Source of the DNA: an uncultured delta proteobacterium
GTDB taxonomy: Bacteria > Desulfobacterota > Desulfuromonadia > Desulfuromonadales > JACZKF01
Reading direction: 5' to 3'
Assembly: GCA_963816395.1 (NCBI GenBank)
Contig: CAWFKQ010000010.1
Location: 28,953 to 92,952, forward strand
Length of the DNA stretch: 64,000 bases
The notes beneath the pieces were generated by a model. The model was not told the origin of the DNA. It ran no database searches and saw only the letters and a program-made list of their open reading frames with translations. The position numbers and the translations under genes are program-made. Below are positions 1 through 64,000 of the stretch, piece after piece; the first letter of the stretch is position 1; each line of letters begins with the position of its first letter.

Positions 1-701
1 GCGGCGGCAAACAGGTAATTGTCCAGGTTGAAATCCTTCAGCAGCATCTTGGTGTGGAAGAGATTCTCCTGATAAATATTGATGTCCACCGTCTGATAGA
101 GATCCAGGATCATCCTGTCGATGCACTGCTGGATGGAAAAGATCCGGTGGTCGATATAGTGTTTGTTCCCCTTGATGTCGCGGGTGAACCCCCGTACCTT
201 GTAGTCGACCAGTACGATGTCCGACTCGAAGGAGCGGATCAGGTGATTGAGGGCCTTCAGCGGGCTGATTTGGCCGCAGGTGGAGACGTCGACGTCGACC
301 CGGAAGGTGGAGATCCCGGTCCGGGAATCGGTTTCGGGATAAGTGTGGATGCACAGGTGGCTCTTGTCAAGGTGAGCCAGTACCTGCTCCGGCTTCGTTT
401 CCACCGGTTCCTCGGCGATCAGGATGGTGACGCTCGCCCCCATGGGGTCGTAGTCCTGGCTGGAGACGTCGAGGATGTTGGCGCCGATAATCTCCGCCAC
501 CTCGTGCAGGATGTTCACCAGGCGCTGGGAATTGTATTCCTCGTCGATGTACTCCAGGTATTCCTTGCGCGCCTGCGGCGAGCGGGCGTAGCAGACGTCG
601 TAGATATTGAACGACAGGGTCTTGGTCAGATTGTTGAAGCCGCGCAGCTTGAGCTTGCGCCCGACCCGCCGCGTGCCGCGTGAATTTTTTTTCTTCGCCA
701 T
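1..701 (-). CDS. speD: S-adenosylmethionine decarboxylase proenzyme SpeD (C-terminal end cut by window edge)
   Basis: Not in the ORF track because it runs off the window. Reverse-strand translation from ATG 701..699 reads [39 protein letters not shown]...[17 protein letters not shown]...YKVRGFTRD...[15 protein letters not shown]. This is collinear with E. coli-type SpeD, including the LDKS/H self-processing site. Confidence 0.85.
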
Positions 702-893
702 CCGCAATATCCCTCCCCTTGCGGTGAGATATTTGGCCCGAGCCAAACCCCGCCATTTAAGCACAGGCGGTCATCGGGGACAAGGGATTAGCGTCCCGCT
801 GATCTCATCGACGCTACCCGGCCGGACGGAGTACTGGCTCGGTGCCCCGGCAGCAACCGGGGCGGCAGAAAGCAATGGCGGGAAGAAGAGGTC

Positions 894-2195
894 TCAGCCG
901 GCGGCGGTTTTGCCCCGCCGTTCGTTCATCACCTTGTAAGCGCAGAACTCACCGCACATGGTGCAGGCGCCGTGCGCCTCATCCACCCCTGACTCGGCGC
1001 GCAGGCGGCGGGCCTTGGCCGGGTCGAGGGCGAGGGCGAACTGCCCCTCCCAGTCGAGGTTCTTTCGGCAGCGGGCCATGGCGGTATCCTTCGCCAGGGC
1101 ACCGGGAATGCCCTTGACGATGTCGGCGGCGTGGGCGGCGATGCGGCTCGCCATCACCCCCTCGTGGACATCTTCCACGGTGGGCAGGCGCAGGTGCTCG
1201 CTGGGAGTGACGTAGCAGAGGAAATCGGCGCCGGCGGCGGCGGCGATGGCCCCGCCGATGGCGCAGGTGATGTGGTCGTAGCCGGGGGCGATGTCGGTAA
1301 CCAGCGGCCCCAGGACATAGAAGGGTGCACCATGGCAAAGGCGCTTCTGCAACTGGATGTTCGCTTCGATCTGGTTGAGCGGCACGTGCCCGGGACCCTC
1401 GATCATCACCTGGACGCCGGCCTCCCGTGCCCGCTGGGTCAATTCGCCGAGCAGGATCAGTTCGTGGATCTGAGCGCGGTCGGTGGCGTCGGCCAGGCAG
1501 CCCGGCCGGAAGCCGTCCCCCAGGGAAAGAACCGCATCGTACGGCCGGACGATCTCCAGCAGCCGATCAAAGTGTTCGAAGAGCGGGTTTTCCATCTGGT
1601 TGTGGGCCATCCACTCGACGGTGAAGGAGCCGCCGCGGGAAACCACGTCCATGATCCGCCCCTCGCGGTCCATGCGCTCCACTGTCGCCCGGGTAACGCC
1701 GCAATGGACGGTGATGAAGTCGACGCCATCATCCAGGTGCTTGGCGATGCCGGCGAAGATGTCGTCGGCGGTCATTTCGACGATCGCCTTCTGCTGCCGG
1801 TTGACCGCATCGAGGGCCGCCTGGTAGAGGGGAACCGAGCCGATGCAGGCCTCGGTTTCGGCGATGACGGCGCGGCGGATCTCGTCCACCGGCCCGCCGG
1901 TGGAAAGATCCATGAGAGCGTCGGCCCCGGCCGCCACCGCCACCCGCGCCTTCTCCAGTTCCTTGTCGACACTGGTGTCGTCCCGGCTGGTGCCGATATT
2001 GGCGTTGACCTTGGTGCGCAGTCCCTGCCCGACCGCCAGGGGGATGCCGCCGGCGCGCCGGGTGTTGTGGCAAACGACGGCAGTGCCGGCAGCGAGGCCC
2101 TGGCGCAGCAGTTCCGGATCGATTCCCTCGGCGGCGGCCGCCTGCCGCACGAGATCGGTGAGGACGCCCTGGCGGGCGAGTTCGAGCTGGGTCAT
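894..2195 (-). CDS. thiC: Phosphomethylpyrimidine synthase ThiC
   Basis: Track ORF 894..2216. Typical ThiC sequence (NANIGTS, VMIEGPGH, C-terminal CTMCGEFCA Fe-S motif). ATG at 2195 follows a GAGG Shine-Dalgarno; the TTG at 2216 is a less likely start. Confidence 0.93.
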   Translation of the reverse strand: MTQLELARQGVLTDLVRQAAAAEGIDPELLRQGLAAGTAVVCHNTRRAGGIPLAVGQGLRTKVNANIGTSRDDTSVDKELEKARVAVAAGADALMDLSTGGPVDEIRRAVIAETEACIGSVPLYQAALDAVNRQQKAIVEMTADDIFAGIAKHLDDGVDFITVHCGVTRATVERMDREGRIMDVVSRGGSFTVEWMAHNQMENPLFEHFDRLLEIVRPYDAVLSLGDGFRPGCLADATDRAQIHELILLGELTQRAREAGVQVMIEGPGHVPLNQIEANIQLQKRLCHGAPFYVLGPLVTDIAPGYDHITCAIGGAIAAAAGADFLCYVTPSEHLRLPTVEDVHEGVMASRIAAHAADIVKGIPGALAKDTAMARCRKNLDWEGQFALALDPAKARRLRAESGVDEAHGACTMCGEFCAYKVMNERRGKTAAG

Positions 2196-2220
2196 GGTGG
2201 GAACCTCATTTGGCAATTTT

Positions 2221-2255
2221 GAATTCTGAATTTTAAATTCTGAATTGAATCAATC
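2221..2255. repeat. Tandem degenerate heptamer array (GAATTCT-like, about 5 units) in the thiED-thiC spacer
   Basis: gaattct gaatttt aaattct gaattga atcaatc. The 11-mer aattctgaatt is present twice (2222-2232 and 2236-2246, period 14) and is itself palindromic. Confidence 0.6.
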
Positions 2256-2304
2256 TATCACAATCTTCGACTGTCACCAGAAGCCACGCCGACCGCTCCA
2301 GTCG

Positions 2305-3723
<1,419 letters not shown>

Positions 3724-3821
3724 CGCAAGCTTTCGGGCGGCGCGCGAGCTGTTTCCCGGGAAAAACAAAGCGCCGCGGGCGATGAAAAGACGCGCGGCGC
3801 TCCGAATGAGTTCAGATGGTC

Positions 3822-3910
3822 CCGCCCGCTTCCCTCCGCCGGTATTACCCGGATCAGGTTCCAAGGGTCGTTCCGCCGCAGCGAAACTCTCAGTATAACA
3901 CTCCCCTAGC
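3822..3910 (-). promoter_or_regulatory. TPP (THI-box) riboswitch in the leader of thiED-thiC
   Basis: Reverse strand reads ...GGGGAGUGUUAUACUGAGAGUUUCGCUGCGGCGGAACGACCCUUGGAACCUGAUCCGGGUAAUACCGGCGGAGGGAAGC... This carries the conserved CUGAGA and ACCCUUnGAACCUGAUCnGGnUAAUnCCnGCG..GGGAA blocks. It ends about 100 nt upstream of the thiE ATG. Confidence 0.9.
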
Positions 3911-4178
3911 GGTCTGTGCTGGTTGTGGCTTGCCGGCCTTGCGGCCGGGAGTTCCCCTTTTTAAGGCTATCCGGCTTCTCGCCGGTGCCGGCTTCCGCCG
4001 AAAGGGAAATGCTCTGCGGAAACGCAGAAATCCCCGAAAGGGTAGAAAAAGACTAAAGGATTCGCCCGAGGCTGTCAACTCTATTGTCGGCACTGTCGGG
4101 AAGGTTCTTTACAGCCCCTTTTCGCCGTGGTACAAAATTCTTTTTCCCGCCTCAGCCAACCGACAGGATTTGTTCGCC

Positions 4179-5297
4179 ATGCACGGCCATCGCCCTACTC
4201 GTGTCGAAATCGACCTGCACGCCCTCCGTCACAATTTCCTGCAGGCCCGCCGGCAGGCCGATGGCCGGCGTATTCTCGCCGTCGTCAAGGCTGATGCCTA
4301 CGGCCACGGTGCTGTCCGGGTCGCCGCGGCATTGCAGGCGGCCGGCGCCGAGCTGTTCGGTGTCGCCTTGGTCGAGGAAGGCATCGAATTGCGGCAGGCC
4401 GGGATCGAACGGCCGGTGCTCATCCTGGGAGGGATCTATCCGGGGCAGGAGGAAGAGATCTTCCGCTACAGCCTCACCACTGTTCTTTTCGACCTGGAGG
4501 TGGCCCGTCGCCTCAACGAACGGGCGCGGGCGAACGGCCGGATCTGTCCGTTTCACCTGAAAATAGATACCGGCATGGGGCGGGTCGGTTTTCGACCGGA
4601 GGAGCTCGCGGCGGTGCTGCCGGCGCTGACTGCCCTCGATAGCCTGAGGCTGGAGGGTTTGATCTCGCACCTGGCCCTGGCCGATGAGCCGGCGGATCCC
4701 TTCACCGAAGAACAGATACGCCGCTTTCGTGCCTGCCTGACCCAGGTGCGGGAGGCCGGCTTCGCCCCTTCCTGCCTGCACCTGAGCAACAGCGCTGCCC
4801 TGTTTTCCCGGGAGATTCCCGAGGCCAACCTGGTGCGGCCCGGCATCGTCCTGTACGGCGGCCTGCCTTCCGGCCATTTCGCCGGCCGCCTCGATCTGCA
4901 GCCGGTGATGAGTTTTCGCACCTCGGTCGTACAGGTGAAAGAGGTGCCGGCCGGCACCGGCGTTTCCTACGGTCACCGCTTCCGTGCTGCACAGCCGGCG
5001 GTGCTGGCCGCCATCCCGGTGGGCTATGCCGACGGCTTCAGCCGTGATCTCTCCGGCCGGGGGGAAGTACTGATTCGCGGCCGCCGGGCGAAAGTGGCGG
5101 GGACCGTGTGCATGGACTGGACGCTGCTCGACGTCACCCATATCCCGGAGGTGGCGGTCGGCGATCAGGTAACCCTCCTCGGTGCCGATCGGGGCGAGTC
5201 GATCACTGCCGAGGAATGGGCGGAGCGCATCGGCACCATTTCCTACGAGGTCTTCTGCCAGATCGGCAAGCGGGTGCCGCGGATTTATAAAGGGTAG
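4179..5297 (+). CDS. alr: Alanine racemase
   Basis: Track ORF 3816..5297. The real start is ATG 4179 (MHGHRPTRVEIDL...). PLP-lysine motif AVVKADAYGHG and C-terminal GYADG/VCMD motifs are present. The upstream part of the ORF overlaps the riboswitch and non-coding DNA. Confidence 0.92.
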   Translation: MHGHRPTRVEIDLHALRHNFLQARRQADGRRILAVVKADAYGHGAVRVAAALQAAGAELFGVALVEEGIELRQAGIERPVLILGGIYPGQEEEIFRYSLTTVLFDLEVARRLNERARANGRICPFHLKIDTGMGRVGFRPEELAAVLPALTALDSLRLEGLISHLALADEPADPFTEEQIRRFRACLTQVREAGFAPSCLHLSNSAALFSREIPEANLVRPGIVLYGGLPSGHFAGRLDLQPVMSFRTSVVQVKEVPAGTGVSYGHRFRAAQPAVLAAIPVGYADGFSRDLSGRGEVLIRGRRAKVAGTVCMDWTLLDVTHIPEVAVGDQVTLLGADRGESITAEEWAERIGTISYEVFCQIGKRVPRIYKG

Positions 5298-5365
5298 GCA
5301 AGAGGCAATAGGCTGGAAGAAATCAGGCACTGACTGAAACCTGGCCTGCAACCTGGAACCTGAAG
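5296..5365. repeat. Ten tandem degenerate heptamers exactly filling the alr - DUF4445 junction
   Basis: aggcaag aggcaat aggctgg aagaaat caggcac tgactga aacctgg cctgcaa cctggaa cctgaag, followed by the ATG at 5366. The alr TAG (5295-5297) overlaps the first unit. Confidence 0.65.
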
Positions 5366-6600
5366 ATGAGCGAAGCGAAGCTTCTACTTGCTTTCGATCT
5401 GGGGACCACCACCCTCGCCGGTCGGCTGCTGGCGCCCGATGGGGCGGTCCTGGCGGAAGCGGAGGCGCGCAACCCGCAGGCGGAATTCGGCGCCGATGTC
5501 ATCCGCCGCCTGGAAGCTGCTTTGGGCGGAAGGGAATTGCTGCTGCAGGCCAGCCTGGTCGAGGGACTGGAGGTGCTGATCAGCGAACTGCTGGCGCAGG
5601 CCGGCCGGTCCCGGTCGGCCATCATCGCCGCCGCTGCCGCCGGCAATCCCGCCATCAGCTATCTGTTGCGCCGTCTGCCGGCGCAGGAGATTCTCTTTCC
5701 GCCGCACCGACCGCAGGAGACGGCAGGGGCCTTTCTCGCCCCGGTCGCTCTCGGCCTCGATCTGCCGGTCCCCCTCTATCTCTTTCCCCTGGTCAGCGGC
5801 TATGTCGGCGGCGATCTGGTGGCCTTTCTGCTGGCCGCGGAGCCATGGCGAACCCGGCACCCTCTTTCTGGACATCGGTACCAACGGAGAGATGGCCCTG
5901 CACGCCGGCGGGGCGTTGGTGGGCGACCTCGGTGGCCGCCGGCCCGGCTTTCGAGGGGGGTGAGATCGCTTGCGGCATGACGGCCCGGGCCGGAGCCGTG
6001 GAGGGGGTGGCGGTCGTTGGCGATGCCCTGCGACTGCGGGTGATCGGCGGCGGAGCGCCGCGCGGGGTCTGCGGCAGCGGCCTGGCCGCGGCGGTGGCGG
6101 CCGCCCGGGAAGGAGGGCTGATCGACGCCGCCGGCACCCTCGTCGATCCGGGCGCGGTTCCCACCAATCTCGCCCGCTATCTGGTTACCACGCCGGCCGG
6201 CCGGGCGCTGCGCCTTTACCGCGACGCCGCCGTCGATCTTCTCCTCACCCAGGAGGATCTGCGCCGCTTCCAGTTGGCCAAGGGGGCGGTGCGGGCCGGG
6301 ATCGACTGCCTGCTGCAGCGGGCGGGGGTGCGCGCCGGTGCGCTGCGGCAGGTTCTGGTGACCGGCGCTTTCGGCCTTTCCCTGCCGGCGGGCATCCTGA
6401 AAAGGGTTGCCATGCTGCCGGCAGACATGGTAGATAAAGTACGCTTTTCCCCGGGCGGAGCGCTCGCCGGCGTCTGCCGTTGCCTGCTGGTCCCCGACGG
6501 GCCAAAGCGGGCGCAGGCGCTGGCCTCGGCGATCCGCCCTTATCCGCTGTCGGGGACGCCGGCCTTCGAAAAGGCCTTCCTGCAAGGACTCGATTTCTGA
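5366..6600 (+). pseudogene. ASKHA-fold ATP-binding protein, DUF4445 / RACo C-terminal-domain-like; frame interrupted twice as written
   Basis: Track ORFs 5366..5980 and 5845..6600 are bridged by a third frame encoding GTLFLDIGTNGEMALHAGG. Family motifs: AFDLGTTT, DIGTNGE, AAGPAFEGG, CGSG. Shifts lie near 5850 and near 5913 (a G run). Confidence 0.7.
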
Positions 6601-6630
6601 AAAACCGCCCGGGCGACGGTTTTTTCTTGT
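6601..6630 (+). terminator. Possible weak intrinsic terminator after the DUF4445 gene
   Basis: aaaaccgcccgggcgacggttttttc: a short GC stem followed by T6, directly after the stop codon. Confidence 0.4.
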
Positions 6631-6785
6631 TTCTGGATGCCGTAATATCTCTTTGGGCACCGATTTTTGACAGAGAACGCGGGAGATCATTCCTGCAATC
6701 TGCGGCTATCTTTCATTCTGCGCCCGCTGCTTGGATCTATCCTCTCTGAAGAAGCAGCTATCATGTCGAGAAAGGAACTGCTCCC

Positions 6786-8351
6786 ATGGCCGTCATCAAG
6801 CGCGCTCTGATCAGCGTCTCGGAAAAAACCGGCATCGTTGATTTCGCCAGGAATCTCGCCGGCCTCGGCGTTGAGATTCTCTCCACCGGCGGTACCGCCA
6901 GCCTGCTGCGGGAAAACGGCATTGCCGTCAAGGATGTCGCCGAGTTCACCGGTTTCCCGGAGATGCTCGACGGCCGGGTGAAGACCCTGCACCCGAAGGT
7001 TCACGGAGGACTGCTGGGGATGCGCGACAATCCCGAGCACGTGGCGAAAATGGCCGAGCACGGAATCGAGCCGATCGATCTGGTGGCGGTCAACCTCTAT
7101 CCCTTCGAGGGCACCGTCGCCAAGCCCGACTGCAGTCTGGAGGACGCCATCGAGAACATCGACATCGGCGGCCCGACCATGCTGCGCAGCGCCGCCAAGA
7201 ACAACCGCGACGTCACCGTCCTCGTCGACCCGGCCGACTACCCGCTGGTGCTGGCGGAGATGCAGGCCAGCGGGGGCGCCGTCTCGCGGGAGACCAACTT
7301 CCGCCTGGCGGTGAAAGTCTACCAGCACACCGCGGCCTACGACGGCGCCATCTCCAACTGGCTGGGACGGCGCCTCGGTGCCGAGAACGCCGAGTTTCCG
7401 CCGACACTCACCCTGCAGTTCAAGAAGGCGCAGGGGATGCGTTACGGTGAGAACCCCCACCAGCAGGCGGCCTTCTACGTCGAGCGCGAGGTGCGGGAGG
7501 CTTCGGTGGCCACCGCCCGCCAGTTGCAGGGGAAGGAGCTTTCCTATAACAATATCGGTGATACCGATGCGGCCCTGGAATGCGTCAAGCAGTTCGGCGA
7601 GGGCCCGGCCTGCGTCATCGTCAAACACGCCAATCCCTGCGGCGTCGCCCTCGGCGGCACTCTTCTCGAAGCTTATCAGCGGGCGTTTTCCACCGATCCC
7701 GAGTCGGCCTTCGGCGGCATCATCGCCGTCAACCGGGAACTGGATGCCGAGACCGCCAAGGCGATCGTCGAGCGGCAGTTCGTCGAGGTGATCATCGCTC
7801 CCGCCGTTTCCGCCGAGGCCTCCGCCGTCGTCGCCGCCAAGAAGAACGTGCGGCTGCTCGCCTGCGGTGACTGGCCGGCCGAACCCGGCCGGCGCCTCGA
7901 CTTGAAGCGGGTCAACGGCGGTCTGCTGGTGCAGGATGCCGATCTGGCGCTGCTCGATTCCACCCGGGTGGTCACCCGCCGACAGCCGACGGAGAAGGAG
8001 ATGGCGGACCTGCTCTTTACCTGGCGGGTGGCGAAATTCGTCAAGTCCAATGCCATCGTCTACGGCCGGGACGGCATGACCATCGGTGTCGGCGCCGGCC
8101 AGATGAGCCGCGTCAACTCGGCACGCATCGCCGCCATCAAAGCCGAGCATGCGGGGTTGGAGGTGCAAGGCTCGGTGATGGCATCGGATGCCTTCTTCCC
8201 CTTCCGGGATGGGATCGACAACGCTGCAGCCGCCGGGGTTGTCGCCGTCATCCAGCCGGGAGGCTCGATCCGCGATGAGGAGGTGATCGCCGCCGCCGAC
8301 GAGCATGGGATGGCAATGGTGTTTACGGGGATGCGGCACTTCAGGCATTAG
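6786..8351 (+). CDS. purH: Bifunctional AICAR transformylase / IMP cyclohydrolase
   Basis: 521-aa ORF with N-terminal MGS-like domain ([24 protein letters not shown]) and a C-terminal AICARFT domain. Confidence 0.95.
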
Positions 8352-8360
8352 AACCGGAAA

Positions 8361-8433
8361 GCGTAATTTGTGACGCGTAATGCGTAATATGGGAAAAGCG
8401 CAAGATCACGTCTTTATCACGTCACTGATCACT
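8361..8433. repeat. Short tandem repeats in the purH-purD spacer (GCGTAAT heptamers, then ATCACGTC at period 11)
   Basis: gcgtaat at 8361, 8375 and 8382, all in heptamer phase. atcacgtc at 8405 and 8416, and atcact at 8428. Confidence 0.6.
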
Positions 8434-8464
8434 CATTACTCAATGAGCCTTTAAAGGGATGAGC

Positions 8465-9736
8465 ATGAAAATACTGGTAGTAGGCGGCGGCGGCAGAGAG
8501 CACGCCCTGGTATGGAAGATCGCCCAATCTCCCCTGGTGGAGAAAATCTGGTGCGCACCGGGTAATCCCGGTATCGCCCGGGCTGCCGAATGCCTGCCCC
8601 TGGCGGTGGATGATCTGGAGGGCCTGCTCGCTTTTGCCCGTCGCGAGGGGATCGACCTTACGGTGGTCGGACCGGAAATTCCCCTGACTCTGGGAATCGT
8701 CGATCGTTTCCAGGCCGCGGGGCTGACCATTTTCGGGCCGACCCGCTCGGCCGCCCGCCTGGAGGGGAGCAAGGCATTCTGCAAGGACCTGATGGCGAAA
8801 TACGGTATTCCCACCGCCGCCTACGGCACCTTTACCGAGCGGCCGGCGGCGGTGGATTTCATCCGCCGGCACGGCGCGCCCATCGTTGTCAAAGCGGACG
8901 GGCTGGCGGCCGGCAAAGGGGTGGTGGTAGCCGGCACGGAGGCGGAGGCGGTAGCCGCCGTCGATGAGGCCATGGTCGAAGGAGTCTTCGGCGAGGCGGG
9001 CCGGACGGTGGTGATCGAAGAGTTCCTGGAGGGGGAGGAAGCCTCCTTTCTTGCCTTCACCGATGGCCGCACCATCCTGCCGCTGGCTTCCGCCCAGGAC
9101 CACAAGCCGGTCTTCGACGGCGACCGGGGACCGAACACCGGTGGCATGGGTGCCTATTCGCCGGCGCCGGTGGTGACCGCCGCTCTGCACCAGCGGATCG
9201 TCGACAGCATCCTGGCCCCCCTGGTAGCAGGGATGGAGAAGGAGGGGTGCCCCTACTGCGGCATTCTTTATGCCGGTCTGATGATCCGCGGCGGCCAGAT
9301 CAAAGTTCTGGAGTTCAATGCCCGTTTCGGCGATCCAGAGGCGCAGCCGCTGCTCGCCCGGCTCAAATCCGACCTGGTGCCGGTGCTGCTCGCCTGCGCC
9401 CGCGGCGATCTCGCCGGGCTCACCCTGGAGTGGCACGACAAGGCTGCGGTCTGCGTGGTGATGGCCTCCGGCGGTTATCCGGGGAGCTTTCAGAAAGGCT
9501 ATCCCATCCATGGCCTGGAAGAAGCCGGCAAGCTCGAAGATCTCATCGTTTTTCAGGCCGGCACCGCAGCCAGGAACGATCAGATCGTCAATAGCGGCGG
9601 CCGCGTGCTCGGGGTAACCGGGCTCGGTGCCACGGTCGCCGCGGCCATCGACAAGGCTTACCAGGGAGTACGGGCCATTTCATGGCAGGATGCCCACTAC
9701 CGCACCGACATAGGCCGCAAGGCGCTGGGGCGGTAA
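8465..9736 (+). CDS. purD: Phosphoribosylamine--glycine ligase
   Basis: MKILVVGGGGREHALVWK... The ATG at 8465 follows AAGGGA at good spacing. The track start at 8459 is 2 codons upstream and also possible. Confidence 0.93.
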   Translation: MKILVVGGGGREHALVWKIAQSPLVEKIWCAPGNPGIARAAECLPLAVDDLEGLLAFARREGIDLTVVGPEIPLTLGIVDRFQAAGLTIFGPTRSAARLEGSKAFCKDLMAKYGIPTAAYGTFTERPAAVDFIRRHGAPIVVKADGLAAGKGVVVAGTEAEAVAAVDEAMVEGVFGEAGRTVVIEEFLEGEEASFLAFTDGRTILPLASAQDHKPVFDGDRGPNTGGMGAYSPAPVVTAALHQRIVDSILAPLVAGMEKEGCPYCGILYAGLMIRGGQIKVLEFNARFGDPEAQPLLARLKSDLVPVLLACARGDLAGLTLEWHDKAAVCVVMASGGYPGSFQKGYPIHGLEEAGKLEDLIVFQAGTAARNDQIVNSGGRVLGVTGLGATVAAAIDKAYQGVRAISWQDAHYRTDIGRKALGR

Positions 9737-9743
9737 GGCAGGC

Positions 9744-9808
9744 TCAAGGTTCAAGGTTCAAGCGGGCTTAATTCGAAATCCAAAAATTCAGATTTCAAAA
9801 TTTCAAGG
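9744..9808. repeat. Tandem TCAAGGT heptamers plus an A/T-rich stutter in the purD-purE spacer
   Basis: tcaaggt tcaaggt tcaagc (9744-9763), then aattcgaaatccaaaaattcagatttcaaaatttcaagg. Confidence 0.6.
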
Positions 9809-9811
9809 ATC

Positions 9812-10360
9812 TTGCCTGTGAATAATCAACCACTTGTCGGCATCTTGATGGGCAGCGACAGCGATTATCCGGTAATGGCAGAGGCCGCGAAGGTGCTGAA
9901 GAACTTCGGTGTTCCCTTCGAGATGACAGTCGCCAGCGCCCACCGCTCCCCCGAGCGTACATCCCATTATGCCCGTGGCGCCCGTGAGCGGGGATTGCGG
10001 GTACTTATCGCCGGTGCGGGGGCGGCCGCACACCTGGCTGGTGTGGTGGCGGCCGAGACCACTTTACCGGTAATCGGCGTGCCGATCGACTCCACTTCGC
10101 TGCAGGGGCTGGACGCGCTGCTGGCGACGGTGCAGATGCCGGCCGGTATCCCGGTGGCGACCATGGCCATCGGTTCGGCCGGAGCGCGCAATGCCGGGGT
10201 TCTGGCCGTGCAGATTCTCGCAGCTGGCGACGCCGCTCTGGCCGAGCGGCTGGCGCGCTACAAAGAGGAACTGGCCGCCGCCGTCGACGCCCGGGCGGCC
10301 GCGCTGGAGGAGCGGCTGTCCAGGGAGGTCGATTCCTCCTCCACTCCGGGGAAAATGTAA
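9812..10360 (+). CDS. purE: N5-carboxyaminoimidazole ribonucleotide mutase
   Basis: [20 protein letters not shown] and [11 protein letters not shown] motifs. Start is TTG 9812 or GTG 9818. Confidence 0.9.
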
Positions 10361-10608
10361 CGGCATTTCAGAGTTTTCGGAGTTCCCGGGGTGTTTTTCA
10401 CTGGTCGATTTCCCTTGACGGGGGGGGAGATATATATTAACTTTCCCCACGATTTTTAACCTCTGCACCGCAGGAGCCCAGAAAAACTTTCCGTGAGACC
10501 TGCTCCGGTTGACCAACTCTTCCAGGCACCCCCACTCTGCTGCTTGCCGGTAAACATCCGGCGGTATTCACAGGTCGTCGCCACCCGCTGTTTCGCAAGG
10601 GAAAGAAT

Positions 10609-11994
10609 ATGTCCATTTCGAAAGAAGCAAATCTGAGCGTCCAAAAACGTGATTTTACGTCTGGGCTCTGGGAATTCTTCTGTTCCCTGAAGCTGACCGT
10701 TACGCTCCTTATCCTGCTCGCCGTTACCTCCATCATCGGCACCATCATTCAGCAGAACCTTTCGCCCGAGCAGTATCTTCAGGTTTACAGCGCCACCACT
10801 TATCGGGTTCTCCATACCCTGAATTTTTTCGACATGTATCACTCCTGGTGGTTCATGACCCTGCTCGGGCTCTTCAGCATCAATCTCATTGCGTGTTCCA
10901 TCAAACGTTTTCCTCGCGTCTGGAAAACCGTGCGGGAGCCGGTCCTGGTCCCTGGCGATGCCCTGTACCGCACCTTCTCAAATATGGAGGAGCATCTGGT
11001 TAAGACACCCGTGGCTGAGGTCAGGGACCAGTTGGCTCTTTTCGTGCGGAAAAATTTTGCCGCCGCGGTGGTCACCGAGGACGGGGAGAAAGTGCACCTC
11101 TTCGCCCAGAAGGCGGCGTATGCCCGTTTCGGCGTCTATATCACCCATTGCTCGATCCTCATCATATTCATCGGCGCGATTCTCGGTTCGCTCTGGGGCT
11201 TCAAGGGGTACGTCAGCATTCTCGAGGGCAATTCGGTGGAGGCAGTTCAACCCCGCAGCGGCCGGGAACCGATTCCCCTCGGCTTCAAAGTGCGCTGCGA
11301 TGCATTCTCCGTCTCCTTCTATGAGGGCTCCGAGGGCCGTCCCAAGGAATTCCGGAGTGTTCTGTCGGTGATCGAGAATGGCCAGACGGTGATCAAGAAC
11401 CGGCCGGTTATCGTCAACGATCCGCTCACCTACAAAGGGATTACTTTTTACCAGTCAAGCTATCAGCCGGCCGGTGACGGGGTTTTCAATTTTCTCGTCA
11501 AAACCCGTAAGAGCGGGGAAGAGCAACGGATCTCCGCCCGCTTTGGGCAGCAGATCGCCCTCCCCGGCGGTGGCGCATTCAGGGTCTTCAACGCCAAGGA
11601 CGATCCCGCCTTCGGTGTAATGGCTCAACTTGAGGTCACCACCCCGAACGGGGAGCGCACCTACGCCCAGGTAGCCAAGGGCGCCCCGGATCTCGATGCC
11701 CTGCGCGGCGGCGCCAATATCTTTACCCTTCTCGATTTCAAGCAGCGCTATTTTACCGGACTGCAGGTGGCCAAGGACCCCGGAGTCTGGGTGGTCTGGC
11801 TCGGCTGCACCATGCTGGTTCTCGGTTCCCTGGTCGCTTTTTTCCTGTCCCACCGGCGCATCTGGATCACCATCCAGCCGGTCGGTAAAAAAACCGGTAT
11901 CAAGCTGGGGGGCAGCGCTCACCGCAACCAGCCGGCATTCGAAATTTTCTTTGACGAATTCAAGAAAAAGCTCAAGAACGAAATCTCTTCCTGA
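10609..11994 (+). CDS. resB: Cytochrome c biogenesis protein ResB/Ccs1 (system II)
   Basis: 461-aa ORF. N-terminal TM segments ([24 protein letters not shown]), a large soluble loop and a C-terminal TM segment. It sits directly upstream of ccsA. Confidence 0.85.
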
Positions 11995-12017
11995 GGCCGT
12001 CCGCGGAGGAACGACAG

Positions 12018-12875
12018 ATGACAAGTGCGCAGCTTTTCAATATCACAACTATCGGCTATTTCGCCGCGATGGTCATGTTTATTGCCTATCTCGCCACCCG
12101 CAGCAAAGGGGTGGCCCTGACCGCTAACCTGCTGGCCTATATCGGTTTCGCACTGCATACCGCGGCTATCGGCGTGCGCTGGTATGAATCCTACCACCTG
12201 CCCGGGAGCATCGGTCATGCTCCTTTATCGAATTTGTACGAATCGGTGGTCTTCTTCGCCTGGACCATCCTGCTCATCTACATTCTGATTGACTTTAAGT
12301 ACCGCCAACGTTCCATGGGGGCCTTCGTCATTCCCTTCGCTTTTCTCGGCATGACCTGGGCGCAGTGGCGGCTTGACAAAACCATCGAGCCGCTGGTGCC
12401 TGCCCTCCAGAGCAATTGGCTGACCTACCACGTCATTACCTGTTTTCTTGGCTATGCGGCCTTTGCCGTCGCCTGCGGCGTTTCCATCATGTACCTGATC
12501 AAGGTTGGCAAGCAGGAGAAGAACGCCTCCGGATCCCCCGCTGGCGGCCTTCTGGCCATCTTTCCCCACGCCAGGGTCCTTGAGGATATCAATTACAAGG
12601 CGATCATGATCGGCTTTCCCCTCCTCTCCCTGGGGATCATCACCGGCGCGGCCTGGGCCAATTACGCCTGGGGGACCTACTGGAGCTGGGACCCGAAGGA
12701 GACCTGGAGCCTTATCGTCTGGTTCATCTATGCCGCTTTCCTCCACGCCCGCTTCACCCGCGGCTGGGCCGGGAAAAAAGCAGCATGGCTGTCGATCTTC
12801 GGTTTTGCCGCAACGATCTTCTGCTACCTGGGGGTGAATCTGGTGCTCTCCGGTCTGCATTCCTACGGCGGTTAG
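12018..12875 (+). CDS. ccsA: Cytochrome c-type biogenesis protein CcsA/ResC (system II haem-handling subunit)
   Basis: Polytopic membrane protein with the WWD motif [13 protein letters not shown] and conserved His residues. Confidence 0.9.
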
Positions 12876-12917
12876 TATCCGGTCAGCCTTCGGCGGCCCA
12901 AGGAAGAAATTATCCCG

Positions 12918-12949
12918 GGTGCCTTTCCAGAGTGAAAGGCACCTTTTTT
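12918..12949 (+). terminator. Rho-independent terminator after ccsA
   Basis: ggtgccttt-ccagagtg-aaaggcacc (9-bp perfect stem) followed by tttttt. Confidence 0.8.
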
Positions 12950-13004
12950 ATCAGCAAACTCCCGCGCCAGAACATCTTTGGTGGCCATTGTCCAGCGGCC
13001 GTTT

Positions 13005-13754
13005 ATGCCTGAAAGATTGCAACTTCCCGATGAAACCCTCGACGATCTCTTCCAGGGGGAATTGAAAATTTTCCAGGGGCGGAACGGTTATCGGTTCTCC
13101 CTCGACCCGCTTCTTCTCTGCAGTTTTGCCCGTATGAAGGCGCGGGACCAGGCAGCGGACCTCGGTACCGGATCAGGGATAATCCCTCTGCTGTTGGCCA
13201 GGCGGACGACGGTCGGGCGGGTTGTCGGGGTGGAGATCCAGCCTGGACTGGCCAGCCGGGCGCGGCGCAGCGTGCAGTTGAATGGGCTGGAAGAAAAAAT
13301 CGAGATTATCTGTGGGGACCTGCGGCGAATGTCAGAGATGCTGCCGCCCCAGGCCTTCGACGTCGTGCTGGCGAATCCGCCTTACCGCGAGCCGGGGACC
13401 GGCCGCCAGGCGGCGGGGGCGGAGCGGGCGGCTGCCCGGCACGCTCTGGCCGGCGGTCTCAACGATTTCCTGCAGGCCGCTTTTTTTCTGCTGCCGGACG
13501 GCGGTCGTTTTTACCTGATTTCTCTGGCCGAACGCCTGCCCGAGGTGCTGGCGGCCATGCACCAGGAGCGGTTGGAGCCTAAGCGGCTGCGCTGCGTCCA
13601 TTCGCGCCTCGGGGAGGGAGCCCGCCTGGCTCTGCTGGAAGGGCGCAAGCGGGGGCGGCCCGGGCTGGTGGTCGAGCCGCCGCTTTATATTTACGAAGGA
13701 GAAAATTACTCGGCCGAGGTGCGGGGGATCTATGAGGAGGTAAACCAGGGGTAG
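13005..13754 (+). CDS. SAM-dependent N6-adenine methyltransferase, tRNA1(Val) m6A37 methyltransferase (YfiC/TrmN6)-like
   Basis: DLGTGSGIIPL SAM-binding loop and the VLANPPY catalytic motif. ATG at 13005; the track start is a TTG at 12978. Confidence 0.7.
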   Translation: MPERLQLPDETLDDLFQGELKIFQGRNGYRFSLDPLLLCSFARMKARDQAADLGTGSGIIPLLLARRTTVGRVVGVEIQPGLASRARRSVQLNGLEEKIEIICGDLRRMSEMLPPQAFDVVLANPPYREPGTGRQAAGAERAAARHALAGGLNDFLQAAFFLLPDGGRFYLISLAERLPEVLAAMHQERLEPKRLRCVHSRLGEGARLALLEGRKRGRPGLVVEPPLYIYEGENYSAEVRGIYEEVNQG

Positions 13755-13756
13755 AA

Positions 13757-14257
13757 TCAGCCCTGGCGGACCTTGTTCAGGCACTTCTGGCGAAGCAGAA
13801 GGCGCTGCAGGCTGCCGCGCAGTTCGGCATCGCCGACCGCGGCGGTGGCCCTCTCGACCATTGTCTGCTCCTCGTCAGTCAGTGAGGCGGTTCGCCAGTT
13901 AGGGTAACTGCGGTTTTGCTGATCGGCCCGGGCATCCGGTCCCAGCCGCCCCCGGCGCCAGAAGATGTCGCGGAATACCGTCCTGCCAAGCCTCTCGTTG
14001 AGCTGGGCCAGAATCTGCGGTTTAAGCAATTGCAGTTGCTGCATCCAGACCGCATGTTCCACCCGCACCTCCAGTACTCCCTCACGGATGCGTACCGGTC
14101 GGGCGCGGGCGGCGATCTGCGGACCCACTGCCGCCTCCCAGACCTGCCAGGCCCGATATTCCTCCATTTTCCCGGCGAGACCCTGCTGGCGCAGCAAGGC
14201 CAGGATCAGATCGCCGACAACGGCGGCTTCCTTCAGAGGTGGCCGCCTGCTGTTCAC
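13757..14257 (-). CDS. dciA: DUF721 / DciA-family protein
   Basis: 166 aa. The pattern WxxxVGxxIAxxxxPxxxxxGxLxVxVxxxxWxxxL (WEAAVGPQIAARARPVRIREGVLEVRVEHAVWMQQL) is typical of DUF721. Confidence 0.7.
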   Translation of the reverse strand: MNSRRPPLKEAAVVGDLILALLRQQGLAGKMEEYRAWQVWEAAVGPQIAARARPVRIREGVLEVRVEHAVWMQQLQLLKPQILAQLNERLGRTVFRDIFWRRGRLGPDARADQQNRSYPNWRTASLTDEEQTMVERATAAVGDAELRGSLQRLLLRQKCLNKVRQG

Positions 14258-14511
14258 CGCGATCTCCGGCGTCTGAGGCGGCCGCCCAGGATTTGTCCAA
14301 AAACGGCCGCGGCGATGGTGAACGGGACAACCTTCCAGGTGAAGCCGTATCCCAGGCGGGCGGCCAGGATAAAAGGTATGGAGAGGTGGATGTAGAGAAA
14401 CCAGCGGAAGGAGTAACGGCTCGAGGATTCACGCAGGTATCCGAGGGGCAGATTTACCAGAAAAGCCAGGAAAAAGAGATTTGCGAGATTTAAGCTCTGA
14501 TGCAGGGTCAA
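14254..14511 (-). CDS. Small hypothetical membrane protein
   Basis: 85-aa ORF with 2-3 hydrophobic segments and a basic C-terminus. Its stop overlaps the dciA start by 4 nt, suggesting translational coupling. I did not recognise a family. Confidence 0.45.
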   Translation of the reverse strand: MTLHQSLNLANLFFLAFLVNLPLGYLRESSSRYSFRWFLYIHLSIPFILAARLGYGFTWKVVPFTIAAAVFGQILGGRLRRRRSR

Positions 14512-14638
14512 GGGTGGGTCCTTTCTGGAGCGGAGGCAGTAGCGGCAGTTTACTTTTCCTCTCTCCCGGTTGTCAACCTCGCTTGCCTGCCGCGGCGAGT
14601 CATGGCATCATCAAATGCAGTATGCGGAGAGGATATAG

Positions 14639-14899
14639 ATGACTGGCATGGTAAGGGAAAACGATCTGGTGGCGATCTTCCATTCCATCCACCGGGTAAT
14701 GAAAGCCGAAAAGATACTCAAAAAAGCCGGTGCTGATTTTCTGCTTATTCCAGTCCCCAGGCAGTTGAGCTCTGATTGCGGTTTGGCCATCCGTTACCCG
14801 CCGGCGGAGCGGGCGCGGATCGAGGCCATTCTGCGCGAGGAGAAGCTGTCTCCTGCCGAACTTTTTTGCCGGGAGGGAAAGGGGTATCAGCGGCTTTAG
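14639..14899 (+). CDS. DUF3343 (putative Se/S carrier-like) small protein
   Basis: 86 aa. AIFHSIHRVMKAEKILKKAG...LIPVPRQLSSDCGLAI matches the DUF3343 pattern with its conserved Cys. Confidence 0.7.
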   Translation: MTGMVRENDLVAIFHSIHRVMKAEKILKKAGADFLLIPVPRQLSSDCGLAIRYPPAERARIEAILREEKLSPAELFCREGKGYQRL

Positions 14900-14922
14900 C
14901 CCGCGATTTCCCGGGAATTTTC

Positions 14923-14951
14923 TTGACAAAGAAAATGCCCTTAACTATAGT
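14923..14951 (+). promoter_or_regulatory. Consensus sigma70-type promoter upstream of ffh
   Basis: TTGACA (14923-14928), 17-nt spacer, TATAGT (14946-14951), 42 nt before the ffh ATG. Same hexamers and flanks (tcTTGACAA...TATAGTnCC) as the mraZ promoter. Confidence 0.6.
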
Positions 14952-14992
14952 CCCTATTTTGCAACGTTTACCGACGATGCTTCGGAAAAAGC

Positions 14993-16342
14993 ATGTTTGA
15001 TAATCTGACGGAAAAGTTCGATTCGGTCTTTAAAAAGCTGCGCGGCCAGGGCCGTCTGTCGGAGGAGAATATCCAGGATGCCCTGCGCGAAGTGCGGCTG
15101 GTCTTGCTCGAGGCCGACGTCAACTTCCGGGTCGTCAAGGATTTCATCGCCGCCGTGCGTGAACGGGCGGTAGGGCAGGAGGTGCTGAAAAGCCTCACGC
15201 CCGGCCAGCAGGTGATCAAGGTTGTGCGGGAAGAACTGGGCCGTCTGATGGGCGAGGGGGAAGACAACCGCCTCGATCTTGCCGCCCGGCCGCCGGTACC
15301 GGTGATGCTGTGCGGCTTGCAGGGCGCTGGTAAAACGACCACCTGCGGCAAGCTGGCCCGCCATCTGCGCCGGGAAAAGCGCAATCCGCTGCTCGTGCCG
15401 GCCGACATCTACCGGCCGGCGGCCATCGAGCAGTTGAAGACGGTGGGCCGGCAGCTGGACATCGCCGTTTTCGACACCCCGCCCGGTCAGGATCCCGTCC
15501 AGATCTGTCTTGATGCGCGCCGGTACGCCGAACTCAACGGCTTCGATACGCTGATCCTCGATACCGCCGGGCGCCTGCATATTGACCAGACGCTGATGGG
15601 GGAACTGGTCCGCATCAAAGCGGCCCTGGCCCCGCGGGAGATCCTGCTGGTGGCCGACGCCATGACCGGGCAAGATGCGGTCAATGTGGCGCAGAGCTTC
15701 AATGAGCAACTGGCGCTGACCGGAGTGATTCTCACCAAGCTGGACGGCGACGCCCGCGGCGGCGCCGCTCTTTCCATCCGGGCGGTTACCGGCCGGCCGA
15801 TTAAGCTGGTGGGTCTGGGTGAGAAGCTCGATGCTTTGGAGATCTTCCATGCCGACCGGATGGCCCAGCGCATCCTCGGCATGGGCGATGTCCTCACCCT
15901 GATCGAGAAGGCGCAGGGCGCCATCGACCGGGACCAGGCAGCGGCGATGGAGAAGCGGCTCCGCCAGGAAGGCTTCACCCTGGAGAACTTCCGCGATCAG
16001 CTGCAGACGGTGAAGAAGATGGGCTCCATGGAGTCGCTGCTGAAGCTGATTCCTGGGGCCGGCAAGGCGCTAAAGCAGGCCCAGGGAATGGAGTTGCCGG
16101 ATAAGGAGCTGAAAAAGATCGAGGCGATCATCAATTCGATGACGCCCCAGGAACGGCGCAACGCCAAAATCCTCAACGGTTCGCGGCGGCTGCGCATCGC
16201 TCGCGGCAGCGGCACCACGGTGCAGGACATCAATCAATTGCTCAAGCGCTTCACCGAGGCGCAGAAGATGATGAAAAAAATGCAGCAGCTCGGCCCCAAG
16301 GGGCTCAAGGGGATGCTGCGCGGCGGCGGTTTCCCGTTCTGA
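14993..16342 (+). CDS. ffh: Signal recognition particle protein Ffh
   Basis: [16 protein letters not shown]-loop, DTAGR motif and a Met-rich M domain. Confidence 0.96.
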
Positions 16343-16430
16343 TTCCGCCAGAGATCAAATACAGCCCGTCGAAACCGATATAGCGACAAACAGGACGGGC
16401 ACCGTCCCGAGACTCAGGAGGAAACAACAG

Positions 16431-16700
16431 ATGGCAGTAAAAATCAGGCTGGCGCGTGGCGGCGCCAAGAAGAAGCCTTTCTACCAGGTCGTGGTCGCCG
16501 ATGAGCGTTATCCGCGCGATGGCCGGTTTATCGAGAAACTGGGGCAGTATGATCCGAAGCAGGATCCCCCGATGATCAACCTGCAGGAAGACAAGGCCCT
16601 CGAATGGCTGCAGAAAGGGGCACAGCCCACCGAAACGGTTCTGCAGCTGCTGCGTAAAAAGGGAGTCTGGGCAAGGTTCAAGCAGCCCCAGAAGGCGTAA
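16431..16700 (+). CDS. rpsP: 30S ribosomal protein S16
   Basis: [24 protein letters not shown]... Confidence 0.96.
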
Positions 16701-16750
16701 CAGACTCGCTGCCGGGGAAGGGGCTGTCTGCCTTCGGAAGGACGGAACCC

Positions 16751-16984
16751 ATGAAAGAACTGATTGAATTCATTGCCAGGTCACTGGTCGAGAAGCCGGA
16801 CGCGGTGGTCGCCTCGGAAGAGCTGGTCGAGGACGGCAGTACCCTGGTCAAGCTTGTCGCGGCGCAGGAGGACATGGGACGGATTATCGGCAAACAGGGG
16901 CGGACGGCCAAAGCTATGCGGACCCTGCTCAACGCCAAGGCCACCCGTGAGAATAAGCGCGCCAGCCTCCAGATAATGGAGTGA
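16751..16984 (+). CDS. KH-domain RNA-binding protein (YlqC family)
   Basis: 77 aa with the GRIIGKQGRTAKAMRTLL KH motif, in the conserved position between rpsP and rimM. Confidence 0.85.
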   Translation: MKELIEFIARSLVEKPDAVVASEELVEDGSTLVKLVAAQEDMGRIIGKQGRTAKAMRTLLNAKATRENKRASLQIME

Positions 16985-17511
16985 TGACGAACCGACCAGA
17001 CGAGCTTTTCCTCCTGGGCGTGGTTACCGGGACCCATGGTTTGCGCGGCGACCTGAAGATCCGCCCTCTCTCCGAAAACTCGGACGCCCTCCAATCGGCA
17101 GGGGAGATATTCCTCCGGCGCGGCGACGAGGTCGTCCGTTATCTTCCGGCCCGGGTGAGCATCCACAAGGGGAATTTTCTGCTGCGTCTGCAGGGCCTGA
17201 CCCACATCGACGCCGTGCAGCCCCTGGTTGGCTGCGAAGTGCTGATGCATTTCGGCGACCTGGCGCCGCCGGGAGAAGATGAATTCTATTGGTTCGAACT
17301 GGAAGGCTTGAAGGTAGTGGACCGGAACCGGGGCGAACTCGGGACTCTGGAAGAGCTCTTCACCACCGCGGCGCACGATATTTACGTCGTGCGCGGCCGC
17401 TTCGGAGAGGTTCTTATCCCGGCGGTCGATGAATTTATCGTCGAGGTCGATCGACCGGGCGGTCGCCTGCTGGTCGACCTGCCGGAAGGCCTGGTTCCGG
17501 ATGGTCTTTGA
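16984..17511 (+). CDS. rimM: 16S rRNA processing protein RimM
   Basis: LGVVTGTHGLRGDLKI and a PRC-barrel C-terminus. The ATG overlaps the upstream TGA (GTG 16981 is an alternative start). Confidence 0.9.
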   Translation: MTNRPDELFLLGVVTGTHGLRGDLKIRPLSENSDALQSAGEIFLRRGDEVVRYLPARVSIHKGNFLLRLQGLTHIDAVQPLVGCEVLMHFGDLAPPGEDEFYWFELEGLKVVDRNRGELGTLEELFTTAAHDIYVVRGRFGEVLIPAVDEFIVEVDRPGGRLLVDLPEGLVPDGL

Positions 17512-18238
17512 TATAATAACCCTGTTCCCCGCCATGTTCGCTTCGCCCTTCGCCGAGAGCATCATGGGCAAGGCGGTTCAACGGGGACTGATCCGCATCG
17601 GGGTGCACAACTTGCGCGACTGGGCGGAAGGGCGACACCAGGTAACCGATGACGCACCTTACGGTGGCGGCGATGGAATGGTGATGAAGCCGGAGCCGGT
17701 TGCCCGCGCTTTGGCGGCACTGAAGGAACAGTCGACCGCGGCCAAAGTGCTGCTGATGAGCCCCCAGGGAACCCCCTTCCGCCAGCAGCACGCGCGCTCC
17801 CTTGCCGGGGAAAAAGGACTGATCTTCGTCTGCGGCCGTTATGAGGGGTTCGATGAGCGGATCCGGACTCTGGTTGATGCGGAATATTCCCTGGGCGATT
17901 TCGTCCTGACCGGAGGCGAGCTGGCGGCCATGGTCATGATCGATGCGGTCGCCCGGCTGCTGCCGGGTGTTCTGGGGAACAGCGGCAGCGCGGGAACCGA
18001 TTCTTTCGCCGATGGACTGCTGGAGTACCCCCATTATACCCGGCCGGTTGAATTCGCCGGTATGCGGGTACCGGAGGTCCTGCTCTCCGGCAACCATGCC
18101 GAGATCGCCCGCTGGCGCCGACGCCAGCAACTGCAGCGGACGCTGCGCCGCCGCCCGGACCTGCTGAACCAGGTGTCCCTGTCCGTCGAGGACAGACGCC
18201 TTCTCGAAGAATTGCAGCGGGAAGAGGTGCAGGAATGA
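17501..18238 (+). CDS. trmD: tRNA (guanine37-N1)-methyltransferase
   Basis: MVFDIITLFPAMF..., DDAPYGGGDGMVM, GRYEGFDERI. ATG at 17501 lies inside track ORF 17429..18238. Confidence 0.95.
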   Translation: MVFDIITLFPAMFASPFAESIMGKAVQRGLIRIGVHNLRDWAEGRHQVTDDAPYGGGDGMVMKPEPVARALAALKEQSTAAKVLLMSPQGTPFRQQHARSLAGEKGLIFVCGRYEGFDERIRTLVDAEYSLGDFVLTGGELAAMVMIDAVARLLPGVLGNSGSAGTDSFADGLLEYPHYTRPVEFAGMRVPEVLLSGNHAEIARWRRRQQLQRTLRRRPDLLNQVSLSVEDRRLLEELQREEVQE

Positions 18239-18801
18239 GGCAACGCCGGCCCCTGGCGGTCGGTTTGGTGCACCACCCGGTGGTCGACCGGCGCGGCGAC
18301 GAAGTGGTTGCGGCGGTGACCAACCTCGATTTGCATGACATCGCCCGTACCGCTCGGACCTACGGAGTCGACCGGTTTTATGTCGTTACCCCGGCGGCCG
18401 GGCAGCAGGATCTGGTGGCCAGTTTGCTGGCGCACTGGCGGACCGGCTTCGGCGCCAGCTACAATCCGCATCGCGGCGAGGCTCTGGCCCTGGTAAAGGT
18501 TGCCTCCACCCTGGACGAGGCCCTCGAAGACTGGGGGGCGGCCATCGGCGGCAGACCCTGGCCGGTGCTGACTGGGGCAGGGCGCCATGAAAATATGAGT
18601 TTCGCCGACTGTCGCGCGCTTCTGCGTAAGGAACCGCTGTTCCTGGTGTTCGGCACCGGTTGGGGGCTGGCCCCGACGCTTTTTGCCCGGGGCTGGGCGG
18701 TTCTGGCGCCGGTGGATGGGGCCGACGGTTACAACCACCTGCCGGTACGGGCGGCGGCGGCGATCATCCTTGACCGTCTGCTCGGCGGGAATCAGGAATA
18801 G
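18235..18801 (+). CDS. Putative SAM-dependent RNA methyltransferase (SPOUT-like, PF09936-type)
   Basis: 188 aa between trmD and rplS. LVHHPVVDRRGDEVVAAVTNLDLHDIARTARTYGV and LVFGTGWGL resemble the Methyltrn_RNA_4 family (from memory, not searched). The last 5 codons plus the stop belong to a shared heptamer word. Confidence 0.55.
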   Translation: MRQRRPLAVGLVHHPVVDRRGDEVVAAVTNLDLHDIARTARTYGVDRFYVVTPAAGQQDLVASLLAHWRTGFGASYNPHRGEALALVKVASTLDEALEDWGAAIGGRPWPVLTGAGRHENMSFADCRALLRKEPLFLVFGTGWGLAPTLFARGWAVLAPVDGADGYNHLPVRAAAAIILDRLLGGNQE

Positions 18802-18890
18802 GATGAATGAAATTACCGGCAGCTGGCCGGGAACCTTCGGGTAGAGATTTATTTCAGAAACCAGAATGGATCGGTATAGAGGAGGAAGGA

Positions 18891-19238
18891 ATGAACGTCA
18901 TCGATCGCCTCGAAATGGCACAGATGAAAAAGAACATCCCGCAATTCAAGGCGGGAGACACCCTGCGGGTGCATGTGAAGATCGTCGAGGGCGACAAACA
19001 GCGCATCCAGATTTTTCAGGGCGTCTGCATCAAGCGCAAGAACAACGGCATCGGCTCGACTTTCATCGTCCGCAAGATCTCGGATGGAATCGGAGTGGAG
19101 AGGGTTTTCCCGCTGCATTCGCCAACCATCGAAAAGGTCGAGGTGGTGATGGTCGGCCAGGTCCGCCGGGCTAAGCTCTACTACCTGCGCAAATTGCAGG
19201 GAAAGGCGGCCCGTATCCGCGAAAAGCGGCTGGCCTGA
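18891..19238 (+). CDS. rplS: 50S ribosomal protein L19
   Basis: [34 protein letters not shown]... ATG at 18891 follows GGAGGAAGGA. Confidence 0.96.
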
Positions 19239-19249
19239 GCAGGAAAATG

Positions 19250-19277
19250 AAAGGCCCTGGCGCAGCCGGGGCCTTTT
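19250..19277. terminator. Bidirectional intrinsic terminator between rplS and the convergent small ORF
   Basis: aaaggccc-tggcgcagccg-gggccttt: 8-bp stem with an A run on one side and a T run on the other. Confidence 0.7.
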
Positions 19278-19308
19278 CTACATCGTTGGGGTGCCGGAGG
19301 TAATCGGA

Positions 19309-19497
19309 TCAGTGGTGCATCACCTGCGCGGTAACAGCAGGAGGGCTGGTCAGGACCGAGACGATGAAGACGGTTATGATGCCGTAGACCACCACCGAGC
19401 CCCAGCCGCCCAGGGCCAGGACCTCGCGCAGTTCCTTCCAGTCGATCAGGAAAACAAAATAGCCGAGCACGGCCAGTGCGACGAAGACGCCTGCCAT
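19309..19497 (-). CDS. Small hypothetical membrane protein (possibly an N-terminal remnant of a larger membrane protein)
   Basis: 62 aa with two hydrophobic helices (MAGVFVALAVLGYFVFLIDWKELREVLALGGWGSVVVYGIITVFIVSVL). I could not assign a family. Confidence 0.35.
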   Translation of the reverse strand: MAGVFVALAVLGYFVFLIDWKELREVLALGGWGSVVVYGIITVFIVSVLTSPPAVTAQVMHH

Positions 19498-19606
19498 AGG
19501 TTTTTCCTCTCCTTTCCATAAAATTCATGCGAAACTGTGTCCCGCTATGTTATATCATGACGAGGCATAAATCCAGTCTAATTTCATTTTGACCGGAGGG
19601 CAGGGC

Positions 19607-20245
19607 GTGACCCTGGATCTGTTTCAAATGCCGGAAGTCTCTCCCCTGCATTTCGAGGAGCAGGCGAAGAAAAGAGGATTTCGCGCCATCGCCGGCATAG
19701 ATGAGGCAGGGCGCGGGCCCTTGGCCGGCCCAGTGGTGGCAGCGGCGGTAATGCTGCCGGTTACCTTCGAGCTGCCGGGGTTGACCGATTCCAAACAGCT
19801 GTCCGCCGGCGACCGGGAACGTTTATTCCGGCTGATCCGCACGCAGGCGGTGGCGGTCGGGGTGGGAGTCGTCCCGGCGCTCGAGATCGATGCCCGGAAC
19901 ATTCTGCAGGCGACCTTGCTCGGCATGGTGCTGGCGGTGCAGCGGCTGAAGCAGCCACCCGATTTTCTTCTGGTCGATGGCAACCAGCCGGTGCCGCTGC
20001 CTCTGCACCAGAAGCCCCTGGTCAAAGGGGATGCACGCTCCCTCTCGGTCGCCGCCGCCTCCGTGGTGGCCAAAGTGGTTCGCGACCGCATGATGGCCGG
20101 TTACGACCGGTATTTTCCAGGTTACGGATTTGCCGCCCACAAGGGCTATGGCAGCGCCGCTCACCTGGAGGCGCTCCGCCGTCTCGGCCCATGCCCTCTG
20201 CATCGTCGCACTTTCGGCGGGGTGCGGGAGTTGCTGACGAAATGA
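19607..20245 (+). CDS. rnhB: Ribonuclease HII
   Basis: IAGIDEAGRGPLAGPVVAAAV and DSKQL motifs. GTG at 19607 follows GGAGGG; TTG 19589 and ATG 19628 are alternative starts. Confidence 0.9.
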   Translation: MTLDLFQMPEVSPLHFEEQAKKRGFRAIAGIDEAGRGPLAGPVVAAAVMLPVTFELPGLTDSKQLSAGDRERLFRLIRTQAVAVGVGVVPALEIDARNILQATLLGMVLAVQRLKQPPDFLLVDGNQPVPLPLHQKPLVKGDARSLSVAAASVVAKVVRDRMMAGYDRYFPGYGFAAHKGYGSAAHLEALRRLGPCPLHRRTFGGVRELLTK

Positions 20246-20604
20246 CCGAGGAGCGACTATCCCTTGGCCGCTGGGGGGAGGAACAGGCGGTCATCTTCCT
20301 GCGCCGCCTGGGGATGAAGATCGTTGAACGCAATTTCCGGGCGCCGGTGGGAGAAATCGATATCATCGCCCGACAGGGCCGCACCCTGGTTTTCATCGAG
20401 GTCAAGACGCGCCGTAGCAATGCGTTCGGCACCCCGCAGGAAGCGGTCGGGCCGACCAAGCAGCGGCAGATCTTGCGCACCGCCCAGTGGTACCTGGGCA
20501 ATGGGCAGGGGCGAAGGCTCCAGCCGCGCTTCGACGTGATCGCCGTTCGCCCCGGGGAGAAGGGGGCCGAAATAGAACATATTCCGAATGCCTTCGGCCT
20601 CTGA
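20242..20604 (+). CDS. yraN: YraN family endonuclease (UPF0102)
   Basis: GEIDIIARQGRTLVFIEVKTR and RFDVIAV motifs. ATGA overlap with the rnhB stop. Confidence 0.88.
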   Translation: MTEERLSLGRWGEEQAVIFLRRLGMKIVERNFRAPVGEIDIIARQGRTLVFIEVKTRRSNAFGTPQEAVGPTKQRQILRTAQWYLGNGQGRRLQPRFDVIAVRPGEKGAEIEHIPNAFGL

Positions 20605-20714
20605 TCTGCCCCCGGGAGTCCGCAGGAGCAGATGGAACCTCGGATCCTCTGCCCTGAACGTTGAAACTGAATCCCGGACTCGGGACCGGAATTTTCCTTT
20701 AAAAGGGAGCGAGC

Positions 20715-22703
20715 ATGAAGCGGACTCTTTCCTCACTGGGTCTCGTCCGGCTCGGGGTCGTATCTCCCGAGCTGCAGGTGGCCGATGTTGTCTTTAATAC
20801 CGGCCGGATATGCGCCGCCATCGCCCAGGCGGCGGCTGAAGACTGCCGTTTCCTGATCTTCCCGGAACTGTGCCTGACCTCCTACACCTGCGGCGATCTG
20901 TTTTTCCAGCCCCTGCTTATTCAAAAGGCCAGGGAAGCCTTGTGGGAACTGGCCGCCGCCACCGCCGAACATGGTTCGGCGATCGTCGTCGGCGCGCCGG
21001 TCGAGCAGGGAGGGCGGCTGTTCAACTGCGCCGTGTTTCTCGCCGCCGGCCGCATTCTCGGGGTCGTTCCCAAATCCTTCCTGCCCAACACCCAGGAATT
21101 CTACGAGGAGCGCTGGTTTTCATCGGCCACCGACCGTACCGCCGATTTTCTTGAATGGCGGGGGGAGCGCATACCCTTCGGCGCCGATCTCCTGTTCCGG
21201 GCCGTTGGGATGCCGGCCTGCGTGGTCGGGGTGGAAATCTGCGAGGATGCCTGGACGGCCAGCCCGCCGAGCGGCCGGATGGCGGTGCAGGGGGCGACGG
21301 TGCTGCTCAACCTGTCCGCCAGTCCGGAATTGCTGGGGAAGGCGGAATACCGCCGGGCCCTGGTCCAGGCCCAGTCGGCGCGTTGTCTGGCAGCCTACGC
21401 CTACGCCTCGGCCGGACCCGGCGAGTCGAGCACCGACCTGGTTTTCTCGGGGCATTCCCTGATCGCCGAGAACGGCACTGTCCTCACCGAAACCGAGCGT
21501 TTCCGCTTCGAAACGCAGCTGGCGATCGCCGACCTGGATATCGAGCGGCTGCTGAACGAACGGGTGAAAAACAGCAGCTTCGCGGGTGCGCGGGAACCCG
21601 CGGGCTTCCGCGAAATTCCCTTCCCCTTACCCGACGGGCCGGCCGGACGGCTGCGCCGGGAAATCCCCGCCACTCCCTTCGTTCCCAGCGGCGAAGCCGA
21701 GCAGGCCCGCCGCTGCCGGGAGATTTTCGCCCTGCAGACCACCGGTCTGGCCACCCGCCTGCGCCATGCCGGGGTGAGTAAGGCGGTGCTGGGTCTCTCC
21801 GGCGGGCTCGATTCCACCCTGGCCCTGCTGGTGACGGTGCGTGCCTTCGATGCCCTGGGGTTCGACCGGCGGGGGATCGTGGCGCTGACCATGCCCGGTT
21901 TCGGCACCACCGCCCGCACCCGCAGCAATGCCGAAAACCTCGCGGCGCATCTCGGGGTGACTCTGCGGACCATTCCCATCGACCAAGCCGTCGGCCGGCA
22001 TTTCCAGGATATCGGCCATCCCGGCGACCGGCACGATATCACCTATGAGAATGCCCAGGCGCGCGAGCGTACCCAGATCCTCATGGACGTAGCCAACATG
22101 GAAGGAGGGCTGGTGATCGGCACCGGCGATCTCTCCGAACTGGCTCTCGGCTGGTGCACCTACAACGCCGATCACATGTCGATGTACGGGGTGAACGCCG
22201 GCGTTCCCAAGACTCTGGTGCGCTATCTGGTCTCCTGGTGCGCCGAGGCCGAGTTTACCGGCGAGGCCGCCGCCACCCTGACCGATATCTGCCAGACCCC
22301 GTTCTCCCCCGAGCTGCTGCCGCCGGACGAAAATGGCGTCATCGCCCAGGTCACCGAAGACCAGGTCGGCCCTTATCTGCTGCACGACTTCTTCCTCTAC
22401 CATGCGGTGCGCCTGCAGTTCGCCCCCGCGAAAATTTTCTTCCTGGCGCGCCAGGCCTTCGCCGGCACTTTCGGCGACCAGGAGATCCTGCGCTGGCTGA
22501 AGCTTTTCTACCGCCGCTTCTTCTCCCAGCAGTTCAAACGCTCCTGTCTGCCCGACGGGCCGAAGGTTGGCAGCGTGGCCCTGTCGCCGCGCGGCGACTG
22601 GCGCATGCCGAGCGACGCCAGCCCGGCGCTCTGGCTGGCGGAGATCGAAGAACTGGAAAAAGAGATCAGGATTCAGGAATCAGGTGGCGGGAATCAGGAA
22701 TGA
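20715..22703 (+). CDS. nadE: Glutamine-dependent NAD+ synthetase (CN-hydrolase domain plus NadE domain)
   Basis: 662 aa with an N-terminal nitrilase-like domain (VEICEDAW) and a C-terminal synthetase domain with the [16 protein letters not shown]-loop. The last ~12 codons are built from TCAGGNN heptamers. Confidence 0.93.
22666..22700. repeat. Five tandem TCAGGNN-type heptamers forming the 3' end of nadE
   Basis: tcaggat tcaggaa tcaggtg gcgggaa tcaggaa, then tga. The downstream spacer (22738-22760) carries the reverse-complement words (tgaacct, aacctga). Confidence 0.6.
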
Positions 22704-22787
22704 AAGAGCCGGAAACTTATACCTTGGGTCTTGGACGACCTGAACCTTTAACCTGAAGCCCGTTAACTGGAGCCTGTACCCGCTTTT

Positions 22788-23583
22788 ATGACCGGCACCC
22801 TCTATCTCGTCGCCACGCCGATCGGCAATCTCGAAGACATGACCCTGCGCGCCCTGCGGGTGCTGAAGGAGGTCGACCTGGTTGCGGCCGAGGATACCCG
22901 CCACAGCCGCAAGCTCTTCGCCCACTACGGCATCGCTACGCCGCTCACCTCCTATTTCGTCCACAATGAGCGGGAGAAGGGGGAGAAGATTCTGGATACT
23001 GCTGCGGGAAGGGAAGTCGGTGGCGCTGATTTCCGATGCAGGGATGCCGGCGATCGCCGATCCCGGTTTCCTGCTGGTGCGCCGCTGCCGGCAGGAGGGG
23101 CTGCCGGTGACGGCCGTCCCCGGCCCCTCGGCCCTGGTCACCGCCCTGGCTCTTTCCGGGCTGCCCACCGACCGCTTCCTCTTCGAGGGGTTCCTGCCGG
23201 CCAAGGGGAGCGCCCGGCGGGAGGCGCTGCGCACCTTGCGCGGCGAAGGCAGGACCGTCATCTTCTACGAGGCGCCGCACCGCCTGGCGGCAACTCTGCG
23301 CGATCTGGCGGCGGAACTGGGAGAAGAGCGGGAGGTGGCGGTGGCCCGGGAGCTGACCAAACTGCACGAGGAGCTTTTCCGCGGCCCGGCGGCGGCAGCG
23401 GTCGAGCATTTCGGCAGAGAGCGGGTGCGGGGAGAGATCGTTCTGCTGGTGGCGCCGGCGGTAGAGGAGAAGCCGGTGGAAACGGTGGCGGCACGCCTTG
23501 CGCCGCTGGCGGCGGAGACCGAGCTGCCGATGCGCGAAGTCGTCCGGCAGGTGGCCGAAGGAGTTCGGACTTTCCGGCAGTGA
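22788..23583 (+). pseudogene. rsmI: 16S rRNA (cytidine1402-2'-O)-methyltransferase RsmI; one frameshift as written
   Basis: Track ORF 22788.. gives MTGTLYLVATPIGNLEDMTLRAL...EKGEKILD. Track ORF 22882..23583 continues LLREGKSVALISDAGMPAIADPG... Junction at ctggatActgctg (about 22998), consistent with one extra base. Confidence 0.85.
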
Positions 23584-23646
23584 AGTCTATCGGGAGAGCC
23601 TTGCGAAAATAAAAGAGGAAGACAGAAATAAAGTCTCATCGCGGCG

Positions 23647-23859
23647 TCATGCACGAGAACGCACTTCGTCCAGCGCGACGACGGGCTGAAGGAGAAGGTA
23701 TTGCGCGGCACGGTACAAGCGCCCGCGGAATTCGCGGTCGTGAAGGAAGCCGTCGATAAACACCTGCGCCGGATCTTTGGCGTAGCCCTGAAGGCTGCCG
23801 AATACGGGATTTCCACTCTGGATGGGAAGAAGATTCCTGATAGGAGGCATTGACCGCAT
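23647..23859 (-). CDS. Hypothetical 70-aa ORF (possible gene remnant)
   Basis: Only candidate ORF in the 340-bp rsmI-acyP gap. The central part has host-like codon usage. No convincing Shine-Dalgarno and no family recognised. Confidence 0.3.
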   Translation of the reverse strand: MRSMPPIRNLLPIQSGNPVFGSLQGYAKDPAQVFIDGFLHDREFRGRLYRAAQYLLLQPVVALDEVRSRA

Positions 23860-23923
23860 GAGGGAGAACTAACTCCCCCACGTCCCCCCTTGGCACGGGG
23901 GAAGCTAAGAACGGAGGGGTTGC

Positions 23924-26369
<2,446 letters not shown>

Positions 26370-26466
26370 TCAACGTCCAGAGAGGAAACTTTATTGTATT
26401 CTAACCGGTGATCGGCTAGAATCACGCCTTATTTCCGCTCTTCGATTATCTGGAGACAATCCCCGC

Positions 26467-27727
26467 ATGTCGGAAGACCAGCTTCTGCACCTTCTGGGTC
26501 TGGCCATCCTGTTTTTCCTCTCCGCATTCTTTTCCGGCTCGGAAACGGCGCTGATGGCCATGGACCGGCTGCGCCTGAAGTACCTGGTGCAGAAAAAGAG
26601 ACATAATGCCGAACGGATGGAGGCATTGCTGGAGAATCCGGACCGGCTGCTCGGGGCCATTCTGGTCGGCAACAACCTGGTGAATATCGCTGCCTCCGTT
26701 TTCGCCACCACCTTTTTCGTCCAGCTCTACGGCGATGGCGGCGAAATCCTGACCATTCTCGTACTGACGCCGCTGCTGCTCATCTTTTCCGAGATCACGC
26801 CGAAAACCTATGCCGCCCAGAATCCGGAGAAGGTTTCCTTCGCCGTCCTGCGCCCGATCCTGGCGGTTCTCTGGATGCTCAATCCTGTGGTCTGGCTGGT
26901 GACCGGCATCTCGCGGTCGATCACCCGGATGTTCAGAAAACAGAAGGCGCGGCCGGTCATTTCCGAGGATGAGATCCGTACCCTGATCTCCGTCGGGGAG
27001 GATGCCGGAGTGGTGGCGAAGGAACAGCGCCGCATGCTCCTGGGGGTGTTCGAGCTCACCCAGGTGCGCGTGCGCGACGTGATGATCCCGCGCACCGAGA
27101 TGGTGGGAGTCGAGGTCAACACTCCCTTCGACCAGGTGCTGGCGGCGATCCGCCAGTCGCATCATTCCCGTTTCCCGGTCTTCGAAGAAAGTTACGACAG
27201 CATTATCGGCATCATTCACGCCAAGGACATCCTCGATTACGTGGGGCGCCCCGAGGATTTTTCCCTGCGCGATATCGCCCGGCCGCCCTACTTCGTCCCC
27301 GAATCGAAGCGCATCGGCACCCTGCTGCAGTCATTCCGCAAGAAGCGGGTGCACCTGGCGGTGGTGGTCGACGAGTACGGCGGCGCCGAGGGGATCGTCA
27401 CCCTGGAGGATATCGTCGAGGAGATCGTCGGCGAAATCCAGGACGAGTACGATGTGGAAGAGGTTCTCTACCGCGAAATCGAGCCCGGCCGCTACCTGGT
27501 GGACGGCAGCGTTTCCCTGCGCGCTCTCAACCGCCGCTTCGGACTGGATCTTTCCGAGGAGCACGCCAATACCGTAGCCGGCTTTCTGCTGCGCACCATG
27601 GGCAGCATTCCGGAGGTGGGGGACAGCTGCGAGTCCGGCCGGCACCCTTTTCACCGTGCGCAAGGTGGTTGATCGGCGGATCGAGGAAATCGAGATGACT
27701 TTGCCGGCCGAGCGGGAGAAGCGCTAG
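26467..27727 (+). pseudogene. CNNM / HlyC-CorC family transporter (DUF21 - CBS pair - CorC_HlyC); C-terminal frameshift as written
   Basis: Track ORF 26467..27672 covers all but the last ~25 aa. The true C-terminus FTVRKVVDRRIEEIEMTLPAEREKR* is in the next frame and ends at 27727. The shift sits at a T4 run (27648-27651). Confidence 0.8.
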
Positions 27728-27756
27728 CTGTCCTTGCCGACATTCCCACGCTTACC

Positions 27757-27788
27757 GGACCCCCTGGCCAGGGGGTCCTTTTCTTTTC
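27757..27788 (+). terminator. Rho-independent terminator after the CorC-like gene
   Basis: ggaccccct-ggcc-agggggtcc (9-bp stem) followed by ttttctttt. Confidence 0.8.
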
Positions 27789-27827
27789 CGGGTTCCGCCT
27801 AAGTACTTAAAAAATTAGAAAATCTTC

Positions 27828-27856
27828 TTGACAAGGGGAAATGGGGCCAGTATAGT
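27828..27856 (+). promoter_or_regulatory. Consensus sigma70-type promoter of the dcw cluster (Pmra equivalent)
   Basis: TTGACA (27828-27833), 17-nt spacer, TATAGT (27851-27856). G-rich pentamers nearby (TGGGG 27842, GTGGGG 27866, GTGTC 27876, the last two 10 bp apart) are candidate MraZ boxes. Confidence 0.65.
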
Positions 27857-27902
27857 TCCCAAAAGGTGGGGAAAAGTGTCATTTGCGGCCATCGGGGACC
27901 AT

Positions 27903-28346
27903 GTGAATTTCACCGGCGAATATCACAACTCCATTGACCCCAAGGGGCGGGCCAGCATACCGGCGAAGTTCCGGGATGTGCTGGCTCAGCAGGGGGACGA
28001 GCGCCTGGTGGTGACCAAAAACCTGGAGGGCGGTCTGACCGCCTATCCGCTTCCGCTCTGGCAGGAGATCGAGGAGAAGGTCCGCAACTCCGCCAACAGC
28101 CCGCAGAAGCAGGCGATGATCCGGACCCTGATCGCCCCCAAGGCGGAATGTACCTTCGACAAGCAGGGGCGTATCCAGATTCCCCAGTCTCTGCGCACCC
28201 ACGCCGTTCTGGAAAAGGACATCGTGGTGGTGGGTTTGTTCGAGAAAATCGAAATCTACAGCCAGGCCCGGTATGCCGAAGTGATGCTCAAGTCGGGTGA
28301 ACTTCTGCAGGCGGATTCCCAGGCCGTGGCCAATATGGGCTTCTGA
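27903..28346 (+). CDS. mraZ: Transcriptional regulator MraZ
   Basis: VNFTGEYHNSIDPKGRASIPAKFR... and a second half KQGRIQIPQSLR (two SpoVT/AbrB-like repeats). The track start (TTG 27828) is the -35 hexamer, so GTG 27903 is more likely. Confidence 0.85.
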   Translation: MNFTGEYHNSIDPKGRASIPAKFRDVLAQQGDERLVVTKNLEGGLTAYPLPLWQEIEEKVRNSANSPQKQAMIRTLIAPKAECTFDKQGRIQIPQSLRTHAVLEKDIVVVGLFEKIEIYSQARYAEVMLKSGELLQADSQAVANMGF

Positions 28347-28349
28347 TCT

Positions 28350-29297
28350 TTGACCGTACCCGGGTTCGAACACAGTCCGGTGATGCCGGAAGAGGTTCTT
28401 TCACTCCTGGCGCCCCGCTCCGGCGAGATTTTTCTCGACGGTACCGTGGGCGGTGGCGGCCATGCCCGGCTGATCCTCGAGGCCAGCGCCCCGGCCGGGC
28501 GGCTGATCGGCCTCGACCGCGATCCGCAGGCGCTGGCGCAGGCGACAGCGGTCCTCGCCCCCTTCGGTGACCGGGTTGTGCTGCGGCACCGCAACTTCTC
28601 CGAGGCCGCGGCGGTGCTGGCGGAACTGGGGATCGAGGGGCTGGACGGGATGCTCCTGGATCTGGGCGTCTCCTCCTTCCAGCTCGATGCGGCGGAGCGG
28701 GGCTTCTCCTTCCGCCAGGAGGCGCCGCTCGACATGCGCATGGACCCGACCTCCGGCCCTACTGCCGCCGAGGTGGTGAACGAGGCCGAAGCCGGGGAGC
28801 TGACCCGCATCTTCCGCGAATTCGGTGAGGAGAGGTGGGCCGGAAGGATCGCCCGGCGCATCATCCAGGTGCGGCGGGAGCGGCCGCTGACCACCACCCG
28901 CGAGCTGGCGGAACTGGTCCGGGACACTGTTCCCGGCGGCCATGTGCCGGGGCGGATCCATCCGGCCACCCGGGTTTTTCAGGCACTGCGGATTCATGTC
29001 AACGAGGAGCTCGAGCACGTTTCCCGCGGTCTCAGCAGTGCCGTTGATCTGCTCAAGCCGGGAGGGCGTCTGGCGGTGATCAGCTTTCATTCGCTGGAAG
29101 ATCGGATCGTCAAGCATTTTTTCCAGGAGGAGGCGAGGGGATGCATCTGCCCACCGCGTCTCCCCATCTGCCGCTGCGGGCATCTCCCCCGCGTCGACCT
29201 GCTCACCCGCAAGGGATTGCGGGCATCGAATGCCGAGGTGGAGATCAATCCGCGGGCGCGCAGCGCCATTCTCAGGGCCGTCCGCCGTCGACCCTGA
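28350..29297 (+). CDS. rsmH: 16S rRNA (cytosine1402-N4)-methyltransferase RsmH/MraW
   Basis: HSPVMPEEVL, DGTVGGGGHA, LDLGVSSFQLD. TTG start at 28350 (GTG 28380 or ATG 28383 are also possible). Confidence 0.92.
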   Translation: MTVPGFEHSPVMPEEVLSLLAPRSGEIFLDGTVGGGGHARLILEASAPAGRLIGLDRDPQALAQATAVLAPFGDRVVLRHRNFSEAAAVLAELGIEGLDGMLLDLGVSSFQLDAAERGFSFRQEAPLDMRMDPTSGPTAAEVVNEAEAGELTRIFREFGEERWAGRIARRIIQVRRERPLTTTRELAELVRDTVPGGHVPGRIHPATRVFQALRIHVNEELEHVSRGLSSAVDLLKPGGRLAVISFHSLEDRIVKHFFQEEARGCICPPRLPICRCGHLPRVDLLTRKGLRASNAEVEINPRARSAILRAVRRRP

Positions 29298-29334
29298 TGC
29301 TTCCCCTCCCGGGGAATGGAGTGAAGGAGGCGAT

Positions 29335-29652
29335 ATGTCGGATACTACTCTCAGAGCCATCCCCAAGGTCAACGGTTTTCCCCTGAGCCGGCCCCGGCTG
29401 GTCCCCCTGTTCGCCTATATCGCCGTCGTTCTGGTGATCTCACTCTTTTTTGTCTGGTCGCGCCTGCAGGTGGTTCATCTGGAATATGACCTCAGTAGTC
29501 TGGAGGGACAGCTGCGCCAGATGCAGCAGGAAAGCAGTCGCCTGCGTCTGGAGGCGGCGAGCCTGCGCAATCCCGTGCGGATCGAGCAACTGGCCCGAAG
29601 CCAGATGGGGCTGCGGCTCCCCTTGCCCTCACAGGTGATCACCGTCAACTGA
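29335..29652 (+). CDS. ftsL: Cell division protein FtsL
   Basis: 105 aa with a single TM segment (LFAYIAVVLVISLFFVW) plus a coiled coil. ATG at 29335 follows GAAGGAGG. Conserved dcw position. Confidence 0.8.
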   Translation: MSDTTLRAIPKVNGFPLSRPRLVPLFAYIAVVLVISLFFVWSRLQVVHLEYDLSSLEGQLRQMQQESSRLRLEAASLRNPVRIEQLARSQMGLRLPLPSQVITVN

Positions 29653-31617
29653 TGGGCGGGCCGGAGAAGTGGATCGGCATTCGTATTCGGCTGGTCGGTC
29701 TCTGTTTTCTGGCCGTTTTTGCCCTGGTGATGGTGCGGGCCTTCCAGCTGCAGGTGCTTGCTCGCGACGAATGGCGTAAGCGCGCCGAGCGGCAGCACCA
29801 GCGAATTATCCCCCTCACTCCCCAGCGGGGGACGATCTACGATCGCAATGGCGAGGAGCTGGCAGTGAGTCTTGAGGTGGATTCAATTTTCGTCGATCCG
29901 TCCCAGGTCACCGACGCACCGCATGCTGCCCGGGCGCTGGCCGTGGCGCTGGGGCAGCCGTATCGGGCGCTGAAGGCGAAGCTGGATTCGAAAAAAAGCT
30001 TCCAGTGGCTGAAGCGGCAGGTCTCTGAGCGCGAGAGTCAGTCGGTGCGGGAGCTGCATCTCGATGGGGTGAATTTCACCAAGGAACATCGGCGCTACTA
30101 TCCCAATTCGGAAATCGGCGCTCAGGTGATCGGTTTCACCGGCCTCGATCCGGAAGGGCTGGAGGGGGTGGAGCTGTCCTTCGATTCAGTGCTCCTCGGC
30201 CAAGGCGGCTACCTGGTGATGGAGCGGGACGCCCTTGGGCGGGGTCTCGGCCCGGGCGCTCCGGTCGTCGAGGGAGGAAGGGGCAGCAGTCTTTACCTGA
30301 CCCTGGATAAAAACCTTCAGTACATCGCGGAAAAAGAGCTGGCGGATGGGGTGCGCCAGGCCAAAGCGCGGGCGGGGACGGTGATGATTCTCGACCCGCA
30401 GACCGGGCAGGTGCTGGCCATGGCCAGCGAGCCCGATTTCAACCCCAATGCCTTTTACAAATATCGCCCCGGCCAGTGGCGCAACCGGGCGATCTGCGAT
30501 ACCTACGAGCCGGGCTCGACCTTCAAGCCGTTTGTGCTGGCGGCGGCGCTCAACGAGAAGGTGATCACCCCGGAGCAGCGCATTTTTGCCGAAAACGGCA
30601 GCTATCGGGTGGGCGGTCGGACGATTCATGATCACCATCCCTACGGTACCCTGACGGTCACCGAGATCCTGAAGTACAGCTCCAATATCGGCATGGCCAA
30701 GATAGGCAAGATGTTGGAGCGTGAGCGGGTCTACCGTTACCTTACCGCCTTCGGTTTCGGGGCTCCCACCGGCATCCGGCTGCCGGGGGAAGTCGCAGGG
30801 ACGGTTCGCAAACCTTCGCAGATGTTCGAGGTCGACCTGGCGACGGAAAGTTTCGGCCAAGGAGTTTCGGTCACTCCCGTGCAATTGGCGACCGCCACCG
30901 CCGCCATCGCCAATGGTGGCTACCTGATGGCCCCCTACGTGGTGGAGCGGGTCGTCGACAGCTTCGGCCAGGTGATCGAATACCGCCAGCCGACCGTGGT
31001 GCGCCAGGTGGTTTCCGAGGAAGTGGCGCGGAAGGTGCGGCAGATCATGTTCGATACCACCGAGGAAGGTGGAACGGGGACTCTGGCCGCGGTACCGGGT
31101 TACCGGATTGCCGGCAAGACCGGTACGGCGCAGAAGGTCGATCCGGTGACCGGCGGCTATTCGATGGATAAAATGGTCGCATCTTTTGTCGGAATGGCCC
31201 CGGCGGAGGGGGCGCGGCTGGTCGTGCTGGTGGTTATTGACGAGCCCGAGAAACACGTCTACGGCGGACTGGCGGCGGCGCCGGTATTCGCCCGCATCGT
31301 CTCGCAGGCGCTGCATTACCTGAAAGTGCCGCCGACGGAACCGGTGCGGGAGATGGCCATGGCCCCGCCGCTGCCGGAGCCGGCAGTGGGCGAGATCGAT
31401 TGCCGATGAAGAGGAATCGGAGCCGGCGGCGGACGGCAGGCTGCGCATGCCCGATTTCATCGGCCTCAGTTACCGGCAGGTGCTGCAGGCGATGGAGAAG
31501 ACCGGCATCAATGTCAAGCTCAACGGCACCGGTCGGGTGGTGGAGCAGCACCCGCGACCAGGGCAGCCGATCCGTTACGGGACGGAAGTGTGGGTGAGGT
31601 TCACCACCCCCACCTGA
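29652..31617 (+). pseudogene. ftsI: Peptidoglycan D,D-transpeptidase FtsI (PBP3) with a C-terminal PASTA domain; PASTA part is frameshifted as written
   Basis: Track ORF 29652..31409 has the PBP dimerisation and transpeptidase domains (STFKP, SSN, KTGT). The next frame continues ...EEESEPAADGRLRMPDFIGLSYRQVLQAMEKTGINVKLNGTGRVVEQHPRPGQPIRYGTEVWVRFTTPT*, a typical PASTA fold pattern. Shift near 31400; the span is 1 mod 3. Confidence 0.82.
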
Positions 31618-31662
31618 AAACCTTTGACTTTTCCCGGGGAGAAGAGGAAAATAGCTGATTCC

Positions 31663-33168
31663 ATGAGACTTTCTCAGCTGTTCAAGGATATTCCCCTCCG
31701 TCCTCTGCAGGCGGATTCGGACCCGGAAGTAGCCGGTCTCGCTTATGACTCCCGGCAGGTCGAGCCCGGCGGCCTTTTCTTCGCCCTGCGCGGGGAGAAG
31801 GCCGACGGGCATCAGTTTATCGAGCAGGCCATCCAGCGTGGCGCGGTCGCCGTGGTGATGGAGGAGGAACGACCTTTGCCGCCCGGGGTGGCCGGTTTCC
31901 TGGCCGAAAACGGCCGGCGGGTCATGGCGCTGGCGGCAGCTGCTTTTTACGGCGATCCGACGGCCGACATGACGGTGGTCGGCGTGACCGGCACCAACGG
32001 TAAAACCACCACCACCTACCTGCTCGAAGCGGTTCTGCGCGCGGCCGGCAAACGACCGGCGGTTTTCGGCACCGTCAACTACCGGTTCGGCGAGCGCGTT
32101 CTCCCCTCCCTGCATACCACCCCGGAGTCGGTCGACCTGCTGCGCACGATCGCAGAATTCCGGCGGGCGGGGGCCGATGCCCTGATCATGGAGGCCTCCT
32201 CGCATGCCCTGGAGCAGCACCGGGTGGATGGGGTGCGCTTCGATGCCGCAATCTTTACCAATCTCACCCCCGAGCATCTCGATTACCATCGGGATATGGA
32301 AAGCTACTTCGCCGGCAAGCGTCGCCTGTTCAAACTGGTGGAGGAGACCGGGGGAAAAGCGGTGGTGAACATTGACGATCCTTACGGCGCCCGGTTGGCC
32401 GCCGGGCTGCCGGCGGTGGTCTCCTGCGGCACCTCTCCGGCGGCGATGGTGCGGCCGCTGCGGGTCTCCCTCTCCATGGACGGTATTGCCGGCGAACTGG
32501 CGACGCCGGCCGGCCCATTGCCCTTGCACTCGCGCCTGCTGGGGGATTTTAACCTGCACAATCTGCTCGGTGCCGCCGGTGCCGGTCTGGCTCTCGGCCT
32601 CGACCCGCAGACGATCGCCGCCGGGCTGGCGCAGGCGCCGCAGGTCCCCGGCCGCCTGGAGCGCATCGAGAACGGCCGGGGGGCGCTGGTGCTGGTCGAT
32701 TATGCCCACACCGGCGATGCCCTGGAGAAGGTGCTGAGCACCCTGGCCGCCCTTTCCCCGGGTCGGATAATCACGGTTTTCGGCTGTGGCGGTGACCGCG
32801 ATCGCAGCAAGCGGCCGGTCATGGGGGAGGTCGCCGCTCGCTTCAGTGATCTCGCCCTGATTACTTCCGATAATCCCCGCACCGAGGAGCCGCTGGCTAT
32901 TATTGAAGAGGTGCGGGCCGGCGCCCAACGGGTTCATCCCCTGGCCTGGTCCCGGGAAGAGGCGACGCGGTCGCCCGGTCGCGGCTTTCTTGTCATCCCC
33001 GACCGCCGCGAAGCGATCGCTTTCGCCGTTTCCCTGCTGCAACCCGGGGATCTGCTGCTGGTTGCCGGCAAGGGACATGAAGATTATCAGATCATCGGCC
33101 GTGAACGATTCCATTTCGACGATCGGGAGGAACTGCGCCGCGCCCTGACGCGGCTGGAGAATAGATGA
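31663..33168 (+). CDS. murE: UDP-N-acetylmuramoyl-L-alanyl-D-glutamate--2,6-diaminopimelate ligase
   Basis: GVTGTNGKTTTTYLL and the DNPR motif (TSDNPRTE). ATG at 31663. Confidence 0.95.
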   Translation: MRLSQLFKDIPLRPLQADSDPEVAGLAYDSRQVEPGGLFFALRGEKADGHQFIEQAIQRGAVAVVMEEERPLPPGVAGFLAENGRRVMALAAAAFYGDPTADMTVVGVTGTNGKTTTTYLLEAVLRAAGKRPAVFGTVNYRFGERVLPSLHTTPESVDLLRTIAEFRRAGADALIMEASSHALEQHRVDGVRFDAAIFTNLTPEHLDYHRDMESYFAGKRRLFKLVEETGGKAVVNIDDPYGARLAAGLPAVVSCGTSPAAMVRPLRVSLSMDGIAGELATPAGPLPLHSRLLGDFNLHNLLGAAGAGLALGLDPQTIAAGLAQAPQVPGRLERIENGRGALVLVDYAHTGDALEKVLSTLAALSPGRIITVFGCGGDRDRSKRPVMGEVAARFSDLALITSDNPRTEEPLAIIEEVRAGAQRVHPLAWSREEATRSPGRGFLVIPDRREAIAFAVSLLQPGDLLLVAGKGHEDYQIIGRERFHFDDREELRRALTRLENR

Positions 33169-34559
33169 TGGACCTCGATCTGCAAAAGATCGCCCGGATC
33201 ACTGGCGGCCAACTCCTCCCCGAGGATTCCCGGCTGACTGTCCGCGGCATTTCCACCGACAGCCGCTCCCTGCAGGGGGGCGAACTTTTCATTCCCTTGC
33301 GGGGTGAAAATTTTGACGGTCACGATTTCCTTCTGGCGGCGGTGCGCCGGGGCGCGGCTGCCTGCCTGAGCGAGCAGGTGGTGGCCGGGCTGCCGGTGCC
33401 GGTCATCCGGGTGGCCGATACCCTGCGCGCGGTGGGGGATCTGGCGGCGGCAATACGAAGCGATTTTCCCGGACCGGTGGCGGCGATCACCGGTTCTTCC
33501 GGAAAAACCACTACCAAGGAGATGCTGGCCGGCATTCTGGCGCTAACCGGGCCGGGGCTGAAGACCGAGGGGAATTTTAATAATTTGATTGGCCTGCCGC
33601 ACACCATTTTCCGGTTGCAGCCGCAGCATCGCTGGGCGGTGCTGGAGATGGGGATGAGCGCCCGCGGCGAAATCGCCCGCCTGGCGGAGATCGCTGCTCC
33701 CAGTCTCGGCATCATCACCAATATCGGGCCGGCGCACCTCGAGACGCTGCACGGACTGGACGGGGTGGCGCGGGCCAAGGGAGAGCTGTTCGCGGCCCTG
33801 CCGGCCGGAGGTACGGCGGTAATCAACGGCGATGACCCGCGAGTTGCCGCCATCCCGGTGGCAAACGGCGTCAAGTGCCTGTATTTCGGCAGCGCGGCCG
33901 GTGCTGAAATACGAGCGGAGCAGGTGACGGTCAGCGGCGACGGGATCTCTTTCCTGCTCGTCCTGCCGGCGGCGAGCCGGACGGTGCATCTGGCGGTCAC
34001 TGGCCGCCATAATGTCCAGAACGCCCTGGCTGCTGCGGCTGCCGCCAGTGCCCTGGGGGTGGAAGCGACGCTTATCGCTGAGGGGCTGGAGGCCTTCCGT
34101 CCCGGCCACGGCCGGATGGAATTGGTCCACCTGCCGGACGGCACCTCCGTGCTGGAGGATTTCTATAATGCCAACCCCCTGTCGGTGCGGGCGGCCCTGG
34201 TCGCCCTGGACGAGCTGGGCGGGAGGGGACGGCGCATTGCGGTGCTCGGCGACATGCTGGAACTCGGTGAACAGGCCGCCCGCCTGCATCGGGAGATCGG
34301 TGCCGAAGCCGCCCGCCGGGTAGACTTTCTTCTGCTGCTGGGAGCCATGGCTGAGGAAACTGCTGCCGGCGCCCGGGAGGCGGGGCTGGCAGCCGACCGC
34401 ATCCGTATCGCTGCGACGCACGAGGCGGCGGCCGGCCTCCTCTGCGAATTCCTGCAGGCGGGCGACCGGGTGTTGATCAAGGGTTCGCGGGGGATGAAGA
34501 TGGAAAAGGTCTGCGCCGCCCTGCGGGAGAAGGACTGTCTGGCCGTAGGCCACTGCTAG
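33165..34559 (+). CDS. murF: UDP-N-acetylmuramoyl-tripeptide--D-alanyl-D-alanine ligase
   Basis: ITGSSGKTTTKEML; conserved dcw position. Confidence 0.95.
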   Translation: MMDLDLQKIARITGGQLLPEDSRLTVRGISTDSRSLQGGELFIPLRGENFDGHDFLLAAVRRGAAACLSEQVVAGLPVPVIRVADTLRAVGDLAAAIRSDFPGPVAAITGSSGKTTTKEMLAGILALTGPGLKTEGNFNNLIGLPHTIFRLQPQHRWAVLEMGMSARGEIARLAEIAAPSLGIITNIGPAHLETLHGLDGVARAKGELFAALPAGGTAVINGDDPRVAAIPVANGVKCLYFGSAAGAEIRAEQVTVSGDGISFLLVLPAASRTVHLAVTGRHNVQNALAAAAAASALGVEATLIAEGLEAFRPGHGRMELVHLPDGTSVLEDFYNANPLSVRAALVALDELGGRGRRIAVLGDMLELGEQAARLHREIGAEAARRVDFLLLLGAMAEETAAGAREAGLAADRIRIAATHEAAAGLLCEFLQAGDRVLIKGSRGMKMEKVCAALREKDCLAVGHC

Positions 34560-34611
34560 CAGAGAGTGACTTATCACGCCTGTTTTAGGCGCAATGAATT
34601 GCGCCCCTACG

Positions 34612-34665
34612 AGGTACGTCGTTGACGAAGGATGAGGGCAACGCCGCAGATGGGCGTTTTTCATC
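34612..34665 (-). repeat. 54-bp repeat element, copy A (reverse orientation), in the murF-mraY spacer
   Basis: Exact reverse complement of 50543-50596 (gatgaaaaacgcccatctgcggcgttgccctcatccttcgtcaacgacgtacct). On the + strand it forms AACGCC-gcagatg-GGCGTT followed by TTT (34640-34661). Confidence 0.9.
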
Positions 34666-34683
34666 CGTCTGTTGAGGGAATCG

Positions 34684-35760
34684 ATGCTGTATCACCTGCT
34701 CTATCCACTGCATACCGAATTTTCGGTTCTGTACATTTTCCGGTACATTACCTTCCGCACCATTTACGCCACCATTACGGCGCTGGTAATCTCCTTCATC
34801 CTCGGCCCCTGGCTGATCAACAAGCTCTCCAGCCTGCAGATCGGCCAGAGCATCCGCAAGCTGGGGCCGGAGTCGCACTTCAAGAAAGAGGGGACGCCGA
34901 CCATGGGCGGCACCCTGATCCTGCTGGCGATCGTCCTGCCGACCCTGCTCTGGGCCGACCTCGCCAACATCTACGTCTGGGTGACGCTGCTGGTGACCGT
35001 CGGTTTTGGCGTGGTCGGTTTCGTCGATGATTTCCGCAAGGTGCGCAAAAAGAACAGCGACGGTCTCTCCCCGCGGCAGAAAATGGTGTGGATGCTCCTG
35101 ATCTCCCTGGCGGCCGGGGGCATTCTCTATCTTTATCCCTCATTCCAGACCACTCTCGGCGTCCCCTTCTTCAAGGATCTTCGTCCCGACCTGGGGATCT
35201 TCTACATCCCCTTCGCCATGCTGGTCATCGTCGGCTCCAGTAACGCCGTCAACCTCACCGACGGACTCGATGGGCTGGCGATCGGGCCGATGATCATCGC
35301 TACCGGCACCTACCTCGTGTTCGCCTATCTGGCCGGCAACGCCCGGCTTTCCGAGTACCTGCAGATCAGCAGCGTGCAGGGGGCAGGGGAGCTGTCGGTG
35401 CTCTGCGGCGCCATGGTCGGGGCCGGGCTCGGTTTCCTCTGGTTCAACAGCTACCCGGCGCAGGTATTCATGGGCGATGTGGGGAGCCTCTCGCTCGGCG
35501 GCGCCCTGGGAACCATTGCGGTGATCACCAAGCAGGAGATTGTCTTGATGATCGTCGGCGGCATCTTTGTCCTGGAGGCGCTGTCGGTGATCTTCCAGGT
35601 GACCTCCTTCCGTCTGTACGGCAAGCGGATCTTCCGCATGGCGCCGATCCATCATCATTTCGAACTCAAGGGCTGGCCGGAGCCGAAAATCATCGTCCGT
35701 TTCTGGATCATCAGCATCATTCTGGCGCTGGTGGCCCTGTCGACCCTGAAGTTGCGGTAA
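34684..35760 (+). CDS. mraY: Phospho-N-acetylmuramoyl-pentapeptide transferase
   Basis: [10 protein letters not shown]..., polytopic, with [16 protein letters not shown] at 34684. Confidence 0.95.
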
Positions 35761-35770
35761 GGGCCACATG

Positions 35771-35798
35771 TCAGGTAGCAGGTTTCAGGTGTCAGGAA
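35771..35798. repeat. Four tandem TCAGGTN heptamers in the mraY-murD spacer
   Basis: tcaggta gcaggtt tcaggtg tcaggaa, immediately before the murD ATG. Confidence 0.65.
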
Positions 35799-35803
35799 AT
35801 AAA

Positions 35804-37157
35804 ATGCAGCGTAATTATTCGGGAAAGAAAGTTGTGGTCGTCGGAGCGGGGCGTTCCGGCCTCGCTCTGGCCGCCTATTTCCGTCGCCGCGGGGCCGCCG
35901 TCGTTCTCTCCGACAACCGCGCCGCGGAGCGGCTCGGGCCGCTGGCGGTGCCGCCGGGGGTGATCCTTGACCTGGGCGGGCATACCCCGGCGCACTTCGA
36001 GGCGGCCGACCTGGTGGCGATCAGCCCCGGTGTGCCCCTGGAATCGCCACCGGTGGCGGCAGCGATCGCCCGCGGCGTGCCGGTGCTGGGAGAGGTGGAA
36101 ATCGCTTTCGGGGAACTGACCGCGCCGCTGGCGGCGATCACCGGCACCAACGGCAAATCGACGACCACCATGGTCATGGGGGAAGCGCTGCGCGCCTGGG
36201 GAAAGAACCCCTTCGTCGGCGGCAATCTCGGCATCCCGCTGATCGAGGCGGTGGACGGGGCGTGGGACTGGCTGGTGGCGGAGATCTCCTCCTTCCAGTT
36301 GGAGGCGATCCGCGATTTCCGCCCCGGCTACGCCCTGCTGCTGAACGTCACCGAGGACCACCTCGACCGCTATCCGGACATGGAGGCCTATCTGGCGGCC
36401 AAGCTGCGCATTTTCGAGAATATGACGGAGTCCGGCGTCGCCGTGCTCAATGCCGAGGACCCGCTCGTGGTGGCCGCCACCGCCGGTCTGCGCCCGCGGC
36501 GGGTATTTTTCTCCTCCCGCCGGATGCTGCCGGAGGGGATGGGGGTGGCGGGAGAAACGATCGTCTGGCGCCATGACGGCGTCGAAACCCGATTCCCCAT
36601 CCGCGAACTGAGGCTCAAGGGGCTCCACAACGTGGAGAACGTCATGGCCGCCCTCGTTCCGCCGCTGCTGGCCGGCTGCCCGGCCGGCGACCGCCTGGGG
36701 CGCCGCCTGCGCCTTTGCCGGCCTGCCGCACCGGATGGTGCCGGTGCGGGTGCTGAACGGGGTCACCTGGTACAACGACTCCAAGGGGACCAACGTCGGC
36801 AGCGTGGTGAAGAGCCTCGCCGGCCTGCCGGCGCCGGTGACCCTGATCGCCGGCGGCAAGGACAAAGGGGGAGATTATGCCCCCCTGGCCGGGCTGGTGC
36901 GGGGGAAGGTGAGAAATCTGGTCGTTATCGGCCAGGCGGCCGACCGCCTGCTCGCCGCCCTCGGCGACCTGACCCACACCGTCCGCGCCGATAGCCTGGA
37001 GGAGGCGGTGCGGGTGGCCTGGGAGCTGACCCCGGCGGGCGGGTCGGTACTGCTTTCCCCCGGCTGTTCCAGTTTCGACATGTTTAAGAACTTCGAAGAG
37101 CGCGGGGATCTATTCACCCGGGCGGTGCTCGCCCTGCCCGACAGGATGGCGGTGTAA
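35804..37157 (+). pseudogene. murD: UDP-N-acetylmuramoylalanine--D-glutamate ligase MurD; one frameshift as written
   Basis: Track ORF 35768..36994 gives KKVVVVGAGRSGLA and ITGTNGKSTTTMVMG, through to ...[10 protein letters not shown]. Track ORF 36735..37157 frame continues [37 protein letters not shown]... Shift near 36685. Confidence 0.88.
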
Positions 37158-37161
37158 CGCG

Positions 37162-38268
37162 ATGGAACTGAGGAAGGAATACGATTCGACAATCCTGCTG
37201 CTGGCGGTCGCACTCACCTGCTTCGGTGTCGTCATGGTCTATTCCTCCTCCTCCATCATGGCGGTCAAGCGCCATGCCGATGGCTTTTATTTCCTCAAGC
37301 GCCAGGGGGTGTACGCCCTCGGCGGCTTTCTGCTCATGGCGGCGGCAATGCGCATCGATTACCGCTGCCTGCGCCGGCTGGCCGTTCCCTTTCTGCTGCT
37401 GTGCATCGGCCTGCTGCTGGCGGTGCTGATCCCGGGGATAGGCGCGCACGCCGGCGGCGCTTCGCGCTGGATCCGCCTGGGGATCATCTCCCTGCAGCCA
37501 TCGGAGGTGACCAAGCTCGGTCTGGTTCTCTACATGGCGCATTCGCTGGCCAAGAAACAGGAGAAGATCAAGAGTTTCAAGCTCGGCTTCATCCCTTACA
37601 TGGTGGTCCTGGCGATCCTCCTCTTTCTGCTGCTGCTGCAGCCCGACCTCGGCAGCGCCCTGACCCTGGGGGCGGTGGCCATGGTGATGCTGCTGGTGGC
37701 GGGCACCCGGCTGAGCTACCTCTTCTCGGTAGCGATCCTGGCGGTGCCGTTCCTCTATTTTGCCGTGATGCATGTCGATTACCGGCGAAAACGCATCCTG
37801 GCTTTCCTCAACCCCTGGGAGGATCCGACGAATACCGGATTTCAGATCATCCAGAGCTGGATTGCCTTCGGTACCGGCGGGCTGCTCGGCAATGGTTTGG
37901 GGGAAGGAAAGCAGAAACTCTTCTTTCTGCCCGAGGCACATACGGACTTCATCTTTTCGGTGGTGGGGGAGGAGCTGGGCTTCGCCGGCGTGCTGGTGAT
38001 CAGCACCATGTTCCTGCTTCTGGTCCAGCGAGGCATCCGCGCCTCCCTGACGGCACCGGACGATTTCGGGCGCTACCTGGCCTTTGGCATCTCCCTGCTG
38101 CTCGGCCTGGAGGTTTTCGTCAATCTCGGGGTGGTCATGGGGCTGCTGCCCACCAAAGGGCTGGCCCTGCCTTTTCTTTCCTATGGCGGAACCAGCCTGC
38201 TCACCACTTTGCTGGCGGTGGGAATTCTGCTCAATATTTCCAGTCAGGGTCAGGGAGGAGTCTCATGA
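37162..38268 (+). CDS. ftsW: Cell division glycosyltransferase FtsW (SEDS family)
   Basis: 368 aa, 10-TM SEDS pattern (GASRWIRLG, PEAHTDFIFSVVGEELGF, LPFLSYGGTS). Confidence 0.93.
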   Translation: MELRKEYDSTILLLAVALTCFGVVMVYSSSSIMAVKRHADGFYFLKRQGVYALGGFLLMAAAMRIDYRCLRRLAVPFLLLCIGLLLAVLIPGIGAHAGGASRWIRLGIISLQPSEVTKLGLVLYMAHSLAKKQEKIKSFKLGFIPYMVVLAILLFLLLLQPDLGSALTLGAVAMVMLLVAGTRLSYLFSVAILAVPFLYFAVMHVDYRRKRILAFLNPWEDPTNTGFQIIQSWIAFGTGGLLGNGLGEGKQKLFFLPEAHTDFIFSVVGEELGFAGVLVISTMFLLLVQRGIRASLTAPDDFGRYLAFGISLLLGLEVFVNLGVVMGLLPTKGLALPFLSYGGTSLLTTLLAVGILLNISSQGQGGVS

Positions 38269-39380
38269 GGATGCTTCTGGCCGGAGGCGGTACCGGCGGC
38301 CATCTCTTCCCAGCCGTGGCCCTCGCCCAGCGACTGCTGGCGACGGAGCCCGGCTCCGAGGTGCTCTTTGTCGGTACCAGCCGGGGAATCGAGGCGCGGG
38401 TTCTGCCGGAACTGGGACTGCCGTTGGCGACCATCGATATCTCCGGCTTCGTTGGCAAGGGGGTGAAGGGAAAGGCGGCTCTGGCGCCGCTGCTGTTCCG
38501 CAGCATCTACCAATCCTGGCGGCTTCTCGACCGTTTCCGGCCGCAGGTGGTGGTGGGAGTGGGAGGGTACGCCTCGGCTCCGGTATTGACCGCCGCCCGC
38601 CTCCGGCGCTATCCCTGCCTGATTCACGAACAGAACGCCTGGCCGGGGCTGACCAACCGCCTGCTGGCCCGCTGGGTCGACCGGATCTGTCTCTCTTTCG
38701 CTGAGGCCGACTGCGCCTTTCATCACGGTAGGACGGTATTGACCGGCAATCCCCTGCGCCAGGGGATGGAGGAGTGTCCGCCGGTGCCCGCCGGCGACCC
38801 GCAGTTGCTCGTCTTCGGCGGCAGCCGCGGGGCCCGCGCCATCAACGAGGCGGTGCTCGCCATGCTCCCCCGGCTGGCGGAATTTCGCGGGCGGCTGTCC
38901 ATCCGTCATCAGACTGGCAGCGAGGATCTGGAGCGGGTGCGTGCCGGGTACCGGCAGGCGGGATGGGACGACGGCGGGGTGGTTCCTTTCATCCAGGATA
39001 TGGCGGCGGCCTACGCCGGCGCCCACCTGGTTCTCTGCCGGGCCGGGGCGACCACCATCGCCGAACTGACCGCCTGTGGCCGGCCGGCGGTGCTGGTGCC
39101 TTACCCGCATGCCGCCGGCGATCACCAGACGGCCAACGCCCGCGCCCTGGCGCGGGGGGGGGCGGCCTTGATGCTGCCGCAGCCGGAGATGACCCCCGAA
39201 ACCCTGGCGCGGCTGATCGGCGACCTGCTGCACGATCGGGAACGGCTGCTGGTTATGGCCGGAGCGGCCCACGCCCTGGGCCGCCGCGGGGCAGCCGATC
39301 TGATCCTGCGCGAATGCCGGGCGATCATCAAACCTGAAGGCGATTTTTTTAACGCGGCGAGGCGGGCAACCAGGCATTGA
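38265..39380 (+). CDS. murG: UDP-N-acetylglucosamine--N-acetylmuramyl-(pentapeptide) pyrophosphoryl-undecaprenol N-acetylglucosamine transferase
   Basis: MRMLLAGGGTGGHLFPAVALA... The ATG at 38265 overlaps the ftsW stop (ATGA). The first ~290 codons of track ORF 37401..39380 are an out-of-frame overlap with ftsW. Confidence 0.93.
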   Translation: MRMLLAGGGTGGHLFPAVALAQRLLATEPGSEVLFVGTSRGIEARVLPELGLPLATIDISGFVGKGVKGKAALAPLLFRSIYQSWRLLDRFRPQVVVGVGGYASAPVLTAARLRRYPCLIHEQNAWPGLTNRLLARWVDRICLSFAEADCAFHHGRTVLTGNPLRQGMEECPPVPAGDPQLLVFGGSRGARAINEAVLAMLPRLAEFRGRLSIRHQTGSEDLERVRAGYRQAGWDDGGVVPFIQDMAAAYAGAHLVLCRAGATTIAELTACGRPAVLVPYPHAAGDHQTANARALARGGAALMLPQPEMTPETLARLIGDLLHDRERLLVMAGAAHALGRRGAADLILRECRAIIKPEGDFFNAARRATRH

Positions 39381-39390
39381 AGGCTTCTTG

Positions 39391-39430
39391 ACGCGGAGAC
39401 GCGGAGGCGCAGAGGAAAACAGAAACAGGA
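39391..39430. repeat. Tandem degenerate octamers in the murG-murC spacer
   Basis: acgcggag acgcggag gcgcagag gaaaacag aaacagga. A partial inverted partner (cctctgcgc) lies at 39472-39480, followed by the hairpin ctgcgc-ttctagtga-gcgcag. Confidence 0.55.
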
Positions 39431-39527
39431 GTTTTTTTAACTTAAACCCTAACCAAAGAATTTTTCTCCGTGCCTCTGCGCTTCTAGTGAGCGCAGCGAA
39501 CGGGCGTTTAAAAAGGACCTTGACCTT

Positions 39528-40910
39528 ATGTACGGCAGGATACGGAAAATACATTTCGTCGGCATCGGCGGCATCGGCATGAGCGGCATTGCCGAGGTGC
39601 TGCTGAATCTCGGCTACCAGGTATCCGGCTCCGATCTGCGCGAGTCGGAGATTACTCGCCGGCTGACGGAGTTGGGGGGAGAGATCACCTTCGGCCACCG
39701 GGTGGAGAACGTCGGTAATGCCGACGTGGTGGTGACCTCCACCGCCGTGCGCGCCGGCAATCCCGAGGTGCTGGAAGCGACTCGCCGGCTGATCCCGGTC
39801 ATCCCCAGGGCCGAAATGCTGGCCGAGTTGATGCGCATGAAATACGGCATCGCCGTCGCCGGCACGCACGGCAAGACGACCACCACCAGCATGGTGGCCA
39901 CCATGCTGGTGCATGGCGGTATCGACCCGACGGCGGTTATCGGCGGCCGTCTGGACGCCTTCGGCTCCAATGCCAAACTGGGGCAGGGGAAATTCCTGGT
40001 GGCCGAGGCCGACGAATCGGACGGCTCCTTTCTCAAGCTGTCGCCGACCATCGCCGTGGTCACCAATGTCGACGCCGACCACCTCGACTATTACCAGGAT
40101 CTGGAAGAGATCAAGCGGACCTTCGTCGACTTCATCAACAAGGTCCCTTTCTACGGGGTGGCCGTGCTGTGCCTGGACGATCCGAACATTCAGGCCCTGA
40201 TCCCGCAGGTGAAGAAGCGTTTCGTGACCTATGGCCTGAGCACCCAGGCCGATCTCAGCGCCAGCGAAATCGAGCATCGGGGCGATCGCACCGCTTTTAC
40301 CGTGCACCATCGCGGCCAACATCTCGGCCGCATCTCCTTCCACATGCCGGGGCAGCACAACGTGCTAAATGCCCTGGCGGCGGTCGCCGTCGGCCTCGAA
40401 CTGGAGATTCCTTTCGCGCGGATCGCCGAGGGCTTTCAGGATTTCGGCGGCGTGCAGCGGCGCTTCCAGATCAAGTCGGAGGTGGATGGAATCATGGTGG
40501 TGGACGATTACGGCCATCACCCGGCGGAGATCAAGGCTACCCTGGCGGCGGCCCGCGCCGGCTGGAACCGGCGGGTGGTGGCGGTTTTTCAGCCGCACCG
40601 CTACAGCCGCACCCGGGCACTGTTCAACGAGTTCGTCACCGCCTTTTACCAGGCCGACCATCTGGCGGTGATGGATATCTACCCGGCTGGCGAGGATCCG
40701 ATCGAAGGGGTGGATGCGCGATCCCTGGCCGCGGGGATTGCCGGCCACGGGCACAAGGATACCCATTACGTCGGGGATCGCCAGGCGGCAGTGGCGCATC
40801 TGCTGTCGGTGGTGGCCGAAGGAGATATCGTGATCACCCTGGGCGCCGGCAATGTCTGGCAGGTCGGCGAAGATCTGGCCCGGCGCCGCCGGGAAGAGCA
40901 GGGTGACTGA
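39528..40910 (+). CDS. murC: UDP-N-acetylmuramate--L-alanine ligase
   Basis: [18 protein letters not shown] and [15 protein letters not shown]. Confidence 0.95.
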
Positions 40911-41886
40911 ACGGCTCTTTGACAGTCTGCGCGCGTTTTTCCGGGGCGAGTTAAGGCGGGCGGAGCCGCTCTCCCGGCACACCACCTGGCGGGTCGGCGG
41001 CCCGGCCGACCTGTTCCTGGCCCCGGCCGACCGGGCGGACCTCCAGGCGGTACTGGGGTGGCTGCAGGCGGTGCAGATCCCCTGGTTTTTCCTTGGGGGG
41101 CGGCAGCAATCTGCTGGTCGTGCGACAGCGGATTCCGGGGAGCGGCGATCCACACCGGGCGCCTGCGGCAACTGCGCTTCGGTCCGGACGGGGAGGTGGC
41201 GGTCGGAGGCGGCCTGCCGCTGATGGCGTTGATCCGCGAGACCGCGTCCCGCGGTCTCGCCGGCCTGGAGGGGCTGGGTGGCATTCCGGGCACGCTCGGC
41301 GGTGCCATCGCCATGAATGCCGGGGCCGGGGGACAGGAAATGGCCGGGGTGGTGCGCTCGGCGGTCCTGGCCGGTCCCGACGGGGAGGAGAATTGGGAGG
41401 CCAACCGGCTGGCCTTCGGCTATCGGCAATCGGCGGTCCCTGCCGGATCGGGTTATCGTCGAGGCGCACCTGCGGTTCACGGCGGCCGATCCGGTACTCT
41501 TGCAGACCGAGATTCAGCATCGGGTGGCGTACCGGCGGAGCCAACCATCCGCTACGGCAGCCCGAATGCCGGCTCGGTGTTCAGAAATCCCCCGGGGGAG
41601 GGGGCCTGGAAGCTGATCGAGGCGGCCGGACTCCGGGGGGCGCAAGATCGGCGGGGCGCAGGTCTCGGAGCAGCACGCCAACTTCATCGTCAATGTCGGC
41701 GGCGCCACAGCCGCCGACATCCTGACCCTGATCGACCGCATCCGCGCGGCGGTAAGAAAACAGACCGGTATCGAACTGGTGCCGGAGGTAAGGATTATTT
41801 GGATCAGGCAAGAGGCAAGAGGCTCGGGGCAAGAGGAAGACCCCAAGCCGCAACCTCTAGCCTGTAAACCACGGCACGAGGGATAA
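40903..41886 (+). pseudogene. murB: UDP-N-acetylenolpyruvoylglucosamine reductase MurB; five frameshifts as written
   Basis: GTG 40903 (VTERLFDSL...HTTWRVGGPADLF...FFLGG), then GGSNLLV, then DSGFRGAAIHTG...AFGYRQS, then LPDRVIVEAHLRF...VAYRR, then PNAGSVFRNPPGEGAWKLIEAAGLRG, then KIGGAQVSEQHANFIVN...EVRII. The path alternates between all three frames. Shifts lie near 41098 (G6), 41121, 41435, 41540 and 41638 (G6). The span is divisible by 3. The C-terminus runs on into the heptamer array. Confidence 0.85.
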
Positions 41887-41948
41887 CTCGAGGTTAGAGG
41901 CATTTCGCTTTAACCTCTAGCCTCTTGCCTCTAGCCGCTAGCCGGGTT
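41806..41948. repeat. About 20 heptamer units: AGGCAAG array plus an inverted CCTCTAG/CCTCTTG array in the murB-ddl spacer
   Basis: aggcaag aggcaag aggctcg gggcaag aggaaga (41806-41840); cctctag cctgtaa (41854-41867); gaggtta gaggcat (41890-41903); cctctag cctcttg cctctag ccgctag (41914-41941). gaggcaagaggct and agcctcttgcctc can pair as a long-range stem. Confidence 0.7.
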
Positions 41949-41952
41949 TTTT

Positions 41953-42879
41953 ATGGACCGCAACGAACTGAAAAAAAAGAAGATTGGTGTTCTGCTGGGC
42001 GGGATGTCCGCCGAGCGGGAGGTTTCCCTGCGCACCGGCAAGGCGGTGCTGGCCGCCCTGCAGGAGAGCGGTTACCGGGCCGTCGGTCTCGATGCCGGCC
42101 GCGATCTGGCGGCGCGCCTGGGGGAGGAGGGGGTCGAGGTGGCCTTCATCGCCCTGCACGGCCGCTACGGTGAGGACGGCACGGTGCAGGGGCTGCTGGA
42201 GATCCTCGGGATTCCCTACACCGGCAGCGGCGTGCTGGCTTCCAGCATCGCCATGGACAAGGTGACCACCAAGAAAGTCCTTCTGCACCACGAGCTGCCC
42301 ACCCCGGGCTTCGACGTTTTTCACCGGGGGGAGAGCCGCCATGAACTGCTGGCGCGCTGCCGGCATTTTCCGCTGGTGGTCAAGCCGGCCCGGGAGGGAT
42401 CGACCATCGGCGTTTCCATCGTCCGCACCCCCGAGGAACTTCAGCGGGGACTCGATGCGGCCCTTGAGCACGATGCGCTGGTGCTGATCGAGGATTACAT
42501 CCAGGGGCTGGAAGTAACCGTCGGGGTATTGGATGACCGGTCCCTGCCGATCATCCAGGTGGTGCCTAAAGGAGGTTTTTACGATTTCCAGGCCAAATAT
42601 ACCGCCGGCCAGACCGAGTACATCCTCCCCGCGCCCCTGGATGGCGTTCTCTACGAACGCCTGCAGCAGGCGGCCGTCGCCGCCTGTCGGGCGGTCGGCT
42701 GCGCCGGCGCCTCGCGGGTCGATTTCATGGTGCGGCAGCGCGAATTCTTCTGCCTGGAGATCAATACTATCCCGGGGATGACTGAAACCAGCCTGTTGCC
42801 GAAGGCGGCGAAACATGCAGGCATGTCCTTCGGTGAACTGGCGCAGCGAATCCTGGAAGGGGCGGGACTCAACAAATAG
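41953..42879 (+). CDS. ddl: D-alanine--D-alanine ligase
   Basis: IGVLLGGMSAEREVSLRTG, HGRYGEDGTVQGLLE, ATP-grasp C-terminus. Confidence 0.95.
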   Translation: MDRNELKKKKIGVLLGGMSAEREVSLRTGKAVLAALQESGYRAVGLDAGRDLAARLGEEGVEVAFIALHGRYGEDGTVQGLLEILGIPYTGSGVLASSIAMDKVTTKKVLLHHELPTPGFDVFHRGESRHELLARCRHFPLVVKPAREGSTIGVSIVRTPEELQRGLDAALEHDALVLIEDYIQGLEVTVGVLDDRSLPIIQVVPKGGFYDFQAKYTAGQTEYILPAPLDGVLYERLQQAAVAACRAVGCAGASRVDFMVRQREFFCLEINTIPGMTETSLLPKAAKHAGMSFGELAQRILEGAGLNK

Positions 42880-43036
42880 TCCCGCCCTCCGCTGAGGGCG
42901 CGCCGAAGTTGTGAAATGTAAACTCGAAACGAGATTTCAAGCGTGCGCGATCTGAAAGCTCCCAAAGACAGGCAAGGTCAAAGGGAACCGGCGCCGGAAA
43001 AAGACCTCCCCGCGCGACTGGAAGAAGGTTTTCCGG

Positions 43037-43786
43037 GTGGGCCTGCGGCTGACGGTCACTCTGGCCAGCCTGGGGTTGATCGTCAGCGGCGGCCTGCTGC
43101 TCACCCGGCTGCTTTTCGCTTCCGACTACTTTCGCATCGAGGACGTCCAGGTAGAAAACAATCAGCGAGTGAGTGCAGAGGAAGTGGTGGATCTTTCGGA
43201 AATCGAGCGGGGCAGCAGTATCTTCAACCTCGATCTCCAGGCGATCGGCCACAAGATCGAGGAGAATCCCTGGATCGCCGCCGCCCAAGTCGAGCGGGTT
43301 TTCCCCCGGCAGGTGGTCATACGGCTGACGGAGAGGGTGCCGCGGGCAGTGATCAATCTCGGCTATCTCTATTATGTCGATGCCTCGGGCGAGGTTTTTA
43401 AGATGCTGGAACCAGGCGATAGGCTCGATTATCCGGTGATGACCGGTATCGAACGTAAGTTCCTGCTGGAAAAACCGGCCGAGGCCCGCCGCCTGCTGGC
43501 GGACGCCGTTTCCCTCCTCGGGGAACTGGCCGGACGCCGCCGCTTCACGGTGAAGGACGTTTCGGAACTGCGTTACGACCAGGACGACGGATTCATGCTG
43601 ACCACCATGACCGGCGGCGTGCCGATCCGGCTGGGATTCGGCAATTTCGCCGGCAAGCTGGACCGCCTGGAGAGTATTTATCCGGAGCTGCAGACGCGCC
43701 TGGCGATCCTCAAATACATTGATCTGAATGTGACCGACCGGGTTATCGTCCGGGTCGAAAGCAAATTTGCACCGGGAAACAGTTAA
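43037..43786 (+). CDS. ftsQ: Cell division protein FtsQ (N-terminus uncertain)
   Basis: TM segment plus POTRA/FtsQ domain (FRIEDVQVENNQRVSAEEV...). The same frame is open back to 42956 and encodes a basic tail (KGNRRRKKTSPRDWKKVFR) with no start codon. GTG 42943 lies in another frame, so there may be a further frameshift near 42970 with the true start at 42943. Confidence 0.8.
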   Translation: MGLRLTVTLASLGLIVSGGLLLTRLLFASDYFRIEDVQVENNQRVSAEEVVDLSEIERGSSIFNLDLQAIGHKIEENPWIAAAQVERVFPRQVVIRLTERVPRAVINLGYLYYVDASGEVFKMLEPGDRLDYPVMTGIERKFLLEKPAEARRLLADAVSLLGELAGRRRFTVKDVSELRYDQDDGFMLTTMTGGVPIRLGFGNFAGKLDRLESIYPELQTRLAILKYIDLNVTDRVIVRVESKFAPGNS

Positions 43787-43807
43787 ATATGCAGGAAAGG
43801 GAGGAAG

Positions 43808-45037
43808 ATGGCCAGCAAGAGAGATAACCTGATTGTCGGGCTGGATATCGGTACCACCAAAATCTGCGCCATCGTCGGCAATCTTACCGAGGATGGCCTG
43901 GATATAGTCGGAATCGGTACCAGCCCTTCCAAGGGGCTGCGCAAAGGGGTGGTGATCAACATCGAGGCCACCGTCGGCGCCATCCGCAAAGCCCTGCAGG
44001 AGGCCGAGCTGATGGCCGGCTGTGAGATCAAGTCGGTTTTCGCCGGGATCGCTGGCGGGCACATCAAGGGATTCAATTCCCAGGGGGTGATCGCCATCAA
44101 GAACCGGGAGGTGAACAACGACGACATCCGGCGGGTGATCGATGCCGCCAAGGCGATCGCCATCCCGATGGACCGGGAAGTGATCCATATCCTCCCCCAG
44201 GAATTCATCATCGACGATCAGGACGGCATCAAGGAGCCGCTGGGGATGAGCGGGGTGCGCCTGGAAGCCAAGGTGCATATCGTCACCGGGGCGGTGGCCA
44301 GCGCCCAGAACATCATCAAGAGCTGCAACCGGGCGGAGGTCGACGTGGCCGATATCGTCCTTGAGCAGCTCGCTTCCTCGGAGGCAACCCTGACCCCGGA
44401 CGAGAAGGAACTGGGGGTGGCCCTGATCGACATCGGCGGCGGCACCACCGACCTCGCCATCTATATCGATGGGGCGATCAAACACACCGCCGTTCTTTCC
44501 CTTGGCGGAAATCATCTGACCAACGACATCGCCGTCGGTCTGCGCACGCCAATGGCCGAGGCCGAGAAGATCAAACATGCCTACGGCTGCTGCCTGACCT
44601 CCATGGTCGGCAAGGACGAGACAATCGAGGTCCCCTCGGTCGGCGGCCGCGAGCCGCGCATCCTCTCCCGGCAGCTGTTGGCCGAAATACTGGAACCGCG
44701 GGTCGAGGAGATCTTCACCCTGGTCAACCGGGAGATCGTCAAAAGCGGCTTTGAGGACCTGATCGCCTCCGGAGTGGTGATCACCGGCGGCACCTCGATT
44801 CTGCCTGGGATGCCGGAGCTGGCCGAGCAGATCTTCAACCTGCCGGTGCGCCGGGGGGTGCCGCGGGACATCGGCGGCCTGATCGACGTGGTCAACTCTC
44901 CCGTCTATGCAACCGGCGTGGGGCTGGTCAAGTACGGCAGCCGCAACCTGCAGTCGCGCAATTTCACCATTGGCCAGGAACATATCTTCGACCGGGTGGT
45001 CCGGCGAATGAAGGAATGGTTTGGCGAGTTTTTCTGA
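43808..45037 (+). CDS. ftsA: Cell division protein FtsA
   Basis: Actin-like ATPase: [15 protein letters not shown] and [13 protein letters not shown]. Confidence 0.95.
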
Positions 45038-45095
45038 TTTGTTCACTCGGGACGGGGTGCGGAGACCTCATTCCAAACTGCGATCGGAGGGTACC

Positions 45096-46241
45096 ATGTT
45101 CGAATTCGATGAGAGTATTGATCAAAAGGCGAAAATCAAGGTCATCGGCATCGGCGGCGGCGGCGGCAATGCGGTCAATACGATGATCCAGTCGAACGTC
45201 GAGGGAGTGGAGTTCATCACTGCCAACACCGATGCCCAGGCGCTGAAGAACAACCGCGCGCCGCTGAAGCTGCAGCTCGGTCCCAAGCTGACCAAGGGGT
45301 TGGGCGCCGGCGCCAGCCCGGAGGTTGGCCGGGAGGCTGCACTCGAGGACCGGGCGCGGCTGGCGGAGGTCCTGACCGGCGCCGACATGGTGTTTATCGC
45401 TGCCGGCATGGGGGGCGGCACGGGCACCGGAGCGGCGCCGGTGATCGCCGAGGTGGCCAAGGAGGTCGGTGCGCTGACTGTCGGCGTGGTGACTAAACCC
45501 TTTTCCCGCGAGGGACGGCAGCGCATGAAGAAGGCCGAGGAGGGGGTAGCCGCTCTGCGGGATATGGTCGATTCCCTGATCGTCATCCCGAACGACAGGC
45601 TGCTCGGCCTGGCCGGCAAGAACATGAGTATTGTCGATGCCTTCAAACCGGCGGACGATGTGCTGCGGCAGGCGGTGCAGGGGATTTCCGACCTGATCAC
45701 GACCGAGGGGATGATCAACGTCGACTTCGCCGACGTCAAGGCGATCATGAGCGAGCGCGGCATGGCGATGATGGGCATCGGTCTCGGCGAAGGGGACCGT
45801 CGTGCCACCGCAGCAGCGCAGCAGGCAATCAGCAGCCCTCTGCTGGAGGACATCGACATCTCCGGCGCCCGCGGAGTGCTGGTGAACATCACCGGCTCCA
45901 GCAGCATGACGCTGGAGGACTTCGACGAAGTCTCCCGGGTCATCCACGAGAAGGTGCACGAGGACGCCAATATCATCATTGGCCTGGTGATCAACGAGGA
46001 CATGGGCGAGCGCATCAAGGTGACCGCCATCGCTACCGGTTTTGGCGCCACCTTCGAGAAGGGGAAGCGGGGAGTGGGGGAGTTGAAGACGTTGGCGGCG
46101 GCCCCGTCCGGAAAAGTGGACCGCGATCTGCCGACCTTCATCCGCGAGCGGCAGAAGGAGTCCCCCCGCGCTTTCCGCGCCGCGCTGGGGGAAGAGGAGG
46201 AATACGACATCCCCACCTTCCTGCGCAAGCGCGTCGACTAG
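45096..46241 (+). CDS. ftsZ: Cell division protein FtsZ
   Basis: [17 protein letters not shown] and the [18 protein letters not shown] tubulin signature. ATG at 45096 follows GGAGGG. Confidence 0.97.
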
Positions 46242-46374
46242 CGCCTGCCGGATAAGGGCGGCAGCCGCCCCTGCCGGCCTTTCGGCCGGCGGCCCCGAAT
46301 GCCGGTTCTCCGCCCGGCGAGCGGGGTTGCGGGAGTGATTGCCCCCGAGTGGCCCGTAGTCCCTCCGTTCGCAG

Positions 46375-46403
46375 GGGACCGCCTGGTGCGGTCCCTTTTC
46401 TTT
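46375..46403 (+). terminator. Rho-independent terminator at the end of the dcw cluster
   Basis: gggaccgc-ctggt-gcggtccc followed by ttttcttt, about 130 nt after the ftsZ stop. Several GC hairpins precede it. Confidence 0.75.
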
Positions 46404-46509
46404 AGCGGCATAAACCAGCCTTGAACGAAGAGAGACCCCACACCCTCTTCCCCTTACCCCCCCTTGTCCTGCTAAAATGACCCATGACGAATGATCTGAG
46501 AGGTGAACG

Positions 46510-46752
46510 ATGAAGATCGAGATCCTGGGCGACGAGTGTAAAAAATGCCGGATTCTTTACGACAATGTTCTGCAGGCGGTGGCGGAAAGCGGCTGGCAGG
46601 TGGAGATCGTGCGGACCAATGCCCCCGATATCCTGGCCGGTTATGGCGTCCGCTCTCTCCCCGGGCTGGTAATCGACGGGGTACTGCAGTCTACCGGCAA
46701 GTTCCTGTCGGTTGGCCAGATCAGGGATCTGCTCGAACGGAATTCTTCCTGA
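46510..46752 (+). CDS. Small thioredoxin-fold protein (glutaredoxin-like, CxxC)
   Basis: 80 aa: MKIEILGDECKKCRILYDNV...LPGLVIDG. CKKC active-site pattern near the N-terminus. Confidence 0.7.
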   Translation: MKIEILGDECKKCRILYDNVLQAVAESGWQVEIVRTNAPDILAGYGVRSLPGLVIDGVLQSTGKFLSVGQIRDLLERNSS

Positions 46753-46841
46753 GTTAGCGGACGGGTACTTTCCTTCTTCCCCTTGTGCATAAATCAGGCG
46801 TTCTGCTGAGAGCGCGACAACTTCCCTAAGGCACTGAACCC

Positions 46842-48564
46842 ATGTCCCGTAAGCTGATCGAAAAAGCCCGTCGCCGCCTGGAGAACGAATCCGGGACCCG
46901 CGCCAATCCCTGGGGGGGGCGGCTGGCAGTCGCCCTGGTCTATCCCAACACCTACCATCAGGCGATGAGCAATCTGGGATTTCTCTCCGTCTTTCATCTG
47001 CTGAACAACCGGCCGGACACTCTGTGCGAGCGTTTTTTCCTCCCTGACGCCGAGGATCTGGCCGAGCACCGCAAGACCGGCTATCCTCTTTTCTCCCTCG
47101 ACTCCGGCCGCTCCCTGACCGACTTCGACGTCATCGCCTTCTCCCTCTCGTTTGAGAATGATTACGTGAATCTGCCGGTCATCTTCGACCTGGCCCGTCT
47201 GCCCCTGTTTGCCAGTGAACGCGCAGAGCGCTTTCCACCGCTGCTGGCCGGCGGCGTCTGCGCTTTTCTCAATCCGGAACCGCTGGCCGAAATCATGGAT
47301 CTGTTCGCCATAGGAGAGGCCGAGGCGATCCTGCCGCAACTGCTGCCGGCCCTGGCGGCCGATGCCCCGCGTTCGGAACTGCTGCGCCGCCTGGCCCGCC
47401 TGCCGGGAATCTATGTCCCATCTCTATACCAGGTCGACTACCGGCAGGATGGCACATTGGCCGGCAGCCGGCCGACTTCCGGGGCGCCGGCGCAGGTCGG
47501 CCGGCAGTGGCTGGATGATCTGGACACGGCAGAAACCCGCTCATTCGTCCTCACCGGCGAGACCGAGTTCGCCGATATGGCGTTGACCGAGGTCTCCCGC
47601 GGCTGTTCCCGCGGCTGCCGCTTCTGCGCCGCAGGATTTCTTTACCTGCCGCCGCGCGAACGCAGCCTGGAACGGCTGTTGCCGCAGATCGAGGATGGCT
47701 TCTGCAGCCGGCAGAAACAGGGGCTGGTCGGCGCCGCGGTCTCCGATTATTCCCACATGGGCGAGCTGACCGGCGCCATTCTGGAACGCGGCGGCAAAGT
47801 TTCGGTGGCCAGCCTGCGCATCGATTCGCTGGCGGCAGAAGACGTGCAGGCACTCCGCCAGTCCGGCCATAAGACCGATCGCCCTGGCCCCCGAGGCTGG
47901 CAGCCAGCGGCTGCGCGACCGCATCAACAAGGGGCTGAACGAAGAGCAGATCCTCGCCGCTGTCCGCCTGCTGGCGGAGGGGGAAATTCCCAATCTGAAG
48001 CTCTACTTTCTCATCGGGCTGCCAGGGGAGCAAGCCGAGGATATCGAGGAGCTGCTCGCCCTCACCGGCCGCTTGCGCGAGATCTGGCTGTCGATCCAGA
48101 AAAAGCAAGGGCGGTTGGGTTCCCTCACTCTGTCGGTCAATCCATTCATTCCCAAGCCATTTACCCCCTTCCAGTGGGAGGGGATGGATGGGGAGAAAAG
48201 CCTGACGGCCAAACTGCGGCGCTTGCGGGCCGGAGTTGCGCGGCTCCCCAACACCTCCCTGAACAGCGAGTCGGTGCGCGGCGCTGTTCTGCAGGCTTTC
48301 CTTTCCCGGGGGGACCGCCGCATCGGGGCGACGCTTCCCCTGCTCGCCGCCGGTGACAATCTGGCGACCGCCTGCCGGAAAACAGGCCTCGATCCCGCCT
48401 TCTACGTCACCCGTCAGCGGCAACAAGATGAGGTGTTCCCCTGGGAGGTTTTGAATAGCGGGGTGAGCCGGGACTATCTCTGGAGCGAGTGCCTGCACAG
48501 CCGCCGTGAGGAGCTCACTACCCGCTGCCTGCCGGGCTGCCGCCGCTGCGGCGTCTGCGGCTGA
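46842..48564 (+). pseudogene. B12-binding-domain radical SAM protein (TIGR03960-like); one frameshift as written
   Basis: Track ORF 46842..48356 is real up to ...LRQSGHKT, including ALVYPNTYHQAMSNLGFLSVFHLLN and the CSRGCRFC (CX3CX2C) cluster motif. Track ORF 48073..48564 frame continues IALAPEAGSQRLRDRINKGL... to ...CLPGCRRCGVCG*. Shift near 47878 (accGatcgcc). Confidence 0.78.
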
Positions 48565-48753
48565 TCCATTCCCACCCTGGTTTATCCAAGCCCTTAATAT
48601 TTAAAAAATTTAATAAGATCCTTGCGGCCCGCACATTCGCTGGTAGTGTTGTGTCCTATACTGCTTTGGTGTTCGTCCGCGGATACAAGGGGATTCGGGC
48701 CTTTCCGCGGGCGGGTACCGGGACCATTTCGGTGCATCTGCCAGGAGGACCCG

Positions 48754-50037
48754 ATGAGATACCGGCTGACGCCTGTCCCCAGTCTCCTCTGCCTGCTCGC
48801 CCTGTTGTTGTTCACCCCCGCCGTTCTCGCCGCCGCCGAATTCCGCCTGAGCTCCGATACCCTGTTGCGCGCCTTCGAGCGCAACGCCGGCGGCAGCGAG
48901 GATCTTTCCCTGCCGATTTATGAATACCTGCAGGCCGATGTCGGCGAACGGGGCGGATCGCCGCTCACCTTCCATCTCTACGGCTGGGGGCGGGTCGATG
49001 CCGCCGACAGCGATTACTTCGATGACAGCACCGCCGGCGAACTCCTCTACGGTTTTCTCGAATACGCCCATCCTGATACCAGCCTGGTGGCGAAGCTCGG
49101 CCGGCAGTACATCTTCGAGGGGGTCGCCCGAAACGAAAGCATCGATGGTCTGCGGATCAGTACCGATGTGACCAAGTTCTTTTCCGTCTCGGCTTACGGC
49201 GGCTGGCCGGTCGCTCTCGACTCGGAACAGGGGCGCAGCGGCGACAGCATCTTCGGCGGCCGGGTCGCCAACCACCTGGGCAACTTGTACGAAGTAGGCG
49301 TCTCCTACAAGAAGGTCGACAACGACGGCGATGAAGCCGAGCAGATGCTGGGGATCGATCTCTCCCTCTTCCTGCCGGCCGACCTGAGCGTCTCCGGTTT
49401 TTCTTCCTACAACCTGGAGAGCGACGGCTGGGGCGAGCACTCCTACGAACTTCGGGCCAGCCTCGGGCCGGTGCAGCTGCGGCCGTTCTTCCAGCGCTTC
49501 CGTTATGAGGACTATTTCAGCACCGGCGCCAATACCGGCGGCCCATTCCGTTTCCTGGACAATCTGGGGGAGACGTTGACCATTTTCGGCGCCGATGCGA
49601 CCTGGCAGAAGAGTGCCAGCTGGGAGCTCGGCCTGAAGGGGAAATACTACGATTATAAGGAATTGGGGAGCAATTCCGAATTCTTCTCGGGGCTGGCGAC
49701 CTGGCATGGGGAAGGACTGACCCAAATGGGGGGTGAACTCGGCCGCATGGAGGGGGACCGCGCTGAAAACGACTACGTCCTGGCGCGTGCCTACGTCTAC
49801 TGGGACAAGCTTCCGGCCAAGCGGCTGTTGCAGTTCGTTACCGGTGACCTCGTCTACGTTTACTACGACGAGAAGATCTTTGACGAAAATTCCTCATTTT
49901 TCCTTTCCCTGGGAGGCGGCCGCAAATTTCTGGGGGACAAACTGGAGATCAGGATCGCCGGGGACTACAGCAGTGATCCCTACTTCGACAACGACCTGCG
50001 CGGCTGGCTCCTGGCCAAATACACGTTCGAGCGCTGA
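48754..50037 (+). CDS. Putative outer-membrane beta-barrel (porin-like) protein
   Basis: ATG at 48754 follows AGGAGGA. Signal peptide MRYRLTPVPSLLCLLALLLFTPAVLAAAEF. No hydrophobic helices afterwards. Many short amphipathic Y/F/W/G-rich stretches and an aromatic C-terminal strand (WLLAKYTFER). Confidence 0.65.
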   Translation: MRYRLTPVPSLLCLLALLLFTPAVLAAAEFRLSSDTLLRAFERNAGGSEDLSLPIYEYLQADVGERGGSPLTFHLYGWGRVDAADSDYFDDSTAGELLYGFLEYAHPDTSLVAKLGRQYIFEGVARNESIDGLRISTDVTKFFSVSAYGGWPVALDSEQGRSGDSIFGGRVANHLGNLYEVGVSYKKVDNDGDEAEQMLGIDLSLFLPADLSVSGFSSYNLESDGWGEHSYELRASLGPVQLRPFFQRFRYEDYFSTGANTGGPFRFLDNLGETLTIFGADATWQKSASWELGLKGKYYDYKELGSNSEFFSGLATWHGEGLTQMGGELGRMEGDRAENDYVLARAYVYWDKLPAKRLLQFVTGDLVYVYYDEKIFDENSSFFLSLGGGRKFLGDKLEIRIAGDYSSDPYFDNDLRGWLLAKYTFER

Positions 50038-50071
50038 TTCCCTGTATTTATCATTGATCAGGAGTTGAGAT

Positions 50072-50689
50072 ATGGCGAAAAAAGGCGTGACCGCAACGAT
50101 CATTCTGCTTCTCTCCCTGGCCTTCCTGGCCGCCTGCGCCACCCTGAAGGGAGGGTTCCAGGTGCCGGCGCAACACCCGGAGGAACTCGGTAAGGGCCGG
50201 CCGACCTGCACCGAGTGCCACGATGCGCGCACCGAGGAGTTCAATTACGGGCAGTACGTCCATACTGTTGATTGGATGAATACCCATCGTCAGCAGGCCT
50301 ACCAGGGGGAACAGGTGTGCCGCATGTGCCACCAGACCAGCTTCTGCAACGACTGTCATGCCACCCGGGTGGAGCTCAAACCCTCGGTTCGGAACGAGAC
50401 GGAGAATTATCGCCGCATGCCGCACCGGGGCGATTACCTCACCCGGCACCGGATCGACGGCCGGGTCGATCCGACCTCCTGCTTCCGCTGTCACGGCAAT
50501 CCCAAGGCAGCACGGACCTGCGCCCCCTGCCATCCTTCAGGTGATGAAAAACGCCCATCTGCGGCGTTGCCCTCATCCTTCGTCAACGACGTACCTTCAG
50601 GTACGTCTTACTCCTCAGGATTTCGGGCGCCTTGCATCTGGACATTTTTGCTCAGCCTGAGAGAAGAGAGATTTTCAACAACGTTTTGA
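50072..50689 (+). CDS. Lipoprotein pentahaem c-type cytochrome
   Basis: Lipobox LAFLAAC. Five CXXCH motifs (CTECH, CRMCH, CNDCH, CFRCH, CAPCH). The 49 codons after the last haem site include 18 codons supplied by the 54-bp repeat, so the true C-terminus is uncertain. Confidence 0.8.
   Translation: MAKKGVTATIILLLSLAFLAACATLKGGFQVPAQHPEELGKGRPTCTECHDARTEEFNYGQYVHTVDWMNTHRQQAYQGEQVCRMCHQTSFCNDCHATRVELKPSVRNETENYRRMPHRGDYLTRHRIDGRVDPTSCFRCHGNPKAARTCAPCHPSGDEKRPSAALPSSFVNDVPSGTSYSSGFRAPCIWTFLLSLREERFSTTF
50543..50596 (+). repeat. 54-bp repeat element, copy B (forward orientation), inside the 3' end of the pentahaem cytochrome ORF
   Basis: Identical to the reverse complement of 34612-34665. Followed by the perfect hairpin gacgtacc-ttca-ggtacgtc (50588-50607), whose 5' arm is part of the repeat. 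Confidence 0.9.
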
Positions 50690-50696
50690 GGAGGGA

Positions 50697-51563
50697 ATGA
50701 TGACATCCAGAGTTCCGCTGCTGCTCTGCCTTCTTCTGACGGCACTGATCGCCGGCGGCTGCGCCGACAGTAATTCTGGCGCCCCCGAGGTCGACCAGGC
50801 GCACCCGACCGGCTGGGTCATCGGCCATGCCGCTGAGGCCCGCGACAACCAGACGCGATGCCAGTTCTGCCACGGGGCGGACTTCCGCGGAAACAAGGAG
50901 GCGGTCAGCTGCTTCAGCTGCCACCTGGAAGGGCCGCCGCAGGTAGCCCAATTCCACATCCACCCGATCAGCTGGACCAGCGGCACGACGGTCATCGCCG
51001 CCCACCAGAATTTCCCCAGAAATTTCAGCTGGACCCAGTGCGGCAACGCCGCCTGTCACGGGCCAACGCTGCATGGCGGGATCGCGGGTCCGAGCTGCTT
51101 CCTGGCCGCCTGCCATGCCGGCGGGCCGCCGGCGCCGGCCTTCCACACCAACCTCTTTATCCAGCCGCAGAATCACGGGGCGCTGGCCAAGAATGAGCAG
51201 ATCTTCTGCCGCAACTGCCATGGCCGGCCGCCCTTCTTCTTCGACGGCGGCTATGTCGCCGATCCTGCCATCGGCAACCACCCCCCCGGCAACTGCTCCC
51301 TGGCCTTCTGCCATCCGGCCGCCATGGCGCACCCGACCAACTGGCAGGGGACGGACGACACCGACAGCGACGGCTATCTCGCCACCCACCGCACCATTAT
51401 CCCCTCGGCGGTCCCCGGCGGCTGCGTTCTCTGCCACCAGACCAGTCCCGGCGGCGCGAGCCCTCTGCCCGCGGCGCCGAGCTGCTTCACCGGTCAGTTC
51501 ACCAATGCGGCCGGCAATACCACCGGCTGCCATCCCGGTGGACCATCCATCCTGACTCCCTGA
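50697..51563 (+). CDS. Lipoprotein multihaem c-type cytochrome with CXXCH and CX4CH motifs
   Basis: Lipobox LIAGGC. CQFCH, CFSCH, CRNCH, CVLCH, plus CGNAACH, CFLAACH, CSLAFCH (CX4CH) and one C-X14-CH near the C-terminus. ATG follows GAGGAGGG. Confidence 0.8.
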   Translation: MMTSRVPLLLCLLLTALIAGGCADSNSGAPEVDQAHPTGWVIGHAAEARDNQTRCQFCHGADFRGNKEAVSCFSCHLEGPPQVAQFHIHPISWTSGTTVIAAHQNFPRNFSWTQCGNAACHGPTLHGGIAGPSCFLAACHAGGPPAPAFHTNLFIQPQNHGALAKNEQIFCRNCHGRPPFFFDGGYVADPAIGNHPPGNCSLAFCHPAAMAHPTNWQGTDDTDSDGYLATHRTIIPSAVPGGCVLCHQTSPGGASPLPAAPSCFTGQFTNAAGNTTGCHPGGPSILTP

Positions 51564-51583
51564 GCGATTCCCGTGATTGATTT

Positions 51584-51623
51584 GCGCCCGCCGCCTTGAC
51601 AGGCGGCGGGCGCTGGCTACAAT
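51584..51623 (+). promoter_or_regulatory. 12-bp perfect hairpin whose loop is the -35 box of a sigma70-type promoter for tpx
   Basis: gcgcccgccgcc-TTGACA-ggcggcgggcgc (51584-51613). TTGACA (51596-51601), 16-nt spacer, TACAAT (51618-51623), 44 nt before the tpx ATG. Confidence 0.55.
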
Positions 51624-51666
51624 TAATGACCGTAGCGATGATCATTTAACAAAAGGAGGATTGCCA

Positions 51667-52188
51667 ATGCAGACCCGCGAAAAACCCGGTGCCGTCACCT
51701 TCAAAGGGAACCCCATGACTCTGCTGGGCGAGGATGTGCTGGTGGGGAGTGAGGCGCCCGAGTTCCGGGTGGTGAACACCGACCTGCAGCCGGTGGCCCT
51801 GAAAGACTCGGCCGGCAAGGTGCGCCTGATTACCGTCGTGCCCTCCCTCGACACCGGGGTGTGCGATACCATGACCCGCAAGTTCAACGAAAAGGCAGCT
51901 CAGCTCCCGGAGGATGCGGTCGTCTACACGGTCAGCGTCGACCTTCCCTTCGCACAGAAGCGCTGGTGCGGCAATGCCGGGATCGATAAGGTGAAGACCC
52001 TCTCCGACTACCAGGATCGCTCCTTCGGCCTCAACTACGGGGTGTTGATCAAGGAGCTGAAGCTGCTCGCCCGTTCGGTCTTCGTCATTGACCGGCAGGG
52101 GAAGGTCGCCTATCGGGAGATCGTCCCCGAGGTGACGCAGGAGCCCGATTACGAGGCGGCGCTGGCGGCGGTGAAGAAGCTTCTCTGA
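51667..52188 (+). CDS. tpx: Thiol peroxidase (atypical 2-Cys peroxiredoxin)
   Basis: VVPSLDTGVCDTMTRKFN (peroxidatic Cys) and a resolving Cys in QKRWCG. ATG at 51667 follows AAAGGAGGA. Confidence 0.92.
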   Translation: MQTREKPGAVTFKGNPMTLLGEDVLVGSEAPEFRVVNTDLQPVALKDSAGKVRLITVVPSLDTGVCDTMTRKFNEKAAQLPEDAVVYTVSVDLPFAQKRWCGNAGIDKVKTLSDYQDRSFGLNYGVLIKELKLLARSVFVIDRQGKVAYREIVPEVTQEPDYEAALAAVKKLL

Positions 52189-52218
52189 TTCTCGCGGGCA
52201 AAGTCCGCTCCAGACAGC

Positions 52219-52254
52219 AAAAAGCCTCCAGGTTGCATGACCTGGAGGCTTTGT
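52219..52254. terminator. Bidirectional intrinsic terminator between tpx and tatA
   Basis: aaagcctccagg-ttgcatga-cctggaggcttt: 12-bp perfect stem flanked by A and T runs. Confidence 0.8.
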
Positions 52255-52291
52255 CGTATGCCCTACGGACCGGAGGACTTGGGCCGGCAGT

Positions 52292-52495
52292 TTAATCCTT
52301 GCTGACGTAATCCCGTCCCTTGCGCAGGAGGAAGTGCTTCAGGCCGGAAGGGGAGCGCACCTGCCCCCGCACCTCCTCGAACCGGCGCCAGGAACGGAAC
52401 AGGCGACCCAGCATCCGGCCGGCGCGGGGGGCGCCGAACAGGAGAACGAGGCAACTGCCAATGAGGAGGATTTCAAAAGGGCCGAGTCCGAACAT
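52292..52495 (-). CDS. tatA: Twin-arginine translocase TatA/TatE family protein
   Basis: MFGLGPFEILLIGSCLVLLFGAPRAGRMLGRLFRSWRRF: canonical TatA N-terminal TM segment plus amphipathic helix. Confidence 0.8.
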   Translation of the reverse strand: MFGLGPFEILLIGSCLVLLFGAPRAGRMLGRLFRSWRRFEEVRGQVRSPSGLKHFLLRKGRDYVSKD

Positions 52496-52646
52496 ACCTG
52501 CATATTACCCGAAGCGGGGCAGTCCGGCAATGAGGATTGAAAATCAGTTTTGAAAGGCCGCCGTCTGCGCACCCACACTCATCACCCTGCCTGCGGGCTG
52601 GCGCAGACCGGCGGGAGGCTGGAGGATGGGAAACAAGCGCGCGGCT

Positions 52647-53429
52647 TTACAGCACCTCGGCCAGGAAGAGCCGCGTTCGCTCCTCCCGCGCCTCCCGGAA
52701 CAGCCGCTCGGGTTCTCCCGTCTCGACGATGCGGCCGTCGGCCATGAAGGCCACCCGGTCGGCGACGCGCTCGGCGAAGCCCATCTCGTGGGTGACCACA
52801 ACCATCGTCATCCCTTCCGCCGCCAGATTCTCCATGACGCGCAGCACCTCCCCCACCAGCTCGGGATCAAGGGCGCTCGTCACCTCGTCGAAGAGCATCA
52901 CCGCCGGCTGCATCGCCAGTGCCCGGGCGATGGCCACCCGCTGTTGCTGTCCGCCGGAGAGGCGTGCCGGCCAGGCGTCGCGCTTCTCGGCCAGGCCGAC
53001 TTTGGCCAGCAGCTCTTCGGCCTTGACGATCGCCTCTGCCCGGCTGCGCCCCAGCACCTGGATCGGCGCTTCGATGAGATTCTCCAGCACCGTCTTGTGC
53101 GGAAAGAGGTTGAACTGCTGGAAGACCATTCCCAGGTGCGTCCGGATGCGGTTGAGATGGCGCTGGAAAGCGCGCGGGGGAAGATCGCTGCGGTTCACCT
53201 GCTCGCCGGCGACCCACACCTCGCCAGTGGTGGGCCGCTCCAGGTGATTGATGCAGCGCAGCAGGGTGCTCTTCCCCGAACCGCTCGGACCGATGAGCAC
53301 CAGCACTTCGCCGGGTGCCACCTCCAGGTCGATCCCTTTCAGGATCTCCTGGCGGCCGAAGGCCTTGCACACTCCCGCGAGGCGGATCATCGGCCCTTCG
53401 CCTGGTTGGAATCCGGCGGCGGTGCTCAT
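52647..53429 (-). CDS. Polar amino acid ABC transporter ATP-binding protein
   Basis: GPSGSGKST Walker [16 protein letters not shown] signature, [11 protein letters not shown] Walker B. Confidence 0.92.
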
Positions 53430-54082
53430 GCGAATCCCCGCCGGGTGCGGTTTTCGTAGAGCCGCAGCAGCAGGGCGGCGCCGGTGGTGAGAATGGCATA
53501 GAGAAAAGCGGCCATCAGATACATCTCGAAGGGGCGATAGGTGGAGCCGATCAGCCGCTGGGCGGTGAGGGTCAACTCCACCAGGGTGATGGTGGAAACC
53601 AGGGAGGTGTCCTTGATGAGAATGACGAAGTTGTTCCCCAGGGGCGGAATGATCAGCCGCGCCGCCTGCGGCAGGACGATGCGGCGCATGGTCTGACCGG
53701 CGCTCATCCCCAGAGAACGGGCCGCTTCCACCTGCCCCCGGGGGACGGCGAGGATGCCGCCGCGGATAGTTTCGGCATTGTAGGCGCCGGTGTTCAGAGC
53801 CAGCGCGAGGACCCCCGACCAGAAGGGACTCAGGTCGATGCCGAACTGCGGCAGGCCGAAATAGATGAGGAAGAGCTGCACCAGCAGGGGGGTGGAGCGG
53901 ATGAGCCAGACATAAAAGCGCCCCGCCCAGCGCAGCAGGGGGTTGTTCGCCAGGATGCAGAGCGCCGCTGTCAGCCCGGCGACCAGACCCAGGATCAGGG
54001 AGACGGCTGAGATCTCCAGGGTGAGCAGGGCGCCCTTGAGCAGGAAGGGGAAGTAGTGAACGACGATCGACCAGTCGAGCAT
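53426..54082 (-). CDS. Amino acid ABC transporter permease (His/Glu/Gln/Arg/opine family)
   Basis: 218 aa, 5 TM segments, EAA-loop-like [29 protein letters not shown] overlap with the ATPase gene. Confidence 0.9.
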
Positions 54083-54085
54083 GGT

Positions 54086-54853
54086 TCAGCGGGCATCGAT
54101 CTTCAGCCAGCGCAGGCTGATCTGGTGATAAGTGCCGTCTGCCCGCATTTTCTCCAGAGCGCTGTTGACCGCCTTCCTGAGCCCGGCATGGCCCCGGCGC
54201 AGGGCGATGCCCATCCGTTCCTCATACAGGAGAGGACCGGCCGGCCGGATCGGGGCATGCTTCTCCTCGATGGCCATGGCGCCGACGATGCGATCGGTAA
54301 CGAAGCCGTCGATCCGTCCCGTGGCGGCCTCCAGCACCATCGCCGGTACCCCCTTGTAGGTGCGTACCTGAACCTGCGGCAGGTTGCCGCGGACCCACTC
54401 CTCATACGTCGTGCCCAGGGTCACGCCGATCCTCTTGCCGGCGAGATCGGCGGCCGAGGTCGCCGATGAGCCGCGGGGCACGAACAGCTGGGCGCCGGAG
54501 CGGTAGTAGGGGGCGGAGAAGTCCACGGTGCGCAGGCGCTGCTCGGTGATGGCCATGCTGCCGCAGATCAGATCGTATTTGCCGGCCAGCAGCCCGGCGA
54601 TGATGCCGTCCCAGGCAATAGAAATCGGTCGCGGCTGCAGACCCAGCCGCCGGGCGATGTCGCTGCACACGGCCACGTCGAAGCCGGTAAGCTGATTGCT
54701 TTCGTCGACGAAATTGAAGGGAGGATACTGGCCGCTCATGGCGAAGGTGAGAGAACCCGGTTCCCGGATCCCGGCCAGGTCGCCGGCAACGCAGTTAAGG
54801 GGGAAGTACAGGGTCAGGATGAACAGCAGGAGAATGGACCGGGCTCTGGGCAT
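54086..54853 (-). CDS. Amino acid ABC transporter substrate-binding protein (family 3 SBP)
   Basis: Signal peptide, then [30 protein letters not shown]... Typical PBPb pattern. Confidence 0.88.
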
Positions 54854-54977
54854 TGCGTCCTCCTTGCGGGAAGTCGCCGCTCATACCGAGGTGGGCAAAA
54901 CGACGGGAATTTTAGAACAAGCTGGCGGATCGAGGGAAAGTCAGCCGACCATAGTACATTGCTGGAAAGCTGTCAAG

Positions 54978-55934
54978 TCAGGCAAAAATGGAATTGCGCC
55001 CTTTGTTCTTGGCCCGGAAGAGGGCAGTATCGGCGGCGGTCAGGAGACCTTCAGGGGAATCGTCGGGTCTGGCCTGGGCTATGCCGATGGAGATGGTGAG
55101 GGACGGCCGAACGGTTCCGTCGCTCATCACAAGCGGGCTTGCCATGACCTCTGCCCGCAGGCGCTCCGCGGCAATTTTCGCACCTTCGATGTCGACGCCG
55201 GGCAGCAGAATCACGAATTCGTCTCCGCCGTATCGCGCCGCCAGTGCCGTTGGCCGGAGATGGTCGAGCAAAGTCCTGCCGATGGTATGAATGGCCCGGT
55301 CGCCGCATAGGTGTCCATGGCGGTCGTTGAATTTTTTAAAAAAATCGATATCGATCATAATCAGCGACAGGGGACTGGTCTCGATAACGGATCGCTTGAG
55401 CTGGCGGGGAAGAATCCGGTCGAACCAGTGACGGTTGTGCAGTCCGGTTAGCGCATCGATTGTTCCGTAGCGGTGGATGTCTTCTTCCAGCTGCATCTTG
55501 CCGGTAATCAGGCGGTTGGCGCCCCGCAGGCGCCGGGTCAGGATATGCAGAAGGTTGCAGGCGGCGGCGTGCGAGACCCGCACCAGAGACCAGAGAAGAT
55601 CTTTCTCCATCACCAGAAGGCGGCACTCGGTATCGGCGGCGACGAAGGCGGAAGCTCCCTTTCTGTCGATGATGGACATCTCACCGACGATCTCCCCCTT
55701 TTCCAGAATGGCGACCGGCTCGCTTTCGAGGGAAGCCAGATGGACCCGCATTCGGCCATCCAGAATAATGTACAGGTGCCGGTTAGGCTGGTCAAAATTG
55801 AGCAGCACCTCATTCCTGCCGATCATTTTTACCGCACAGGCATCGAGGATGCCCTCGATCGATTCGGGGGCGACGAATTTCAGAAGCTCAAGCTCTCGCA
55901 GCTCTTCGGCGCTGACGCCAGGCGGGCGGCCCAT
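54978..55934 (-). CDS. Cyclic-nucleotide-binding domain / GGDEF diguanylate cyclase
   Basis: N-terminal cNMP-binding fold (LYIILDGRMRV...GEIVGEMSII). C-terminal GGDEF domain (DALTGLHNR, RYGGDEFVILLPG). ATG at 55934 follows AGGAGA; the track start is a TTG at 55952. Confidence 0.88.
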   Translation of the reverse strand: MGRPPGVSAEELRELELLKFVAPESIEGILDACAVKMIGRNEVLLNFDQPNRHLYIILDGRMRVHLASLESEPVAILEKGEIVGEMSIIDRKGASAFVAADTECRLLVMEKDLLWSLVRVSHAAACNLLHILTRRLRGANRLITGKMQLEEDIHRYGTIDALTGLHNRHWFDRILPRQLKRSVIETSPLSLIMIDIDFFKKFNDRHGHLCGDRAIHTIGRTLLDHLRPTALAARYGGDEFVILLPGVDIEGAKIAAERLRAEVMASPLVMSDGTVRPSLTISIGIAQARPDDSPEGLLTAADTALFRAKNKGRNSIFA

Positions 55935-56073
55935 TTGTTCTCCTGATTGCAATGAAATTCAATTTTCTCCAGTTTACCTGAATCTGGAGACCAAAGATAA
56001 GCAAAGTTTATACCAGCTATGGCAGTTTATTCCCGGAATATGCAAGCGGGGGATTCCCGCGCGGTTTGGTTGC

Positions 56074-57141
56074 TCAGGACGGCCGGGCGCGCCGGTACTG
56101 CGGCGGCCAGGGGAGATCGACGCCGAGGGCGCGGGCGGCGTGCAGCGGCCAGTAAGGGTCGCGCAGCAGTTCCCGGGCGAGAAAGACGGCATCGGCCAGG
56201 CCGGTGGCGACGATCTGTTCCGCCTGGGCCGGTTCGGTGATGAAACCGACGGTGCCGGTGGCGATCCCGGCCTGCTCGCGGATGGCGGTGGCGAACGGCG
56301 TCTGGAAGCCGGGGCCGGCGGGGAGGACGGCATCGGGCGCCAGGCCGGCGCTGGAGCAGTCGATGAGGTCGATGCCGAGCTCCCGCAGGCGGCGGCACAG
56401 CTCCACCGACTGTTCCAGGTCCCAGCCGCCCGGCAGCCAGTCGCTGGCGGAGATGCGGACGAAGACCGGCCACTCCGCCGGCCAGGCCTCGCGCACCGCT
56501 CGGGCCACCCGCAGCGGCAGGCGCAGGCGGTTTTCCAGGCTGCCGCCGTACTCGTCCGCGCGCCGGTTGGTCAGGGGGGAGAGGAACTGGTGCAGCAGGT
56601 AGCCGTGCGCCATGTGCACCTCCACCACCCGGAAACCGGCCTCCCGGGCCAGGCGGGCGGCATCGGCGAACTGGCCGACGATTTCCTCGATCTCGCCGGC
56701 GGTGAGCTCGCGGGGGAGCGGGTGCCCGGCGGCGAAGGGGAGGGGGCTGGGAGCCACCGGCTGCCAGCCGCGCGCCTCCGGGCCGAGGGGACCGCCGCCG
56801 CGCCAGGGGGCGTCGGTGGAAGCCTTGCGGCCGGCGTGGCCGAGCTGGATGCCGGCCACCGCCCCCTGCGCGGCGATGAACTCGGCGATGGGGCGGAAGG
56901 CCTCGGCGTGCGCCGCGCTCCACAGGCCGCTGTCGTCCGGGCTGATGCGCCCCTCCGGGCTGACCGCGGTCGCCTCCACCATCACCAGGGCGGCGCCGCC
57001 GACGGCGCGGCTCCCCAGGTGGACCAGGTGCCAGGAGGTGGGCAGCCCCTCGCTGCTCGAATACATGCACATGGGGGAGACGAAGATCCGATTGCGGAAC
57101 GTCACCTCCCGGATTTTCAGGGGAGAAAAGAGCACACTCAC
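56074..57141 (-). CDS. NADH:flavin oxidoreductase / NADPH dehydrogenase, Old Yellow Enzyme family (YqjM/NamA-like)
   Basis: LFSPLKIREVTFRNRIFVSPMCMYSS..., GIQLGHAGRK, HMAHGYLLHQFLSPLTN. GTG at 57141 follows GGAGG; the track ORF extends to 57225. Confidence 0.88.
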   Translation of the reverse strand: MSVLFSPLKIREVTFRNRIFVSPMCMYSSSEGLPTSWHLVHLGSRAVGGAALVMVEATAVSPEGRISPDDSGLWSAAHAEAFRPIAEFIAAQGAVAGIQLGHAGRKASTDAPWRGGGPLGPEARGWQPVAPSPLPFAAGHPLPRELTAGEIEEIVGQFADAARLAREAGFRVVEVHMAHGYLLHQFLSPLTNRRADEYGGSLENRLRLPLRVARAVREAWPAEWPVFVRISASDWLPGGWDLEQSVELCRRLRELGIDLIDCSSAGLAPDAVLPAGPGFQTPFATAIREQAGIATGTVGFITEPAQAEQIVATGLADAVFLARELLRDPYWPLHAARALGVDLPWPPQYRRARPS

Positions 57142-57240
57142 TTGGGGCCTCCGCGGCAGGGGTCCAAATTCGTAGTTATCTGCAACCACCCGCTCGATCC
57201 TCTCGCTGGAGGACACTGAGAGCACTCGGCAGCCATCACC

Positions 57241-58282
57241 TCAAACCACCCGCAGCCGCCCCGCCGGCCCGGCGGCCGCCCGGCCGATCACCCAGCCGCC
57301 GGCTCCCCGGGCGTTGAGGCCGGCCAGCAGGGCTTCGGTCCGTTCGGCGGGAACCGCCATCAGCAGGCCGCCGGAGGTCTGCGGGTCGGCCAGCAGGTCG
57401 ACCGTCTCCGGCTTCAGCTCCCGCCCGCCCAGAACCCGCGGCAGGTAGTATTCGCGGTTGTTGTAGCTGCCGGCCGGGATCAGCCCGGTCGCCGCCATCT
57501 CCCAGACCCGGGGGTAGACGGGCAGGGCGGCGGCCTCGATCTCCAGCAGCACGCCGCTCGCCTCGGCCATCTCCAGGGCGTGACCGAGCAGACCGAAGCC
57601 GGTGACGTCGGTGCAGGCCGACACCCCGACCTCCAGCATGACCTGGGAAGCCGCCCGGTTGAGGGTGGTCATGCCGGCAATCGCCTCGGCCATTTCCTGC
57701 TCGGTCAGCACCTCCCCCTTCAGGGCGGTGGTGAGAATCCCGGTTCCCAGCGGCTTGGTCAGCACCAGCCGGTCGCCCGGGCGGCAGCCGAGGGTGGTCA
57801 CCATGCGCTGCGGGTCGACCAGGCCGGTGACCGCCAGGCCGTACTTCGGCTCCTCGTCCTCCACCGTATGGCCGCCGACCACCACCGCTCCCGCCGCGGC
57901 CACCACTTCGGCGCCGCCCCGCAGGATCGCCGCCAGCAGATCGGTCCCCAGGGCGCAGGCGGGAAAGGCCGCCAGGGCCAGGGCGGTCAGGGGAACCGCC
58001 CCCACCGCGTAGAGATCGGAGAGGGCGTTGGCGGCGGCGATGCGGCCGAAGGTTGCCGGGTCATCGACGATCGGGGTGAAGAAATCGACGGACTGCACCA
58101 GCGCCTGCCCGTCGGCAAGGCGGTAGATGCCGGCATCGGCAAAGGGAATCGCCGCCGAAAGGTGGTTCGGGTCGTCGGTAGTCGGTAATTGACGCAGCAC
58201 CTGCGCCAGCGGCCCGGGGGCCAGTTTGGCGGCTCAACCCGAGCTGCGGGCGAGGGCGGTCAGGCGGACTTTGTTCGGTCAT
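57241..58282 (-). CDS. selD: Selenide, water dikinase SelD, selenocysteine-containing (in-frame TGA); N-terminal frame problem
   Basis: Track ORF 57241..58200 is the body. The same frame continues upstream through TGA (58236-58234): VRLTALARSSG-U-AAKLAPGPLAQVLRQL, i.e. Sec at the active-site position. ATG 58282 (with a GAGG Shine-Dalgarno) is offset by 1 nt, with the shift at the gaacaaag run (about 58270). Confidence 0.85.
58204..58236 (-). other. UGA (Sec) codon plus SECIS-like hairpin in selD mRNA
   Basis: UGA GC-CGCCA-AAC-UGGCC-CCCG-GGCCG-C-UGGCG: two 5-bp helices (one G-U pair) separated by a small internal loop, starting 3 nt after the UGA. Confidence 0.5.
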
Positions 58283-58346
58283 GGTTGGGCCTCGTTTGAT
58301 GAAGCGAGATTGCAAGTAGCGAGGATAGGTCAGATAGAGAAATTAA

Positions 58347-58374
58347 CTATCTCACTACTTACTACCTCACTATC
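58347..58374. repeat. Tandem ACTACNT-type heptamers in the selB-selD spacer
   Basis: ctatctc actactt actacct cactatc on the + strand (gtgagatagtgaggtagtaagtagtgagatag on the coding strand). Confidence 0.55.
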
Positions 58375-60298
58375 TCACGGTTTTCAGCTTTCGGCAGTTT
58401 CCACGCCACCCGCGCATCCCCCTTGCGCAGGGTGTACTTGCGGGCGTCGAAATATTCGAGCAGGGCCTGCACCTGCTTGCGGGCGCTGCCCAGCAGGTCG
58501 CGGAACTCGGCCAGGGTCAGCGTCTCGTGCGCAGCGAAGTGGGTGCGCAGCAGGTCGAGGGCGCGGCGGTAGGTGTCGATGTGCAGGAAGCTCTCCTCGT
58601 TGAGCTTGACCAGCCGCTCGCGGGCGAACAGGAAGGCGAAGTAGGGCTCGGCGCGCACCGGATCGAGGCCGAGGCGCTCGAGCATTTCGCGCTTGTTCTT
58701 GGCCTGGGGGCCCTCCTCCCGGTAGGCCGCCTCGATGCGGGCGATCTCCCGTGCCTGCTCCGGCGGCGGTGCCACGACGAAGCCGGGCAAGTGCAGCCAT
58801 TCTCCCTCCTGCGCCAGTTCGCCGGCGGCCAGGGCCGCTTCCAGCAGGGCGTCGAAGGCCTTCTGGGAAAGCGCGGCGGGCAGCGCCCCCTTGAGGGTGG
58901 CGCGGGGGATGCCGGGGAGCAGGGGGCTGGCGGCGTGAAAGCGGCCCGTCTCTTCCGTCAGCTGCCGGAGCCAGGCGCGCACCGTCTCCGCCGTCGCCCA
59001 CTGATCGGCCAGCAGGACGACCTTTCCTTCCGCCTGCAGCGTCTGCAGGTGGCCGGCGATCCGCTCGGCGCCCATGCCGGAGAGCAGCTCCAGCTCCCTG
59101 ATGCGCAGGCACCCCTGGTCGGCCACCTTCTGCAGCAGGAACGACTTCTCCCCGGACTCCAGCTCGGCCAGGGCGGCCATCACCTCCTCGCGGAAGCGGC
59201 GGTGCCGGACCGGGTTGGGATCGATCACCTGGCCGCCGCCGATGGTCGTCATCGGCGAGTAGGAGCGGACGATGAAGCGGTCCTGGCGGTGCGCCACCAG
59301 GGGCCGGTCGAGATGGATCTGGACGATGGCGCTCTCCCCCGGTTCGAGCAGCTCGCGGTCGAGCAGGGCGACGATCCCCACCACCCGGGCGGTGCCGAGA
59401 TAGAAGTGCACCGGGTCGCGGAACTTCAGCGGCCGCGGCGCGGTTGCCAGCAGGGTGAGGCGGGCGTCGAGGCGCCAGGTCTGCTCGAAGATGCCGGGGG
59501 TGCCGACCACCGAGCCGCGCTGCAGCTTCTCCCGCTCAAGCCCGGCCAGATTGAGGGCGACCCGCTGGCCGGCCAGGGCCTGCTCGACCTTCTTGCCGTG
59601 CACCTGCACCTCGCGCACCCGCACCGTTTCCCCGGGCGGCAGGACCTCCACCGTGTCGCCGGCGCGCACGCTGCCGGAGAGCAGGGTGCCGGTGACCACG
59701 GTGCCGAAGCCGGGGACGGTGAAGTGGCGATCGACCGGCAGCCGCAGCGGGCCGTCGGCGTCCTTGGGGACGAGTTCCGCCACCGAGCGGCGGATCGTCT
59801 CGGTCAGCTCCGGCAGCCCCGCCCCGGTAACGGCGGAGACGCGGCAGAAGGGAGCCTCGGCGAGGAAGGTGTCCGCCACCTCCTCGCGGACCTCCTCCTC
59901 GACGATGTCGATCCAGTCCTCTTCCGCCAGGTCGCATTTGGTGAGCACGACGATGCCGCGCTGGATGTGCAGCAGCTGCAGGATCTGCAGGTGCTCGCGG
60001 GTCTGCGGCCGCACCCCCTCCATGACGTCGATCACCAGCAGCACCAGGTCGATGCCGCCGATGCCGGCGAGCATGTTGCTGATGAAGCGCTCGTGCCCCG
60101 GCACGTCCACCACGCCGGCGATCATCCCGCCCGGCAGGCGGAAGGGGGCGAAGCCGAGGTCGATGGAGATCCCCCGCTCCTGCTCTTCCTTCAGGCGGTC
60201 GGTCTCGACGCCGGTGAGGGCGCGGATAAGGGCGGTCTTGCCGTGGTCGACGTGGCCGGCGGTGCCGATGATGATGTGGCGTTGAGGATTCGGGCCAT
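58362..60298 (-). CDS. selB: Selenocysteine-specific elongation factor SelB (start region out of frame)
   Basis: Track ORF 58362..60125 starts at an internal Met. The same frame is open upstream and encodes [24 protein letters not shown]...RGISIDLGF (G1 motif) but has no ATG/GTG/TTG. ATG 60298 is offset by one base, so either a 1-nt deletion near 60285 or a non-canonical start. Confidence 0.85.
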
Positions 60299-60320
60299 GA
60301 AATCTCAGGTTGCGCGCGGG

Positions 60321-61737
60321 TCAGGTTGCCCTGGCGATGGCGGTGGCCAGGGCATGCAGGAGATCTTTCTCCTCCTCCGCGGCGACGGTGCGCAGGTTGA
60401 GCAGCAGGCGCTCTTCCTGGATGCGGCCGACGACCGGCGGCCGGCGCGCGGCGCAGGCGGGCGGCCAGGGCATCGGCGGAAATCTCCCGCGGCGCGACGG
60501 CCACGGCGAAGCCGGGCAGCTCAGTCAGGGGCAGGGCGCCGCCGCCGACCTGCGAAGGCTCGGGGATGACGGCGACGGTCGCCGAGGCGCCGAGGGCGTC
60601 AGTCAGGCGGCGGGCGAAGCGGCGGCAGCGGCGGCGGATCTCTTCCGGCGAGGCGGCGAGCATGCGCAGCACCGGGATCTCCCGCACCGCCTCCTGGCGG
60701 TCGAGGTAGTGGCGCAGGGTGGCCTCCAGCGCCGCCAGGGTCAGCTTGTCGATGCGCAGGGCGCGCGCCATCGGGTGGCGGCGGATCTTCTCCACCAGCT
60801 CACGCCGGCCGACGATCAGTCCCGCCTGCGGCCCCCCCAGCAGCTTGTCGCCGCTGAAGGTGACCACGTCGATGCCGGCGGCCACCGCCTCGCGCACCGT
60901 CGGCTCCCGCGGCAGGCCGAAATCGGTCAAATCAAGCAGCATACCGCTTCCCAGATCCTCCATCACCGGCAGCCCGTGCTCGCGGCCGAGGGCAGTCAGT
61001 TCCGCCGCCGGCACCGCGGCGGTGAAGCCGATGATGCGGTAGTTGCTGGTATGGACCTTGAGCAGCAGACCGGTCTCCTCGCCGATGGCGGCGCGGTAGT
61101 CCTGCAGGTGCGTCTTGTTGGTGGCTCCCACCTCGCGCAGGCGCACGCCGCCGGCCGCCATCACCTCCGGCACCCGGAAGGCGCCGCCGATCTCCACCAG
61201 CTCGCCGCGCGACACCACCGCCTCCTTCCCCCGGGCGAGGGCGCTCAGGGCGAGCAGCACCGCCCCGGCGTTGTTGTTCACGGCGGTGGCCGCCTCGGCC
61301 CCGGTCAGTCGGCAGAGAAGGGCCTCCACGTGGCTGTAGCGATGGCCGCGCTCCCCCGTCTCCAAATCGAATTCCAGGTTGGAGTAGGAACGGGCAACCT
61401 CGGCCATGGCGCTCAGTGCGGCCCGGCTCAGGGGCGCCCGCCCCAGGTTGGTGTGCAGCAGGGTGCCGGTGGCGTTGATCACCGGCCGCAGGGAAGGGAG
61501 AAGCTTTTCCTCGGCCAGGCGGATCGTCTCCGTCGCCACCCCGGCGGCAGAGAGATCGAGCCCGGCCACGGCGTCGGGATTGCCGAGGATGGCCAGGCGC
61601 AGGCGCTCCACCGCTTCCTGGGCACTCTCCAGCAGCAGCCCGTGCGGGCAGGCATCAGCGAACTGGCGCAGGGCCGGCTCACTCAGGACGCGGTCAATGG
61701 CGGGCAGCCGCCGCAGCAGGTCTTGTCTGGCGTTCAT
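60321..61737 (-). pseudogene. selA: L-seryl-tRNA(Sec) selenium transferase SelA; one frameshift near the C-terminus as written
   Basis: N-terminal 430 aa of track ORF 59536..61737 (VINATGTLLHTNLGRA, FSGDKLLGGPQAG with the PLP Lys). After ...AARLRRA the true frame continues PPVVGRIQEERLLLNLRTVAAEEEKDLLHALATAIARAT* and stops at 60323-60321. Shift near 60445. Confidence 0.85.
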
Positions 61738-61802
61738 GGCAGGGACGACAGGTGAGAGGGGACGAATGAGAACCAGACCTGAATAACACGATTCGGCGGA
61801 AA

Positions 61803-61976
61803 CTACAAGCCGCGGGTTGGCTTCGCGCGTTGCTCCTCCTGCTCCACGATGACCCCGGTCGAGGATATCCTGACCCGATAGGGGAGTCCGGGGTTCAGGC
61901 CGCGCAGCCGGAACAGCCGGGCCACCTCCTGCGGCTTCTTGCCGTAAATTTCCTCCAGCGGAAAGTCCACGCGCAT
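61803..61976 (-). CDS. Unlisted 57-aa ORF upstream of selA (hypothetical)
   Basis: Below the track length cut-off. ATG 61976 is preceded by GGGGAGGA. Host-like GC3-rich codons: MRVDFPLEEIYGKKPQEVARLFRLRGLNPGLPYRVRISSTGVIVEQEEQRAKPTRGL*. No family recognised. Confidence 0.4.
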   Translation of the reverse strand: MRVDFPLEEIYGKKPQEVARLFRLRGLNPGLPYRVRISSTGVIVEQEEQRAKPTRGL

Positions 61977-62425
61977 GGCATCCTCCCCAGTTGCGGGCGC
62001 CGGTCGCCGGGGCCGCGGGATTTGTGCCTCCGCAACCAGTTTACACCCCTCGCTGGCTTGAGCAAGAATGGGCCTGATGGAGATTATGAAACGTCGTTCT
62101 TATCTGTGCAGAAAATTCACGATAACGGGTCTCGTCGACAGGATTTTTTTGACGGCAACAGGCTTTCAGGATGACTTGAACAGTGGCATTTACCTGGGAA
62201 ATCCACGGCCATGGCAAGTGGGTGCAGGCCACCTTAGTCCTGGTCATCCACAGCCCATATCCCCGCTTCATGACATTCTACGGGCCCCCCCGCAACGATC
62301 ATCATCAGAAAAAATCGTCCATTGTTGCGCTAAACTCCTATCTGGCTCCATCTTCCCCTGCTGAGGGAGTGCTCCTTCCGGTCTGAAACGGAGAGGAGGG
62401 AGGGCTTCGTGATACGGGTGCCCAG

Positions 62426-64000
62426 ATGACAGAAGCGGATGTCTGTGCCGCACTGCAAAGCCGGCCAGAGGGACTGACCAGGGTGGAGGCGGCGGAGCGC
62501 CTCCGCCGCTTCGGCCCCAACCGCATCGAGAAGATTCGCGGTCGCCCGCCGGGTCTCCGGCTTCTCGCCAATTTCACCCATCTCATGGCCATTCTGCTGT
62601 GGCTCGGAGGGTTCGTCGCCCTGGTGGCCGATCTTCCCCAACTGGCCGTCGCCATCTGGACGGTCAACCTCATCAACGGCATCTTCAGCTCCTGGCAGGA
62701 ATACAAGGCGGAACGAGCCATTGAGGCTTTGCAGCGGCTGCTGCCGGTGTATGCAAGGGTGCTGCGCGACGGGCGGGAAGAGCGGATCGACGTCGGAGAA
62801 CTGGTGCCGGGGGACATTTTGCTCCTCGCTCCCGGCGAGCCGATTTCTGCCGATGGGCGCCTGCTGGAGGTGCACCAGTTGCAGATTGACGAATCGACGC
62901 TGACCGGCGAATCGCGTCCGGTGGGAAAACGATCGGCCCCAACCGTCACCGGCAAGGAACGCTCCACCCGAATCTTCGCCGGGACGTGTGTGGTGGGCGG
63001 CACCGGCAAAGCGGTGGTTTCCGCCACCGGCATGGCGACCGAGTTCGGCAGGATTGCCGCATTGACGCAGGGACTGGGGAAGGAACTCAGTCCACTGCAG
63101 CGGGAAATCAGCCACCTCACCAAGGTGGTAACGGCCGTCGCCGTCAGCGTAGGTCTTCTCTTCTTCTGTCTGGCCACGCTGCTGATCGGCATGGACCTGC
63201 CGCGCAGTTTCATCTTCGGCATGGGGATGATCGTCGCTTTTGTCCCCGAGGGTCTGCTGCCGACGGTGACGTTGTCTCTGGCCATGGGAGTGCAGCGGAT
63301 GGCGCGGCGCCAGGCCTTGGTCAAGCAGCTGTCCTCGGTAGAGACCCTGGGGCGCACCACCATCATCTGCACTGATAAGACCGGTACCCTGACCAAGAAC
63401 GAAATGACCGTGCGGGCGATCTGGAGCGCCGGGAGGCATTATTCGGTCTCGGGAACCGGTTATGACCCTCAGGGACGGATCTACGCCGAGGGACAGCCGA
63501 TTTCCCTACCCTCCGAAGGAGATCTGCGCCCGCTGCTCTTGGTCGCCGCCCTGTGCAACAACGCCCGCCGGCTGCCGCCGACGCCCGACCACTCATTGTG
63601 GCGTGTCACCGGTGATCCCACCGAAGGGGCTCTCCTGGTGGCCGCCATCAAGGGAGGACTCGACTTGGAAAGGGAAGCCCAAAATGCGCCGCGACTCCAG
63701 GAGATCCCCTTCGAGGCGGTTCGTCGACGCATGTGCACGGTCCACCGCTGCGGCCCTGTCCGGCGGACTTTCATGAAAGGTGCCACGCACGAGGTGCTGG
63801 CCCACTGCCGGTATCTCCTCCGGCAGGGGAAGGAGGAAGAGCTTTCCGACGCATCGCGGGCTGCCATCGTTGAGGCGATGGAGGGATACGCCCGGCAGGG
63901 ACTGCGGGTGCTCGCCTTCGCCTGGGGGACTCTCCAGGATGAAACGGGCGGATCATGGGTCGAGGCGGTGGAGAATGACCTGGTTTTTCTCGGGCTGATG
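62426..64000 (+). CDS. Cation-transporting P-type ATPase (type II-like), C-terminal part beyond the window
   Basis: Not in the ORF track (no stop in the window). Continuous frame from ATG 62426: MTEADVCAALQSRPEGLTRVEAAERLRRFGPNRIE..., TGES actuator motif (ESTLTGESRP), PEGLL, phosphorylation site ICTDKTGTLT (63362 onward), TGDPTEGALL. Confidence 0.9.
   Translation, partial: MTEADVCAALQSRPEGLTRVEAAERLRRFGPNRIEKIRGRPPGLRLLANFTHLMAILLWLGGFVALVADLPQLAVAIWTVNLINGIFSSWQEYKAERAIEALQRLLPVYARVLRDGREERIDVGELVPGDILLLAPGEPISADGRLLEVHQLQIDESTLTGESRPVGKRSAPTVTGKERSTRIFAGTCVVGGTGKAVVSATGMATEFGRIAALTQGLGKELSPLQREISHLTKVVTAVAVSVGLLFFCLATLLIGMDLPRSFIFGMGMIVAFVPEGLLPTVTLSLAMGVQRMARRQALVKQLSSVETLGRTTIICTDKTGTLTKNEMTVRAIWSAGRHYSVSGTGYDPQGRIYAEGQPISLPSEGDLRPLLLVAALCNNARRLPPTPDHSLWRVTGDPTEGALLVAAIKGGLDLEREAQNAPRLQEIPFEAVRRRMCTVHRCGPVRRTFMKGATHEVLAHCRYLLRQGKEEELSDASRAAIVEAMEGYARQGLRVLAFAWGTLQDETGGSWVEAVENDLVFLGLM

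Follow-up and report, generated by a model that had tools for sequence, protein, structure and literature searches.

The question raised by this locus is whether a 54-nt sequence lying between murF and mraY, with a hairpin and a T run, has a regulatory part in the dcw cluster or belongs to a more widespread kind of repeat. In the window (the whole stretch of 64,000 nucleotides that was analysed), 34612-34665 on the + strand and 50543-50596 are perfect reverse complements over 54 nt. When the 54-mer was divided into halves these matched the window at only these two sites, with up to three mismatches allowed, and none of 100 shuffled sequences gave a match; this bears out the view of the earlier note on this DNA that a 54-bp exact inverted repeat is not due to chance. 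Copy 1 (34612-34665, + strand) reads in the 'E' direction of the element, antisense to the usual gene direction, and copy 2 (50543-50596) is on the - strand. The reading favoured here, with a probability of about 0.78, is that both belong to a family of MITEs mobilised in the manner of IS5, landing on stop codons and later held under constraint, with copy 2 a complete member and copy 1 a remnant of ~60 nt joined to a REP.

The family was searched for with a 25-base core, GGATGAGGGCAACGCC-N7-GGCGTTTTT, using one genome per species. It was found at 78 loci, and the 27 assemblies that hold them, with several copies to a genome, belong mostly to Desulfuromonadales and other Thermodesulfobacteriota; the sample is biased, as every locus was chosen by the exact 25-base core. 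Carriers include Trichloromonas, Desulfuromonas, Geothermobacter hydrogeniphilus and many MAGs named 'delta proteobacterium' or Thermodesulfobacteriota; one MAG (CAVPDE01) has at least 10 copies with the exact core. There are no arrays, a single copy per 8 kb being found in 70 of the 78 loci. The exact 54-mer is present also in another species (L026), and the two identical window copies therefore reflect conservation of this half of the element and no recent local duplication; the exact 54-nt identity is family-wide conservation. A striking repeat is in this way accounted for as a conserved module of a whole family, which removes a false lead on regulation of the dcw operon. A covariance model, R1, was built from 54 copies and finds exactly two sites in the window, 50537-50659 (+) and 34566-34671 (-), and in the fetched loci (~590 kb) it finds six further copies without the exact core, which suggests roughly tens of copies per genome. 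The repeat is thus no isolated duplication.

Alignment of the loci shows that the common unit is much longer than 54 nt. It spans ~160 bp: an imperfect foldback of 123 nt is followed by a tail of ~37 nt, in which a spacer of ~20 nt leads to the terminal repeat's second copy. In the direction of the flanking genes the core of 123-125 nt reads CAGGCTGATGAAAAACGCCCATCTGCGGCGTTGCCCTCATCC..TCGTCG..GCGACGTACC-loop-GGTACGCCTC..CTCCTC..GGATTTCGGGCGCCTTGCATCTGGGCATTTTTGATCAGCCTG, and discrete extra hairpins are found at fixed internal points in ~10 copies. Inspection of the alignments showed no ORF, start codon or reading frame that is conserved from copy to copy, and the idea of a small ORF or a type I toxin was dropped because the candidate ATGs vary (ATG/ACG, ATG/CTG) and indels break the frames. 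The sole window match in Rfam 15 at the gathering threshold is a TPP riboswitch elsewhere, and copy 2 has no relevant match even at E<=10. A literature text search found no paper containing a 16-mer of the element.

The foldback is well determined by comparison of copies. Over 62 copies 95.7% of cells are paired and 23 of the 44 pairs change on both sides, values that none of 500 shuffles reach and that compare with 34-43% for slid controls; the outer stem covaries cleanly (GGCTGATC/GATCAGCC, GGTTGCTC/GAGCAACC, GGTTACTC/GAGTAACC and GGCCGATC/GATCGGCC). The two arms are ~70% identical inverted copies of a unit of ~34 nt, and the right arm has a local hairpin of its own. The two strands are not equivalent: in all 54 copies the better fold is that of the strand antisense to the flanking genes (mean -66.2 vs -53.9 kcal/mol), with z-scores of -7.4 to -10.1 for the antisense strand and -4.1 to -7.1 for the gene strand, and with wobble pairs possible at 166 positions of the antisense foldback vs 46 of the sense. 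Both arms conserve the motif CAGATG, which yields a tandem G.A/A.G pair on that antisense strand alone. On either strand the long hairpin is followed directly by U5, and its closing pair is U.G on the antisense strand and, in ~70% of copies, a C.A mismatch on the sense strand. Because U5 is present on both strands and the closing pairs differ, the unit looks like an asymmetric bidirectional terminator or stabiliser, and by inspection the full foldback with its U5 is terminator-like in both directions; such asymmetry would also account for the rarity, inside operons, of copies whose strong side faces the sense direction. No site was found at either window copy in a scan for intrinsic terminators, defined by a G+C-rich stem with >=5 bp, a loop between 3 and 8 nt long and then >=5 T within 8 nt. 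Neither strand has a sigma-70-like promoter at the two window copies, and inspection of the conserved tail by eye found no convincing -35/-10 or sigma-54 boxes. With no promoter or terminator found and no convincing boxes in the tail, an independent small-RNA gene was set aside, and the proposal of a small-RNA element in the earlier note likewise has neither a promoter nor an Rfam family in its favour. The antisense strand carries together the conserved tandem G.A pairs, the conserved U.G pair and a strong hairpin with U5.

The ends of the unit show how it probably came to be dispersed. Since a second copy of the terminal repeat lies ~20 nt past the foldback, the outer ends are inverted repeats of 15 nt (CAGGYTGCTGAAAAA ... 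TTTTTCAGCAWCCTG), which match at 11-14 of 15 positions in ~18 copies. Just outside these ends six copies have perfect 4-bp duplications, namely CTAG (L021 and L041), TTAG (L059 and L067), CTAA (L045) and ATAG (L005), and in two more (L070 and L037) a duplication fits with a shift of 1 nt; the chance expectation for such duplications is ~0.07 among the 18 copies with good repeats. All are NTAR, and five of the six are YTAR, ATAG being the exception. A 4-bp YTAR target duplication is the signature of IS5 (PMC5009759), YTAR being the target of IS5-group DDE transposases, and the 15-nt inverted ends together with the NTAR/YTAR duplications thus indicate a MITE with an IS5-group-like target. Target-site duplications are visible in only 6-8 copies and are not recognisable at either window copy, and the Desulfuromonas-type subfamily, in which the window is included, has a degenerate distal repeat matching at 9-10 of 15 positions. 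The element is short (<300 bp; core 123 nt, unit ~160 nt) and non-coding, and has the terminal inverted repeats, target-site duplication, many dispersed copies and presence/absence polymorphism by which bacterial MITEs are recognised; with the covarying foldback of a multi-copy family added to these, the REP/MITE-like structured repeat envisaged in the earlier note proved to be the right idea. An autonomous IS bearing these ends was sought without success in ~600 kb of fetched loci and, by blastn, among PLSDB plasmids, and this is the chief weak point of the reading. Inverted pairs of ends 0.6-3 kb apart, sought in all loci, were rejected as autonomous IS because they are separate MITE copies or chance matches, and one candidate, at L078, encloses an ABC ATPase. 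The elements would have been moved by an IS5-family transposase acting in trans. The element is a small non-coding mobile repeat of an ordinary kind, yet unusually well conserved and usually placed exactly on stop codons.

This placement is precise. In 25 of the 78 loci the edge of the element coincides with the end of a long ORF on the strand opposite the one with the T5; in ~36 loci such an ORF ends within 4 nt of the edge, and TAG, TAA and TGA all serve as the stop codon there. The bases just outside the A end are NTAR in more than half of the copies. On the simplest reading the target tetranucleotide is the stop codon itself, and its duplicate closes the ORF; a duplicated TAR would keep the upstream ORF closed, and landing on stop codons would follow from TAG and TAA being the commonest tolerated YTAR sites in GC-rich, tightly packed genomes. 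With a filter for coding-likeness, there are 24 copies with a stop codon against the A end alone, eight with one at both ends (convergent genes) and six with one at the other end alone, and the orientation bias is 4:1. Classed by their neighbours, ~60% of copies have co-directional genes on the two sides and ~40% have convergent ones, in a classification that is noisy and that misassigns window copy 2. The neighbours themselves are diverse, a Pfam scan of 52 upstream and 53 downstream genes giving 75 and 60 different housekeeping families, respectively, and no transposase, RAYT or Y1 transposase was found among these 105 neighbouring genes.

Copy 2 is a complete unit, inserted after the stop codon of one cytochrome c gene and ahead of the ribosome-binding site that belongs to the following one. 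Its full-length foldback core of 123 nt (50537-50659, + strand) is recognised by R1 with 134.4 bits and E=9.5e-29 over model positions 1-125, and it has the canonical orientation, with the A end at the end of the upstream gene. The apical hairpin GACGTACC-TTCA-GGTACGTC (50588-50607, +) covaries across the family (helix 5) and lies half inside the 54-mer. The core is followed by the 3' tail (50660-50686, +), which is lacking at the empty sites in L082 and L083 and which contains a degenerate distal inverted repeat, ATTTTCAACAACGTT (50671-50685), that matches at 9 of 15 positions. In these two relatives, whose site is empty, the upstream gene of 156-159 aa ends 0-16 nt before the next; the window has instead 123 nt of foldback and ~27 nt of tail between CATCC(T) and the ribosome-binding site. 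The earlier note had each copy directly 3' of a coding region, which is not simply so for copy 2, where the called ORF of a multihaem cytochrome c (50072-50689, +) runs straight through the repeat; its orthologues have 156-159 aa, which puts its natural end near 50542. The downstream gene (50697-51563, +) encodes a second cytochrome c lipoprotein. The consensus start of the element, CAGGCTGATG, has a TGA in the frame of the cytochrome ORF, and copy 2 is without the C (CAGG-TGATG); this loss of 1 nt removes the in-frame TGA, so that the ORF gains 46 codons and stops at 50689, leaving 7 nt to the next gene. Either this 1 nt has truly been deleted or the assembly is in error. Annotating the family would avert such mis-called ORF extensions, of which the 46-codon cytochrome tail is an example, and also spurious small-RNA predictions in Desulfuromonadales and Geobacterales.

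Copy 1 is of another composition. It lies between murF (33165-34559, + strand; an ORF whose orthologues have Mur ligase Pfam families) and mraY (34684-35760, +), in a spacer of 124 nt (34560-34683) that is a lineage-specific insertion made up of a REP and a MITE fragment. The site is empty in three relatives (L079, L080 and L081, with MraY 92-94% identical), where the murF stop codon overlaps mraY, abuts it or lies 8 nt before it. What is present of the MITE is a remnant of ~60 nt from the stop-codon-proximal 'A' end (34612-34671, +) in the rarer orientation, the rest of the foldback being missing; R1 gives 26.8 bits for 34566-34671 (-), with only model positions 1-55 aligning well, and the spacer forms no long hairpin (z-scores of -2.3 and -3.0). 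Adjacent to the remnant, at 34587-34610 (-), is a GTAG-type REP, GTAGGGGCGCAATTCATTGCGCCT, with a GTAG head and a G+C-rich palindrome, which has no relation to the 54-mer family. The window holds this REP only once, and it occurs also in two metagenome contigs, once as an inverted doublet; REPs with the GTAGGGGCG hairpin were found in two other Desulfuromonadales loci as well (L030 and L031). That copy 1 might be an old full-length copy of which one half had been gene-converted was considered and replaced by a MITE end fused to a REP, because the left half is a GTAG-type REP and the 54-mer is found in another species. The flanking hairpin described for copy 1 reads GGCGCAA-TGAA-TTGCGCC on the + strand; the hairpin stands, and its TTCA loop belongs to the other strand, the loop on the + strand being TGAA. 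It is not the counterpart of the hairpin at copy 2, and the two perfect TTCA-loop hairpins that had been set side by side are, respectively, the unrelated GTAG-type REP and the apical stem-loop of the element, and so no covarying versions of one feature.

The hairpin of the 54-mer itself, AACGCC (34640-34645)-GCAGATG-GGCGTT (34653-34658) with a T run at 34657-34661, is present in the sequence, and its reported placement, 80 nt past the murF stop codon (34557-34559) and ~20 nt ahead of the mraY ATG (34684), is correct. It forms the upper part of a longer local hairpin, GGATGA..AACGCC-GCAGATG-GGCGTT..TCATCC (34630-34666, +), with the T5 at 34657-34661. Two of the five T lie within the upper stem, whose folding energy is -8.1 kcal/mol; the extended hairpin reaches -19.6 kcal/mol and sequesters the T run. 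A role for hairpin and T run as a terminator, suggested by the earlier note, is thus not upheld: it is not called by the simple scan for terminators, its upper stem has only the energy given, and the T run is absorbed in the longer hairpin. The murF-mraY fragment would be at most a weak attenuator, and the 54-nt repeat with its hairpin probably has little regulatory consequence in the dcw cluster.

Once inserted, copies of the element appear to be kept. Outside the positions set by the search pattern, copies at orthologous sites of different species share 91-98% identity, as compared with 61-81% for the adjacent gene's third codon positions. Orthologues (0.91-0.97) are more alike on average than paralogues within a genome (means of 0.81-0.93), although the closest single paralogue equals or exceeds the orthologue in two of eight comparisons. 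As orthologues are on average the closer, homogenisation by gene conversion is counted against, and concerted evolution is not favoured as the cause of conservation, though not every comparison agrees. These identities point to constraint on individual copies and suggest a role at the level of the transcript. DDE transposition leaves unexplained why the foldback, its mismatches and its loops are conserved above synonymous sites and why the antisense strand is the better folding one in 54 of 54 copies. Given the covariation, the antisense folding preference and the slower change of orthologues relative to synonymous sites, co-option of MITE copies is possible; after insertion, copies may have been kept under constraint as transcribed intercistronic or 3' hairpins, for which the candidate roles are RNA stabiliser, processing site, or leaky terminator that is stronger against antisense transcription. 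A bolder version, in which the stop-codon copies are domesticated MITEs that have long been under purifying selection as a foldback, read on the antisense strand, and so constitute a functional module, is tentative and on balance doubtful. If it were correct, the element could act as an oriented insulator or terminator, stopping antisense transcription from entering operons and letting sense transcription pass, or else as a platform for protein binding; the inverted, truncated murF-mraY copy would then be a rare case in which the essential dcw operon, in its sense direction, meets the 'blocking' side. In any event the precision at stop codons, the 4:1 orientation bias, the constraint and the strand asymmetry make this family a tractable case for asking whether MITEs can be co-opted as transcript-level punctuation.

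Several of these properties could be read differently. The same strong covariation, the orthologues that change more slowly than synonymous sites and are on average not homogenised with paralogues, the discrete hairpins inserted at fixed internal positions in ~10 copies, the antisense strand more stable in every one of 54 copies, and the CAGATG of both arms forming its tandem G.A/A.G pair on that strand alone would all suit a functional structured RNA (a cis-acting 3'-UTR or intercistronic element, or a small RNA from the antisense strand) to which the repeats and duplications were incidental, and a probable sister family was in fact annotated as 'predicted short RNA elements' by Aklujkar et al. 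2009 (PMC2700814). However, the perfect 4-bp duplications and 15-nt inverted ends point to transposition, the insertions are lineage-specific and the neighbouring genes functionally unrelated, and no sigma-70-like promoter on either strand of the window copies, no Rfam match even at E<=10 and no conserved ORF in the alignments was found, so that this explanation is considered unlikely. The inverted arms, ~70% identical over units of ~34 nt and one of them with a hairpin of its own, also recall a REPIN-like doublet of two REP-type units kept by a RAYT (Y1 HUH) acting on a single-stranded hairpin; long vertical persistence of copies at orthologous sites is consistent with this, better folding of one strand is what recognition of single-stranded DNA would lead one to expect, and genuine GTAG-type REPs do exist in these genomes, one of them fused to copy 1. 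The 54-mer family nevertheless has no GTAG-like head, which with a short G+C-rich palindrome after it and copies on either side of a RAYT gene defines REP/REPIN-RAYT systems, its YTAR duplications and distal inverted repeats are foreign to REP/RAYT mobility, and there is no Y1 transposase in the 105 scanned neighbour genes, which makes such a doublet quite improbable.

Two further explanations are less likely still. A sense-strand hairpin with T5 at 20 nt upstream of mraY invites the idea that the murF-mraY 54-mer is a terminator or attenuator of the dcw operon and its likeness at 50.5 kb a local duplication or gene conversion, the more so as a full element in the orientation of copy 1 would present its stronger terminator-like direction; yet the 54-mer and the core are found in many other genomes, relatives are without the murF-mraY spacer, and the negative scan, the upper stem of only -8.1 kcal/mol and the pairing of the T run in the longer hairpin all speak against it, leaving this idea highly improbable. 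An integron-type attC site following a gene cassette would likewise be an imperfect palindrome of ~120 nt right after stop codons, in fixed orientation and with the better-folding strand antisense to the ORF, but there are no arrays (one copy per 8 kb in 70 of 78 loci), no RYYYAAC/GTTRRRY boxes were seen on inspection, the ends reading GAAAAAC and (G/A)TTTTTG, and the element has syntenic housekeeping neighbours and 4-bp target duplications. With neither arrays nor R boxes, an attC site is effectively refuted, and the MITE family with an IS5-type target is retained as the preferred reading.

Among known systems, ERIC (or IRU) is a MITE of ~127 bp that forms an imperfect palindrome, lies in transcribed intergenic or 3' regions across genera in tens of copies, and has size variants arising from internal indels; it is associated with TA duplications. 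The present element resembles it in being an imperfect palindrome of ~125 nt with an intergenic or 3' habit, tens of copies, conservation across genera and internal-indel size variants; a relationship in sequence is not to be expected. Its hosts belong to another phylum, its duplication is a 4-bp NTAR (mostly YTAR), it has an additional tail in which the terminal repeat occurs for a third time, and it sits exactly on stop codons. By this analogy of form and habit ERIC is the closest functional analogue, and ERIC has been reported to affect the fate of mRNA according to its orientation (PMC10969869). With the IS5 group and its MITE derivatives the present element shares the 4-bp YTAR duplication (five of six perfect cases) and terminal inverted repeats of ~15 nt; it carries no gene for a transposase, and the loci and plasmid records yielded no parent IS whose ends match. 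SPRITE and QMITE2 are small repeats that are terminator-like or lie mainly in the 3' UTR of ORFs, with truncated copies that are REP-like (PMC10969869); they share the terminator-like or 3'-UTR habit, whereas their sequences and hosts are unrelated and the terminator-like hairpin of the present element is marginal by the simple scan. The MITE Chunjie from Geobacter uraniireducens (178-235 bp, A+T-rich, with 21-bp inverted repeats and 9-bp duplications; PMC3184786) is likewise a MITE of a related deltaproteobacterial lineage that has inserted in an operon without destroying it (PMC3184786), and was ruled out as the same family because it is A+T-rich with 9-bp duplications. The element described here is thus a new, well-delimited bacterial MITE that is unusually precise in its placement at stop codons and shows signs of constraint over the long term, and what is new for this family, which has no Rfam entry, comprises its boundaries, terminal repeats, target motif, covariance model and consensus.

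The only earlier trace found is an unnamed family of 'predicted short RNA elements' from Geobacter genome papers of 2009. These are the Gmet_R10xx elements (Aklujkar 2009, PMC2700814), reported also from G. sulfurreducens (GSU0160.1), G. uraniireducens and Desulfotalea; a literature search for GSU0160.1 or Gmet_R1005 found them only in PMC2700814. The Gmet_R10xx elements are 108-115 nt in length and resemble the present family in their long foldback with a central GCGTAsC...GsTACGC hairpin and in the series of mismatches along it (1x1, an A:U tract, C.A, a G+C block, and ATCT opposite ATCT). They too are intergenic inside operons, and the strand opposite the listed one folds better in 22 of 24 members. 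They differ in their outer stem, where A tracts and T tracts have changed places, and no duplications or terminal repeats were described for them. Against the family profile their similarity is weak (nhmmer E of 0.012-0.08 against 5.4 kb), and they are accordingly treated as a probable sister family. The central palindrome of Gmet_R10xx is GRCGTAGCGCTGCTACGCC, and one copy of the present family, at L072, has GGCGTAGCAGCGCTACGCC.

The element occurs at more than one length. At one orthologous site, compared between two loci from other genomes (L046, 6384-6444, versus L053, 246-368), the full 123-nt element is present in one species, whereas the other carries a 59-nt mini-version reduced to the outer stem plus the AACGCC/GGCGTT hairpin; half-elements beginning at GGATGAGGGC and resembling this mini-version are found in L017, L060 and L077. 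Long variants of 142-196 nt also exist (L016, L018, L019, L021, L022, L040, L045, L061, L070, L073 and L078), and in these the additional hairpins sit at a few fixed internal points. In L019 and L027 the apical hairpin is replaced by CCCGCAG...CTGCGGG. Typical copies were also observed on two contigs binned as Chloroflexota, L039 (JADFVC01) and L049 (VGNW01); either these are Desulfuromonadales contigs that were mis-binned, or the copies were acquired by horizontal transfer.

The 54-nt inverted copies (34612-50596) flank 15.9 kb that comprises mraY through the remainder of the dcw cluster, and putative homologous recombination between them would flip this segment. Copy 2 is read through by a plus-strand ORF for a multihaem cytochrome c lipoprotein (50072-50689), which is prolonged by ~46 codons across the repeat; the first bases of this copy contain one C fewer than the family consensus, and the in-frame TGA of the ORF is thereby lost. 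Orthologues are 156-159 aa long, and the extension is either a true frameshift or an assembly error. At the murF-mraY site of the close relative L081, murF is called as 393 aa only (601-1782) and is separated from mraY by a gap of 218 nt; the rest of the murF sequence runs on within this gap, and the short call is therefore probably the product of a frameshift or an assembly error.

A second repeat type, unrelated to the 54-mer family, consists of GTAG-headed REP hairpins with the pattern GTAGGGGCG-palindrome-CGCCCC. One lies at 34587-34610 on the minus strand, and others are found in L085 (2391-2415), in L031 (75-125) and, as inverted doublets that resemble REPINs, in L084 (1898-1950) and L030 (334-384). 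The direct-repeat family D1 (31967-32014, 33469-33516 and 36120-36167) is not a mobile repeat; it is the nucleotide-binding motif region common to the paralogous Mur ligase genes. The sole Rfam match within the window is a full-length TPP riboswitch (RF00059; 73.3 bits) on the minus strand at 3814-3917.
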